Assembly (NCBI GenBank): GCA_964187785.1
Contig: OZ076409.1
Span: 37,202,001-37,266,000 of the forward strand
Length of the DNA: 64,000 nt
Direction of reading: 5' to 3'
Origin: Amphiscolops sp. MND2022
Lineage: Eukaryota
Shown: positions 1 through 64,000 of the stretch, piece after piece
How the letters are laid out: each line of letters starts with the position of its first letter
How positions within the stretch are numbered: position 1 is the stretch's first letter
Program-made: the position numbers and the translations under genes
Notes under the pieces: generated by a model
What the model was told of the DNA's origin: nothing
Seen by the model: only the letters and a program-made list of their open reading frames with translations
Database searches by the model: none

Positions 1-1128
1 CAAAAAAAGTCCAAAAATCTCTACAAATACATATCGCACGAAGCTAATTTCATGTGAGTTGAATTTTATGGGTAACAAACTTAAAGTTGAATATAATTTT
101 GGTGCTTGGCAAATTTTGTTAAAAAAACCGTTTGATTTAAATATTTTCCTTTCCCATATGAAATATCGGCGGAAAAAAAATAAACATGCATGTCTGACGT
201 GTCATGTAAGATGCTACATCAGAACGCCATGCCAGGAAAAGGCTGTGATCTTAAATGAATTGCTGAGAACGAGCCATGATAGTCAACTTGGCAAATTCTG
301 CTTTTCAGTTAGCGAGTCAAAAATCATCGCCAGAAAACGTTGCGAGCATCTACAGTAGCGCTCTAAAATATTGCAACCTCATTGCTTAATATGGCAAAAT
401 TCAAAATCAAATCCTTCGAAAACTGTCACAAATACGAGAAATTGTCAGCTAGGAAAATTTCTTAGAATTGTATCTAGTTTACAAAAATGTTTGTTTGAAA
501 TTTCTACGACCCATACTGAAAAGTTAGAAAATGCAAATTTCGACAAAATTTCATCAAATTTGCCCATTTCCTTGATTTTCATAAAATTAAAAAAATATTC
601 TTGAAAACTTTTCAGCCAATCATTTGCCTCCAAATCCTCCTGTAAATCCGGATAGCGATTTGCACTAGTCCTGATTCCGCAGTATCTAGAAATGTAAAAT
701 TGACAAAGTATCTTGAAACTCTGGCCAAAATCTTGGATTTTTCAACCAATTCCCGTTACCTCGTGAAACCCTTGATAAAATCTTGAAATATCTTGGGCTA
801 CTGAGAAACCTTGAATTTCTCGAAAGAGTTTTTCTTAGGGTTTATATCAAGAATTCAAGAAGTCCAAAACTAATTGAGTTTCAAAAAAATTGTGAGCAAG
901 AAAGGTCTAGCATTTCAAAAGTGGCCATTGTAATACTACTAGTTGGAGTTTTTAATATTCTGTTCTGAAAGCGTTTATTGAGCATACAAGTTCCTGTGTT
1001 GAGCATTTCGAGAACCATTGGAAAAACGCAAACATCTAACTGCCTCTAGTGGAATAATAATTAGAAATATTTTTGAAACACTGCTTTTGGCTGTCTTAAT
1101 ATCATTGTTTGTTTTTTCTTGGTTTTAG

Positions 1129-1205
1129 CCACGCCTTGGTTGCTTTTTCCCGCATCAGCAATCACAGCCATCGCTGGCAACGGTCTTATGGTCACCAACG
1201 TGCAT
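1129..1205 (+). CDS. SLC43A3: SLC43A3-like transporter, first coding exon in the window (upstream exons lie outside it)
   Basis: ttttag|cc ... cat|gttagt; encodes TPWLLFPASAITAIAGNGLMVTNVH, which joins in phase 0 to IGNMF... and resembles the SLC43 segment 'LLF.A...GG...TN.QIGNLF'. Confidence 0.85.
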
Positions 1206-1840
1206 GTTAGTTAATTTTGATTTCAAGTGAATGCGAAAAAACCCGAGGCAAACGAAAAACGTTAATTGCTTGCTTGCTTACGGGATGACATTCATTTGCA
1301 GTTTGAAAACTTTTGTACAAAATACCTTAAGGTGCTTGGAGTGATTGAGTTCAGTGAACCGCTCATTGCAGTTTAAGCATGTCAATTAATATTTTAAGGG
1401 AAAATTCAAGTTCACTATTTGATGGTTGTATTTATTTTGCAATACAATTGCTATCTTTCTACCACCGGTAGATGCCTTTAACGAAATACGAAAGATTTTT
1501 TAGATCAGCAAGTTTGTAATTTTGATTGCTCATAGTTGGTAAAAAAACATGAACCACAAAATTAGCATTACTTCAGACGTTAGACGTTATTGCCGAAACA
1601 CTTTTAGACGTTATTCCTAGTGTGCGAGCTGGTTGTGTAATTTATTGGTGGCAAAATCTGTACACTGTGGAGGAGTATTTCTTTGGGGAGCGACAGATTT
1701 CGTCCCAAACAGATTTCGTCCTACGTGGAATTTTGACAGATTTCGTCCCACACAGATTTCGTCCCACACAGATTTCGTCCCACACAGATTTCGTCCCATT
1801 TTTAAACATTAAAACAGATTTCGTCCCATTTTTGACAGAT

Positions 1841-2675
1841 CCCAGGTTTTCGATCTTAGCGAATCTGTGCAGATCTGCAGGATTTTTGCAGATCTTTACA
1901 GATATGTGCAGATTCCAAAAAAACTGACACCCTCAGAAACGCAAGGAAAACCCCACAGGGATGTCAAACGAATAGTTAAAAAAGTGTAAAACTGGAAAGA
2001 AGTCTCATTTATGTCAAAATGATCAAAAAATTTTCTGTAGCAATCTGTACAGATCTGTAGAGATTACAGATCTTTGCAGATCTTTACAGAGCCAAACAAT
2101 GATCAATAAATTACCATAACGTATTCCAAAATATTAGCAATTACTAAAAATACTCCAACATACTATGTTGCGGAAATATTACAAAAACGACACTCTATCA
2201 ACACATCGACCAACCAGAAGGTTGCCACCTGTCAAATTTTATCTGCCAAAACGAAGTCAATATGGCAAATGAGCCTCTCAAAGTTTAACAACCACTTCTG
2301 GAAAGTTCGAGTGAAATGGATAAATTACCGTGTTTTACCAAAACCGCACTTTCTCCAGTCACCAAAGTTACCGTGATGGGGACAAATTTTCCTCCTCAAA
2401 TTTTGAGTGATGGAGAGTTTCAACTGACTGACCTTAGGTCAGCTAAAATACTCGATAAAATAGTTAAAGAAGTCCAAAAATGCAGTATATTGGTTCCTTA
2501 GAAGCTGCAGAAAAACATTTCTGCAAAAATATTCTCTGCAAAGAAAATCTTAACACTTCTGTAAAGATCTTGCAGATCTATATGGATCTTCAAGATTCAG
2601 TGCAACGATCTTTGCAGAACCCTGCAGAAAAAATACTGCAGATCTGCACAGATTTGCAAAGATCAAAAACCTGGG
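1841..2675. mobile_element. CCC...GGG MITE (CACTA/EnSpm-like) nested in the previous element, 2-bp TSD AT
   Basis: ~40-bp TIR cccaggttttcgatctt...gcagatctgcag; splits a host repeat as cagAT[element]ATttcgtccca. Confidence 0.8.
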
Positions 2676-2831
2676 ATTTCGTCCCAAATAATTATTATAA
2701 CGTAGCCAGCTATGTTCACATACCCCTAGTGCCCTAAATGCAGGAGCGAAAACCTGGGATTTCGTCCCAAATAATTATTATAACGTAGCCAGCTATGTTG
2801 ACAAACCCCTAGTGCCCTAAATGCAGGAGCG
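2666..2831 (+). repeat. 83-bp tandem duplication (2 copies)
   Basis: aaaacctgggatttcgtccc...gcaggagcg at 2666-2748 and 2749-2831. Confidence 0.9.
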
Positions 2832-3944
2832 AAGCGAAGCGGAGCGACGTGCCATATGGCCATGCTTCAATGTTGCTACTTGGCGAAGGGAGCGAAGTGA
2901 CCGAGCCATACAACAAATATGCTGACCTATTCAATAAAATCAAGTTCCATACATATTGGCTGTAACAACACCGAATGAAGAATCACCGAATAGATTATAC
3001 CGATTAGCGCTTAATTTTGTGTATAGCATAGAATAATTTCCCATAATCCAGTACAAAATCTGTCAAAAATGGGACGAAATCTGTCTAAAATGGGACGAAA
3101 TCTGTTTACAATGAGACGAAATCTGTGTGGGACGAAAGCTGATAAAAGTGGGACGAAATCTGATAAAAATGGAACGAAATCTGTTTGGGACGAAATCTGT
3201 CAAAATTCGACGTGAGACGAAAGCTGCCACATTCATTTCTTTGTTTTGGCTTGGTCTGGCGAAAATCAATGAAAAATACGGTTTCCTAAAAATTTTCCCA
3301 AAATTTGAGCTTGCATGATTCTAACCATCATTCGGAGTTCAACTAGCACGACGTTTAGTCGAACTGTCTAAATTTCTACTATATATGAACTGATTGCGTT
3401 TCAATACGTGATTGAATAGCCCTTAAGAGACTATCACAGGACGATGCCAAAATTAATCTCACTCTGATTATGGACGCCAATCTCTTTTAAAAGGAAGCGT
3501 CAAAGTTCATTGAAAATTATATATTTCTCAAAACTAATCAAAAAATTGTGTCGAAAGCTAGACAACAAGAATAGTTTCATTAACTTCTTCCAGCAAATCA
3601 GTCATTTAATCAGCGCTGCTTGAACTCAACAAATGTATTCTTTTCTAAATTGAAAACCTAATTTGATCTTGGTAGAATTTGAAAGAGTAGCATACTTATT
3701 AGTGCGACCAAAAAGACCTCTGTTATTTTGGAGTCAATTTTGGATTGTATTTACTTCATTATTTTCTGTGAAGTACAATTTTTATGTTTAGCTATAGCAA
3801 TATATTGACACCGGAGAAATTGTTGAGGCAAAATGTTTCCTGGAAAATTTTGAAATTTTCATATTTATTTTTATTTCAATTTTCTTTTGATTTAATTTCT
3901 TTCGTAATAGATGTTTTTTATTTTGGATGAATATATTGTTTTAG

Positions 3945-4162
3945 ATTGGAAACATGTTTATCAAGCAGAGGTCTTTAGTGATTTCTTTGCTCTATGGCTT
4001 CTTTGACTCTTCCGGGTCAGTAGCGATGGTAGTGAAGATGTTCTACGATTTCGGGGTTCCAGTCAGACTAATCTTCTACGGCTGGGCTGCTTGCTGTGCT
4101 TTTCTCCTCATCAATGCCCTCAAGATATTACCCTCTGGAAAAGTCTCTTGGCCACCCACTAA
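3945..4162 (+). CDS. SLC43A3: SLC43A3-like exon
   Basis: ttag|att ... aa|gtaag; IGNMFIKQRSLVISLLYGFFDSSGSVAMVVKMFY matches the SLC43 hallmark 'RSTIITLYNGAFDSSS'. Confidence 0.92.
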
Positions 4163-6238
4163 GTAAGAAACACTAATTTTTTCTCGATTGAACACTGAGT
4201 TTTTCCCAATTTGGATACTTTTTCAAATTATTTCAGGTATTGTATGTAATTAAAATGTTTTTGCTAATGTTCGATCAATATGCGATGAGATTGGAACGGA
4301 AAACTTCGACATGAATTTCTGATCAAGAAGTCGGTTGTTATTTTAATATTAGATCAAAATTTAATTTTCAACATTTTTGGTACCTTTGAAGTTCCGATAG
4401 AAGCATAGCTGTGAATGTGTAGGCTAATAAGATACTTTTCGGATCCCTTGTTGATTTACTGAATGAATGACTTTCTATGGACTGGAATTTCACATGCGGT
4501 GATTCCAAAGCGTTACGAAGATAAATCAAGATACACTATGGTAACAAAGAGCTCGAGACAGCTAGTTAATATCACCAGCGAAACCTTCAATTTGCGCATT
4601 TTTCAGGACAGGCATTTGAAAAAAAATTCCAGTAGGAAAAGTTTCTCAAATTTTGTTACAGAAAAAAACAATATTTTCTGTTTTGGAATCGAATGAAATT
4701 TTGAAAACTTATCTCAAATGGTATTTTGGGATAATTTGAAGCTTGACCTTTTCTTCCGCAGAATCTCAAATTACCTGTGAGACGACAAAACTTCAATTTG
4801 AAATATTTTCAACTTTGACACCGTTTTCTAACTTTCAGTGTAAACACTTTTCTCATAATGTACTTCCTTTAAAAATGAACGGCAAAAAAAGTCACCAATG
4901 ATCCTTGTATCAATGGACGTTTTCAACAACTCCATCATAACTTCAATGTGTGGCTAATATTCGAGTACTTTTTTCGAGCCTTCACTGCTCTTTCAGACTG
5001 TTCTTGTTCTCCTTGACGTTTCAGTCATCGCAGTATTCATCGAATGATACTTTGATTGAACTTGGACATTTTTCTTAGACTAAAACTACTGAACTAAAAA
5101 GAATGATATATATAATAAATTAACTGGAAGAGATTTCTAACAAACCCCCATACTCTTATTATGGCGACCAACGTGGGCCAAATGATTGTTCTTTTCATTC
5201 AGTGAAATGACCTCTCCGAGTTCGTTCCCGAGAAGTTCAAGTGTTTCTTCTCAAAGTGCATTTAACCGACCTTTTGAACGTGTTGAACATTTGAGAGACT
5301 TATCAAGGTAGTCATCAAGTCTTCAACATTTGTTTTCATACTCGACATAATCAACTTCAACACAAGTTCATTAGCTGGAAACCCTCTCGCTAAGACATTT
5401 AAACAACAAAGTCCATAGAACTTCCGAGGAATATGCATTTCGATTCACAGTTTTAAAAGTAAATCAAATTTAAAGGAAAAAGTACTTCGAAAATAATTCA
5501 ATGCATCTCTAAACAAGGCGGGTAATCCCAAATACAATATTAAATCATTGAAGTGTCGATGGGGATCTACCAGAAATCCCTACATCTGGATTAAATAAAC
5601 TCGTTTCTTCCGGTACTTTCTTCAGTTCCAACTGTTTGAAACTATTTGAAGTTCTCTTCAACCCTGTTACATTTTCAATTTCTACTGGCTGAAGATATTT
5701 CAGTGCCCAATCTTTTCATCCTAATGACCTTGTAATGTCCCAAGTCCTTACTATCAAAAAACTGAAAAGAGTTACTTTTTGATAATTCAGAAGTTTCCAC
5801 TTCCAATGAAAATTTCCATTTGTTTCCTTGTTTTGTAAAAGTGGAACATAATTTTTGAAAGACCGTGCATTTTTAGTGTTGTATGGATCAAAGTTCTAAC
5901 CCATACAAAGTTTGAAAGACATCAACTTCCCCTTCTCGTAATGAACTTGTTCCAATCTAAATTCCTGGCATGCGTTTGTTTTTCCTGAATATTTCAAACA
6001 GTATTCCAGTGACGGGCACTTTTTGATGACGATTCGTGAATTTTGCATGTAATATTCAAATCATATCTACAACAAAGGTTTATTATGGACAGAAAAAGTA
6101 GTTATCATGTATTGCCATCTTTCAAAAAGATGGATTGTAACTAATTTTTATAGCGGGCATTAAGTTTTATCATAGTTTTGGAAGTTATCAGAGTATCGTA
6201 TGACTGAAATCACACAAAATAGGTTAATCTTTTGACAG

Positions 6239-6525
6239 GGAATTCTTTGACGTGGAGGAACTCAGAAAAACCACCCCCGACAATGTTTCCAAAGCGAAAA
6301 GTCCCAGTTCGGGCCCTAACAAGCTGGCAACAAAAAACAATTTCAGTATGGTTTTCAACGAAGACCCTCGATTCAAGTCGTACGCTGATGTCAACATCGG
6401 CTTGCAGACCGAGAACTTTGGCAGAGCATCTGCCAGTGTCGTGAACTTGAACTTGCCCCTTAGAGAGGCCCAGTACTCCTCTCACAGTCAGACGCTTGGA
6501 TCCGCCAGTCTGAGCAGATTCCCAG
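6239..6525 (+). CDS. SLC43A3: SLC43A3-like exon (large hydrophilic central loop)
   Basis: gacag|g ... cca g|gtacc; phase 2 in and phase 1 out fit both neighbours; open frame EFFDVEELRK...LSRFP. Confidence 0.75.
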
Positions 6526-9500
6526 GTACCTTGCTACAGACTCAGTAGTTTTACAAACTAATAGATAAACTCCAGAATATTTTTCAATAGTTTCCATCCA
6601 TAATATTTTCAAGAGAAAAATTAATCTGCGTTCTTTCAAAATAACATTGCCATGTTCCAAATTTGAATACAAAATTAGAGGTTCTTTCGCGGAACTGTAC
6701 TACTGAAACCTTAGATTCCGTAGCATATTTATTTGTGAAGATATTTAAACTTTTCGAGAAACGAGCTTAAAATTAAAAAAGTGCCAATATGGTTTCAGAA
6801 AAGTTGCACTGTTTTTAGAATTTTTGAATTCTTCGTGCGTATAAAAAACGACATAAGTGAACGACAAAGTAATCGGCTTCTTAGAGAACAATTCATGAAA
6901 GAGAAACTTGAAATGTTGTTCAAAAATTGCCTAGAATGGACCAAAAAGACCAGAAATATTTCAAAAATTTCAATTTTTTGTATTTTTTTGTACAAGTTCC
7001 GGCTACGCGTGAGCCCTAAAGATATATTGTGGCTAAAATATTTCAGGGCAAAAATATTCCCGTGCTCAGCAGGCGTCTTATAGAAGTTTGTAAAAACCGT
7101 CCAAAAGTTTCTCACATCGAAATGTTCCGACTATAAAATCATTTACATTGCTGGTTGTATGCATGTCATAGCCAAGCCTTCTTATGGTCCGGCGGTTTGT
7201 TCGGACGGGACAATCCCAAAGGTGTCGGAACAAACCGCCATGCCCGTAACGACCCGTAGTTTATACACTGTATTCCTGAAAGTTTGGTATCTGAGGGTGG
7301 GTAGTTTTGGTTTCCATGGCTCAGGAGAGATTTGCGAAAAAGATTTCAAGCTGGGGATGGGTTCTTGCATTCACGATGGAAAGCGGGAAAGCATATTTAA
7401 GAATCGATTCTACGTATATCGAAAAACTGAAACAGTCTGGCTCTATTGAAGTTTGTTCACAAACAATTTTCTATCTTTGACTCTAAGCAATGACCTCTAA
7501 AGGTCGATGATGCAACAAAGGTTCGTAAACTGGGAGATTTTAATCTGTTGTCTTAAACAACTGAGACAAGCTCAGGACTTGTCATTTCTTATTATTTGTT
7601 CAACGTTGCACTGCATTGCTCAAGGAAGGTTCAAAAAGTTTTCAATCAGATCATCACATTTTACTAGCTTAAAAAATCAATTGACATTTCGGGTAGTGCC
7701 CTTCTTTGTAGTAACTCACTTTGGAACAAGGTGCTAGAAATTTTTGAGGTAACTTTTTTGGAAGAAACTTTCTGTGTCAAAAGTTTTGAAAAATCTACCT
7801 TTCGCGAACATTTTGTGAACACCAGTCAGAACTTTTCGTCAAGCAAACAAGCGAAAACACCTCATTGAATGAGTCGATTGTTGGTCTGTTAAATGCACAA
7901 GATGCCCGTTGAACACCGCACTGAACATTTTACGATATTGCTGAAGTGTGTTCATAATTTGCAAAATCAAATCAAAAACTGAGGTTTTGATGCGCTCCAA
8001 AGATTTTTCAGCATTTGAAAAACTTTCAGGCACTTTTTTTCTGAAAGAGAAAGCTTCAGATACTAATTTTTATTCTGTTTTTATTACTTTCAGGTGATAT
8101 CGAAGACCTCGCACTGAATAGTTCAGTTTTTGAAGTCTCACCACTCGCCTTAGTAATAAGGATGTCTACTTCGCGGTTGTACGTTGTTTGTTCGAATCCA
8201 ACTTACGCCGAATTTTTTCATCGTCAAAAATTCACAGCAGTGCTAGTTTCATTGGATATACCGTATGAAGCCTAATTTAAAGAAATAAAACGTAATGCTT
8301 TTGCATTTTCTCGTCTTTTCTAATCGTGCCAGGTAGAAAGTAATCTTTCAACTCCAATTCTATCCAAAACTATGATGAACTGATCCGTATTCAATTTGCT
8401 TTATGAAAGTGCCACATTTTGAACTAATTCATCATTTCATCAAAAAAGAACAATTGTGGTATTTTGTTTGATAATTGGTGAAAATCAGCCTCTTGCGAGC
8501 TCGAAGTGTACCCCTTTGAAATTTTCCTACAGATTTTTAAAAACTGTACTGGGAATACAAAAAAGCGATTTTGCGTTTTTGAGTTTGATACGTGTTACAC
8601 TGGGTATCGACCTGGGTGTTCTCGTCATGTTTTTCTGTAGGATTTTTAGATTTTGCCGTTTTTATGAAAATCCTATTGCTTTTGCGCGAAGCCCAAAATA
8701 TAGACAGAACTAATTTCTTTTCGTGTCTAGGTTACTGTAAGTCTACCCGAATTAGTAGAAGCGGATGGACAGGGCACCATAGCGTGTTTTGTAGCTCCTA
8801 AAGTTGTCAAACCTGGTTGGTGTTTACTCAGTGGACGTTACTCCTCATCACTTTAAACACAAGCCATGGGTCGACGTCAGCAATGTTGTTGTTCGAACAT
8901 CTTAACTTTGTTCTCTATCACTCACTGAGAGCGAATTTTATTCAGTTTCACTTTTGTACGAAAGCGAAATCTACAAAACAAGACCTACTCCCTTTTTTCT
9001 GGTAGAGAAGAAGCTTAAGACCTTAGCTTCTAAAAACTCAAACGAACAGCAATAACGAATGTTGTTAGGTACTAGTGTTTTGCGTTTTTTGAATTGTATT
9101 TGCAACCCATCCGGAGGTACGCCACCCAAGTTAACGAACCATACGTATATCATGTAAATCGGAGACTATTGACCTTCCCCAGCCCTTAGGAACGTCAATG
9201 TCATCTCAGAGGGCGACACTTCAGTAAGGAGGAAAGACGTGCAGTAAAACATGGAAGTCAACGTCAATTGCGCGATACGTTAGGCATTTCAGTTAGGCGA
9301 GAGAATTCGCGATCAACTGCCGTCATAATGACAGGAAAGTACTCCTTACACGTAGAGAACATACACGGAGAGATTTTCTCTGCATTAGAAATATTTTGGG
9401 AATTTTGAATTATCATGGACTGTGAACTTCAAAGTAGTCGCGGAACTACTCTTCATCGCCGGGAAAGTAAGTTTGATTGAAGTATAACTAGTGGCGTCGC

Positions 9501-11304
9501 CTTGCCAAAAAAGGAATAGGTAATCATGGATGTGGAAGCATGCAAGTTTCAAGATGCCGTTGCCCTATAATGAGAAAGCCAATTAAGATGAAAAGTGAAA
9601 ATGTGAAAACCAGACGCAAAATACTCTGGAAACAAAATCGAAAAGACACAGCTGATTTACAGAGCTAGAGGCAAGTTGAATCTCGTGGAGACAACATACT
9701 TCTCGAAAAGATTGTGTTGTCTCGGTAGATCAGAAATGATAGTCTGTCAAGTCCAGGACTTGTAGTTTAGTTAAAGTTGGGATTTTAGCAAAAGTGAATG
9801 GTGCCTAACGTTGCTGGATGAATCACGGATTCAATTGTGGTCGTATACTTTATTGGGTCCTTTAGGTTGTATTTAGTTTACCAATTCGATTTGATTTTAT
9901 AACTATCCTAATAATAGTTTTTCTTCAGGGTCCTCAGTCTATAGTGGTGAGCCGATAAAGCAAGAACTGAAGAGAGATACTGACAGTAACTTCAAGTGAA
10001 TTTGCTTATCCGTCAAAGCAACATTTTTCTTGTTAAGCTTTCAATTGTAGGTAAAACTCTCTCTAAATCCCCGAATTGGATTTTCGGACACTCTCCGAAT
10101 TCTTTGGGAGGGATACCAAATTTATGGCATTGCGAAATTCTTAATATTCTTATTACGAAAGTTGCAGCTTGGGCCATGCTTTCAAATACCTCTTCAAAAC
10201 ATAAATCCACAAATTACTCCAGCTACCCCCAAGGGAACATTGCCATACTGACGCTTTGAGGCACTAAGTTTCCTAGAGCCGCTCTGTAAGCAGTGTTGCG
10301 AAGCAAACATAGCGCATTCAACTCAAAAGATTAACTAGCGCAAACTAAACAATTTATTTGAGAGTTGAAACATGGGACGCTTGAATGAAAAGATACATCT
10401 TGGAAGCATGCTTCTTGTTCTTTTTGGAACCAAAAGTGCCCAACTCTTACAGGGACAAGTTTATGGTTCCTGATGTTTCTCAATGATTCTGGTGAGAGCA
10501 CAGCGTTTTTCAAGACCACAGGGTAGTCATTTGAATTTTATTGGTCTTTTAAGTTTATGAGATTTTGCCTAAAGCCACTCGGAGGATATTTATGAGAAAT
10601 TGCGTTGTTTGAGCCTTGAGTGGTACGCCGACTTGAGACGTTCTCGTCTTAATTAAAAATTCAATAATTCCACTGACCAGCGACCGGTGGCCCAAATGAC
10701 CAGCACAAAATGTTCCATGGCCATCGGAGTGGATGTTATGGGCAATGAAGGATTGCCCATGTTGTCTTGTCAACTCAAAATATCAACGCTTCTTTGATCA
10801 ATGTCTTTTGTGCAAACTTTAGTATCATATTGCAAATTTTACCCAGAATGACAACTCGTAGAGTACTTTAGAAGACCTTGTCAGCAGTTAGAAAATGAGA
10901 ATTAGAAAGCTGAAGGAAAATAATAAAAATCGTCGCCAACTGCGGCTTGATCACCTTAACAATTAAACTATCGTGTTACGAATTTGTTTTTTTTTGTTTA
11001 TGTTGCCTTATAATCAACACTTCAATGAATAATGCTAAAAGCAGTAGCAATGTGATTGTAGCCAAAAAATTTTGTTTTGTGAAGTGATTTTTAAGTCTCT
11101 TCAAACGACCAATGATAAGATATCTGGTAAAATTCTAGATGATTGTGTCAAATCACAAAACGAAACAACAAAATATCATTTAGGCTTTCAAAAGTGAATG
11201 CGAATATGTGGAAATATTCAAGATCTTGGCAACAGTTTCACTGATTAACAGTATTCACTGGGTAATCATTTTCGTAGAAACTGATTAGAGTCATTTGTGT
11301 TTAG

Positions 11305-11514
11305 GTGAAAACGAAGAGGAGCAGGGTATGGTGGGTATTCTGACGAGCAGTCCCTTCATCTTGCAAGTGGTGTGGTTTACACTGTTGTCATTTGTTGTCA
11401 ACTTCTACATGGGCACCTATTTCTTCTGGATCAAACATCTCTCTGCCCAGACTACAGGGACAGAGGGTGACGAAGAAGTGGGAGATACAATTTCACAGGT
11501 GTCGTTCGATCAAG
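11305..11514 (+). CDS. SLC43A3: SLC43A3-like exon
   Basis: ttag|gt ... caag|gtaac; TM segment SSPFILQVVWFTLLSFVVNFYMGTY. Confidence 0.88.
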
Positions 11515-14500
11515 GTAACTGCTTTATATAGTAGCTACTCTTTTAGTCGAAGGGTCATATAACTGGTTTTAGCTTGTAATATTTGAATAACAGTTACAAG
11601 ATAAAGAATAGATGTTATAGGATATATGAGAGGACCAAAAATTGTTGAAGTACAAACGAATAATGCATTTTTCTATTTCTCATTCGATTTTCAAATGAAT
11701 GATATAACTGTATTTCGAGCCAAAATCAAGATATTTTTGCTTCTGTTGTTTTTTGTAAAGTCAACCTTTATGCATGCAAAATCAAGGGCCTTTATCGTTT
11801 TATCACTTATGTGTATTGACCAATCGATTGTATAAGCTAGTTTCTCCTAAACACGATGTGCTGTTGAGCTTCTTAATCAAGAACTCGGAGTTTTGAACTC
11901 CAATCCTTCCTGAAAATGAATGAGATTAATAGTAAGACATATTTTCATCCAAATTATCTCTGTTCTATTAATCCTGTATCAATTGATGTTTTCTTTTGTA
12001 TTTAACGTCAAGAGTAATAATTCAGTTCGACAACCGCCTGTACAAGAAGAAAACAAAACAAGGAGAATTTTTATGAAGATGTTATTTCGCTCATGGGTCG
12101 CTTCGTCCCTTCTTCTTTGTATTGTGCGCCTGATTAAATTAGCAGTGACCCACAGCTCCTAAAGCTTCGCTCCTGCGTCTAGAACACTAGCAGAGCAAAC
12201 TAAATCTGTGGAGCGAAATGAAAGAAGTAACAAATGATAAAGTTTCAAAGGAACCGGGTTTTGAAAAAAGTTGGCACCACGGTCAAAACAAATAAATCCA
12301 AAGTGGAAATTTTTTGGACTCTTTCAGTTACCATGTGGCTGAGAAATGCGAAAGCATTCAAAATTTAGGTCATTCTAGAACGAAAAAGTGTCACAACGCC
12401 GAAAAAATCGAAAGGGTTCGAAAAACCGACAGGACCTGAAGTCTGTCATCTGATGAACAGAAAACTTATCAATTATGAGAGCCGTGGTCTTTTTTTTAAA
12501 TACAAAAGTACCAACTAAGAACTCTAGTAATTTTTCTTAAAACAAAATGCTAAATAAAAAATAAACGAATGCCATTCGATCCTGAACTGTGAAAAACTCG
12601 ATTCTCCAAACGAACTACGACTAAATGGCTTCGGTCATTGTCTTGAAAAATTATGACCTTTACATGAGGTGGTTTCACTCCTGGAAAGTTAATTTATAGC
12701 TTGATTTAGTTGTAAATGTGAAAGGTCATTGTTCTGCTATTTTAGACACAGACTAACTGAATTCGTTTCGCTATATAAAGTATTACCAGGAATTTGTTTC
12801 TTTCTATGACGCTGTCACTACTTGATTTATGATTTTCAAAGCGTCACACATAATTGACAAAGTGACATTTTATTTGGTTATATTTCGAGATGTTGATGCG
12901 ATTTAATATTGAGGCACGAAAAGGTTTTGCGAAGAATTGTTTATCTTGTCAAATCGTGAAGCAGTTAGCGTGTCAACTCTAGAATTTTGTTAATTTGATT
13001 ATAGTGAAATACTTATCCATGTAAAAAAATAGGATATTGTTAAAGCATAGGAAGAAATATGATCTTTTCAAAATAATGCGAGGTATAGTAGGTTTTTCCT
13101 AAACAAAGGATCGCTGTGTGTACAATATAATGTATTTATATACAAGATGCCTTTCGGAGAAACGAAAGTCTTGACACTTTTTGATTCATCGAATCGCATT
13201 TTAAAGGGAAACACTTGATTTAAGAACACGCTAAACGCCTAAACGCCTCATTGTTTTGGTGTTGAACTATGTGGATACTTTGGAAATTTTTGACTACTTT
13301 GGGGTCATTTTGGGGCACTTTTCTGACAAGAAACTACAGACATCTCTTCCAAAATGCCTAGATGACACCGGATTTCGACACTCTTAAACGTTTAAACCAG
13401 TTTCAACCACGAAATCGTTCGAACTTGTTACAGCAAATTACCTGGAAACGTCGAAACTTGCGGAATTCAGAGGTGTTTTCAGTCGACGCTTTTCTAGTGA
13501 AAAGTTTTTTTATCAGACCACAGACCTCACGCTGTCCAAAAGCCTCTAAATTGAAATACAAAATCCAGAAGAGTCCCCTTCCAATTTTCGGCACTATGAG
13601 ACTTTCCCCGCCCCCGTTTCAGCTTTGTGACACGTTTTTTCGACGTTTTTTTGTTTCCAAAGTACGCTTTTTGAAAAATAAGTTTGCAGGCTTTTCCGGA
13701 AGAAAATTACATCGGAATGAACAAACAGCGTACTCACAAATTTTCCGTCTTTGTTTCGCAAATTTTGTTAATTATTTGAAAAAGTCGTAGATTAGATTGA
13801 TAAAAGATTGACGAGTTTAAATGTTCGAAACGTTCAAAGACGAATAAACCAATTATCCAGTAGGCTTTGCTGAAGAGATTACAAAAGTTAGTTGTCAGAA
13901 AAAGACACAAAACAAGCTAAAAAACCGATTTCAGAAAATCGTAGTAGCTAATTATTTTCTTGTGTTTTTTGAATTTTTCGGAATTTTGGAAAATTTTAGT
14001 TTTTTTCGACTACGCGTTAATTTGTACCAATTTTCTCAGAAACTTTCAAAAGCGTCTCGAAAATTCCATAAGAAAGAGTCTACGTGAAATGTTTGGTTAT
14101 TTTGTGTATTTCTGAGGAAGTGTTCCACAAACTAAACTGCAAATTTTTTTGGGAAACGTACTGCATACCTAGTGGTATCGTTTGGAGTTTTTTGAAAAAT
14201 CTGTAGGACGAAGTGTTTTTAACTTTACCAATAATAAACGAACCGAATTAAACTACAAAGGTTGTCTGCAGTTGGAAAATTCTATTTTATTTTCGATACG
14301 TTTGTTTTTAAGGACGTTTTTCATTAAAAACTGTTATTTCCAAAGTTACGTACTGGATAACTATCTCAACCCAAGTTGAGTTTTTAGGATTCCAGTTCAC
14401 GAAATTTCTACACGTTCACCAAAACTGCAAATACAAAAGCAGAATGAAGCTTCGGATTTGTACCAATCTTTAATTTTTGTTATTTTTCAGCACAAAAGGG

Positions 14501-14940
14501 CAATGTAGCACCGATAGAACACCAAGCATTTCTAGTTCTTTTTTCCAAAGCTTCAAGTATCTATTCTCGAAACGTTTCAAAATGTGGTTAAGTTTGCAAA
14601 GAAAATGCGAAAGAGAATTTTTTCGACTACTTTGGGGATCATTTTGAAGCCCTTTTGCAACAGAAAGCTGAAATTGATTTTGGAACCTACTGAGTAACGC
14701 GTTTTTTCGTTATTGGAAGTTTTCATTTTTTATTCCGCAACTTCTCTTGAAAAGTCATAAATTTTCAAATGGAAAATTGCACATGAATTGATTGCAAAAA
14801 CACAAAAATGAGTAGCATTCGAATTTTTTGACATTTTCGGCGTCAATATGAGGGTTTTTCCTCGAAAGGGTTTTAACAAAAACTTGCTAGACAACAAATA
14901 TTTTCTTGTTGAACATTCCTAATTTTCTAGACTACGACTC

Positions 14941-15085
14941 GTTACGCAAAATTTGCAAATTTTTCCAATGTTTAACGTTTTTATGCAATTAATCAAATTG
15001 TCGTCACAATTCGGGATTGTGACGAAAATTTGAATATTTGCATAAAAACGTTAAACATTGGAAAAATTTGCAATTTTTGTGTAAC
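14941..15085. repeat. ~145-bp near-perfect palindrome
   Basis: ~70-bp arms gttacgcaaaatttgc...gtcacaat / attgtgac...gcaatttttgtgtaac around a 5-nt loop. Confidence 0.9.
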
Positions 15086-15311
15086 TTTTGGGTCGTTTTG
15101 AACAAAACAAACAATTTCCGAGAATGTCTTCAGACACATATTGAATGGAACTGAACTTTTGTCCGTTGGATTCTCAAGGTGACATCATTCAACTTGGATT
15201 TATGTTTGGAACATAGCAATTTTTGGAGGAGAGAAACGCAGCTGATTCATAATATTCATATATAAGTTACAAAGTCCAAAAATACAATGATGTTGAACTT
15301 GTAGTTATCTC

Positions 15312-15920
15312 TGTTACGACTTACTAATGGGGTGTTGTTTTGGAGAGTCGTTTTAGATCTTATCTGGGTTAATGTAGCAGCAACAAAAGCGTTTTCAGCC
15401 TCGGAATCTAAATCTTCAAGGTGTTGGAAGTCAAGTGTTTTCTTTGCTGCTGGAGCGATCAGTTTTAGCGTTTCCTTTTGATGTGAACTAATAATTTTTG
15501 CTAAGTAAGACATGATTTCTGATCTAAGTGTTGTTTCAATCTCGTCCAAGTTTCCAGAGTGGAGTTTGAGAGACTTACTAGGACCAAGAAATAGGTTTTC
15601 AACAATGTTGTCGTCAATTATGAATGTTTGATACTCACTAAAAGTAGTTGTTCTACAGCTTTTCGCTTCTGACTACGGATTGTCATTTTTGGTTGAAAAC
15701 AGATCATTGTTTTGAAGAGTGTTGAAATTTTCAACAAAATCGTTTTGATATCGATGAAACAGGAAAGGAGTAAAAGGATTAATATTTACAAACAAACGTA
15801 TTTACTCTTTCCAAGCATTGTTTGTTCCTCATCTAAAATCTCCCTATTATTGAAAAATTGGACTAGTTCACAAGAAACCCTTGTTGAATCATTTTATTCT
15901 AGTCCGGCGTCTTAAAGTCA
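15312..15920 (-). mobile_element. Decayed LTR remnant containing a gag-like N-terminal ORF; far end not defined
   Basis: Minus-strand ORF (...TLRSEIMSYLAKII...NTPLVSRN) ends at ...AGTCGTAACA, an LTR-type terminus like ...AGTCGTTCCGACA at 25862. Confidence 0.55.
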
Positions 15921-17190
15921 GGTGTGAAATTTTCTAACAATGAAGAATCCTGAATGTGAACAATTACTTAATTCTTAAGAAAACAACTACTCAAGAAAAT
16001 TTGTGAAGAAAAAAATGCATTGCGCCATTGAAACGTAGTAAAAGTATCGCAAAAAAGTTACAGCATGATGATGGAGAGAAAAAATAACACTAAAAGTCTG
16101 TATATTCAACAACAAATACACTCAAACTGATTACCTTACACTCAAACTAACAGAACTTCATTCGTTTGATACATGAATAATAACGCATCCCATGATTTTT
16201 GACTTAAAATACCATTAAATGAAGTTGAGTGAAAACACAACGGTGATCTTATGACTAACACTTAGATCATTACAATTACGAACAACGTTCTAATACAGTG
16301 GTTTATCACAACAACAAATTATATTTCTAATAAAAAAGATTAGCATCAGGAACTTTTTAATTTTTGGTAGGAAATGGCATCACGTTTGGACAAAAGCGTG
16401 GACCTTGACCTAACGTCACTTATATGTACTATAGTATCATGCCATCAAAAATGCAAGGATTAGATATTCTAATTTGCACATGTTCTTCCAGGCAGTAGTT
16501 ATTATTTGCAAGACTCATTTAATATTGATAATTGTTGAACCTATCGGAAGTGTAATTGGAAATCAAAAAAATCTCCAATGTCACGTATTATCGACGCGAA
16601 TACCATATTCCCTTCGTAATTCGTTAAAATGAAAAACAAGTAGTACTTTTGGAGGACTTTTTCATGGAATAGGATGAATTTCATGCCTTACAATACAGCT
16701 GTTTTGAATCATGAAAAAATGAGCTAAGTAGTTTTACATTTCCCATAAATCAAGGTGAATTTTACGGGCGAAATACCTGTTAGTGAAAGATAGCTCCTCG
16801 GTTGAACTAACTTTCAAATTTGACGTAGAGTTAACGTGTGTATTAAAATTAGCTTTAGTTGACCACAGGTTGACGAGGCGTTAGGTTAAGCTTTGGAAAC
16901 AAATCCAATTCTCTTTCTGGTGACGTAAAAAAATCTTTCCTTTTGGCTTGAGCGCAACTATATCGTTCAGGTAATGACATCACTGGTGCGTTATATTAGC
17001 GCGGCCGAGTGTTGATTTTGTTGAAATTCGCTTGCCTTACGTCACAAATATATATTCACCTGCTTGTATTCATATTAACTTTAACAGTTGTTGACGACAG
17101 CCCTATTATGCTAGTACTGTTTGTTTGTATGTTTGATTATTTCAGGTTGTATGTTGGCCTTTGAATTGCGGATGAATTGTTGTTTAATTT

Positions 17191-17685
17191 TTTTAGTCGG
17201 CGTTTTCGAAGAAAATCCCGACTCTTACAGTGGCTAGTTTTTTTCGTCAGTTCAACGCGTAACGTCCACTTTTTTGTTCATTTGTTCAACATCTCACTTA
17301 GCCGAGGTAAACATGGATATTACTTCAAATATATTGTTTCAAAGTTCCCATGGTTCAAAGTTTGGATATAACGTTTTCAAAGTTCGGATGATCGGATATA
17401 ACGTTTTCAAAGTTCCGACATAACTTTTTTTCGGCATTGAGACTCAGTTTTTTGGGCATTGAGACTTTTTTCAATTTTTTTTCTCCGAAAGTGCCCCTCC
17501 AATTTTTTTGACGATTTTCGACAGAATGGATGAAAAATCTAAAAGTGTCCCCTCTGGTGCGCCAATTCGGTTCAACTTTTGGGTTTTTTTGGGTGCCGTA
17601 GAAGAGAATACTTTTACACTTTTAAGTCCTTTTGCTGTTTTTGAGCCTTAGATATGGCGCCGACTTGAGCCGTTCCCGGCTTGTT
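17191..17685 (+). mobile_element. Helentron-associated (HINE/DINE-1-like) non-autonomous element
   Basis: 5' TTTTAGTCGGCG with a nearby partial inverted CCGACT; inverted GCGCCGACT near the 3' end followed by hairpin GCCG-ttcc-CGGC and TTGTT; internal short tandem repeats. Confidence 0.7.
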
Positions 17686-18366
17686 AAGAAACAAACTTGG
17701 AAAAGGAATAGACAAACATGTTTTCGTTTTATGTTTAGGTTGTTATTAAACATAGCAAAAAATAAACCTGAAATGTGGAAGTAATAGGCCTGAAATGGTA
17801 CGCCGGAAGTTTGTCGAAAAGTTTCACTGAGCGGAAATTAATTTTTCAGGTCAAGCTTTGTCAACTATTTATCGTTTTTTGGAAAACATCCTTACAAGTT
17901 AACTAGCTTTGTTATAAGTAAAACTTTCTCACTTGAAACTGTTTGAGTTTGCTGTGGTGAAGTCCTGTTGTTGTTCAATAAATTCCATGTTGGCAGTACG
18001 TACACCAGCCAGGAGCGGGCTGTAACAATCTGATGCAAGCGTCTATACTTGCATCAGATAGCTTTCAGTTCAACATAAATTAATTGTAACTGATTTAACT
18101 ACAATTTCATTGAATGCTTATGGAGAATAATCAATCTTTCCCCAAAGAAACTTTTTAATGAAAAGCTTTTTTTATAAACGCAAAAAACAGAGGTGTTGAA
18201 TTTTTAAACAGGAACAGCTCTACTAAGTTTTGACTTTCTAATTGTGTCCAAGTTTTTCAAACATCTCCTTCACACCAAAAAATTAGGAAAAACTCTCATG
18301 GAAATTCTACATTTTTGAGTCAATACTATTATGTATTTTTCCATAGGTTTTTCTACCATTTTTCAG

Positions 18367-18471
18367 ATGCGGTCTCCCACTACACGTATGCTTTCCAATG
18401 GGCGCTATTGACTGGATTTTTGTGGTGTCCTCTGGCTGGCTTCATTCTGGACAAGCACCGAAAAGATGACA
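18367..18471 (+). CDS. SLC43A3: SLC43A3-like exon
   Basis: ttcag|at ... a|gtaat; DAVSHYTYAFQWALLTGFLWCPLAGFILD resembles SLC43 'VS.YT.AF...CAP..G..MD'. Confidence 0.9.
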
Positions 18472-20127
18472 GTAATTATCTCCACTTCCATTTTAAAAAT
18501 GTATTTTATTATTAACCTTGCAGCATTTTTATTGTCAGCGTGAACCTGAATAAGGTGTGAATTTTTCTTCAAGCTTCATTTGTTCACATGATTGAGTCTA
18601 TATGATATCTTGCAAGATCATGACTATTTTCACTCGAACAAAAAAGAACGAAGACGTGTTGTTGATTAAACGACTTAGTTTTCATCGAATTTCGACAGCA
18701 GAACGACACATGACGGCTCTTGAATCAAACTACACACCTGACACAAATAGTCTATAGTAGGTCAACTTCTTGAATTTCCAAAGTCAGCGAAGAATCTTCC
18801 GTCAGTGTAATCGAATGCATGCATTGGTTCGAAACCAAAACGAATTTTGTTAATCAACTAATGGAATCCAATGTGTGACAAAAATTAGGTCGGGGATTTG
18901 AAATGCGGCAAAAATTTTCAGCGATTAGCAGGCATGACATTTTAAACAGAGTAACTCAAACGAATCCCCTTTTGAAATTTCAAAATGTTAAAGCTTTCAC
19001 CTTTGAAATCTGGACCATTTAAATATTAAAATGTGTTCCCAAAATACACAGTAATTATGTTAATAAATAAAAGATGTTTTGAGTAGAGAAGCTACAAAAA
19101 GATAGATCTTGGGTGCAATTTCTGACATTTTTAAAGACAAAATCACTCAAATAACATAGTCAAATTACTGGACCATACATTTTTGTTTATAAATAGTTTT
19201 CTGTACTTACAGCATCTTGTTGCTACTGCTGAAACCGTGGTCATCTTTGTAAGATCTCAGTTGTTAACCATGGCTAGGTCTTTAGGATGCAATAAATGAC
19301 AGCCTGTTCACTGTGAGGCCCGTTCGAAAAAGTTATAATTGAAGTGACGGTAATTCCTTAGGTGATAATGAAAATTACAGGCCTTGAAATGCACTGGAGG
19401 TGTAGAAATTAGCGAAAAATTGCACTATAACCAAATTTTAAACATTTTATTCGTTAGAGCCGACGTCCTTCGAGTTGTCCATGTTGTCTATATTCCATCT
19501 TTCAATTCAAGTGCTGACAACTTTGCAGGTTTTCGGTCTAATGAAAACGTTCAAAAAAACGACACTAAAAATGTTTTCTCAAGAAAAGGAAAGTTATTTA
19601 TATACTGCTAGTTATTCCGTTGACACACGTTTTTGAGTCAAACAGGGTCGTGTTGATGAAAAAGTTCTTTTAAATCAGTACTCTCTTTTTTCTCTTTCAT
19701 TATTATGACCATTATTGTTATCTTAGACCTAGACAACTGAGGCAAGTTGGGTGGGGGCTATTGTACACTATCGGTGTCGGGCCGGCAGACTGATGATAGC
19801 AGGGCTTTGTAAAAAAGTATTTTTTAAAAAGTTTTTAAAACACGCACTTTGCTGATGTTAATGCTTACATTTTCTTGGTTTCGTTTTGAATTTATCTCCT
19901 ATTGCTTGGTATTGAAAATATTTTTCTCAAAAACGTTCTTTTTATCAGTTCGAAGTTTTATTTCTGTTAGAAGTTATTATTGATTTATCTCAATGTGCAT
20001 GTGAAATCTTTACCCCAAATGGCCGTCCAATTGAAGTCAACTTCGTTAAAAAAATGAAAAAAGAGACAAATTGAACCTATATTAATTTTTTGATCGGTGA
20101 GTTTCAATTTCTTTTCTTACTCTTTAG

Positions 20128-20320
20128 GGATTTTGTCGCGTGAGGAGGAGATGGAGCATGTGGTATTTCCCTTGTTCCTGACCTCTGCTCTGGCCATGAT
20201 GCTCCAGTGCTCAACTCTGCTGGCTCAGACCTGGATGCCCATCCTCTACTTTTCCTCCACAATTATGGCCATCCTCAGGGGCTTCCTCTACACCTTAGGG
20301 GGTGCCTATTTTCTGCTCGT
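20128..20320 (+). CDS. SLC43A3: SLC43A3-like exon
   Basis: tttag|gg ... gt|gtgagt; TM helices ending ILRGFLYTLGGAYFLLV. Confidence 0.9.
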
Positions 20321-21351
20321 GTGAGTATAGCAACACCCCCTCACAATTCCACCTCTTGGGTCAAAGTAAAGAAAATGAAATGTAGGAAACAGCATCAATT
20401 TCTATTTCCAGGGTAAAAGGAGAATAACGTCTAAAAAAAGACCAACCCTCGAACTAGAAAATACCAATATGACTACAGATAGTGGAAATACATCAAAGCA
20501 CACATCAGACTGGCAGACCACACAGCTAAAAGCTGGGGCTCTATGTACCAAATAAGGATCTTCAAGAAGAATCCCGTACTGAGGTCCCATGCGATCCCAT
20601 GCATGGCCATGTCACTTTTAAGCATGGAATTGCATGGACCATGCATGGACCATGCATGGCCATGCATGGTTTTGAGGGGAAAAGCAATCGCAAAAACGCC
20701 CGAAAACGACTTCTAGAAAGGCAATGAAACACCTGACTTAATTAAAAACTTATCTATGGTCTTTTCTGAGATGAAAAAAAATTCAGTAAAAATATTCAAT
20801 TCAGAAACAACGTTAGAAATGTGCCTTCAGAGATTGGGTAAAAAGCATATTGGGGGAAAGCCACAGGACCTAAAATTAGGAACTTGACGAAACTTCTTAT
20901 ACACAATCCTCATAAAATGTAGAACAATTGTGGAAAGTTTGAGCAAAATCGTCTCGATAGTTTTTGAGATTATAATGAATTTGAGATGAAAAATCGCAAT
21001 TTCTAACATTTTTGTAATCATTTTTGGCTATTTCTCAGATCCTATAAATACGAAATTGATGAAATTTTATACACACGATCCTCATAAGGTGTGTCCACCA
21101 CAGACAAAAAACGACACACTAGCAACGAGAAATATCGAATAAACAGTCAAATAGAACAAAGTTACGCGCCAATCCATTCAAAGAGCACTGTTGGATGTCT
21201 ACCGAGGTCCTTCGGAAAGTCACATCAGGACCACGGAAAATCCGTTTTTTCTAGTCTCGGCTGGCCGACTGAAACAGTCGACACTAGCGGGGCTACCAAC
21301 GAGCAGGTGCAAAATAAAGCCCCATTCACAACGAAACATTCATAAGACACC

Positions 21352-22597
21352 TGTCATGCCTGCCAAGCATGAAGGAAATAAATGAACCCTAAAATACCAA
21401 TTCATACATCAAACTCCCTAAAATACAAATCATCATGTAAATACATTACAGTAGTTTAATTGCCGAACAATACAGTTGAACACATAACGACTGAAACCAA
21501 CAAACATCCATTCATGTTATTGTGCATCGTTTAAACATCCATTCATGTTATTGTGCATCGTTTAAACATCCATTCATGTTATTGTGCATCGTTTAAACAT
21601 CCATTCATGTTATTGTGCATCGTTTAAACATCCATTCATGTTATTGTGCATCGTTTAAACATCCATTCATGTTATTGTGCATCGTTTAAACATCCATTCA
21701 TGTTATTGTGCATCGTTTAAACATCCATCCATGTTATTGTGCATCGTTTAAAAACCAGGACTGGAATATCCAGTCATTGCAGATGATTTATACATGTACG
21801 ACTGAAACAATCAGTCATCAGCTATCGTGATAGTGCATCATTTAACCATTGTTTTTTACACTTTTTATATTACATGTAAAGTATTACTAGAATACTCAAT
21901 CATTTCACAACATTTCGTCTATTTATATCAGTAATTAGTGCAGTATCCATTAGTAAATTACTTCAAAACGATATTTAAAGCAGTCACTATGATGATAAGG
22001 ATACACGGTAGTAAAGCCTCAGTTTAAGAGGTAATTGAGTTAATCGAACACGGAAATGACTGGTGCTTGCGGTCATACTACATCAAACAAGAGTAATTAA
22101 ACACCTATTATCACCCGCGACGACTGGTAGTTGCAGTCGTCAAGTGCAATTAAACAACAATTAGTAGATTGAACGTACGTCATTGGCTAAAAGGAAAGGT
22201 GCTAACACACTTTTATAATTACTCAATCGGGCAATACCAAAAACACACGAATTGTAACTTCTGACGAGACAAGTTGCTTACTACCGTACCTTGAAATCAT
22301 CAATTCTTACTTAAACCTAACACACTTCAATTCAAACTTAAAGTCTCCAACCTCTTTATGGTAACTACCAGATCTCAAAGTAATCAAAATAGACAGACAG
22401 AAAACGGAACTATGAACAGGTCAAGCGATAGTGAAAGCGAAACTAGTTTCCCTGATGTCTTATCGAGAGACCAAATTGCAGACCTTGACTCTGAGGACGT
22501 ATTAACCAGGCGTCAGAATAACAATAACTATGACATAGATCATCGGTTTAATGAAATAAATAGACAAATCGGAGACCTTACGGACATTGTACTTAGT
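21352..22597 (+). repeat. 5' LTR (3' end truncated by the internal deletion)
   Basis: Matches 24539-25790 except for a 4-bp duplication near 22175. Confidence 0.95.
21502..21749 (+). repeat. 8 x 31-bp tandem array inside the 5' LTR
   Basis: Unit aaacatccattcatgttattgtgcatcgttt; last unit has one substitution. Confidence 0.97.
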
Positions 22598-22603
22598 CCT
22601 TAG

Positions 22604-23729
22604 TTAACTACCAACCCCCCCCCCAAAATTACTACTAAAAGCTCCTCGCATGATCTTGTGAGATTCATTACCAGGTTTTGAAGTCGTCGCAACGCCAGAG
22701 GAAGATGGAGCACCAGATGGAGCCACACTCCGTTCACCTAAGTCTGATGGCGGCACGTCCGAGTCCACACATGTCCGGCGACTCTCAAACCCAGCTACAC
22801 TGCCAGCGACAGATGACGAGCGCGGAAGAACATCACCCACACAAGGAGAGAATGACGATTGACCGAGTTCCTGCAGTGCCCCCTTCAGTTTTCCAAGGAA
22901 CTCCTCAACGGCGAGAGCACCCACCGTTCCTAGCTTGCCAAGGCTTGATTCAACAGCTGCCTTGACCCACTGTTGAATTTCTCGTTCCACACGTTGGAAC
23001 AACTCCGTGAACTGGCCCACAATGACGTCAGCCCGAACGTTGGCATCTACAAAGCAACCAACAATTTTCAGCACCTACTTAGAACCGAACGAACGAAGAC
23101 GCCTATCATCAACTGAGTAGAGAACAGCAACCGTATACTGCAGGCGCTGGTATGGAAGAAGACCCCCCCAACATATAACTTAGCTTAACAGTAACCGCAA
23201 ATGCACCCACCGAGATGCGAAGAGAGGAAAGCATCCAAACGACGCAAGATGGGAGCAGAATCCAAATCAGCACTCCCGGAGGACCCAGTAGCCACGGAAG
23301 ATCGAAACTGGCGCAAGTAGGAGACTAACTCGGTCATGTTGACATCAGCTACAAAAATAGTGAACAGTCTCAACAACAGAGATGACATAGACGCTCCAGT
23401 TGTTCTGGGATCAGCATCCACGGAACGCAACCCCACGACAGAATAACTCAGGCCTAGCGCTTATGGAGAAAGTAAATGTAAAACCAGTACTTACCAAATT
23501 CCTGGGAAAGCACGACATCCAACAAGCAACCCAGATCCCCAACGTTTGACGCAGAAACCCGCGCAGCGAACTGGCAACACTGATTGTTCTCCATCAGCAC
23601 TGCAGATAAATCCAGTCCACTCCCACTCTCATCTAACGGGGGATTACCTGCAGCCATTTGGTCCTCGACTTCAGCAACTAATGCAGAGAGCTCACCACTA
23701 AAGGATAAAACTCCTTCTTCATCTGACAT
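22604..23729 (-). CDS. Putative spliced antisense gene of unknown function inside the LTR element
   Basis: Exon 23729-23495 (MSDEEG...SQEF), 41-nt GTAAGT...TAG intron, in-phase exon 23453-23211, then a further 156-codon frame at 23074-22604 whose junction is unresolved. Confidence 0.6.
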
Positions 23730-24688
23730 TGTCGGAGCGATAAGGTAACACACGACACGATCGGGGATAACAATAAAATGGCGACGGCGACTCGACTGCA
23801 ACAGCTCATTCTTCCATTTCTTATTGTTATAGACTGATCACCTATATCAATATATAATGGACACCTAACCCACCCTATCAAACGGTCTACCCAAGTAATT
23901 ACCGGACATTCGCGGAATCATATTCACGACTCCACCCACAGGATATCAAATGCTAATCAGCAGAGAGAACGCAGTCAAGTTTTCCCTAGCCATAACAGTA
24001 CATATATTCCCTCCCGAGTTAACCGCCTAATCGATACCCGGAAAATACAGGACTAACTGGGAAAAACAAAAATCGCACTACCTTTATTATTGTGGAAGAA
24101 TGAGCAACACCAACGGTTGACAAAACGAAGATGGATAAGGACAAGTATAAACAGGACCAAATTCAATTTTAAAAGCAATAAAGCCAGCAACTGACTCACT
24201 CTACAACAACGCAACAAATCAATCAACTGCCGATGATCGATGAAAAGTTGCTTAAACAAACATTACACTCTATGCGCACTAAACGGATGACGTGGCTGTC
24301 AAACTGTTACTATAAATAAACTTCAACTTCCGACTACCCACTGTTTGCCTACCTCACCTTGTCCATTCATGCTTCCGAAAGTCTCAGCCACTACATTGCC
24401 ACCCACACGTTCTTCCATACCTCGCACGCCACTTCAGCCGCTGTTCAATTCTCAACTCAACCACCTACTACCACTCAACTCAGTCGTTCACCTTTCCCAT
24501 TACCCCTACAGCTCGCTCTCTCTCAAAAAGGGGGGGAATGTCATGCCTGCCAAGCATGAAGGAAATAAATGAACCCTAAAATACCAATTCATACATCAAA
24601 CTCCCTAAAATACAAATCATCATGTAAATACATTACAGTAGTTTAATTGCCGAACAATACAGTTGAACACATAACGACTGAAACCAAC

Positions 24689-24936
24689 AAACATCCATTC
24701 ATGTTATTGTGCATCGTTTAAACATCCATTCATGTTATTGTGCATCGTTTAAACATCCATTCATGTTATTGTGCATCGTTTAAACATCCATTCATGTTAT
24801 TGTGCATCGTTTAAACATCCATTCATGTTATTGTGCATCGTTTAAACATCCATTCATGTTATTGTGCATCGTTTAAACATCCATTCATGTTATTGTGCAT
24901 CGTTTAAACATCCATCCATGTTATTGTGCATCGTTT
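24689..24936 (+). repeat. 8 x 31-bp tandem array inside the 3' LTR
   Basis: Same unit, same count and same variant last unit as in the 5' LTR. Confidence 0.97.
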
Positions 24937-25540
24937 AAAAACCAGGACTGGAATATCCAGTCATTGCAGATGATTTATACATGTACGACTGAAACAATCA
25001 GTCATCAGCTATCGTGATAGTGCATCATTTAACCATTGTTTTTTACACTTTTTATATTACATGTAAAGTATTACTAGAATACTCAATCATTTCACAACAT
25101 TTCGTCTATTTATATCAGTAATTAGTGCAGTATCCATTAGTAAATTACTTCAAAACGATATTTAAAGCAGTCACTATGATGATAAGGATACACGGTAGTA
25201 AAGCCTCAGTTTAAGAGGTAATTGAGTTAATCGAACACGGAAATGACTGGTGCTTGCGGTCATACTACATCAAACAAGAGTAATTAAACACCTATTATCA
25301 CCCGCGACGACTGGTAGTTGCAGTCGTCAAGTGCAATTAAACAACAATTAGTAGATTGAACGTCATTGGCTAAAAGGAAAGGTGCTAACACACTTTTATA
25401 ATTACTCAATCGGGCAATACCAAAAACACACGAATTGTAACTTCTGACGAGACAAGTTGCTTACTACCGTACCTTGAAATCATCAATTCTTACTTAAACC
25501 TAACACACTTCAATTCAAACTTAAAGTCTCCAACCTCTTT

Positions 25541-25862
25541 ATGGTAACTACCAGATCTCAAAGTAATCAAAATAGACAGACAGAAAACGGAACTATGAAC
25601 AGGTCAAGCGATAGTGAAAGCGAAACTAGTTTCCCTGATGTCTTATCGAGAGACCAAATTGCAGACCTTGACTCTGAGGACGTATTAACCAGGCGTCAGA
25701 ATAACAATAACTATGACATAGATCATCGGTTTAATGAAATAAATAGACAAATCGGAGACCTTACGGACATTGTACTTAGTTTAACTAATCAGTTAGCCTC
25801 CGTTAATGGAGAAGGGAACAGACTTAATGCGGTTACTACCAATACCAACAGTCGTTCCGACA
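25541..25862 (+). CDS. LTR-embedded gag-like N-terminal ORF (107 codons); reads out into the flank to 26053; second copy at 22358
   Basis: MVTTRSQ...RFNEINRQIGDLTDIVLSLTNQL (coiled-coil-like); start resembles MPSTRRQ of the gag at 59535. Confidence 0.7.
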
Positions 25863-26019
25863 ACACCCAAAAAATGAGGTTACAGGTATATCATGCTCCA
25901 AATAACCGGTATAGCCCTTTTAGCTGTTTCCGCCATTTTCAATCCAAAATGAGGACGAGAGTAAACCGAGCGGAAACACCGAGACGGAAACCGTTTAAAG
26001 AGAGCTTAAAGAGACTGAA

Positions 26020-26100
26020 CAAAATTCTAATCCGATGTTTGACGTGGCGCTAGGCATGTGACATGCCTAGCGCCCTGTCAAACATCGGATTAGAATTTTT
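26020..26100. repeat. ~80-bp palindrome
   Basis: aaaattctaatccgatgtttgac..ggcgctaggcatgt-g-acatgcctagcgcc..gtcaaacatcggattagaatttt. Confidence 0.9.
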
Positions 26101-27251
26101 CACCAACTTTCTGAACATATCCAAATTTCAAAATTGCCTGAATATACTCATTTCTCATCTTAAACGGCGATATCTTGAAGAGAGTTAACATTCTTTCAAA
26201 GAGGAAGATTATCAAATATAAAATTTCGTTTTTTTTCACATTCAGATATCAATTTTATGGCGCAGTCTGTACTGGCAGTCCATCACAAACCACCGGTGAC
26301 CACCTGTGGAACACCAGTGACCATCGGTGGAGGCAATTTTGGATATTCAGTCATTATTTCCACCGGTGGCTAGCGGTGGATTTTTTTCGCAAAATGAAAT
26401 TTTATTTCTGTAAAATTGTTGAAAATGTACTTTATTGATTGTCAAAATTTCAATATGGATCCGGATGTTATTTCAATTTTCAAAAACGTACATCTGCAGC
26501 AATAAAGACTATTTTGGCACCGCATGTCCGCAAGCCGCGATGTAGGCAATGCTGCAGCATTTAGCTGAGCCAAAACAAAAAAATATACGAGCTGATAGCG
26601 CAGAGGTAAACGCTGGACTGTCAACAAAATAATCGCAGGTTCATGTCACGATTTTTGCAATATTTTATATACAACATAAAGTGTTTCCACCGGTGTCAGG
26701 TTCGGTTCATCAGTAATTCAATCAACTTGCCGCGTTTGTTACTCAAAATTATATATTTTGGAACGCGTGTTGTGATAATAAATCAAAAACACCTTGAATT
26801 ACCTTCCAGTCAATGATTTTGTCCCAAGGGTTTCGGCCAGTTAGGTTGTTTGGCATTGAATTGACAAAAATGCGTTATCGGAGCTTTCCGAGAAAATGCA
26901 ACTATTATATTGATAGGTCCTGAATCGATAAAAAAAAGGTTTGAATCGATCCGTGGTTTGTGAAGTATTGAAAACTGATTCAAGAAGTATTAGTGGAATT
27001 GGAAGAGTATTTAACTTTTCTGGAAAGATTTTGAGATTTGTTGGGACTTGTATTTTTTGCACTTTCGGAGTGTTCGAAACTCGATATTCAAATGTTCGAA
27101 CAATATACCACTACAGCGTCTTTAATTCTGGCCAAAGAACTCAACACCAGTCAGAAATTTTAAATCATTTTAAAAATGCTCAAGTCGAATGAGGAGAGTG
27201 TTTGACTTGGTTCCAATAATTTATACAAGCTTCTGTAAGTTGGTTTTTCAG

Positions 27252-27375
27252 GTTTCCGTCAAAGTACTTTGGAAAACTATTGGGCGTTGAAGTGTTTGTG
27301 TGTTCCTTCACAATTTTCGGGCAGTACTTCCTGCAGCAGTTTGTTCAAAATGGGCTTGGTGGAAACCCTTTTAAG
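27252..27375 (+). CDS. SLC43A3: SLC43A3-like exon
   Basis: ttcag|g ... aag|gtaac; FPSKYFGKLLG...GGNPFK matches SLC43 'FPSEHFGKL.G...DPF'. Confidence 0.92.
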
Positions 27376-27924
27376 GTAACGCTTTTATCTGTTTCTGAAA
27401 ACCTTCTCTTTTCATTAAGGCGTTGATTGTTTTTGAAAGTCAGGTCGATTATTGATGAACAACACGTTTGGTTTCCTAACTTCGGAATGAACTTAGATAT
27501 ACAATTCTGAAGTAAACTGAATTTAGCAGCTTCAAAAATCAACTCATGTTCCTTTTCTGGATTTTGATCGTCATAAGTTTCAATTTACGATATTCTAGAA
27601 ACTTTCTGGAGTTATGTGTTCATATATCAGTTTGCTTATACATGAGTTTTTAAAACAGCTATGATTGGCAAAATTGATCTCTTTACAACTACCAACTAGT
27701 GTTCAAAATCAACTCCATCTTTGTTGTTTTTACTCAGTAATGGGCTACACATTCCATCGGAAAAGTCCGAAAGGTTTTGGAGATCCTTATTGACAAAACA
27801 ATTTCTCCCTGCAAGGATCTTTCAAGATCTCGCAAAATAATGCGTTTTCCTTGGATTCTATTAAATGCATTAAATGAAAGCATTTTATCTCAACCAGGAA
27901 GTTTATGTCTTTAATTTTTTTCAG

Positions 27925-28065
27925 GTGCACATGTTTCTTGTTGTTCTGGCATTCTTGTCGTTCATCCACCCGACAAATCTTCTGCTGCTCACTTTTCACA
28001 GGAAGAAGAAGATGAAGTGGCAGAAACAACAGATCGCTTCCTGCGAACGAGTCATTTACGCCTAA
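27925..28065 (+). CDS. SLC43A3: SLC43A3-like last coding exon
   Basis: tttcag|gtg; VHMFLVVLAFLSFIHP (last TM, SLC43 'F.HP') to stop TAA at 28063-28065. Confidence 0.9.
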   Translation: MHMFLVVLAFLSFIHPTNLLLLTFHRKKKMKWQKQQIASCERVIYA

Positions 28066-28772
28066 AAGCCATTAACAACTCCTGTCCTTCACGTGCAGAT
28101 ATGGACACCCTTGTTACTACTGTTTTATATGTAAACTATTGATTACAAATGAAGTTTTGAATGGGCAGACAAAAAATTCTTCATTTTTAAATAACGTATA
28201 AGGTTATACCATCAGAATTGACTGTAGGCACTCAAGCGCTTCTAATCGAAAAAAAAACAGACTTTTTCCATGATTTTAATTGTTGCCACTAACGCTCAGC
28301 CTTGAACTGTTGTTTCATATTGTAAAATGTAGAAGCTCGTCAAATTCACTTTCGCATTTTTTGACAAGAGAAAATTCGGTGCTTATGCAAATGTTCAATA
28401 TCTTGAAACCGTCAGATCCTCGATTTTTATAAAGCCCCATATTTACATTTTCGGGATTGTTGCGATTGAAACTCTATAGAGTCTCAATCGTCTTCCAAGA
28501 CCAAAGTATAGATAAGATAAGATAACAATCTCCATGCCAATGTCAATAACTCCACTAATCTCAAAAAAGCATGAATAAACAAGATTTATCACTTGAATAC
28601 CAACTATCTGTCGAAAAAGAAGATTTCTTGTAATAATAAATTATTATCTTTCAACAAGTTGATTGCACTTTGAATTTGAATTGAATGGAATTGGTAACTC
28701 ATTTACAGATGTTGTCTGTGATTGCAACGATGGAGCAAGTTGATCACGCAGAATGAGTACTTTTTCTCTCTT

Positions 28773-29188
28773 CTAGGTACTAAAGTTCAGCATCCGTTTG
28801 TTGGCGGCAATTTTCTGCCGAATAGCGTTGTCTTCTTGGATCATCTTCAAAAGCTGCTCGCCTGAAATTGCACGGGTGCTGAAACTCAAAAGACGTTTTC
28901 CCATGGGCGCAGGTACCCTCTCAGGATAATACCCAGCCGCGCCCACCGCATGGTCCGATGATCTCTTGGGGGGTGCCTGCGGGGCGAATTGGCGGGTGTC
29001 GGGTGCACTGCGGGTACTGAAACTCAGCATTCTCTTGTGGGGCGACACAATCACGAAAGGGTTGTAGACGTCCCCTCGTTCCACGGGCTGTTCGGCGAAG
29101 TGTGGGTTCTTCACGTAGTAGCCGTTCGACGTTTCTATAAAGTCATTCTCGAAGTTGTTGCGGAATTGGGAGTCGTCTGGGGCTTCTC
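28773..29188 (-). CDS. Neuropeptide precursor, last coding exon (xL[S/N]FST peptides)
   Basis: ttttag| acceptor at 29190-89; KR-MLSFST-R, KR-LLSFST-R and KR-MLNFST-stop separated by non-repetitive spacers; GC-richer than flanks. Confidence 0.85.
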
Positions 29189-30433
29189 CTAAAATGAAAG
29201 CAGTTTTCTAATTTTCCTTAGGATTCTTTTTGAGTATAGAATCTTATATAACACGCAGCTGTTCCCCTACACATTATAAACACTCGGTTAATGGTTATAG
29301 AAATTCTTTTTGTTTTCTATGGCAAGAACTTGAAACTTATTCTCACGACTTTTGTTGTTTTTGACTCAAAAATATCTCCAGTAGTGGGAAATGTAAACTT
29401 AGCAAAGAAACCTTTCGTTTCAACCACAGTTATACTAAATTTTCCTTGCTTAGCCATGACGATGAGACTACATCTCAGTATAGTTTGTGGTCAATGAAAC
29501 AGCATTTTTTGTTTCTTGAGAAGGTGTGATATTAAAAAGTTTGACATTGAAAAGTGTGACTATGCTCCTCGTACTGACAGCTCATCACAGTCTCATGATA
29601 ACCATCGAACCTGGTTGGAAATAATATTCCGACCATTTCGTTAGCCCGTGAATACGCTTAAATGAAGCTACCTAGTTTGAATTATGATATTTTTATCAAG
29701 CTAGAATGATGAAGCATTGGATTGCAATTCAACCACTTTGACAGAAATATTCGTTTCTTCAAAATAAATTTGGCTATAAACCGATGTCATAAAAATTTTT
29801 CCAAAAAACATCATATGCAATAAAAGCTCCTTCAAACAAAAAAGATGTTTGTTCTAAGTAAGACTATTTATTGTGCTATTCAAAGAGAAATATTGGTCAC
29901 TCGAGCTAATAGATATTCTTTTGTTCATTTCAAAAAACATCTCAATGAAATTCGATTTGTCTACTGAAGAGGAGTCAAGACAAACATCATTAGAAAAAAA
30001 GCTGCAAACAAAAGTTTTCCCCACTATTATTTCATTGTTTTTCTGTATAAATCACTTCAGAAAATGTATGAAATTTCCATCATCAAATCATTTTTCATTC
30101 ATTTGAGCACTTAAGCTTGGCAAATATAGTCATTGATTACTATATGTAGACTTTTTGAAAGTCGAGGCTGGTCTTTTCAACCAGTCAGCACTTCAAAGCT
30201 AAGATCGCTCCGGAATGAAGACTATCTTGATAAACGTTTCAGAGAACTTGAGATCAATATTTTGAGAAGTAACGCCTATAAAAAGCAATTCTAGAGCTAT
30301 CGTTCCTTCAAACTTTCATCGAAGGAAGTCTAAAATGTTTCCGTTCTCATAACTTTACAAGCATGAATTTTTTCAAAAGTCAAAAAACTCAATTTCCAGC
30401 GTTGGGAAAAGTCAAAGCTTGGCTTCCATTAAT

Positions 30434-31590
30434 AACAAGGCGGGACCGGTCCAAGTTGGCGCTTCGCTCAAGTTTCAGAAGACTAAATTTCTTGAATATG
30501 CAAATTGTTAAAATTTTGTAAATTTTTCAGTGTCAAAAAATATCCCAATTGATACGGCTAATACCTGAAAACCACTTTTTCCCAAACTAGAAACACAAAA
30601 ACCCCATTTTCTGAAGATTTTTAGGAGTCGGCAAAACTTTTCGACTACCCATGCACTCGTAGTTTTTTCCTCCCGACCTTTCAATGAAAATTTTAAATTT
30701 CTCAAAAACTATTCATACAATTTTTATAAATTTTTGCTCAGTCATTTTGAACCCAAAGGTGCTCCTGCGTGCGCAAAGGCATTAAAATTGTATGACTGGG
30801 AATCGCACTATGCCCAAAAAACCAAACTATACTTCTTTCTATACTTGTACAAGCCGGGAACGGCCCAAGTCAGCGCGATATCTAAGGCTTAACAATTTAT
30901 ATGGAATTTTGGGGAAAAATCGTTTTTAAAAAATTGGGAAAAATGAAACGTTATTTCCGAATTTTGAAAACGTTATACACGAACTTTGAAACCGCTATAT
31001 TCGAACTTTGAAAACGTTATGTTCAAACTTTGAAAACGTTACATCCAAACTTTAACTTTGAAAACGTTATATCCGAACTTTGAAACGTTATATCCGAACT
31101 AAATTACATCGGCTAAGAAGTTGAACAAATGAACAAAAAAGCGGACCATTCAGAGGTAACTGAAATTTTTTTTAAAAAAAAACAAGACGAGAACGTCTAA
31201 AATTGGCGCTATATCTAAAGCTCAAAAAGCGTAATGTTTTAAAAATATGCGCAGGACCCATTTATGAAAAGCTCAAAAACAGTTTTGAGACACCCAAAGG
31301 TTGCCTTTCATGCTCGATAAGACTCTGAAACCATTTTTCCCAACTTGGAACAAAAAAAAACATTTTTTTGAAAAAACTTCATTTTTTCGTTTGGAAAATG
31401 TCGCATAGTTCCAAAAATGTAAAAGGGGGACCCTTTGGGCTTTAATAACATACATTCTGTTGCAAAATATTTAAAAAGTCGAAAGGGGACCCCTTTGAAG
31501 CATTGAAAAATTTTCAAAAAAAGACATACAGTGCCGAAAAAAAATCGAAAGGGGTACCCTTTAGTCTCGTCCGGTTTTGACTAAAAACAC
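30434..31590 (-). mobile_element. Cluster of three stacked HINE/DINE-1-like elements
   Basis: Reverse-complement 3' ends (acaag..ggaac...gcgc.atatctaa) at ~30434, 30850 and 31181; ~23-bp minisatellite at 30955-31100. Confidence 0.65.
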
Positions 31591-34579
31591 CGTGTTCCTG
31601 CTAAAAATCAAAAGTCCAACATTTCAATTTAGCTAAATTGAAAGGATGGACTTCTGATTTCAGACAAGTCTTCGTGGTGTTTTGAAAAATTTCCGACAAG
31701 GAGTTTCACAAGGGATTAAAAAACATTTGAAACGGAATTATTTCATGAAGTTCGTTTGGTGGTAAACGTTTTCTTTTAAGTTGTCACTGTAGCAAAAATT
31801 CTGAACAGAGAGGATCCTGGTTTTCCATTCCCAAAAACAAGCAATTGTTTTATTGTCAGAAAAGCTGTATCTTCTGACGAATCAAGTTATATTCTATTGA
31901 AGCATACTTTCACTGCCTAGCTCAGTTGCTTTTCTAGATTTGATAAAAGATCCTCGATAATTTCATCTATGAAAATTGTAAACTTGCGGAATGTGATTTA
32001 ATCATTTTTATCCTTTTGTAGTTCGTTTTTGATGCAGTTGGGCCAAACGATGTTCTAAAATAGAAACCACGGTCATTGCTGTTTGAAAGTATCAAATACC
32101 CCACGTGATATATTACAAATTAATTGACTCAAATGACCACGTTTCATTGAAATAATTATAGTTGAGAAACCAACTTTTGAAACTAAAACGAAAACCTTCA
32201 ATGAAACCAGCAGTTTCATCGATATTAATTCCATTAACCAAGAGTTCAAGTAAAAACCATAAATTTTAAAACGAAAAAAAATTGCTCAGAACGAAAGATT
32301 TCGAAAACCTTTTCACCTGAAAAACCGCATACTGACTTTTTGAAGTTCATATATTTATTGTTGTCTCTCTTCTGAGAACATGCAATTGTTTCGAGTGAAT
32401 TTTGCTCAGTTTTGTATTTTGAAGGAAAGCCATAAAATATCTATTCTATACCATAAATGCAATATATCAACATGAATGCATTACTTAAATGGCTTGATAT
32501 CGATTACCGCTGAAAATGGTTTACCAACAACTTTCTGTCTAATGTCTAAATGTGTTTGTGACCTCTAAAAGATGATGACCTTTTGGCCTGACAGCTTTCG
32601 ATGGAGCGCACTTTTTCTATTTATGTGAAACTTTACAGCTCATCTGAAACAAAGGTGACCTTTCCATTTGCTTTAGTTGAATTTGTATTGACTTCATTCT
32701 TCTTTATTGGACGGTCCGTTGGCTATTACTTTGATTTCCATAAAACCCAAGCTTCTCCAAAGGTTGTTTTTTCAATAAATCTATTTTTTTACATTTGTTA
32801 CAATTTCAGAATTTGGAATGCCAAAAATTGAAATGGTAAATGCCAGCAGTAGGAATGAAATTAATTGGGGCTTCTTTTTGTTGCACGATCAAAAAAACTG
32901 ACTGCACAATTGCTAACAACAAAGGCGCTTTTTGAAGAATTTCTATTTGTTAGTCATTTTGAATTGAGAAAAAAACTGATCAAAGGGTTTGGGAAAGGTT
33001 CATTGCGCTGATTTAACCGTGGTTTTCGAACAATGGTCTCATTAAAGCTCGCTTGTCTTTATCTCCAAATGACTGCCTGTTGTGAAGCACGCAATAAACA
33101 TGTGCAATAAACAAATGACTGCGAGAGTTACACCAGTTAAACTGTTTTAGACAGCTGAAAACAGTTCGCATTCATTTCAAGATAACTTTGTTAGAGTTTT
33201 TTAATCACCGTTAGGGCAAATCAAAGCAAAAAAAGAATTGGTTGTAGCACAAATCCGTTTTCAGTTCCTGAAAGTAACTTCATGGCTTTTAGGAGTTTCA
33301 GACATGAAATCCGCAGAATTACCCGCTTCCAACGGTGGCCAGGTTGTGCCCCCGTACGTTGCCCCCGGTACCTCCGGGCTTGAAGACATTCGCCAAAATT
33401 TTAGTCCAGATTTATAACAGAAAAACTCGGCTATTTTTCTCAACGAAAACTTTGGTTAACGTCTTGGTGTGTACCTTTCAGCGACACCAATTGGATTCAA
33501 ATTGGAACAAAAGCAATTTTCGTAAGTTTTCAAGGTTTTTTTGCATTTTTCTTTCTCTAATTCTGATTTATTTCGACACCGAAAGGAAAGTGCAACTCAA
33601 AACATGCGGCTGTTTTGAAACAAAAACTAATATTGTACCATCCCGATTACGTTTGTCGTTTACCTGTCAAAGTCGTTGTCCATACATACCCGGGATGTCC
33701 TATCATGCAAAACATACTATGTTTCCATATATGGAAACTAGCTACCATACAAAAAAACCTTTTCAAGTTCTAGTCATGACTTTAATGTTTGCATATAAGA
33801 TCATTGTATGGATTGCCTGATTTCATATAACTGTATGGCCCTTTTATGGAACACATGCTTTTTCAGTATGGCCACTTTTGAAAGTATCGTCTTCTCATGG
33901 AACCCTTGTTTTTGAAGTATGGTTCTTTTATGGAAGTCATGCTCTGCCACTTTTGTTGAAACCTCATCGTTTTGATACAAAAATGAAGCATCAGAATTTG
34001 AAAGGAACAAAAACCAATAAATTCATTATAAAAAGACTTAAGGGAAGACATTGATTCAATCAAGAAAATTTAAAACTGAATTACAGTGGACAGATATTTT
34101 GTCATCAATGTTCGTCAACTGTAATTTAGCTGAATTCGACATCACTAAACAGAAGCATAACCAGAAAAGAATAATCATCAAAAAATCATGTCAGGAACAC
34201 TTAAATGTCCAATTTTCGGAACAAATTGGAACCAACTGAATTACAGCGGACAGATATGGAACCTCGCAAAAATAACCATTAAAAAACGTTAGGAAAAGCA
34301 GACAAACAGCTCAAGGACAACTAAAATCAATCTTGTAATGATTTGGAGTTCCATCAAAAACTGTGTTGGGACTTGTAAATAGTTCCATTTTTCGTGAACA
34401 ATGTTCTCGCCAACTGATTTTCGCTCATTATGTCCTCATGGTGAAAGTTGTGCTTGAAAAACAGGTTTTTGGTGACATAAACAGAATATGGAAACCTCTC
34501 GTTCCATAGGAGGAACATAGTAGGGAAAACGTGTTTATTTTAGAATGACCACAGTATGACTCAGATGAATTTTTTGGTT

Positions 34580-34910
34580 TTTGGTCGGCGCCCTTTCCCT
34601 TAAGGAAAAAAGCCCGACTATTACAGGCCGAAGGGTACTCAATGGGCCAAAGGGTACTCCCTTAAAGTATTTTCTGCTCTGTGAGACTTTTTTTTGAAAA
34701 AAATTTCATCGATAGGGTCCCCCTTCAGGTTTTTGATATTTTCCGACAGAAAGGATGTTGAAAAATCCCAAAGGGTCCCCCCTTTCAGTTTTTTCAGGCA
34801 TTGTGAGAATTTGTTTCAGAAATTTTTTTTCATAAAAGGGTCCCCAATTAACCAATACTTTAACATTTTGAAGTCCTTTTGCTATGTTTGAGCCTTAGAT
34901 ATGGCGCCGA
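34580..34910 (+). mobile_element. HINE/DINE-1-like element, 3' hairpin missing
   Basis: ttggtcggcgcc...cccgact start; ends gagccttagatatggcgccga. Confidence 0.65.
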
Positions 34911-35210
34911 TATTACTGTTTCCATAAATAACCATGTATGACTTTTTATGAAAAGAATGTTTCTTGAATTGAATTGAGGTCAACCTGGTAGTTTGAAATA
35001 TCTTTTTAAAAAATCATATATCTGTCGATATTAAACTCCTCTGGTCTAGGTCAGATAATTATTGTTTCCATCCACATAAATGGGGGAGGAAAATCATGAT
35101 CTGTGTTGCGTTTTTTCCCAAATTCTCCAAATCTCGTCCCAGTTTCACCTCTCTTAGAGTTACTTGACTATTTTTGTTACTTGACTATTCTAGTTACTTA
35201 GAAAAATCTA

Positions 35211-35330
35211 GTCACCATGGCGCAGTTGGTAGTGCTTCTGCCTGACAGACACGAGGTCTTGGGTTCGAACGCGGGCTGATATCTTACATTTTTAGCGGAA
35301 AATATCCCGGTGCTTAGCGGGCGTTTTGAT
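35211..35330 (+). mobile_element. tRNA-derived SINE head or tRNA pseudogene
   Basis: A box TGGCGCAGTTGG, B box GGTTCGAAC; broken anticodon and acceptor stems; downstream aaaatatcccggtgcttagcgggcgt has a relative near 7050-7076. Confidence 0.65.
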
Positions 35331-35449
35331 TATTCTGTTTAGTTTTTGTGGACAAGTGAAGTTCAATTCTATTAGTTTTCGTTTCACGTCGCTAGTAAAA
35401 CTGTAACGAGACCCTCTAATGCATGAATATTTGTTGATAACCATGATGA

Positions 35450-35711
35450 CCATGAAAAACGCTTTTATTTTTTGACGTGTCAGTTGAGCCGTTCGTTCAA
35501 GTTGGACTTTCCGCAGTTTTTGCAACTATCAAAGACTCAACCGATCAAGTCTGACCATGATGTAGTAGGGACTGACATTATTCAGATCTGAAACCGTCTT
35601 TGAATCAGGGGAAAAGCTACCTATAAAGGCTTCGTTTCGCGCCTGTGATCCAAAACCCGCAAGCTGTTGTTGTGGTTTTGATCTTTTTGCATAGTTTAGA
35701 ACCTTTTGTTC
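35450..35711 (-). CDS. Putative exon pair of an unidentified short-intron gene
   Basis: Exon 35711-35577 (EQKVLNYAKR...DLNN), 51-nt GT-AG intron, in-phase LQKLRKVQLERTAQLTRQKIK from 35525; 3' boundary approximate. Confidence 0.4.
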
Positions 35712-36544
35712 CTGTTATTCATCCTCGGTGATTAAATAAAAAACTTTTTTGGGGCGTATTTTCCTTTGATCAAAAAAACCGTAGCAGAACCACCCTTTTA
35801 GTAAGGCTAATTAGGTTTTATAAGGCTAATTAGGAGGTGCTTTTGTGAGCAAATTTCCATTCATCACTAACAATTAAACACTAGGAACGACCAGATGACA
35901 ACTCAGGACGCTTGGAAGATCAAATGAGTTTTTCCAGAATTATCGTCAGTCAGGGGGGTCAAGCCTTATCGCTAAAACTTCTCTGCTCCGTTCACAACGA
36001 TAAGCTTGCAGCGCCTGTCGTTACAAAATTTGTGTTCAGTACCTTATGTTAAGTTCTATTTTTTATATCTTGTTTCAAAGAAGTTCCTCAATTTTTTGCT
36101 CAATTAAGCCAATAGGGGTTCGTTTGTTTTGCGGTATTTGATTTGGTCATCTTGCGAATTTTTTATCTTCATGAAATTGTGTCTATAAACATGTGTTTAT
36201 CATCCATTAAGTTTTCAGAATTGCAAAAAAAAACTTGGAAAAACGTAAGTGTAATTTAAATAGGAATTAAAAAATGTGTTTTTTTTCAGTAAAACCTTCA
36301 ACAAGACATCCGACACAGGAATTATCTCAATTATCCGACACTGCATTATCTTCTGACTGTTTAGAGAATTGCGTACTATTCGTACTGTTGATTGGACTGA
36401 ACTTGTTCAGTAATTTGTTAAGCAGTTAATAAACCTAAATTGCGTTATGCGGTTTTTGAACGATTAATCATTACGCGAAAATCCTAACTTGTCAACTCAC
36501 TAAAAATTAGAAGATTTTGTTCTTGTATTCTTAAGTCAAAAGTT

Positions 36545-36862
36545 CGGTTATAGAGCAACTCCGGATATTACGAAGGGGGACTTCAATAAAATCAAAGGGG
36601 ACCCTTTGTAGACAAAAAAATTGAAAAAAACTCGCACAGTGCTGAAAAAAATTGGAAGGGAGACCAGTCCGTCTCGTCCGGTTTTGTATGTTACGTTTAA
36701 AAAGTGAAAAATGAAAGGGGGAACCCTTTGCATTAACTTAGATGCGTTCCCCAGATATTTGACCAAACTGAACAAAAATTTCGTCGCCTTCGAGACCTTT
36801 CTTCAAAAAAAAACGAGTGGCTGTAACAGTCGAGCTCGTTTATTCTAAAAGCGCCGACTATA
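36545..36862 (-). mobile_element. HINE-like element (5' part)
   Basis: aaaagcgccgacta at ~36847-36860; inverted homologue of 37040-37375. Confidence 0.65.
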
Positions 36863-37039
36863 ATGAGTCTTTTTGCATGAGTCTTTTTTATCATTGTTTG
36901 GTACTTGGAGTCCCAGTTTTTAGCTGTGCGGTCTGTCATTGTAAGTATTGTAGTATATGCCCAAATTTTGCCCACTACTTTTCACCATTCATAACTTAGG
37001 TTAATTATCCCTGCTTATTGAATTATTTCCTCGACACTG

Positions 37040-37527
37040 TTTTTAGTCGGCGCTTTTACAATAGAAGAGCCCGACTATTACAGTCAATCTTTTTTCAAGG
37101 CATTCTCGAATGCGACGAAATTTTTGTTCAGTTTGTTCAAATAAACGAATACCTGGGAAATGCATCGGTTATTGCAACAGGTCCCCTTTTCATTTTTCAC
37201 TTTTTAAACGTAATATAAAAAACCGGACGAGACTCAAGAGTCCTACTTTCATTTTTTCACCACTTTCACTGTGCAACTTTTTATCAAAATTTTTTTATCT
37301 TCAAAGGGTCCCTTTTCGATTTTATTGAAGCCCCCCTCGTAATTATCCGCTGTAAAGCGCTATATCCGAACTTTTGACGTTACATCCGAACCATATTGCG
37401 TTTTATTAAGGAGGAGGTGGAGGTGAGAAAACAGTTGTTTTTCTCGAAAACGTCCCACGCATTTTTTCAAAACTGCGCTTTCTGAGACTTAGATACAGCG
37501 CGGACTTTAGACATTTCCGTCTTGTTG
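37040..37527 (+). mobile_element. HINE-like element
   Basis: ttttagtcggcgc...cccgact start; ends cttagatacagcgcggact...cttgtt. Confidence 0.7.
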
Positions 37528-39341
37528 TGAGCTATTAGAACGGTGGTTCTGGTAACGCAGAATGCCGTTACTTTTGGCAGTCACCGACTGGGATCAGTTG
37601 GAGGGTCTTCTATAGAAAAGGGACCCCACAGGGACATATTTCACCCCAAGAGGTAAATTGGGTCCGTCCCATGAAACAAAGCCCCATCCCTTTAGATTCC
37701 TTCGAGTTAAGCCACGTGACAGCTTGCCGTTGCATCAGGTATTCTGTCCAATATAAAACAAAAAACTTGAAGTAGAATTACGTAACACTTCAGCTATGGA
37801 TTTTCAAAGCGTCACAATTGATCCGAAAAACCTTGATGGAAGCGTATTACCACCCTTATGCAACGATTTTTTCGGTATGAATTGCAACCTTCACAATTTT
37901 CTTGATTTTGATTCAATTCGAAACTTTTGTTCACTAATTGGTTTAGTTTTTCAGCCATTATAATACCTGTCAACCATTTCAATATAGTTAAATTCATGCT
38001 GCAAATACTTTTCAATTACTTTCTTCAATTATCCCTCGCTTGGGTGTTTCAAAATAGGCTCTGACAAATTCAGCGATTGTAAATAATTGAGCTGAGAGAT
38101 GATTCGACATTATAACCGGCAATGCGTTATTCAGTAATTGGCACATGTTTCGCAATTTGGCTTTCCTTCCTGCATTTTCCCACACTTCTGACCTTTTTAT
38201 GTGCATCCCTATTTTCCTCATGGCCAATGAGTTCAAGTCCCTCAAGGCTATGTCACAAATTCAGGTCATCTGAGTCAACTGATTCTCTCGGTTCTTTCGG
38301 AAGCCTTGATTTCGACAAAATCAATCAAATATGTGACATCAGACATTTCAGGTTTTGAATTTCAGGTGACGTCCAAAAGTTTAAACTTATACCAATTAGT
38401 AAAAATGAAGGCACGCAAATAAAGCTAATTAATCACATGAAGTGATGTTTTGAACTAACTTGGATAATCTTTGAGGTGTGAACTATAGGTTGTGAAAACA
38501 ACCAGACGGTTTTGTCTCTTGAAAAATATGTTTATAATAAAACACAGGCTACTTGACTCTTCAAAGGCAGAAAATATTTCCCTATTAGCGTATGTTTCAA
38601 AGTAAAGCTTCTCAGTAGAAGAAACTGTAGAATAAAAAATCACAAGAGTAGAAAAGAAGTGCCTATTTAGATGTTGAAATCTGGTAACTTTTATGAACTT
38701 CAGATTAAGAAACTCCGAAATGCATAAAGTATACTAATTTGCAGCTCATTCCAGATCTAATTTTAAAGCACTAAATTGGTCTTGGGAGGATTTTGTGAAT
38801 GATACGACACTTGTTGATTTGAAATAAAATTTTTTTAAAAAAAAGGAAAGTTCAGCAAGTTTCTCGATTTTGCTGTGACACCATAATTAGTCATCCAGCT
38901 GCGCTGAGTCAGTTAATTAATGCAAGTCTTGTTCCGATTCCATAATTATTTTCTTGAAAAGTTGAGTGGTCATTGAATTACCAGTGATGATTTTTTAAAA
39001 AAGGAAAACATCAATGAAGTAGAATCCATTAGTCTCAGTCATCGGTATATTTAGCCTGAATTTTACGTAGTAAGATCATGATATGTATGTTTTATGAAAA
39101 AAAAACTATGAGAGCTGGAAATTTTTTTCAAAGATGCCACGCAGTGAAGTTTTGCCTAGCTCCTACCAAAGATTTCACTGAAAAAGTAGATTAAAAAAGA
39201 AAGTCGCGATTTAAAAGTTTTGAGAGGTTTGAAAATTTTTCAACATATTGTGCATTAAAAGCATTATCCAGGAGCGTGCGTATAACAAACAATTTTGTAG
39301 TATTGCTTTTAAGCCTGTTGAGACCTTAAGAATTGCGTCAC

Positions 39342-39355
39342 GTTGCCATAGCAAC
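39342..39355. promoter_or_regulatory. RFX X-box with adjacent CRE-like TGCGTCA
   Basis: GTTGCCATAGCAAC is a perfect match to GTNRCC-N2-RGYAAC; TGCGTCA at 39334-39340. Confidence 0.65.
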
Positions 39356-39546
39356 CATACTTCACAACCAAAGGAAACCGGAGTGCCGGGAAACTTCAAA
39401 AGTGTCAATCTCAACAGCGCCAAACGGACTAGAAGTTTTCTCATACAGTTGTTCACGTGCTAAATTTTCATCACTTTTTTCCATCTAACTCTATTTTATT
39501 ACGTCACAATACTCAAATGGTTCAGCTAAATGGATCTAAGCATCAG

Positions 39547-39663
39547 TTAGAAGTGTTCACGTCTCTTCACGGATGCTTGACTCTTGGAGACGGCTGAAGA
39601 TGATCCACTGAAAATGGAAGTGAACACTTTCAACGGCGCCGTCAGAAGCCCGTTTATAGCCAT
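39547..39663 (-). CDS. Putative 38-aa small-ORF gene (or the last exon of a longer gene)
   Basis: Strong polypyrimidine acceptor cccag|acgATG; MAINGLLTAPLKVFTSIFSGSSSAVSKSQASVKRREHF*; AATAAA at 39500-39495; TATAAAAG at 40562-40555 and donor gaag|gtttga at 40510. Confidence 0.5.
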   Translation of the reverse strand: MAINGLLTAPLKVFTSIFSGSSSAVSKSQASVKRREHF

Positions 39664-40802
39664 CGTCTGGGAAAAAATTGAAATTAAAATGAAAAAAAAA
39701 CGGTCTTTGCGGGTCAAAATGCCATTTGCGTTTTTCCAGATCCGGATAATTCTACAAACTTTCGACTTAGAAGGAGGAATTAAAACTGATGCGGAATGTT
39801 TCGTATTTAAATAGTCTCAACTGATCTGAAAACTAGTTCATGCATTTATGTAACAAATACAAAAGTTTGACACTGGTTGAACTTTAAAAACAGGTAAACT
39901 CAAAAATTGGACTTTTCTCTAGTCAGAAGCATCCAAAAACCCAAAAAGTTGAAACATGACTTTTTAAAACTTTATTATGAAATTACGAGAAAATCGCAAG
40001 TGACTCTCAAGTGAAATGAAAAAGTATATGTTCAAAAGAGTCACACGGTGCGGAAAAAACCCTAGATAGCTGGAAATCTTTTGGTCATCTCCATTTCAAA
40101 ATCGTTTTGAAAAATTAAAGAATTAGGGTAAGCCTTTTGCTAACCCAGGAATTAGTTAGTTCTAAGACCAATTCAAGAAATGGAGTTTCTAACAAAACAA
40201 CCCAAACCGTGAAACGAATACGTTTGAATTTTGTCAAAGAGGAAAGAAAGAAATAACCGAAAGATGTGACTCTTCAGGCTCGACAAACGCGGCGTTGTCC
40301 TAACTGACAACATCAAAAAACCGAAAAAAATACCTACCGAAGGATGAAAAAAAAAACAAAAAACATCTCTGTGCCAAAAAACTTGTGCCAAGAATATTTG
40401 ATAACAATAAGTGATTCAGTTTTTCAACAGCATCAAAAACTATCCAAATCAAATCATTCAAATCAAAGATTTCTGTGTTTTTAAGACCCGAAGGACCTAA
40501 TTTTCAAACCTTCACGAGCTGGCTGTCTGGTTTACTTCACTCTGGTGATCCATCCTTTTATATCCGTGTATCAAAGTTTTCAAAAAATGCAAGATTCGAA
40601 TCAAGAATTGCAAGGGTTTCCACAATGGTTAGTTAGCTCCTTCAGACACAGGGTTCCAAAAATGACTTAACTGTTCTACATGCCCGAAACTTTTCACTCC
40701 TTATCCAATATTTGAAAATTGCATGACAGTCCTTATTGATATTTTATACCCCTTTTAAAAATATCTTCGAAATTCAATTTTGATTTCTCAAAAAAACATT
40801 CA

Positions 40803-43800
40803 TGTTGTCAACCGTCGTTATATATTGAAGTATACCTAGAGGGCAAACTCTAGACTTGAAACTATTTATGTTGTTACTATCATAGAATCTGATATTTAGT
40901 CTGGCTGAAGTACCTGCTGCCTATAACATTATGAGTATTAAGCAAGACACACTCAGTAGCAAAAGATGGATCAGAAAATACAGTTAAATGCTAAACAATT
41001 TATTCACCTCAGAAGAGAATATATCATGGCGCAATCAGGCTAACGTCTAGCCAAGAACTTATTCAAGAATTCAGCCAAAATCCATCCAAGAATGGACGAT
41101 ACAAACAATACGCCACCAATGAATCGTGGCCGAACCCACCAGACGACGGAACAAGCTTCAGGCAGACTGCCGTTCAACGAAGCAACCACGAAAACAGGAG
41201 AACGGACTTGCACCCAAAAGCAAACCAAACCTATCTGGACAACTCCAATCAAACGTATGGTGGCGCAAGTACATCCAGTACATAACGATGACAAACATCT
41301 CAACTATGGTAAACTCAAAAGAACTTTTACCACAATACTGTGAGCAGCTACAAACCGAATTCAAAAACATATTGCTGTGGGCAATCGGGCAGAATGTACT
41401 TACGGAGATGATCAAAAGGGTAACGGAGAGAGAACCTAGCTTCCTACCGTTGTACAAACTGTATACATAATTCCGACTACACTACTCGCCAGAGAGAAAC
41501 GTACAACGCAGCCAGCTGAGCTGTTTTTTATTCAAAGGCGAATCAGCGGAGAAAACTGGAAAAGACTTTAGAAGTCGAAAAAATTTGCGTGTTTGAAATT
41601 GTCACAGTCGCAGAACTACTAGCATCGAATTTCCTACCACTTACAGGAGATTCTGCGAGCAACTATGAGCTGAAACAAAAATACGCAAAAGCGACACATC
41701 GGTCGAGGAAATAACAGGTGCAATACACGTACACATTTACGAGAAATTAAATGACTCACCAGAAACTGAAGAAGAGAAAAAAATCTGACATGTCGAAAAG
41801 AGAGAATTAAAGATTACCAGAGAACAGACAGAACGTAACATGAAATCCAGAAGAGTATACTGCAACAGATGCAGAGCACCAACTGGTCGCAACATCATGA
41901 AAGTCTCGTAAGAGGTCAAAAGTGCGGAAATTGCAGCAAAACTGGACATCATACTGCATACTGCCACTCAACACGGAAAATAATCCATATAGCGGAAACA
42001 CACAGCGTGGACGAGGACGAATACTTTCAATATACCAGAAGATCTGGGAGGGAGTTAACGGATTGTACCGCCGTTCTAAAGTACAACGCTATACAATAAC
42101 AGGTCAATCAAATTTATAATAAATACAGGATCACCAGTGCCTCTCATTCCGGTATCATAATTCAATAACATGACAGTAGTAAAACCGGTAAATGAAGATT
42201 ACCGGGATGTGAAAGATAATATAATGAAATTGGAGGGAAAAATCTTAGCAAATGTCCAACTAGACTATACAAAGCAGCAATTAGAGTTATTGATAACAAC
42301 CAAAAAAACACACGCATTACTCGGGCTCGATTGGATGGGAAAATTGGGGACCAGCCTCGAATCGGACAAAATCAACGCAAACATGAACCATATAAATAAC
42401 AACATTAATTCGGAGAACACATTAGACCGAAACATAGCGCCACTCAAACTTACGTTCAACAAATTGTTTACGGAAAATCAAACGGTAAAAAATCTGGAAG
42501 TGGACAATCAATCTAAAGATAAGGCAAAATTTGTTCAACAAAAATGTTCAATTCACTTTTAACCTGCAGTCGAAAAGGAAATCGACAAATTAAAAAACAA
42601 AGACACATCATCGATGATGCCAAAAATTTGGATAAAAACTGTTTTGCGAGTCTGCAGTAATCACCATTAAAAATACCATTCAGTAAAAATTGCTCTGAAT
42701 TATTATTGTTTTTAAAACTATAAAAAAACAGTGCAAAGAAACGCACAAATGCCTAATATGGAAGAACTGATATCGTGAAGATCCAGACAAAGAGCGGACG
42801 GACCGGCAGACGAAATATGGATATCAAAGTATGATCAAGATCACGCATACGGACAACTACAGCTCTCGAAACGAACAATGGACCTGTGCATTTTGCAAAA
42901 AGCGGAAGAAAATTTCCAGAGTACGACCGATATCTGAAAGAGTTCTACGGACTAGCCGACATATCAACAAAACTTAACGAAAAAAAAGTTGATCAAAATC
43001 TGGAAAACAAACACCCAGCTTGATTAGACGGTACTATATTAGTACCAAAAGGTTCTAAACACAAACACATAGACAAACTGAAAGACGTACTGACAAATTT
43101 GAATAAGCAGGATACAGATTGAGCGAAAACAAACCCGAACTATTCAAAAGAGAAGAAGAATGAATTGGACACAAAGTAGACCAGAACGAATCCAGACCGC
43201 TGCAAGACACAGTAAACGCCCTAGAAGAATTGAAAAGTCCCGAAAGCGAAGAGGTACTAAAATCGTTCCTAGCAACAATCCAATACCTGTCCAAACACAT
43301 TAAAAATCTCTCAACCCAGGCGGATATCTTGCGACAATTGCTCAAGAAAGCTAATCAAGGGAATTGGACGGAAGAATAAACAAAAGCGTTTAAAACTTGA
43401 TACAAAAAAGAACGGATATACCGTGTCTGGCACACTATAACTCAAATTCTTCGAACGTAATAACAACAGACGCTAGTGCGAAAAGACGGAGTGCCGCGCT
43501 GTGACAAGAACAACCGAACGGTGAATGAACACCGATCGGATTTGCCAGTCGTTTCCTTTCTGACACGCAAAAGAAATGCGCAATCAATGAATTAGATCTG
43601 TTATCCATAGTATGGGGACTAGACCTTAATCGTCTTACATCTATGGTAAAGCGATAAAGTTACTCACAGACCACCAATCATTAGACCCAATAGTCAAACG
43701 CAATCGATCAAACAAAACGTAGAGCGCACGGCTAACAAGATGGCCTGACCGATTACCACATTTCTAAATTAACATGATCCATATAACCGGTAAACACTTA

Positions 43801-46179
43801 TCATTGGCGGACCATCTCAGCAGAAACCAGTCCTCGTCACCACAAGCGGAAGACGCATACAAAACAGAAAACGTAATCAACAACATCCTATTGCACTACA
43901 AGTTTACAACCGAATGCCTTAGCAACCATTTCAACCAATCACAGCGCAGCATGACAATAACTAAGATGCAAAACAATTAACAAAATGACATAATACGAAA
44001 CGCGTGAACAAACCGCCATTGACTTCCTTATTACGACGCCAAATAGCTGTGCTGTACAAAAACCTAAAGAAATCGAAATGGATGTGAAAATCAAAAGCAA
44101 CTTTGAAACAATGGACCCATCTGCTGAAACCGAAAATCTAATCGGAAGATGGCGCGACACGGTCCCGCTCGGTATTTATCGTCAATTCGGCGGTTGCTGA
44201 AAAAAGTTCCACCAACCAAAAATCCTTCGAAACGGAAGAAGCATAGTCGAAGAACACTTACATCAAGCCGAAAGAAACCTCAAAAATAGAAACAATCGGC
44301 ACCAGGCTGAGGCTTTTAACCGCAAACGACATGGCATGAGCAATGGACCGTAGACCCATTGTGCGGAGTAGACCGTCAACAACAACAACCAGAAAAAGCA
44401 GAAGCGTCCGAAGAACAACCCGGGCCATCAGCATCAAGAAGAGGACAGACGTAAAAAGAGTACAAGCCGATGGAGGAGAGAGAGAGATAGAGTCGGACAC
44501 CGACCAACATCCATCGTCATTGGAGGTACCAGCAGTAAACTGAGCAACGTACAAGGGCGTCAAAAGCGTCCAATACAAAAAGATGGGCCTTGCACCCATA
44601 CTGAATGCTGAAGAACCGAACAGCTGGGACCTCAATAACGCAGTAAGCGAAACAGACAAATTTCTCCAAAGATCTCCAACGACTCGCACCTCCCAAAGGC
44701 ATTTGTTTGCATCGAACGCCAACAACAATACAATATGCCAGAATTTTTTATCACTTATAAAAAGAAACTTTCGACGGACAGATACGGCCTAGTGTTTTAC
44801 GAGGACCGTATTATCGTGGCCGAAAACCAGCGGTCAAAAGTGGGCCACCGCGCCAACAACAAGATGTCCCTAGCGGCCAGACAGTAAACCAAAGGAAGCT
44901 GGAGGCGGGCAAACGACGGTGAGATTTTCAAAAAGATTTCTAAATTTGAATGGCATCACAAAAACAATTAGGACGGAAAAGGCCAACGCGTTCGCGGCCA
45001 TAACGTTCAGAGAATGTTGCAAAAATAACACCAAAAAACCTATATAAGGAACACCGTACAATACAATCATGCCCAACGGGACTGGTCGAATGTGAAGTAA
45101 GAACACTAAATAAGACATTACTGACAAATATAAACGCGGGTGAAAAACTAAGCAAAGCCTTAGTCATAGCATTCAATGCTATGATGAAAACACTTCTTAC
45201 AAAAATAAAGAAATCCGCCTTTGAGATGCACTACGGCGGCGGACCGAACACCAAGATTAGCAATATTCTTAAACCCGATGTGTGAACGACATAACAGAAA
45301 CTTCAATTTCAGCAAAACAAGATACCCTGAAGTTATATTCATTCAATAGAGCTGGCGGTCCCTCTGACTAACTACCGATGAAACAGAAGAAAAGAACAAA
45401 GGGAGTTAGTAACTATTCAATTCTCTTCCTCGAAAAAAGACAACGAAACCAAAATTTGAAAGTGCCAACTCCGGTAAACCACAAAGAGCCATATCGGACA
45501 CTAAACATGCAACCACTACCTCTGAAAAAAAGTCCTACATAAAAACACATGATTAACCCTTTTGCTGAATTTATCCAGAAACCGAACCCAAAGGAACCGG
45601 GCCACGTGAACCAGACGGCCGATTCACCAAATTCCAAAGCTGTGCAGAAAACTTGAATCGGAGAGCGACTCTGGAGAACAAACGCCAACCCAACAACAAT
45701 CGAGAACCACGAAAGTAAATGACAGAAACTCAGCAGCATTGATCCAGTCGCCAACAGACACTAAAAAGAACGAACCTTTCGGAAGAGACGACCGAAGTTG
45801 ATCCAGAACAGACAGTGCTACGGTTCACCAATGGGTTCACCTCGACAACCGGACCAACACTAGGACAGCACTGGCCCAATAACCATCGAGGCCTAAAATT
45901 TGACGGATACGGAAGTAGACCGTGGCATTGAGAACAACAAAAAGCAAACAAAGAATTGAATTTATAAGACAAGAACGGAAAGGGAACTCTAACTTTAAAG
46001 AAAACTTTTACGGAGAGGAAGAAGAAATTGTGGAAAACAATTCAGAAATGGAAATGACTGAACTAGAACTACTTAACAATTCAATTTCAGGCACAGAAAG
46101 AGAACAATCTGCCTGAAGTACCTACTACTGCAACATAATGAGTACTAAGCAAGTGACACTCAGTAGCAAATAATAGATC
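40803..46179 (+). mobile_element. Decayed Ty3/Gypsy LTR retrotransposon
   Basis: LTR ends ...TATCA at 41026 then PBS-like TGGCGCA; broken RT (HAYGQL, FYGLAD), RNase H (TDAS, GFASRFL, TDHQ, ADHLSR) and integrase remnants; diverged LTR copy at 46110-46179; LTR start approximate. Confidence 0.9.
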
Positions 46180-46379
46180 NNNNNNNNNNNNNNNNNNNNN
46201 NNNNNNNNNNNNNNNNNNNNNNNNNNNNNNNNNNNNNNNNNNNNNNNNNNNNNNNNNNNNNNNNNNNNNNNNNNNNNNNNNNNNNNNNNNNNNNNNNNNN
46301 NNNNNNNNNNNNNNNNNNNNNNNNNNNNNNNNNNNNNNNNNNNNNNNNNNNNNNNNNNNNNNNNNNNNNNNNNNNNNNN
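46180..46379. other. Assembly gap
   Basis: 200 N. Confidence 1.
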
Positions 46380-47299
46380 TGACGATCCAAAGTTTAGGTG
46401 GTGTAGGTGGTAACTGCTGTTTTGCGGACTTACTGGTGGTCACCCAAAGTTCGCCGTAAAGTATTGTAACGTCTCCATATTGTATTTACAGACATGCTCG
46501 ACAGTTTAATGTTTGAAGGGACTAAAACTTCTTGTTGTTACTGATGACGGTGTCAGTCCAAACACCAGTCCTCAGAATTTAAAAGTTCCTGAGACAGAAA
46601 ATTGCATACTTCTCTGCATGCTGCTTCGATTTTTGAAGAACTCTTTAAATGAGTCTCTTCGCCTGTCTTTGCATACGGTGCTTGTGGCCGCTTTCTCGCA
46701 GCTGCATTATGCCAATTTCGTGGTAAGTTGTCGTAGTTTTGCGGTGTCTTAGCTCGTGAGCTGCTCTTTTTTCTTATTATATTTCTCATACCTGCGATCA
46801 AGGGAAATTTTCTGATTAGAACCAAGTTGCACGTTTTGAAAGACTGTCTAGTCGAAAAGAGGAAGATGCTCGTTACTGATGGTAATAAATTCTTGTAAAG
46901 GGGACCCGATAGAGGCCATTTTCCCGACGTGGATCCTGTCATGTGTGGCTGAAATGCCCCAATAGCTGAGAGCCTCTCTTCACAAACAGAGTTAAGGACT
47001 TGGGTACAATTCTGCAAGCTCTGCTTGCAGTGAACCTAGAAAGTCCGACATCTTTGAATATAAGTTCTCTGTTTTAGTTAATTTTGTTATGGGAATTATT
47101 CTTTGAAGAGATGTCCAATCCCATGATATCCGCTTAATTTGTGCTCTTCTAAGGATTTTCGATCATTTTTGAGGGTATTTTCATAATTTATCAATCCAAA
47201 AACTAGATTTCATGTTATTATTCTCTTCGTAATTCATCGAATCTAGGGTATTCAGTATAACGGCCAGTTCAAAAACTGGACCTTCTCATTAATTTGCAT

Positions 47300-47478
47300 C
47301 GATGATCATTCTCGGCATCGTGGATTTCATCCATGATTCATGGGTTTCCATCCATGAATCATCCATGAATCGTGGATATCTTTCCAAAATCATGGAATGA
47401 TTCATGACCTGGCGATGCATGAATCATGGAAGAATCATCAATGAATATCCATGATTTAGCCATGATGGTTAACCTGGG
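47300..47478. mobile_element. Right end of a CCC...GGG MITE with CATG-rich subterminal repeats
   Basis: catccatgattcatgg repeats ending aacctggg, like 57839-58631. Confidence 0.55.
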
Positions 47479-48852
47479 AACTGACTGGGATAATTCAGCA
47501 AGTGTTCCTAAGAAGTGGAAGTCCCTGACATGTTTTCCTCGGGAGACACACACCCATTCCGTAAGTTCCTTCACCTCTATTGAAGAAAGATCCGACGGTG
47601 ACAGCTTGTCGTTCCATACAACCCTGTGTCTTTTCTATTTTATTTGTGCGAATTTCGAAACAAGAAAAAATTGACTTTTTTGAACATGAATAATTTTGAA
47701 TACAACAATTCAATTTTTTTTAGAATAAACTTTTCAAATGAAGAAAAAATAGTTTATTTTCTACGTATTTTGCAATAATTCTTTCTATCCTCTTTACGGT
47801 CAAGTCCTAACATCAACCCTTTATGAACATGCGGTTTGCAAACAACTCTTTGTCTTCAGATTTATTTCTATCGCTTTACAGTCTTGCAGTATCTTGAGTG
47901 TTGGTCATCTTATTTTGTGCTTTCTTACCTTGTCCATAGATCATCTATAATGTCGACAAAAGCACAATAATCCAGTATCGAGATTTCTGACGATCATTTT
48001 CAGCTATTTATGACCTGAGACTTCATTTTGTCTTCAACGGATATCAGAGTTTGCTCAAAGAGTAATGAGGTCTTCTTTTTGTGGTACTCTTTATTCATTA
48101 CTAAAGGCCATACGTCTATCAAAACTCAACATTTTAATGCATTATTGGAAATAAATCTGCCGGTTTTTTATGATGCCTTGAAGTAGAATATTTTCTTCTG
48201 CTACATGAGCGAGATTTTCCGAATAGAACTTTGTTCATGATTTTAAATTCATCCAACTTAAAAGAAAAGGATGAATACTGTATTCAATTTTTGAAAAAGT
48301 TTAGCTTGAATATAGAATTTTTGACAGAAAATCGAAAGTTACTGATCATTTTGTAATTAACTCATGACTTAATCTCAGGTTGGAAGAAAATAATAACAAG
48401 TTTTTTGATAGAGAAATTCCGTAATTTCGAAATTTAACAAATTCAGGCTCTAGTACCCGTAAATACTAAAAGTGAGAATACTATTAAATACTTGAAGATG
48501 GATTGATATCGCAATTAGAGGCGGGATCTTATGAACAACCCTTGCTATATATAGAGGGAGATGTTATTCAGTTGATCATTTTGATCCATGGCTTATTGGG
48601 TTCTCAATTACCGATGTTCTGTGAATTCAGTCGCAGAAATGAGAAGCTAATTACCACTGCATGTGCGTTTCAAGCTGGTGATGATGAAAAGTCTCAAACA
48701 GGATAACACTCAACTCTTACTTGTATTTGAAGTCAATCACGGTATGTAAGAACTCATAACCAGTACCATATACCTTAATCGGATTTGACTTTTTTTTCAA
48801 AAACACAACTTTTTATCTAGTCGCCAAAACATCCTTGGACAAGAACTTGGGG

Positions 48853-51800
48853 TGTTAAAGAGCACGATAAAACTGAATGAATGTAAATACTGAATTCATA
48901 AATCAACTGTACTCAACGTAAAGACTATATGGTGAATGATCTTTCGTTCAAGTTTCTTCATTACAATTTGGTTGATCAACAACCTGTATCTCTTTTTAGT
49001 GAGTTACGTAGCATCGCTTAGAGCTCTGCCACATATATATTGTAGGCTACATGACTTCAATGATAATGTAATAATGGAGTACATCGTTTGTAGACAGTTT
49101 TTATTTTGTAGTTCTTGTTTCTTCACTCCCTTTTCTACTTCTCCCCTTGTGACTCTTCCCTCTCTTCTGGCAGGTCCCCGTTGTTGCCGGGATTCCTTTC
49201 CGCTAGCTGTTTCTTCTCCGTTAGAGAGTTTTCCTCCTTGTCGCCCCTTCGAGGTGAAAGCTCGGCGACCATGATGTTATGGCCATAGAAGTCTAGCTTC
49301 AGTTTAGTTCACCGCGTCTCGTTATTTTGTGTTCCTCGGCTTGATGTTTGCTTGGCTGGGTGTCGACATTTCTTCTTTTACTGGGCCCGTCCCTTTTTTT
49401 CTTCTTCGGATTCTGATTCCGCGTGAGGTTCTGGTCTCTTTAGTATCTGTATTTTTTTCTCATTCGCGATAGTTTCTTCGCTTTCTTCTGCTCCTTCCGG
49501 AGCTTCCTTTGGCGTGCTTTCGGCTTGAGTTCGCTCAATGCGGCTTTCCCTTGCCTAGTTTGCTCTTCCGTAGCGGCGCGATTTTTATTGGTTATCTCGC
49601 TGTCACTTGGTAGTTATGATTGGCTTGCCATTTCGTCCAATTGTGGCACTTCACACTCAAGTGTCACGTCGCTCTCAATTGTGCTTTCGTTCTTCTCTTG
49701 CTCTGCAGTAGCCGTTGCATTCGACGTTCTTGGCTGCCATCGGGAACAGCAGGGCTGGTCATCATTGCTGCGTCCCACATCACGTTTAGAGATTATTGTG
49801 GTTTGAGTTCTCCCGGCCGAAAGGATAATACTCGTGTGATTACTGTGTTCTAGCAGGGTCCCTTTTAGCTTTTTGGAAGCCCCTTCGAGTTTTGACTCAC
49901 GCGTTTTTTAACGGACCATCATTGCCGAATCCTGTCCCGACTCAAAATCTTCTCCAGCTAGTTTGACCTCTGGTGTCTCTGAAATGAACTGACTTCCGTT
50001 AGGTACTAATCGTTCCCTAGTATTCGGTTCCTGTCACGTAAAGCACTCGTAAAGCGACTTTCTATTGGCCGACGGGTTCATTCGAAGTGCGAATAGAATT
50101 TCTGGTAGACCTGATTTGTCTTAACTTAATATTGTCTTCTTATTCGTGCGTAGCCTCTCATGTACTGTTCGAATTAGCAGTTCTATTTCGCCATTACCTC
50201 TATGATCCCTAATTGGGCATTCAATGTAATTGATGAATCGCTTTCTACAAAGCTCCTTAAACTTGTTACTGCGGAACATTGTTCAGGGTCCGTTCTCATT
50301 GTCTTTGGAATTCCATGTCGTACAAAGTCCTTTTTTAGGAACTCACTTACCTTGTCCGTATTCGGTTCACGCAAACACTTTGCTTCCGGTCAACCTGTGA
50401 AATTCTCAATCGAGACTAAGATGTATTTCCTAGCTCCTATTGCATTTCGAAATGGCCTAGCGATATCTATTGCTATGTCTTGATTATCTCATTACATGTT
50501 AGTAGTTGACCTGCTTGGTTTGGTCTTAAAAGCAGTTTAATGCATTTACCGAAAGTTTCACATTGTTGGCAAGTTTGCGCGATTCCCACTACTTCGCGAT
50601 GAAGTCACGGCCACTACACATTGGCTACCTTTGCAGGCTTGCTGTCACGGCCTGGGTGCCCGTAATGCAGACTGCGTAAAATAATAGGACGTAACTCTGT
50701 AGGGATAACCAGCCTTTCATCCCAATGAAGGAAATCATGATGGTCATCCAGGCTAAAGATGGTCATACGAAACTTTCGTACCAGGGCACAGGAAGGCGAT
50801 TAATTTTTGTTGGCTCAGGCTTCTTGAGGAGATCGATGTATTTCCGAATAAATTCATCAGCCTTGAATTGGGCTGCAAATGTGTAATTCCCTAGATTCTG
50901 AAGGATTTCAAATCGATTGATTGAGTAAAACATTGGCATTCCCAACGGCAGTTTGTCGGCGAATTCAATTGTGATCGTTTCACACATCTCGCTATCTGAT
51001 TGGCTGACCATTAGAGAGCTGTTAACCGGTTCACAAAATGACGCAATTTTGTTCTTAATTGTTAGTTCCTCTTGTTTACTCAACGTCTTCAAGCTCACCA
51101 CTCCGCACGGGTCCGTCAGGTCGCTCTTTTCTGCCAACTCTGTTGTGATTGCCTGATTCTCTGTCTCTCGTCTAATTTGTTCATCTGAAACAATTTTCTC
51201 ACACTTTGTTTTGTTTACCGTGAACCAATTGTTCCATAACTCCTCCGCCTTTACCTGGACATCATTATTACTTCGGCCATTACTAGTCGACCATTTCCAG
51301 GGTTCTACCGTGTGCGTGCGTTACAGTAAATTGGAATGGCAGGAACTTATCTACCCAGCGCATTAGTCGATTTGAGTAACTTTTATTTGCCCTGTTTTTT
51401 ACAAATAATGTCAATGCCTTGTGGATCTGACACGACCTCAAGTTGCCAGCCTTATACAAAATTTCTAAAGTTGTCAATGGTCCAAACAGCAGCCAAAAAT
51501 TCCAATACGTTTATGGAAATTTTTGTTCGGAGAAGTCAGAAATCGTGATGCGAAATGTGTTTCCCTGCAACCATGCTCCGTTTTTGCTTCCAACGCAAAA
51601 AATTCGCAAAGGTTGCTCGCTTTTGAAATGGAATCGTTTTATTTCTGTGATCTTTTGAATTTCCTTCTTTAATGCTTGGAATGTTTTATCATGCTCATCT
51701 GTCTATTTCCATTCCTGTGCTTTGCTAAGTTAAGGTCGTAACGGTGCACACAATGTCGCTAAATGGGACTTAAACCTATTCATCTGTTTCAACGCTGCCA

Positions 51801-54185
51801 TTAAAGAGCGCAGTTTCCTTGGATTCTTTGGACGTAGTCGATCTGAAATTGTCTGAGTTTTCTGAAAAATGGGTTTGACTCCAGTTTCCGATAACTAGTA
51901 TCCCGGCCATTCGATCCTTGTTTGTGCAGTTCTGTATTCTTCCACTTTTATTCGGATGCCCACTCCGTCTGATACTTTTAAGAATTCTTCAACTTTTGCC
52001 ATGTGTTGGTCCTTTGTCCCTTTAGTGACTATAAGGATGTCCTTAATGAACGCAAATATAATTCTAATGTCATGCAATATCTGATCCAATATCTTTTGGA
52101 ATACTGAAGGTATTATCGTTAACCCATTATACCCGGTATTAAAGGAGTATGTCCCCGTTGCTCGGCCCCCGAGGATCTGAAAATTACAATGTCGGGCAGT
52201 GTCCGGGTGTAACTCCTTTTGTCCGTACGCATACAAAATTTCTAGAGATGTAAATCTGACTTCTCACTCACTTCTTTCATTTATGATTTCTGCCACTTGC
52301 TCCATCAAATTGTCGAGGTTAGACATCTGATATCCTTTTGGATGGCATCATTCAGGGATCTGGCATCTAACGCAACCTTCACAGATTTGTCTTTCTTGAC
52401 TGTAATGACAACGGTTTGTATGAAGACGTCATCGTTGATCTTCTCCACTCTTCTAATGTGGTCTCTTTTCAGCAACTTAATAATCTCTACTTCCACTGCT
52501 TCTTGCCGTTGTAATGGGATTCTGCGTCCTTTCTTTTGGATAAATTTGGCATCCTTCTTGAACTCAAATTTAACTTCATGGCCTTTTAATTTCCCTTGTC
52601 AAGAAAATAACTTTTAAAATTTTTGTTTCAGTGTTTCAATGGCCTTACGTTCAGAAATAGTGTTAATAACATTGAAATAATCACCATTTCCGTTGGCTTT
52701 CCCGACCCTGAAGTTGAGTTACGTGAGCAAGTCACGTCCAATTATTGATCCTTCTCCATCTCTGATGATCACGATTCTGGCGTTTTTCAGTTTTCGCTTT
52801 CCCACTTCGACGTCCATCGTCATGAAACCGAAGAGGTTTAATGGTTTATTGTTATAATCCACGTTTTGTTAGTTTTTGGCATTGGTCTTGCAACGATTAC
52901 GTCTTTTTTATCAATTTTTTCAGGTCTGCCTGCGTGAATATGGTGATCGGTGAACCCGAACCGATCATCGTTGCAAACGGAACATTGTCTATCTTGCCTT
53001 TATTCATAAATGATCGATTGCCTCCGCCGCCTACATGCAGCCCTATGTTGTCCTCATCTTGATCGTTGCCGTCCTCTAATTGGTTGCTGTCTTGTTCAAT
53101 CGGGTCGATCCGCCGCATAACGGTTCTATTCACCATCGTGCCTCTTCCCCTTTTGTTGCCAGTTTTTGGCTTTTTGCATATTAGCTCGAAATGGCCACTT
53201 AGCGCACAATTTCTACCCCTCTCATTCTTTGCCTCCCACACGGCCATGGGATTCTGGGGGAATTTTAGTCCACATCTGCTACATGGGTTATACTTTCATT
53301 GACTGTACATACTGGTTCGTTTTTGACTTCTTTCATCACATTTCTACCTCCGAATGTTCGATGTTGATTCATGGCTTCTCCCGTGAGCAATCGCAAATCA
53401 AAACGCCTCTTGTGTATCGTTTTTAGGTTCAGTACACAGCTTCTGGTACACGGTTTTATAGTTCATAATTTCAAAGAATGTGTCCCTTATGCGTCTGCTC
53501 GCCAAAGTCGCATTTCGAGGCCAAACCAGTTAAGTTTTGCTAAAAATGTCGGAGTGTTTCCTTGGAATTTTGCTTTCGTTAAACGAATTTGCATCTTTTA
53601 GGCGTTCAGCTTCTGGGTTTTCGAAACTTTTCGTCACACTTGCCTTTTATCTCCCGTAGTGCTACTGTGGCCACCCTCATGTGGGGAAACTTGTCGGTAA
53701 ATCTTTTCCTCGCTGTCGATCACAGAGATAAGAAAAGGACTCTTATTATTTTTCTTTCAGCCGCCTGCTCTGTCAGATAGCTTAAGAGTGCTGGTTATCG
53801 CAGTTGTTGTTCGGTTACTTCCCGTAACATTTCCGTCACTGATATTGAATAATTTGCAATGGTGGCAACCGTAAAGATGTCCCATCATTCCTCCCATTCT
53901 GTTCTGGGTGCTATGTCTGTCGAATCCCAAAAAGTTGGCAATCCAGACACAGCTGACGCTCCCCCGATGTTGACACTTCCTCGCTGGATTGTAGATCGCG
54001 CAGCGCCATGGTATAAGCTCAATAAAACTGAATGATTGTAATTACTGAATTGATAATCAACTGTACTCAACGCAAAGACCATATGGTGAATGATCTTTGG
54101 CTCAAGTTTCTTTAATACAGTTTTGTTGATCAACAACCTGTTTCTCTTTTTAGTGAGTTACGTAGCATCGCTTAGAGCTCTTCCA
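48853..54185 (-). mobile_element. Decayed Ty3/Gypsy LTR retrotransposon
   Basis: Diverged LTRs 54009-54185 (truncated) and 48853-49125; PBS-like TGGCGCTG at 54008-54001; PPT just right of 49125; remnants of gag (LPTFWD, knuckle), RT (LDARSLN, YAYGQ, FIKDILIVTKG) and integrase (HGIPKTMRTD). Confidence 0.92.
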
Positions 54186-55260
54186 TGTGGGAACATAATT
54201 AAAAGTAAACGATTCTTTTCTACATAAAGTTGGTAATTGCGAAGTACGTTCCTCGTGTGATTCAAAGGTCGCAGTACTGGAACATTTTCGTTCATGTCTG
54301 AAATAACTGAGAACTTGCAATAGATGCTTCTTGTAAGATAGGACGTATACACAAGCCTCAACTTCAGTTGGAAGATGGTGAACTTCAATGATGTTGATTA
54401 CCCGATCATTGTTCCTTTTAAAAGATACTCATTGCAAAATTTTGAAAAACTTGCCAGTTCTCACTGTCCAACTAGCTCTGAGTGGTTTTCAATGGCAAGT
54501 CATAGATTATAGGCGCAACAAGTCACGCACTTGTCAACCATCAACAACGTGAAAGGATAAATCAGTCATGCTAGGATTTCATGCTAGGATTTTATGCTAT
54601 GCGGAAAAAACAATATTTCTTGTTATCTGGACTGAAACGTTTCCAATTGGCAGAGCAACGCGTTTTGTATGCATTCTTTTTGTATGCAAAACAACGAACG
54701 CGTGTTTTTAGTGATCATAGAATTCAGTCTCATCGATTATGTAATAGTAGTCAACACGACAGTCCGCATAGTTGAACTATCTAATTGGGAAATGAAGAAT
54801 CTCTCCAGAAACTTCAAAAATTGTCCTTAGAGATTAGCTGTTTCAGACACGTACCTCTCAAAAGTGGAAATTTGAATCACCCAAAAGGGGCAAAAAGGGG
54901 CGTGATTGTCTCGATGGAGAAATGAATGGTTATCGAAAACTTGAAGCCTATGTTTTTTCTACTGACACATGACGAACCAGGGTCTTACCGTAGCTATGGA
55001 TTGGTCCAAAATTCTATCGACTGATCAACAATCTAATCTCCTCTCTCTGTTCATACTATAATGGGAAAATCGTGGCAAATGTGTGTAGCCTGGCGTTTTC
55101 ATTGGACTCCATCAAATCACATTTTTGAGCATGTGCACTGAAATTCAGTAACAAATCGCTTGCACTTACAAGGGTTTTCACTCACCATAGCTCAAAATGA
55201 AATATCATGAATATTCCAAATATCATATTATCCATTTTAGCTAAATATTATGCAATCGGT

Positions 55261-56104
55261 AGCAAGATGGGAACGACTAAAATCGGTGCTATATCTTAGG
55301 CTTAAAAAGCAACATTTTTAAAATACGCAAGGAGGTTTTTATGAATAGAGAAAACAATTTCGAGACACTCAAAAGGTGCGTTTCGTGCTCGATAAGATTC
55401 GGAAGCCACTCTTCACTTATCCCCAACTGGAAACAAAAAAACATTTTTTGGAAAAAATCTATTTTTTTCTTTCGGAAAATGTCGCATAGTGCCGAAAACC
55501 CTAAGGAGTTCTCTATGCTCGCAAAACGTTTCGTTTCTAGTAAAAGCAAGTTAAAACAAAGTCCCATACAAAAATCGACGGTCTTAAAAGAACAACATTT
55601 CTATATAGCCTGCTGGTTCACTGAGAAAACCAAATTTTAAAACGAAAAATAATCATTTTGAAGAATCTCACAATGCCGAAAATTGTAAAGACCCTTTGGG
55701 CTTTATGAAAATCCAGTGTGTTGCAAAATATCGAAAAAAAAGAAAAGGGACGATTTGGAGACATTGAAAAATTTCCGAAAAGAATCCAAAATAAGAGATT
55801 TTTGAACAGTGTCACGGTGTCGAAAAATGTTAAAGGGGGCACCCTTTCGAAAAAAGTCTCATAGTGCCGAAAAAAATGTTAGTGAAAAACACCTAGGTAG
55901 TCAAAGGCAGGATCCTTAGTATGTTTTCGAGGTTCTGCATGTGTTTTGTTTTTTTGTTTTGTACGAGGTTATGACGTTTCGAGTGTTTTGAACATCAGTA
56001 GTTCAAGTTGCTGAACAAATGAACAAAAAAGTGGACCTTACACGTATAAAACAACTACCCACTGTAAGAGTAGGGCACTTTTCTTCAAAAGCGCTGACTA
56101 AAAA
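55261..56104 (-). mobile_element. HINE/DINE-1-like element, full length
   Basis: 3' end caagatgggaacgactaaaatcggtgctatatcttaggc at 55263; 5' end aaaagcgctgactaaaaa at ~56087-56104. Confidence 0.7.
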
Positions 56105-57838
56105 CCAGGTTGCTCAATACCTCAACATTCTGACATGATGCTTTGTCTTTCAACTTCCAAATGCTATTTCTATTTTGCAATATCAAACTAATGGAGCAAT
56201 TGAGCTCCTCCGAGCAAAAACTATATGAACGATGAAGAGTATCGCCAGAAACAAACGACCCTTAGAAACCCTATAAAAATGAAGGATCCACGTAATGAAA
56301 ACTATTTAAATGTAAAGTGATGAAGGAAAAAAATTCAAGCAATAAAAATTGCAAAAAAGAATGAAATTTCGGCCTCAGAAAAAAATAGTAATTTCGGGCA
56401 TTAACTTGAAATGAGTCATCTCAAATACCTGTTTTTCTTTTCTTTTTTGGGAATCTTGTATTTAAAATTCGATAGATAATTTTGTGGCGCTACTTATTTG
56501 AACAGCTGAAACCACGGCTCCTAAGCTGAATAATTCAAACATTTAATTTGTTCTGAAAATGGGATTTTACTTTATAAATAGACCTCAGGTTAATCGGGAT
56601 TTCTTTCCGACCATCCTAATTTAATTCCGAAAATCACATAAATTTTTCATCTCTTAATTGAAAGTACTAGAAGTGCTTAAAATGAATTGTACATCTTCTT
56701 CAAAATTACTGCAACTAGTTTTACTCTACATCAATGTTTTTATACGTAACCTTGTGAAAAAGACATCAAAAAGAGACTTGAACATACTTATATTTCCACG
56801 TCTATTTGCCTCTGATGATTGGGAGAAAAAACCCCGTGCATTCTTTTTGACCTCCCGGCAAAAATACGCAGAGGTTTTTTCTGTCTGGGGTATAATCTGC
56901 TGATTGGAACAATATAAAATCAGAGCAACTGATTGAATTATAAAGATTTCGTGAGCTTTTGGGACTGTTGCAACCGCATATCTTACGTAGGAAATTTACT
57001 AAGTGTTGATTTCACAAGACGCTCATCACTAGGTTATTTTGCGCCCTTAATTATTTTAACGAGGACTTATTTTAGGGCTCGATTGTGGCTGATGCGCTAC
57101 ATATCGAAACATTTTAATTTTGTTCGGATTTTTTTTTTTTTAAAAAAACAGAATTTTCTGCAATAATTGTGCTAAGAATCTAATTGTCTTCCACTTTGTC
57201 ATTCCACTTGGTAGATATTCGGGCCGACAAAACAATTTTTTCATTGAAAACTAAGTTGAAAGTCAAAAAATTTCTCAATTGAATTCTATAGAATTACGTT
57301 AATTGGTTCAAAAAAAAATTTTGAAGTTCAGTATTTCCTCATGAGAAAGGATATAATTGAGTATTTCATGAAAGCTACTGATGAGCTAATAGAAAATCTT
57401 TTGTCGAAAAAACAGGAAAAGAAAAATGAACCAATCATTTATAGATTTCTCAGCATGAATGAAAAATTCATGCAAAGTTTTCGCTCCACCTGTTTTAGAA
57501 ATTTAGGTTTGCCAAGTTTATGACACTTGATGGGAATAACGATTGAAATGAAGCAATTCAAACATCATTTTTACAAAACGAAACACTGCAGAAATTTATA
57601 CAGAAAAAATATCGTTTTAGTCCGGATATGAGCATTTATCAGCAGGTGGGTGACTATATTCCAAGATAGTCAGCTTTCACATGTTGGTGTTTTACAAAAA
57701 AAACAAGCCTGGAATAATCCAAGTTGGAGCCCCTGTTGATACACAAGAAGTGCAGAGATTCAAAAAGGCCACAGAACTGCTTTTATAATATTCAGAACCT
57801 AAAAGATAAAGAGCTCGAATGAGGAACTTTTGAAGCTA

Positions 57839-58631
57839 CCCAGGTTGTCTGTCATGGCTCGTTCATAAAAAATCATCCATGATCATGGATTTTTCGACGC
57901 ATTACTTCTCCTTTCATGGATAATCATGGATGGCCCATGGCAGGGCATGGCCCCATGGATCATCATCCATGATTTTGACCCATGATTCATCCATGATGTG
58001 CCATGTTGAAAACTTCGTTCAAAGTCGAACATTTTTTCTTACTGTGTCAGTTTTTGTCTCTTAATTCTGTCTCTTGTTTCTGAGGGTTACCTTAATGGCC
58101 CGGGTAGCATTAAGGACGCATTTCGGCACCGCGCATCCTGAAACCGCGAGATAGCTAAAGTTTTCGTTAGCATTAGGTGGGTTTTTGATAGTTTTGGGGA
58201 TGGTTTTTGACGGAATTTTTGGGACTCGTCGGAGGCCACGTTCTCGTCGTGAGTCCTGTCACGTGTGGTATATCTATAATATACCGCACTAGCAGAGAGC
58301 CTCCAACCCAGAATAAGGACATTTTTCAATTACTGAAAGCTTTGCTTTCAGTTGAAGTGAATGTCCGACATTATGCTTCTAACTTCATTTTGTTTCAGCT
58401 CAAGTAATGGAGAGTGGTCAAAAATTAGACCATATCCATCTTGTTTGAAGGCAGTTTTGGCTATCGGAACGGCCCGTTTCAAATTTTTTCAGCCATGGCG
58501 CATGTATTTCTATCCATGATTCATCCATGATTCATGGATTTCCATACATTGCCCATGTCATGGGGCATGCCATGGCGAGCCATGAATCATGGGTGAATCA
58601 TGGATGGCGGACCATGGCGTGACAACCTGGG
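57839..58631. mobile_element. CCC...GGG MITE (CACTA/EnSpm-like), 2-bp TSD TA
   Basis: TA-CCCAGGTTGTC ... GACAACCTGGG-TA; CATG-rich subterminal repeats at both ends. Confidence 0.8.
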
Positions 58632-59534
58632 TAGCAAATGCTTTTCCCAAACTGAAAACAATAACATGAATCATAGAGGGTGTCGCAGGCGGCCGCCTGT
58701 GACGGAATATTATACCAAGTCGGACCCGAAGACGATAACACTAATCCCGGACCGGGCGTACTGCCTATTTGAAAGAAAACTCCACAATACATTGATTATT
58801 TAATTAGCAATCTTCTCATGCACTTTAGTTCATTCATTTGTTGTTATTCTTTTCTACATGTAAATATGAAGTCTTATTAATGTGACTCAAGGTCACCTTG
58901 ACGGCATGAATAATCATATTTTGATGCAATCTTATGTAAATTAGTTGTTGAATTACATTTATAATAATGATGTGAACTAGTACCAAAAGGTGCAAAACGC
59001 TGTACAAGCAGTTAATTTGAATGATGTTGATAACAACAATAGAAAGCAAGATGGCTACTCAAGTGAAAGGAAACGCGTTCAACTGGTACGCTGCTGCCGT
59101 CCAGTTGACGCATAGTCACTTTGCTTCTATCCAATCACGGCGCTACATTTAGTTATAGTTCAATGCCGTCATGCGGACGTTAGGTCCGATTAGTTAACGC
59201 ATGTAGTATTAAACCTGTGGCAGCATGAAAATCACCGTTAACATGTAGTTGTTATTAACCAGTATGTTGCTTCTATTTATAGAACCTATGACGTGTAGTC
59301 ATATGACACCCAGTTACTATATTTAGAATTGTGATGTAATAGTTATTTTTAATAATGATGTCATTACTATTTTTAATCAATGACACCCCAAATACCGTAT
59401 GTCATGCTGTAGTTAGTATATATATGTAAGTTTCAAGTAATATTCAATCATTCAATACGATAATCTCAATACAAACCGTTCTGTTATACGCTTTCAATTC
59501 AACAATCTACTATTGAACAAAACCTTCTTTTGAT

Positions 59535-61331
59535 ATGCCCTCAACTAGAAGACAAAAGGCGAAAGAGAAACGTTCAAGGCAATCCGACATAATGTCTGAT
59601 ATTGAAAATCTAGATGTGATGCTCGGAAATTATTCAAACACTGAAATTAGGGACCAAAACGCAGTAGATGAAATAGAGATTGACCCTGAGTCAAATAGAC
59701 GGCATCAAGGTTTTAGCCATGAGGAAAGTAATTATAGGTCTCTTTTGAATGCAAATTTGAGTGAGAATAGTGAAGTTACAGTAGAAACCAGTAGAGCAAT
59801 CAGTTCGGAAATTTCTTCACAAATGTCAAGGAAATTGGAAGAAATGAAATCTGACCTAAATTCCCATATTATGGAGGTAATAAACTCTGCTATTGATGAG
59901 AAAATACTACCTAGCATCGAAAACGTCATAGTAAATCATAGGGAGCGCAAAAACACAAAGTTGGACCTTCGGTCAGATGGACGGCATCCGAGTAGAAACG
60001 TCCCTATGGACCAGACTTTGGACCTTGGGTCATATGGACGGCATAAAAATAAATTCAGCCAACAGGTCCAGGACTCAAGAGAGAATTTTCCTAGACTAAA
60101 CACAACAGTAAATAACCTTCCAAGTCATCAAATGGAATGTTCAGGAGATTCTGAACAGAGTGAAAATGAAGAAGGTTATGACATGGTGACAGGAGCCAAC
60201 CTTACTCCACATGTAGTCCCTGAATTTCTGACCGGACGTCCCACGCAGTCCCGAAACAAAATTCCCCATCAACAATGCGTCAATGATGACACATTAGACA
60301 CCACTCTCCCGGCACAAATTCCCTCAAACCCTATCAATGACCGGGAAACCCAACCCCAAACACCTTTAGACCCCATAAACAGACTTGCCGATGTCATTAT
60401 GGGAATGAACAACAAATCATCAGCGCAAACACTGATGGTACGACCAGTCAATACCGCCACACTCACATTTGATGGCAAATCTGAAAAATTTGAACTGTTT
60501 GAAGACCTCTTTCACACGGTGATAAAGATGCAACCCGAGATGACGGAAGCAATGAAAATTAATCATTTTCATTCACTGTTGCGCAAAAATGCCCTGCAAA
60601 CCTTCCGCAACATCAGTTCAGCAAATAGACAAACCTTAGAAGACGTACTAGCTGTGTTCCGTAGGAAATATGTCAAACCTGAATCCCAGGCAACTGCCAA
60701 ACACAAATGGCACAAATTGGTGTTTGACCCAAACACAATGAAATTGCCCGATTTTCTTGAGGAACTCAATCAGGGCGCCGAAAAAGCCTTCGGCGAACAC
60801 GCACAAGCCATGATTGACAGTCTGCTATACGCAAAACTCCCACCGAAACTCAAACGCTCAGTCAACATGGCGCGATTAGAGAATGCCACCTACGAAGAAA
60901 TTGTCACTCATCTCGAACGAGAACTGGAGCTGAATGGACTTGAGGAAGGTGACGACATTCCCGTTCCCACAATGTCAACAGCCCCGACAGCCACACGCCC
61001 GGGACAAGGACTCCTTTCATCAGGCATTGACCCAGGAATAACTTGCAACTACTGCAAAAAACCTGGACATGTCAAAGACGATTGTCGAAAACTAAAACGA
61101 AAGGAAGAGCAAAAACGCAATGAAGGCTCGGGTACCAAAAAAGAGTACCCAAAGTGCCCGACTTGTGACAAAACCAATCACCCGGCGGAGAGATGTTGGA
61201 AAGGCGCTGGAGCCCACCTCAAGCCCAAAAACCTCAAATTGGATAGTCCAAAGGAGGACGACGCGACCAGTAGTCGTGATGACCCTACCAACAAAACTAC
61301 CACTTCTATCCTTAAAAACTCAAAAAACTAG
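59535..61331 (+). CDS. gag: Gag, 598 aa, two CCHC zinc knuckles
   Basis: FDGKSEKFELFEDLF capsid-like region; CNYCKKPGHVKDDC and CPTCDKTNHPAERC. Confidence 0.95.
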   Translation: MPSTRRQKAKEKRSRQSDIMSDIENLDVMLGNYSNTEIRDQNAVDEIEIDPESNRRHQGFSHEESNYRSLLNANLSENSEVTVETSRAISSEISSQMSRKLEEMKSDLNSHIMEVINSAIDEKILPSIENVIVNHRERKNTKLDLRSDGRHPSRNVPMDQTLDLGSYGRHKNKFSQQVQDSRENFPRLNTTVNNLPSHQMECSGDSEQSENEEGYDMVTGANLTPHVVPEFLTGRPTQSRNKIPHQQCVNDDTLDTTLPAQIPSNPINDRETQPQTPLDPINRLADVIMGMNNKSSAQTLMVRPVNTATLTFDGKSEKFELFEDLFHTVIKMQPEMTEAMKINHFHSLLRKNALQTFRNISSANRQTLEDVLAVFRRKYVKPESQATAKHKWHKLVFDPNTMKLPDFLEELNQGAEKAFGEHAQAMIDSLLYAKLPPKLKRSVNMARLENATYEEIVTHLERELELNGLEEGDDIPVPTMSTAPTATRPGQGLLSSGIDPGITCNYCKKPGHVKDDCRKLKRKEEQKRNEGSGTKKEYPKCPTCDKTNHPAERCWKGAGAHLKPKNLKLDSPKEDDATSSRDDPTNKTTTSILKNSKN

Positions 61332-64000
61332 ATTTGCCACGACTCCATATTAATGAAAAATTACGCATCAGACAATATATAATATCTGACCCTCCTACTA
61401 TATACTATACAGAATATTACTCTTCTATTAAAGAAAATTCATCAGCTGACTGGCAGCAGCAGGTGAAGCATTTGCCTACTCACTTACACAACCCGGACCT
61501 TCAGTCCGACAGACAGCACTCTAATACTACGACCATTCGCCCCCTTCCCCTAATCGATAACTATAACCCATATTACCCTGACCCGGACTTCGGATTCGAC
61601 CCCTATTGGGACATTCAAATCTACAACCAACATCAGTTACACTTCTATCAAAACTTTACCAAAAACATTGCCGATATCGAACATGATCAACCTCACATTG
61701 ATCAGCTCCTAAACACAAAACTATCCACGGCCTCCGTTGACCCCTGGCAAAATGTGTCGATTAAGACCAATTCACCAATCCAGGAGGCAATAACCGAACA
61801 ACTTCCACACAATGGACCTTTGGTCACATTGACGGCAACAGTGGAAGAACGCTTTGTGAATACGCTGATCTCACGAAACGGTGAACCTGACTACGTCCCG
61901 TTGACGACCAACTTGGGACTCAAATACAAACGACGGATGCTTTACTTCCCCATGGATTTTGGCGAACTAACTTTAGATGGCCTTGTAGACACGGGAGCCC
62001 TATCTAGCGCTATCCCAGAAGCCGATCTACGTAAAATCCGATTGTTAGCCCCTCAATCAATAATTAAAGAGGGCCCGGCACCCAACTTCCAGATTATGGT
62101 AGCCAATGGACAGCTGGAGACTCCAAAGAGCACTGTTGAACTCAAATTCGAAGTCGGGGACATCGATTTCCACGAGATCTTCATTGTTATGGAAAAACTC
62201 ACAAGTCCGTTAATTGGTCTCTCGTTCCTGCAACGGAACAATACCATACTGGACATGCGTCAAGGAGTTTTGAACTTCCCTTTCTTCTCCATGCAACTGA
62301 AAACTGCTGACCACAAGTACACTAACGTCATGGAACCTATCTGTGCGCGGGAGGATATAACTATTCCCCCCAACGACAGACATATGGTTTCCATGTTCTC
62401 ACAACTCTATGACGACACAAACGTCACTGGAATTCTTCAACCGAGCAATGACCTTGCAGAAGATGGTGATATAACCTTCTGCGCTGCTCTAGTCACACTG
62501 ACCCAAGGTCAGGTATCAATTCACGTCAACAACTTCACTGACCAACCGTTCACCCTCAAAAGAGGTGCTCACATTGCCAATTTCTCTGTCCTCACACCAG
62601 AGCAGATGAAATACGTCAAACCCATTGATCCCGTGACAACTTGGCACCTTTTGAAGGATAACCCGGAAAATGCTGCCTATTATGCCAGTAGCCTGATCAA
62701 ATCCCCGAAAACTAACGATGATAGTGAGAACTACTGGTTCCCTACTCCAGAAGAACCAGGAGATCCTCAAACTCATACACCCATACAACAAAGAATCCTT
62801 AGGGAACTACGAAATCTCCAAGATTTAGAGAAACTCAACCCTCAGGATGACCCTGAATCGCGGAAACAATTTCTTGCTAACTTTGACTGGACAGACTCTA
62901 CGCTGAATCCAGCCGAAATTGCCCAAATTGAAGAATTACTTGTTGAATTTCACGACATTTTTGCACGACACCGTTTTGACATAGGTATGAACGAAGATTT
63001 CAAGGTCACTTTGACCCCTAAAGATGATTCCCCTGCCTATAGTCAAAGCTTACCTACTCCTATCAACCTCAAAGAAGATATCCTTGTAGAACTAGCACTA
63101 CTACATCGATATGGGATTATAACAACTCTCCCATTTTCCAAATATGCAAGTCCCATCTTTGCCCAGAAAAAACCTAACGGCAAACTTCGCCTCCTGGTTG
63201 ACCTCCGAAAGATCAACAACCTGATTTCTGACGATTACATCAACAACAACCATCCTGTCAGCACACTAACGGATGCTGCGCAGCACATGGCAGGCAAACG
63301 ATTATTTTGCAAACTTGATTGTTCTCAAGCATACCACTGCCTTCAGATGGCTGACCAGAGGTCAATCGAGATGCTGGCGTTCAATTTTGCCAGCAGAACC
63401 TTTGCCTATCGCCGACTTGCCCAAGGTCTAAGCAGAGCGCTGTCCGCATTCTCGAGCTTTATGCGCGAATACCTGGATAAAGTGATAAAAGCTGACCAAT
63501 GCGCTCAGTACGTAGATGATATTGGGATAGCTGCAAACGACGCCACTCAGCTCATCAACAACCTTCGAGCAACGTTCCAGTGCATCAGGACCGCTGGTCT
63601 CAAACTAACGATGCACAAGTGCCATTTCGGAGCCAAGGAAATCGACTTCCTGGGACGTACCATCACTCCTGAAGGGGTGCGGCCACAACGACCCAGGGTC
63701 CAGAATTTCTTGGAAAAGACCAAATTCCCTAAATCCAAGAAAGCACTTCAAAGATACTTGGGATTCTTGAATTACTACCGTAACTACATACCAAGGCTCT
63801 CAGAAAAACTCACACCGTTCTTCAAATTATTGAAAAGTGATGCCAAAGTCATGGTGACACCCGATCTGTTAGCGAAATTCACCGAGATCAACAAAGCTCT
63901 TGACCGATGTTGTGAACTGGCACTCAAACAACCTCTACCCGATAAACAGATAGCCCTGATGACGGACGCTAGTTTTTCGGCAGCAGGTTATGCGGTTCTC
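61316..64000 (+). CDS. pol: Pol (protease, dUTPase-like domain, RT, start of RNase H) in the -1 frame; 3' partial
   Basis: Open from 61316; LVDTGA at 61982, KLDCSQAYH, YVDD at 63509, MTDAS at ~63959. Confidence 0.95.
61322..61328 (+). other. -1 ribosomal frameshift slippery heptamer A AAA AAC
   Basis: X XXY YYZ in the gag frame directly before the gag TAG, inside a 16-nt gag/pol overlap. Confidence 0.85.

Follow-up and report, generated by a model that had tools for sequence, protein, structure and literature searches.

Antisense extra ORFs have been known for decades in plant elements and are also found in fungal ones; their origin and function are unknown, and one of them carries a transposase 28 domain (PMC7264820). 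In Retand clusters, 97% have antisense TRP28 ORFs (PMC11963269), and Retand shares with Grande and RIRE2 the aORF-3R arrangement, namely a Gypsy element with a long region between pol and the 3′ LTR holding a conserved antisense ORF, for which a role as a nuclear DNA-binding regulator has been proposed (PMC7264820, PMC11963269). Outside the retrotransposons, the closest system is VANC/VANDAL of the Arabidopsis MULEs, where an element-encoded accessory protein with introns binds short family-specific motifs that lie along the element, mainly in non-coding DNA, and rapidly co-diverges with them (PMC5735166). The hAT transposase Hermes binds its sub-terminal repeats through several BED domains (PMC10368747). 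LTR elements have also acquired extra regulatory or enzymatic genes, some of them spliced or antisense, such as the antisense HBZ of HTLV (PMC11963269) and the ORF3s of rotifer elements.

The gene described here belongs to the known class of Gypsy antisense extra genes, from which it differs in its intron content, its likely origin and its candidate self-target sites. Our literature search, with Repbase, Dfam and supplements lying outside its scope, found no published description of this system. The region of departure, positions 22604–23729, lies in a 64,000-nucleotide stretch of the Amphiscolops sp. MND2022 genome (contig OZ076409.1), hereinafter the window. Our main reading, to which we give a rough probability of 0.52, is that this region holds exons 1–3 of a seven-exon antisense gene of a Ty3/Gypsy retrotransposon, the product of which is likely a dead hAT transposase that would bind dyads in its own element as a dimer and likely promote the element's transcription.

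The antisense stretch is housed by a 4.5-kb LTR element at 21352–25862 of the window, the landmarks of which are:

21347..21351, plus strand: left copy of the 5-bp target-site duplication (TSD; ACACC) flanking the element
21352..22597, plus strand: 5′ LTR, 99.7% identical to the 3′ LTR, its last ~80 bp removed by a deletion
22589..22597, plus strand: deletion junction with a 9-bp microhomology
24523..24538, plus strand: polypurine tract (PPT)
24539..25862, plus strand: 3′ LTR (TG...CA), holding the first ~105 gag codons
25863..25867, plus strand: right copy of the TSD

These are the hallmarks of Ty3/Gypsy elements, i.e., LTRs with TG...CA ends, a TSD and a PPT, along with a primer-binding site (PBS) that is present in the full copies and deleted in this one. 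We take the PBS to resemble tRNA-Leu. Relative to a sister copy of 15.46 kb (L031+L077), ~11 kb is missing from the window copy. The missing stretch starts shortly before the 5′ LTR ends, stops 3′ of pol and comprises the 5′ LTR end, PBS, gag, pol, a spacer and antisense exons 4–7 (850 of 1,099 codons). The sister copies have gag, pol and the full antisense gene, and an exact search of the 1.07-Gb genome finds the deletion junction a single time. The window copy is thus a single dead copy without a PBS, a unique deletion derivative, and could encode at most a 249-residue fragment lacking the zinc finger described below. The suggestion in the initial annotation that the gene was kept although gag and pol were lost fails on the same ground, as one deletion took exons 4–7 and the PBS along with them; a non-autonomous family keeping the gene is ruled out by the uniqueness of the junction.

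Both LTRs contain a 31-nt tandem array (21502–21752 and 24689–24939), the copy number of which differs among sister elements. The gag gene begins within the LTR (ATG at 22358), its segments lying at 22358–22597 and 25541–25862 and, in a second Gypsy element of the window (clade B, see below), at 59517–60183; both LTRs thereby repeat ~100 (clade A, that of the window copy) or ~200 (clade B) gag codons, and the PBS lies inside gag.

On the minus strand between the deletion and the PPT, the alignment of related copies delineates the following features:

23824..23842, minus strand: non-coding block identical in 7/7 subfamily copies shown, a candidate antisense core promoter or start site
23495..23729, minus strand: exon 1, 235 nt from the ATG; acidic (18% D+E, 1% K+R); dN/dS 0.10–0.20
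23349..23494, minus strand: intron 1, 146 nt, phase 1
23211..23348, minus strand: exon 2, 138 nt; dN/dS 0.03–0.24
23047..23210, minus strand: intron 2, 164 nt, phase 1; includes the TAG at 23077–23075
22672..23046, minus strand: exon 3, 375 nt, coding for a helical segment followed by a Ser/Pro-rich linker; dN/dS 0.11–0.17
22598..22671, minus strand: 5′ remnant of intron 3, with its donor GT at 22671

A search of the genome with the region returned 24 full-length matches at 97–100% identity and partial matches at 66–85%. The bases on which the initial annotation had built its gene are all present: the ATG at 23729, 78 codons plus one base, the donor GTAAGT at 23494, the 41-nt stretch up to a TAG, the G/GTGGGT boundary at 23211/23210, the TAG at 23077–75, the open frame at 23074–22604, and the LTR element with its deletion and PPT. 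Its exon model, however, is mostly wrong when set against the other copies and covers a quarter of the gene. The proposed 41-nt intron is the 5′ part of intron 1, as its acceptor AG is found in 10/20 aligned copies and the conserved acceptor is at 23349/23348; correspondingly, the 243-nt exon cannot stand, since its extra 105 nt are in frame without a stop in only 5/20 copies. The acceptor of the possible 32-nt second intron is likewise not conserved, the conserved one being at 23047/23046. The TAG said to interrupt the frame thus exists, but lies in intron 2 and interrupts no coding sequence; it is present in 22 of 23 near-identical copies, the remaining one being unscored as its alignment anchors failed. 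Antisense introns are therefore conserved, as the proposed check on other copies had sought, although the acceptors first chosen are not. Finally, the Ser-rich "tail" turns out to be an internal linker of a longer protein.

The full gene in related copies has seven exons and six GT–AG introns, and codes for 1,099 aa. Its exons in the sister copy L031 are as follows:

2220–2454: exon 1
2601–2738: exon 2
2903–3277: exon 3
3451–4013: exon 4
4147–4635: exon 5
4807–5017: exon 6
5169–6457: exon 7

Of the 240 intron ends in 20 copies drawn from several subfamilies, 238 are canonical (GT or AG). In 13 of these 20 the gene is open throughout, with exons that differ in length only by multiples of three and introns of variable length; exons 1–3 are open in all 21 scorable near-identical copies. 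For exons 1–3, dN/dS is 0.12–0.19 against five other subfamily copies (dS is saturated for a sixth), and over the whole gene it is 0.04–0.10 in the three unsaturated pairs. Codon comparison thus indicates strong purifying selection, and the conservation of the intron ends suggests that the antisense transcript is spliced. The core claim of the initial annotation is accordingly borne out by conserved splice sites and purifying selection: an LTR retrotransposon carries an antisense accessory gene that codes for protein, contains introns and differs from gag, pol and env. Introns antisense to the genomic RNA survive retrotransposition. In clade A, a 1.8-kb non-coding spacer (L031:6460–8320) with several of the dyad sites discussed below separates the antisense stop from the pol stop, its counterpart in clade B being ~220 bp. 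Additionally, the pol region of L031 (minus strand) contains a 249-aa sense frame, shared by all clade A subfamilies examined, that overlaps gag in its 3′ half, with pol starting in another frame.

Homologues of this gene are antisense to pol in every Gypsy family that we examined. One of them is carried by the second Gypsy element of the window:

58681..64000, plus strand: clade B Gypsy element, with its 5′ LTR at 58681–60183 (eight GAC-N5-GTC sites), gag at 59517–61331 and the start of pol

The homologous antisense gene of this element lies beyond the end of the window, in the locus L043, where the LTR pair is 100% identical. It has five exons, codes for 1,304 aa and is open in 8/8 copies. 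Introns 4–6 of the clade A gene correspond to three introns of its clade B counterpart, with the same phase and the same alignment column (one within 1). Pol in L043 shows the Pfam order protease–RT–RNase H–integrase, and the clade A integrase, 3′-most as well, is 44% identical to that of L043, as against only 15–19% for the antisense core. Between the protease and RT, the clade B pol (window 58681–64000 and L043) additionally shows a dUTPase-like domain that passes the Pfam cut-off (PF00692, E=1e-6). In all 18 further loci the integrase is found on the opposite strand beside the gene, with RT also within the stretch in 15 of them, and in most copies the gene occupies a conserved antisense position between pol and the PPT, as in the aORF-3R class. 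Gene and integrase distances are strongly correlated (Spearman 0.84, computed on the 24 of 31 loci that passed length filters) and their trees are concordant at the deep splits, with one discordance among the C families; the antisense core evolves 3–5 times faster than the integrase. The families are abundant and young, their LTR pairs being 97–100% identical, and exon queries returned 1,031, 4,489 and 8,016 first-look candidates, which are not copy numbers.

A profile search of the protein collection recovered 425 clusters with E<=0.001, of which 150 were listed, all of them shorter than 440 aa; the relatives among these listed matches are exon-sized frames, and the ten that were looked up have no protein name. 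One matching cluster is identical to the Amphiscolops sp. MND2022 genome, and another, whose likeness to anything scored here is only 26–31%, may come from a second genome or family. Among the candidates scored in the collection none is a longer or spliced homologue, which is weak evidence. A distant, degraded Gypsy element (L205+L206:13958–14918) carries two minus-strand frames (153 and 193 aa) beyond its pol that are possibly another antisense gene, and is enriched in CCG-N4-CGG.

The 249 aa encoded by exons 1–3 have an acidic start, helices predicted by eye and the Ser-rich linker; they match neither a Pfam model at cut-off nor the clade B N-termini. Exon 4 encodes a C-x2-C-x16-H-x5-H zinc finger with conserved cysteines and histidines, which compares with Pfam zf-BED at E=0.09 and with Atlas zf-BED clusters at 0.81–0.83, a lead only. 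Exons 4–5 were modelled on a natural read-through sequence that retains an in-frame intron; the model is of low confidence (pLDDT 52, ~70 over the exon 5 strands) and displays an RNase H-like β-β-β-α-β-α-β topology. The top Foldseek match of this model in the PDB is full-length Hermes (369 columns, prob 0.96, E=2.3e-3), with three further Hermes chains among the best 14 and no match at E<=0.001. With VIA-align, Hermes superimposes at Z 6.5–7.0 over 103 residues (rmsd 3.2–3.4, trimmed rows), but unrelated RNase H-like folds, Pelota and actin-like ones among them, score equally well. The structure search of BFVD recovers RNase H-like folds, with a hAT-domain protein in ninth place and no match at E<=0.001. 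For exon 7, the model (pLDDT 47) gave no structural match, and none of the 54 exon-7 homologues matches the C-terminal dimerisation domain PF05699. Pfam runs on 12, 54 and 44 proteins yielded nothing at cut-off for the antisense gene, the six alignments searched against PDB sequences (four of exons, two deeper) gave no match below E=0.4, and profile comparison with the genome's own hAT transposases (50 PF05699 loci) detected no similarity. By eye, the exons follow what we take to be the hAT motifs in order, with the catalytic acids missing; in keeping with this, the DDE triad strand positions, which we placed from presumed hAT motifs, show no invariant acidic residue, and no TIRs are seen. On the strength of the structural model we regard the RNase H-like core and hAT ancestry as likely, and given such ancestry a loss of catalysis is very likely. 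The protein also has basic NLS-like tails.

The LTRs and internal DNA of these elements contain spaced palindromes, located in the window element at:

21487, 21757, 21798, 21883, 22056, 22120 (span 21487..22140): six AYGACT-N9-AGTCRT sites with <=2 mismatches in the 5′ LTR
22667..22687: dyad site across the exon 3/intron 3 border
24467: dyad site before the PPT
24674, 24944, 24985, 25070, 25243, 25307, 25835 (with the preceding, span 24467..25855): dyad sites in the 3′ LTR

The 31-nt LTR array begins inside the right arm of the site at 21487. Clade A LTRs have 3–5 such palindromes with conserved arms and varying spacers, and pooling all A sites leaves arm conservation barely higher (84%) than that of the spacer (81%). 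We defined AYGACT-N9-AGTCRT (<=2 mismatches) on the LTR and scored it outside the LTR: in the window family, the 12.9 kb of internal sequence has 13 sites versus 1.65 expected, a count reached by 0/200 third-order Markov sequences, and the enrichment peaks only at spacer 9. The same motif counts 13 in A3, 10 in A4 and 15 in A7, as compared to 0–6 in clade B and the window background. An unbiased scan of ~1,600 trimer dyads per element, in which backgrounds reached p values of 2e-5 to 9e-4, recovers other palindromes in other families: GAC-N5-GTC in B1 and B2 (36 and 32 versus ~4; p 2e-22 and 3e-19), GCC-N6-GGC in five B3 elements (10–14 versus ~2; p 2e-5 to 3e-8), GAC-N11-GTC in A7 (18 versus 3.7; p 8e-8) and, in the L159 family, ATG-N15-CAT with the same 21-bp geometry (21 versus 4.3; p 8e-9); for A1–A5 the scan does not pass correction. 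Ten loci were newly fetched, six with an LTR pair around the gene and one not intact. Among them, four of five intact C elements show GCC-N6-GGC (14–15 versus ~2), with a mixed pattern in C1; D1, D2 and D3, scored on a fixed window, show GTC-N5-GAC (11, 6 and 7 versus 2–3, D2 and D3 being weak), and the LTR-bounded D4 has no significant palindrome. A control Gypsy fragment also has 8 CCG-N4-CGG versus 1.2, which tells against a simple site code.

The sites extend into codons: the gag/pol frames of B1 and B2 have 20–23 GAC-N5-GTC versus 3.6–4.2 after synonymous shuffling, and the B3 gag-pol frames lack the B1/B2 sites and have 5–7 of their own versus ~1. At 14 pol-frame positions from B1, 13 scored in B1, 7 in B2 and 0–1 in B3 and C. 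Median spacing is 240–630 bp across LTR, gag, pol and the antisense gene, with density highest in the LTR (in B1, 8 in 1.5 kb versus 30 in 12.9 kb; in A1, 7/20 in the LTR). Since the arms barely covary (2 of ~45 positions at p<0.05), we read these as DNA dyads rather than RNA hairpins, the hairpin reading being unsupported in view of the near absence of compensatory changes. Finger sequence is not by itself enough to foretell the palindrome, as C1 and C2 have identical fingers and different top palindromes; likewise, the C fingers resemble those of B2, and the C sites those of B3.

Private dyads that run through the whole element and differ between families within one genome imply a reader that is dimeric and encoded by the element itself. 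Covariation cannot name it, because integrase, Gag and the antisense gene are co-inherited; nonetheless, the finger, the transposase-like core and an evolutionary rate 3–5 times that of the integrase make the antisense protein the best candidate, and we think it probable that it binds the family dyads. We envisage that an intron-bearing hAT element once inserted antisense between pol and the PPT, that its introns, invisible to splicing of the genomic RNA, would have survived reverse transcription, and that the gene may be transcribed from near the 3′ LTR. Its catalytic residues would then have decayed with DNA binding retained, and each family would have gathered matching dyad sites. The site density in the LTR and the acidic N-terminus favor a protein that activates transcription or shields the element from silencing; the acidic N-terminal segment, for which the window's exons code, might, at just short of even odds, recruit host factors to either end, anti-silencing being a leading candidate function. 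The CpG observed/expected ratio in the flanking DNA is 0.9–1.0, which makes VANC-style DNA demethylation unlikely; without CpG depletion there, a protein that counters silencing would likely be directed at histone or small-RNA pathways. More tentatively, and at somewhat less than even odds, the lineage may have domesticated an intron-bearing hAT transposase as a self-recognition system, in which the protein of each family would coat that family's copies at a private spaced palindrome, even within gag/pol codons, shielding or activating them against host silencing.

The same protein on the same dyads could instead act on the cDNA, coating the pre-integration complex for nuclear entry, protection or target-DNA tethering. 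The spread of sites throughout coding DNA at the above spacing, unlike the mainly non-coding VANC sites (PMC5735166), the multimerization of hAT proteins on many sub-terminal repeats (PMC10368747) and the basic NLS-like tails would suit such a role, but the LTR holds the densest sites, as expected of a promoter factor, and an acidic, disordered N-terminus would better fit transcriptional action, making this unlikely. The binding evidence would equally serve a self-repressor that limits copy number or timing, and antisense transcription can itself feed silencing (PMC7264820); however, a fast-evolving core with sites that turn over between families bespeaks a race with the host or between families, and abundant families with near-identical LTR pairs are hardly those of a self-limiting element, so that we consider repression distinctly improbable.

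Two further alternatives concern the reader of the dyads and the origin of the gene. The dyads might be read by the integrase, Gag or a host factor, with the antisense protein doing another job such as Rev/CERV-like RNA export or the poisoning of host hAT transposases; all element genes are co-inherited, finger sequence and site are not one-to-one, and the half-sites resemble the LTR ends (TGTC/GACA). Yet different sites accompany integrases that are 78–87% identical, a host factor would not switch its site by family within one genome, and the lack of hairpin covariation also tells against this improbable division of labor. That the gene is a captured host passenger, a possibility raised in the initial annotation, could draw on its introns and on exons 1–3, which, lacking Pfam or clade B matches, could be a later host-derived addition. 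This reading is largely refuted for exons 4–7 and very improbable overall: dN/dS is 0.04–0.24 across the gene and its exons inside the elements, all homologues examined sit beside pol and are inherited with the integrase at the deep splits, the relatives among the matches listed are unnamed exon-sized frames, and the protein has a transposase-like look.

If the antisense protein is indeed a dead hAT transposase on its own dyads, it differs in several respects from the systems it resembles. Unlike the Retand TRP28 ORFs, it lacks PF04195, with no match at E<=1 for any exon, and unlike those of Retand, Grande and RIRE2 it is 1,100–1,300 aa long with 4–6 conserved introns, the word "intron" being absent from PMC11963269; moreover, it goes beyond the plant ORFs in having a recognizable finger, a predicted RNase H-like core and candidate target sites. 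Motif enrichment along the element is shared with the VANC system, the exceptions here being D2–D4. Unlike VANC, however, the carrier is a retrotransposon, the motifs are spaced palindromes rather than tandem 9-mers and also occupy coding DNA, CpG is not depleted, binding and anti-silencing are predicted, and the protein likely derives from hAT, VANC being MAIN-like (PMC13547354). The predicted order of finger, helical segment, RNase H-like strands and long helical C-terminal region recalls hAT transposases such as Hermes, as well as ZBED/DREF, DAYSLEEPER and CGGBP; it departs from active hAT transposases in having no conserved DDE, PF05699 match or visible TIRs, and from the latter group in its proposed domestication by a retrotransposon rather than a host. 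Cer1 reportedly also carries an accessory gene, CERV, in an LTR element. Neither CERV, HBZ nor the rotifer ORF3s are known to be transposase-derived, "transposase" being absent from PMC5408684, and unlike env-like ORF3s the present gene is antisense and matches no env family.

A likely hAT origin would thus be offered here for a gene of this class, and the conserved multi-intron structure and candidate sites make its function directly testable. If the protein binds its family dyad, it would represent a transposon domesticating another transposon's enzyme and a possible retrotransposon counterpart of VANC, i.e., a VANC-like counter-defence that arose independently from a DNA-transposon enzyme. 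It would also mean that one genome offers many natural protein–site pairs, a ready-made library in which the DNA-binding proteins are related and their sites have diverged. With thousands of candidate loci in the 1.07-Gb genome, the gene may help explain the expansion of the lineage, and its exons will be mistaken for those of host genes in annotation.

Elsewhere in the window, 171-bp direct repeats (91% identity) at 48861–49031 and 54016–54185 enclose a T-rich stretch of 5 kb that contains several short frames, and 41000–46000 is strongly A-rich; both are probably other decayed mobile elements and show no match to the Gypsy pol. Near-perfect, MITE-like palindromes are found at 26021–26099 (79 bp) and 14941–15085 (145 bp). 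A 144-aa open frame with splice-like ends on the minus strand at 28760–29190 is probably a host exon.

Follow-up and report, generated by a model that had tools for sequence, protein, structure and literature searches.

An open reading frame inside the LTRs of a Ty3/gypsy lineage in Amphiscolops sp. MND2022 is most likely the N-terminal part of gag

An open reading frame at the 3' end of a long terminal repeat (LTR) in the genome of Amphiscolops sp. MND2022 very probably represents the first 107 codons of gag in a Ty3/gypsy lineage that starts this gene inside the LTR, the copies of the frame in 3' and solo LTRs being by-products without a selected function of their own. LTRs are usually considered non-coding, and gag is usually considered to begin after the primer site. 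The lineage described here stretches this rule of LTR element anatomy, as from one fifth to more than one third of Gag, including a predicted oligomerising helix, is located in the LTR. The frame was found in a window of 64,000 nucleotides, the whole stretch of DNA that was analysed (contig OZ076409.1, positions 37,202,001 to 37,266,000 of the forward strand). Unless another copy or contig is named, coordinates are those of the window and refer to its forward strand.

The element in the window (21352-25862) was found to be a dead, internally deleted Ty3/gypsy copy, flanked by the 5-nt target-site duplication ACACC at 21347-21351 and 25863-25867. The 3' LTR (24539-25862) was complete, with a length of 1,324 nt and TG...CA ends, and was preceded by a polypurine tract (24525-24538) that also precedes the 3' LTR in six of six full-length copies. 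From its ATG at 25541, the remaining 322 nt of the LTR form 107 codons without a stop (25541-25862). The frame then runs for 63 codons into the flank (25863-26053) and ends at 26053, giving a polypeptide of 170 aa. A sequence-only reading of the window had set the LTR limits by the polypurine tract, the TG...CA ends and the ACACC duplication, and had described both the frame open to the LTR end and its extension into a 170-aa chimera; each of these was recovered at the positions given here. A 31-nt tandem repeat of about eight units is located inside the LTR (24689-24939), and differences in the number of these units probably explain the LTR lengths of 1,138-1,324 nt observed among copies.

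Alignment to the 3' LTR showed that the 5' LTR (21352-22597) was cut 82 nt short of its end. The two LTRs differed by no substitution over 1,242 nt and by one 4-nt duplication, and the lack of substitutions shows a very recent insertion. The 5' LTR is joined to the 3' internal region by a deletion of about 11 kb at an 11-nt microhomology (22587-22597), and this junction was found only once in the genome. As a result of the deletion the copy lacks the primer site, the capsid and pol, and the 5' copy of the frame (22358-22603) stops after 81 aa. The sequence between the LTRs (22598-24538) is a remnant of the 3' internal region with no gag or pol, matching the full-length copy L022 at 99.5%. Antisense open frames were observed in the 3' internal region, on the minus strand at 22604-23074 and 23454-23729 of the window and at 2241-5825 of L022. 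They are placed between pol and the 3' LTR, were kept in all six full-length copies read, with a stop in the longest frame of one copy, and gave a weak match to a BED zinc finger (E 0.08).

A genome search resulted in 417 candidates, 40 of which were scored, most of them in pairs about 14.1 kb apart. Contiguity of the frame with gag in full-length copies was a test set beforehand. In such copies the frame crossed the LTR end into TGGTGACAGGAG and continued as a 512-aa Gag at every one of 12 distinct 5' LTRs. This Gag carries two CCHC knuckles in its sequence, and its Pfam matches were to DUF1759 and, weakly, to gag and CCHC. The top Foldseek matches of the Gag model were the capsids of dArc1, PNMA2 and Arc, with a best E of 1.2e-3 and none at 1e-3. 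The primer site showed 13 nt of complementarity to the genomic tRNA-Leu(CAG) plus CCA. The order of domains in pol was protease-RT-RNase H-integrase, as seen in a 1,608-aa frame of copy L023 (protease 126-212, weak; RT 519-681; RNase H 756-884; integrase 1099-1271 and 1419-1452). A 5-nt target-site duplication was present in five of six full-length copies. Mismatched flanking 5-mers were observed around the full-length copy L029/L030 (G000:C1:84.24-84.25 Mb), probably due to ectopic recombination between two copies. Based on the LTRs, primer site, polypurine tract, pol order and Gag, the element of the window family is a Ty3/gypsy LTR retrotransposon.

Membership of Ty1/copia was rejected, as the integrase sits after RT and not before it, and the same position contradicts the Gmr1 order. 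No family name was found on any of the 120 matches listed in the pol protein search, among the 14 of 150 matches listed in a representative search, or in an Atlas lookup of the lineage. Two related pol proteins (P0292 and P0324) carry an additional PF00692 (dUTPase) domain, and several others carry PF09668. In L021 (2753-2771) a run of six A precedes the site where pol, in a different frame, overlaps the last gag codons, a sequence arrangement that suggests ribosomal frameshifting. A long tandem array of tRNA-Leu-like units starts at G000:C8:35587800 and matches the primer tRNA of the lineage; the tRNA 3' pattern had 890 matches genome-wide.

The start of gag inside the LTR, with read-through of the primer site, is a lineage-wide layout. 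The junction motif, the terminal CA of the LTR joined to TGGTGACAGGAG, occurred 7,527 times in the 1.07-Gb genome, compared to once for the reversed control. The first 90 listed of these junctions, all on contig C1, were used as a sample. At least 100 open codons upstream of the junction were present in the ATG-GTG-ACA frame at 68 of the 90, against 0 of 180 for the other forward frames, so the long open frame upstream of the junctions is not due to chance; the reverse frames gave 3 of 270. An intact gag was found behind 51 sampled junctions, 45 of which had an ATG at least 95 codons upstream. [quoted passage not shown] The layout recurs within the window itself, in the 5' LTR of another, distant family (58681-60184, 1,504 nt), whose partner 3' LTR is located 14.4 kb downstream, outside the window. 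The gag of this family (59535-61331, 598 aa) has 216 codons within the LTR and is read through the primer site at 60185-60196.

The part of gag within the LTR varied from 103 to 216 codons and fell into eight types. In profile comparisons three types were homologous (99.5-99.8%), two were probably linked (89%) and the others were unlinked, and the probability for type A against each of the seven other types was at most 4.5%. A single origin of all in-LTR pieces was not supported, since several types could not be linked by profile. The types follow the capsid tree with seven changes, which is the minimum, as judged from a quick tree with L081 as an outlier.

The terminal CA of the LTR and the TGG of the primer site spell an in-frame ATG (Met108) in every copy. 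Gag could accordingly be thought to start at this junction ATG, with the frame upstream of it being an untranslated leader. By construction, every copy has this ATG in frame, and such a leader would fit with the inability of profile comparison to link type A to any other type. On the other hand, 24 of 26 non-independent pairs between subfamilies gave a dN/dS of 0.08-0.26 (of the other two, one was saturated and one uninformative), and the values for the window family versus L064 were 0.13-0.15. This constraint, together with the kept frame, shows that the upstream piece is translated and leaves the junction ATG as at most a second start, a role that Met108 may have. A start of gag at the junction is thus very unlikely. 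The sequence-only reading had set coding constraint on the segment as a further test and had proposed a Gag N-terminus of more than 100 aa duplicated in both LTRs; the constraint was borne out by the dN/dS values, and the duplication follows from the constraint and the contiguity with gag.

A different picture was obtained when inserted copies were compared with each other. The copy-level test was performed on 19 of 30 unpaired LTR ends, all of a sister subfamily, with the 11 belonging to other subfamilies or aligning poorly left out; 18 of the 19 had no primer site following. Changes private to one copy amounted to 118 nonsynonymous and 34 synonymous, in agreement with the neutral expectation of 76% nonsynonymous (p=0.70). 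Shared changes were 75 and 70, respectively, and differed strongly from the private ones (Fisher p=3e-6). Differences between 5' and 3' LTRs were few (12 nonsynonymous and 6 synonymous in 28 pairs). The contrast of neutral private changes with constrained shared changes means that selection acts on the master copies while the inserted leftovers drift. The segment is coding-constrained only while the element replicates. Selection acting on replicating master copies would also mask any second role of a free peptide.

Solo LTRs carry the frame, as had been predicted from the sequence: it was intact in six of ten solo LTRs with a verified target-site duplication. Among the 30 unpaired LTR ends it was lost in 16. 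The extensions of the frame into the flank, here called tails, were measured at 34 distinct 3' or solo LTR ends and had a mean length of 17.6 codons, compared to 19.6 codons for the other two frames (p=0.50); the longest was 78 codons. A tail of 63 codons, as in the window copy, was reached by 3.2% of random starts in nearby DNA, and the chance of at least one such tail across 34 copies was 67%. The 63-codon read-out of the window copy is a matter of chance length. From 25911 onwards it lies in a dispersed host repeat. This repeat has inverted arms (25911-26141, with a palindrome at 26021-26099), is MITE-like and gave 713 first-look candidates in the genome.

Read-outs such as the 170-aa chimera had also been put forward as seeds of host fusion genes. 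Raw material for this is at hand, in that the window group alone has 101 exact LTR ends, and tails of up to 78 codons were seen among the 34 measured. The window copy is very young, though, and its tail has a length explained by chance and enters a dispersed repeat rather than an exon. Furthermore, all 14 longer database proteins that contain the segment continue into gag, in a weak search of 202 candidates with spliced genes outside its coverage. The seeding of fusion genes therefore found no support, and the probability that it has taken place is considered to be very small.

An explanation for the presence of the frame in every LTR could be the position of the promoter. A TATA-like motif, taken as the predicted promoter, was located at 25395-25401 in the window copy, 146 nt 5' of the ATG. 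By hand count, with no control for chance, such a motif was present 114-175 nt 5' of the ATG in 35 of 57 elements; the three closest relatives, L063, L064 and L143, lacked it. No AATAAA or ATTAAA at a shared position was found across the 57 elements. The position of the TATA-like motif would predict an RNA start about 110-120 nt upstream of the LTR ATG, and a start at about 115 nt would put the coding piece in R/U5. Reverse transcription would copy R/U5 to both ends of the element, so that 3' and solo LTRs would inherit the ATG and the stop-less frame. Solo LTRs would be left by recombination, and in both kinds of LTR the frame would run to the first stop codon of the flanking DNA and decay afterwards.

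The segment encoded by the LTR was analyzed by structure prediction. Residues 1-56 were predicted to be disordered, a helix was predicted for residues 48-88 and capsid helices from about residue 173. The confidence of the model was moderate, with a pLDDT of 71-74 at residues 61-80 and of 58 for the whole model. The helix (codons 48-88, 25682-25804) is predicted to be amphipathic, with three chains forming a coiled coil. For three copies of residues 45-100 the self-binding score was 0.73, compared to 0.35 for the best control, and the runs agreed in at least 90% of contacts with a pLDDT of at least 76. The mark used for self-binding had been attained by 21 of 30 solved homodimers but by none of 23 monomers, and among animal pairs by 7 of 16. 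Its calibration used two copies, and it is applied here to three. The predictions support binding and suggest that the segment forms trimers through its helix. The segment may thus consist of a basic tip, a disordered acidic spacer and the predicted trimer-forming helix, and could serve as an oligomerisation head ahead of the capsid, aiding Gag assembly.

The same features allow for a regulatory role. A free head, translated from 3' or solo LTRs, could join Gag via the helix and poison assembly, resulting in copy-number control that scales with the number of LTRs. Each LTR has a predicted promoter and its own ATG, the frame survives in six of ten verified solo LTRs, and the piece carries the predicted self-binding helix but no capsid. 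A truncated Gag inhibitor has a precedent in p22 of Ty1, as described in the part of PMC4599808 that was available. Yet the free head would have no defined C-terminus, its tails are random and the inserted copies decay neutrally, and the presence of at least 7,527 junctions speaks weakly against strong self-limitation. Such a role is considered improbable, albeit less so than the seeding of fusion genes. The separate LTR-encoded peptide of the sequence-only reading was likewise not supported, given that no stop terminates the frame within the LTR, that its tails are random and that the private changes in unpaired LTRs are neutral. The preferred explanation is still that of a Gag N-terminus that happens to be copied with the LTR.

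Recombination was observed close to the LTR end. L146 is a clear recombinant, with informative sites that split 181:30 ahead of the junction and 10:92 behind it (p=1e-40) and a crossover 38-59 nt past the LTR end. Six other hand-picked triplets, one of which reuses L146, also shifted, with p from 0.03 to 6e-38. A general rule of head swapping precisely at the primer site was not supported by a nearest-neighbour scan (2 of 51 switches at the junction, compared to 0, 0 and 2 further on). Silent divergence was higher in the LTR piece in 5 of 39 pairs, four of them involving L079, and lower in none; the control gave none. One frame is common to all types, so it is preserved by crossovers near the primer site. 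Swaps stay within types, since the head types follow the capsid tree. Taken to its extreme, these features would describe an LTR-written copy-number sensor, fed even by dead solo LTRs, in which 3' and solo LTRs by the thousands fire a capsid-less Gag head that assembles with full Gag through its trimer helix and spoils particles, while recombination near the primer site swaps heads between subfamilies with the frame kept. This combined model has a low probability, similar to that of the free head.

Several observations on neighbouring sequence were made. Mosaic LTRs, with the front or back half exchanged and internal regions 94-100% identical, were seen in L079 versus L127/L160, L122 versus L164, L084 versus L161/L166, and L146. 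Silent divergence in the first 100 codons after the primer site was often lower than in the next 200 (2/42 versus 14/37 and 9/28), as in L069/L149 and L067/L161, which suggests an overlapping RNA element, for instance a packaging signal, or recombination. Further pairs of direct repeats about 5.2 kb apart were located in the window at 48861-49031 and 54016-54185, and at 40900-40972 and 46108-46179; these are possibly other, older mobile elements.

The layout has practical consequences. Annotation that splits the LTR from the internal region will truncate Gags of this type, and LTR ages and divergences that are taken as neutral will be biased by the coding constraint. Thousands of frames with an ATG and a predicted promoter have been left in the genome and provide a test bed for truncated-Gag self-inhibition and for gene birth, although in the present data the leftover frames decay neutrally. 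The layout is real, lineage-wide and unusual in its extent, and most likely has no function beyond Gag.

Protein-coding sequence in both LTRs is well known from MMTV sag, HIV nef and foamy virus bel, which are located in U3 and have their own stop. The frame described here differs from these genes in being placed at the 3' end of the LTR and in being part of gag, and no in-frame stop was found before the LTR end that would make it an accessory gene of the LTR. Osvaldo, Ulysses and Woot are gypsy elements with long LTRs, and the LTR of Ulysses may contain the start of its ORF1. Culex elements of the Osvaldo lineage use a Lys primer according to the accessible part of PMC3286476, whereas the lineage here uses Leu. 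The rice elements Retrosat2, RIRE3 and RIRE8 are also gypsy elements with long LTRs and a fast-evolving 5' coding piece, ORF0, which in the portion consulted of PMC3485330 is a separate ORF upstream of gag-pol. Plant elements with additional ORFs (PMC7264820, in part) resemble the present ones in the antisense ORFs that lie between pol and the 3' LTR. ORF0 is not placed inside the LTR in the accessible parts of these two papers, whereas the piece here is inside the LTR and fused to gag. A gypsy gag with 100 or more codons in the LTR was not found in the openly accessible literature; most subscription papers, Repbase and GyDB were outside this scope. The layout is not addressed in the accessible parts of PMC3930673, PMC3601003, PMC7197481, PMC7055915 and bioRxiv 10.64898/2026.01.22.698655.

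The closest resemblance is to Ty1 of yeast. The copy-number control factor of Ty1, p22/p18, is a truncated Gag that acts as an inhibitor (PMC4599808 and PMC4551931, both in part), and the piece described here is similarly a truncated Gag piece that could bind full Gag. It differs from p22, the capsid-bearing C-terminal half of Gag, in being N-terminal: the capsid starts at about residue 173 while the LTR ends at 107, so the piece has no capsid, and with random tails it has no fixed end. In Ty1, as here, the start of Gag lies within the 5' LTR and 3' of the promoter, which is a predicted one in the present case, so that translation crosses the primer site and each LTR contains a start codon. 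Only about 13 codons are located in the LTR of Ty1, compared to 103-216 here, including a predicted folded helix, and the present lineage has the pol order of Ty3/gypsy and a tRNA-Leu primer. While the Ty1-type layout itself was already known, the contrast between private and shared changes, the random-tail test and the trimer prediction are added here. Compared to yeast Ty1, the layout of this lineage is extended 3- to 16-fold.

Follow-up and report, generated by a model that had tools for sequence, protein, structure and literature searches.

A Ty3/gypsy-type retrotransposon in which gag appears to open inside the long terminal repeat

Gypsy retrotransposons usually have a non-coding long terminal repeat (LTR) and a gag gene that starts after the primer-binding site (PBS). 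The largely intact element at the end of the DNA stretch analyzed here (64,000 nucleotides, called the window below) appears to depart from this plan, with a gag gene that opens far inside the LTR and is read in frame through the LTR end and the PBS. This raises the questions of where the LTR ends, whether the codons in front of this end encode protein, and how such a layout could have arisen. The features are listed in Table 1.

Table 1. Positions of the features discussed, numbered from the first letter of the window. TSD, target-site duplication; RT, reverse transcriptase.
Feature	Position	Strand	Basis or remark
Decayed LTR remnant, probably of a third family, with an ORF that reaches the LTR end as ...SRN	15312..15672	-	
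Truncated 5' LTR of the second family, junction lost	21352..22597	+	
Complete 3' LTR of the second family, 1324 bp	24539..25862	+	TSD and polypurine tract
Decayed element of a different type: Ser-type PBS and junction, lacking a long ORF upstream	41026..41038	+	
Junction and Ser-type PBS, second decayed element of the other type	53997..54009	-	
5' LTR	58681..60183	+	3' end established; 5' start upstream of 59355, 58681 a candidate only
TATA-like run and possible transcription start ~30 nt downstream	59417..59452	+	
gag ORF, 598 aa	59535..61331	+	ORF list
LTR-encoded gag codons 1-216 and the A of Met217	59535..60183	+	
Predicted coiled-coil-like helix, residues 83-142	59781..59960	+	Structure model
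LTR terminus TGACA	60179..60183	+	Its TGA closes one alternative frame
PBS TGGTGACAGGAG, read M-V-T-G-A	60184..60195	+	Its TGA closes the other frame
Capsid domain of gag	60360..60959	+	Structure model and Atlas clusters
Two CCHC zinc knuckles	61041..61196	+	First by Pfam (below cut-off), second by eye from the sequence
pol: protease, dUTPase-like and RT domains; still open where the window ends	61316..64000	+	
A AAA AAC heptamer in the gag/pol overlap	61322..61328	+	pol in -1 frame

The proteins of the element point to the Ty3/gypsy group. The predicted model of the capsid (pLDDT 77) has the PNMA2 and dArc capsids as its best structural matches, with weak E-values of 0.01-0.1, and in the Atlas the capsid region matches Ty3_capsid/Retrotrans_gag clusters with a score of 0.95. 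The first zinc knuckle is recognized by PF00098 at E 0.004, below the cut-off. The best Pfam match for gag is DUF1759, a domain usually associated with Bel/Pao. The pol product, which would be reached from gag by -1 frameshifting at the heptamer, contains a protease (PF13975) followed by a reverse transcriptase (PF00078), both above the Pfam cut-off. Its PDB matches include Ty3 Gag-Pol (E 1e-18), and the top PDB scores of the reverse transcriptase, those of foamy virus and caulimovirus enzymes, are close to the Ty3 score. Pfam shows no integrase between protease and reverse transcriptase in the part of pol within the window, which excludes the copia gene order; the integrase itself would lie past position 64000. 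Ty1/copia membership was ruled out by this interval and by a PBS that is not similar to initiator Met tRNA among the ends compared from a published table (see below). A protein search with Gag found 3042 relatives among 8000 scored candidates, and the best 120 of the 3042 are 62-95% identical to it and all come from ENA. We are fairly confident that the element is an LTR retrotransposon of the Ty3/gypsy group, young and present in many copies, and that most of its transcribed LTR portion (R-U5) codes for protein. Its own 3' LTR falls beyond the window end at 64000.

The position of the LTR end is central to this reading. The preliminary description placed the probable end after 216 gag codons, and the local observations behind it held: no TGG was found from 59400 to 59537, in agreement with its absence between 59400 and the gag ATG; the proposed junction at 60183 was found again, with CATGG located at 60182; and the ATG at 60183 lies 216.0 codons from 59535, so that Met217 is in frame and reads GYD-MVTG. 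With this end, gag opens 649 nt inside the LTR, and the LTR stops after 216 codons plus one base. Protein databases offer a check on this base. If the LTR holds codons 1-216 and its last base is the A of codon 217, proteins predicted from 3' and solo LTRs should match Gag up to Asp216 and then read into flanking DNA, with residue 217 drawn from the A-codon class (I/M/T/N/K/S/R). Short protein clusters matching residues 1-260 numbered 855, and among the best 120 of these, 69 break off at Asp216, 21 go on into gag, and 30 stop earlier at scattered points. Residue 217 belongs to the A-codon class in 69/69 break-offs. Three of these retain a few gag residues; without them the count is 66/66, compared with 34/66 at residue 218 and 467/1099 in the tails (background 42%). 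A replicate set of 128 members, from ten clusters of our choice (eight of them from the short-match list), gave 90/90 at residue 217 and 36/82 at residue 218, with 25 members classed as continuing (two look like A-class breaks) and 13 ending earlier. When pooled, 156/156 database break-offs at Asp216 have a next codon starting with A.

We also compared break-off proteins with Gag proteins in 15 pairs, taken as lying on the same contig by the equal size of their source contigs. In 13 of the 15 pairs, the break-off protein was the best or tied-best match to its paired Gag among 229-230, as twin LTRs would predict, and seven pairs showed no difference at all. One miss is a further copy located on that contig, and the other belongs to a different subfamily. 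Searches for DNA of other family copies gave no match in viral, metagenome (gag alignment) or genome contigs, and with the 3' LTR also missing, the boundary is drawn from predicted proteins. These proteins show that the LTR ends at 60183. The alternative is that the LTR stops before 59535 and that GYD-MVTG is a chance look-alike, for which the location of this copy's 3' LTR outside the window leaves room. We regard it as extremely improbable in view of the 156 break-offs at one base, the twin pairs, the TSD-defined end of a second family at the same peptide (see below), and a gag ATG that is not preceded by TGG from 59400 on.

Residues 1-216 of Gag comprise a basic N-terminus, a predicted long helix, and disordered linkers. 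The helix is modeled in blocks at pLDDT 76-92 and is the only confident stretch of the full-length Gag model (pLDDT 42), which has low confidence beyond the helix and was left out of the fold search. An ESM Atlas search with residues 1-216 gave no usable match, and Pfam found nothing above the cut-off in this part. It could be argued that the real Gag starts at Met217 and that the ORF in the LTR is an untranslated or neutral by-product, consistent with the missing Pfam match and the mostly disordered prediction. However, conservation follows blocks, with identities of 0.75 for residues 1-35, 0.52 for residues 76-135 and 0.26-0.29 for the linkers among 66 relatives under 72% overall identity. 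The LTR part varies from 192 to 217 aa in relatives by in-frame indels, with the frame kept. In 12 relatives the frame is open across 50-129 replaced residues and several in-frame indels each; assuming 0.062 nonsense per missense change, each of these frames would have remained free of stops under neutral drift with a probability of 3e-4 to 4.5e-2. The relatives were collected as open proteins, which biases them toward intact frames, and we treat this comparison as supportive and distinct from a dN/dS test. In addition, the largest Gag clusters (116, 136, and 71 members) are full-length fusions of the LTR part with the rest. The frame staying open through such divergence suggests that the LTR-encoded part behaves like protein, and the by-product explanation seems very unlikely to us.

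The PBS at 60184 is probably primed by a leucine tRNA. No tRNA genes were found in the window, and the PBS was compared with seven tRNA ends picked by eye from a 189-row table (PMC13524379). It matches the ends of Leu UAG/AAG tRNAs at 10/12 positions, 9 of them contiguous, and an untyped tRNA end in the same table at 11/12; the exact PBS string was not found in the available part of the PMC13524379 supplements. The junction also constrains the reading frame. At 60183, ACA TGG TGA meets a stop in the PBS and TGA CAT a stop in the LTR end, leaving GAC ATG GTG alone open. Any ORF over this junction must therefore read D-M. The stop from the PBS should hold wherever the PBS is TGGTGA, a sequence that the clade can be expected to share given its MVTG peptide, and the block by the terminal TGA holds in some families only, as the second family has an LTR ending in CGACA. 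The preliminary description took the shared junction frame as informative. We do not retain this view, because both other frames are closed at 60183 and because the families form one group on capsid trees, so that they are not independent draws of junction phase. The shared phase would represent one inherited event with at most two options. Similarly, Met217 is kept in 117/119 full-length relatives with the motif, and this conservation is uninformative because the LTR-end CA and the PBS TGG fix it. Met217 would be a by-product of CA/TGG in the sole stop-free frame rather than a selected start.

A second family in the window provides an LTR end defined at the DNA level. The element at 21352-25862 is flanked by the TSD ACACC (21347-21351 and 25863-25867), which fixes its LTR end at 25862; a polypurine tract precedes the LTR at 24539-25862, and its two LTRs are 99.7% identical. 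The LTR contains 107 gag codons (25541-25862), open to the LTR end, and its earlier reported ending in GAC A in codon phase was verified from the phase of its ORF. Among 14 longer relatives, 13 read D followed by [MI][VA]TG at residue 107, the position of the LTR end according to the TSD, and the remaining one has a deletion across the junction. The capsid core of this family is 27% identical to that of the first family. In a sample covering the second-family set and the best 150 of 1625 cluster representatives, 33/34 MVTG-like matches follow one of the residues that NAC codons specify (D, H, N, or Y), which is what an LTR with the terminal bases ACA would demand; 12 of the 33 belong to the second family, and the single exception lies within the capsid. 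Complete-looking LTR-encoded parts span about 107-223 residues across families. At the level of these sequences, a gag start in the LTR with an in-frame LTR end and PBS is shown to be the layout of the whole sampled clade. The LTR-encoded parts of the two families could not be aligned with each other (hhalign 0.13%).

Three more junctions lie in the window. The remnant at 15312 ends in AAC A in codon phase, as proposed, and this was verified on the minus strand. It has a weak match to the protein P0446 (24%, E 7e-5) that ends at the CRN/MVTG junction of P0446; a target-site duplication was looked for at this remnant and not found. The junction ATG at 41026 was likewise found in frame with the 41092 ORF across one stop, as described earlier; all three ATGs before the conserved gag motif of this element share the junction frame, and the motif itself is in another frame. 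The junction at 54009 (minus strand) is a fifth one, left out of the first reading. Its element has no long ORF upstream, and its junction ATG is the sole ATG before the first conserved gag motif, with which it is out of frame in this copy. The PBSs of the 41026 and 54009 elements match Ser tRNA ends listed in PMC13524379 at 11/12 positions, and both junction ATGs have a purine at -3. These Ser-primed elements, both decayed copies, may start gag at the junction ATG.

The possible use of Met217 as a start bears on the proposal, made in the preliminary description, that the ancestor began gag at the junction ATG, that gag was later extended from the LTR, and that long and short Gag isoforms are made today. 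The Met217 context, GACATGG, and the content of residues 217-598, which contain the whole capsid and both zinc knuckles, are in line with a short isoform, and the retention of Met217 in relatives could be cited as well if it were not forced by the LTR end and the PBS. However, 17 ATGs lie between Met1 and Met217, seven of them in frame, which makes leaky scanning unlikely, and a pyrimidine would occupy -3 in 9/33 junctions (those with H or Y before Met) if the LTR ends in ACA. With Met217 fixed in this way and so many ATGs upstream, the two-isoform claim was not borne out. An internal transcript may yield a short Gag by analogy with Ty1 p22, a truncated Gag from an internal transcript (PMC4974528). 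The Ser-primed elements and the unalignable LTR parts of distant families also fit the proposal, the latter as independent extensions would predict. Against an ancestral junction start, no multi-copy family is among the eight representatives whose first residue is the junction Met: all are in clusters of 1-2 nested among extended families, and two are on contigs shorter than 7 kb.

A more distant relative also argues against upstream extension. Our reverse transcriptase scan gave 15 short metagenome loci with 48-72% identity, and a junction could be read in only one of them, L012 (68% identity). This locus is represented by one decayed copy on a contig that lacks its 3' LTR, and in an unrooted tree branch lengths of about 3 separate its Gag from the clade. 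Its junction reads TTACA followed by TGGTGTCAGGAGTGGGAT, with a PBS that shares 11/12 bases with the window PBS and is close to leucine tRNA ends given in a PMC13524379 supplement. The gag ATG of L012, in the context ACCACCATGG, follows the PBS at a distance of 79 nt. The junction ATG is in a different frame, which hits a stop within 13 codons; the frames upstream contain 4-11 stops in 115 codons. The claim that a junction start grew upstream into the LTR finds no counterpart in this locus, where gag starts downstream and out of frame. Taking both sides together, we consider the extension and two-isoform proposal unlikely.

The order of parts in L012 offers a different explanation. Its gag ATG is followed by a heptad-rich stretch (by a score that is our own rough proxy), a long linker, and the capsid. 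Another locus, L010, has a similar N-terminus and no such junction between this N-terminus and the capsid. The window Gag matches this order only when its LTR-encoded piece is counted. Alignments of LTR-encoded parts with the N-termini of L012 and L010 were no better than reversed controls, one of which reached E 8e-4, and weak matches were therefore ignored. Tandem degenerate copies of the junction peptide were found in P0387, P0465, P0402, P0414, and P0396, each from a single sequence and both upstream and downstream of the intact motif, and they suggest how the LTR boundary could move. We lean, with confidence slightly above even, toward a reading in which the LTR end and PBS moved into gag, rather than a junction start growing upstream. 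The layout would have arisen once, with the LTR end and PBS landing in the linker between existing N-terminal helical and capsid domains. A possible route is that the junction was duplicated and the downstream copy then used. The LTR part would later have changed length by in-frame indels.

Alternatively, an N-terminal piece could have recombined into the LTR, perhaps repeatedly, and been fused to a gag without its own N-terminus. The LTR parts of the two families, without detectable homology and twofold different in length, would be expected from such chimeras, but fast divergence of disordered or coiled-coil sequence explains the lost signal equally well. Moreover, the families all have one junction peptide in common and are built alike, from a basic start, a helix and a linker; an M-x-[ST]-T-R start recurs in four distant families, and homology of the LTR-encoded part is detectable as far as P0387 (E 6e-6). 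We find a chimeric origin doubtful.

The other end of the LTR was also considered. The preliminary description set the LTR start at TGTCAT 59400, and this was abandoned: the N-terminal extension of P0349 is homologous to window 59355-59441 (62% over 29 residues, E 5.7e-9 / 9.8e-8), and the homology crosses 59400 unbroken. The interval 55000-60183 contains five copies of TGTCAT and none of the 7-base sequence inverse to the LTR end. Position 59359 was rejected as an LTR start as well. By this protein homology the LTR start is upstream of 59355, and 58681, where TGTC is followed by a hairpin, is a candidate only. TATATA is present at 59417 and 59419, and transcription would begin at an LTR site 5' of 59535. 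Translation from Met1 would then give a single Gag of 598 aa, and a leucine tRNA would prime at the PBS within gag. The strong-stop DNA would thus be at least 650 nt long and would copy the N-terminal exon-like piece into both LTRs. RNA folding of 59440-60300 showed nothing special (z -0.05). AATAAA occurs at 59879 and 60048, both within the coding part of the LTR, and some means would be needed to escape 3'-end processing in the 5' LTR.

In Ty1, GAG starts inside the LTR. The Ty1 PBS is inside the GAG ORF, at nt 94-104 of the RNA (PMC4974528), and ribosomes read through the priming site, as predicted for the window element. Unlike Ty1, which is copia-type and primed by initiator Met tRNA, the window element is Ty3/gypsy; its PBS would lie at least 650 nt into the RNA, and its LTR includes a predicted 60-residue helix. 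Ty LTRs are 251-371 bp long (PMC7175516). The element shares its capsid fold, zinc knuckles, protease followed by reverse transcriptase, and gag/pol overlap with conventional Leu-primed Ty3/gypsy elements such as L012 and yeast Ty3. It differs from L012 in its gag start and in open frames upstream, and the PBS segments of yeast Ty3 lie next to the 5' UTR and within the 3' UTR. A gag start in the LTR of Oikopleura Tor elements finds no support in the available part of PMC4402516, and narrow phrase searches of the open-access literature found no description of a Gypsy gag starting far inside the LTR. The principle is known from Ty1, and what is new is its occurrence in a Gypsy clade and its much larger scale. 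Protein-coding sequence within an LTR is also known from retroviruses, as MMTV sag and HIV nef are ORFs in 3' LTRs. These lie in U3 and are separate genes with their own stop, read from the 3' LTR, whereas the ORF in the window forms the beginning of gag and stays open to the LTR end.

With over a third of Gag encoded in the LTR, the element stretches the textbook Gypsy layout and forces a very long strong-stop DNA and translation through the priming site. In such elements, pipelines whose LTR search stops at the gag ATG would place both the boundary and the PBS wrongly. The clade, with its about 107-223 codons in the LTR, is a natural series for studying LTR boundary movement. A bolder reading treats the LTR as a portable promoter plus N-terminal exon and joins this to a stepping junction and expressed fragments; we think it improbable as a whole. 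If it is true, the LTR end and PBS step along gag via junction duplication, strong-stop DNA of 650-750 nt must be made and transferred, and the many 3' and solo LTRs give rise to Gag fragments that are basic, form coiled coils and carry random tails; these fragments would act as dominant-negative copy-number control or as seeds of new fusion genes. In this case the junction ATG may also serve to make a short Gag. As in the Ty1 p22/p18 control, assembly could be disturbed by a shortened Gag that the element itself supplies; Ty1 p22 is C-terminal and comes from an internal transcript, and unlike it the fragment from a 3' or solo LTR here is N-terminal and predicted only. Solo-LTR formation would also leave coding sequence behind, with an open-ended protein fragment for each spare LTR, and 66 of the best 120 among the 855 short clusters are LTR copies reading into flanking DNA.

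The main element, the Ty3/gypsy retrotransposon at the end of the window, carries an in-frame tandem duplication of ~57 nt (window 59960-60057) within the part of gag that is encoded by the LTR, and the alignment has a gap at this duplication in the subfamilies with 194-199 LTR-encoded residues. Residue 217, the first after the LTR-encoded part, was T, S or R in excess of the AT-rich expectation (chi-square p 5e-8, calculated against an assumed background of 36% GC) among 156 break-off proteins, which are database copies that match Gag up to Asp216 and then run into unrelated flank. This skew hints that C or G is preferred as the first base of the target site. The junction peptide D|MVTG, the translated LTR end and primer-binding site, is repeated in tandem in degenerate form in five relatives of this Gag (P0387, P0465, P0402, P0414, and P0396), and these copies may be fossil LTR-end/primer-site junctions.

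The pol frame (window 61316-64000) contains a dUTPase-like domain (PF00692, E 4.6e-7) in the order protease-dUTPase-RT, and a stretch of ~200 residues N-terminal to the protease gave no Pfam match. An A AAA AAC heptamer is located immediately 5' of the gag stop (window 61322-61328), and the K-N ending at the Gag C-terminus is present in 18/18 aligned Gags. The heptamer and the kept ending are consistent with a -1 frameshift site. Fifteen metagenome loci related by RT (L001-L015), all from a single metagenome record series, share 48-72% RT identity with the main element; the primer site of L012 is of the leucine type and 18 bases long, and its gag starts in the conventional place.

The window holds other elements and repeats. 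The LTR of the second-family element contains a 31-bp tandem array; its 1.9-kb interior gave no gag match, and minus-strand ORFs occur there. The decayed plus-strand element abuts an N gap (46180-46379). One CATG-rich palindromic repeat lies a short way 5' of the candidate LTR start of the main element.

Further features of the window
Feature	Position	Strand	Description
Second-family element	21352-25862		LTRs near-identical, 5' LTR truncated
Decayed Gypsy-like element	41026-46179	+	Ser-type primer site, short repeats
Decayed Gypsy-like element	48861-54185	-	Ser-type primer site, short repeats
CATG-rich palindromic repeat family	47325-47443, 57850-58003, 58487-58625		Three members
Palindromic/inverted-repeat elements	14941-15085, 26021-26099, 36535-37378, 58681-58703		MITE-like
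Open frame	28776-29207	-	144 aa; repeated K-R-[ML]-L-[SN]-F-S-T motifs

With its motif repeats, the open frame may resemble a neuropeptide precursor.
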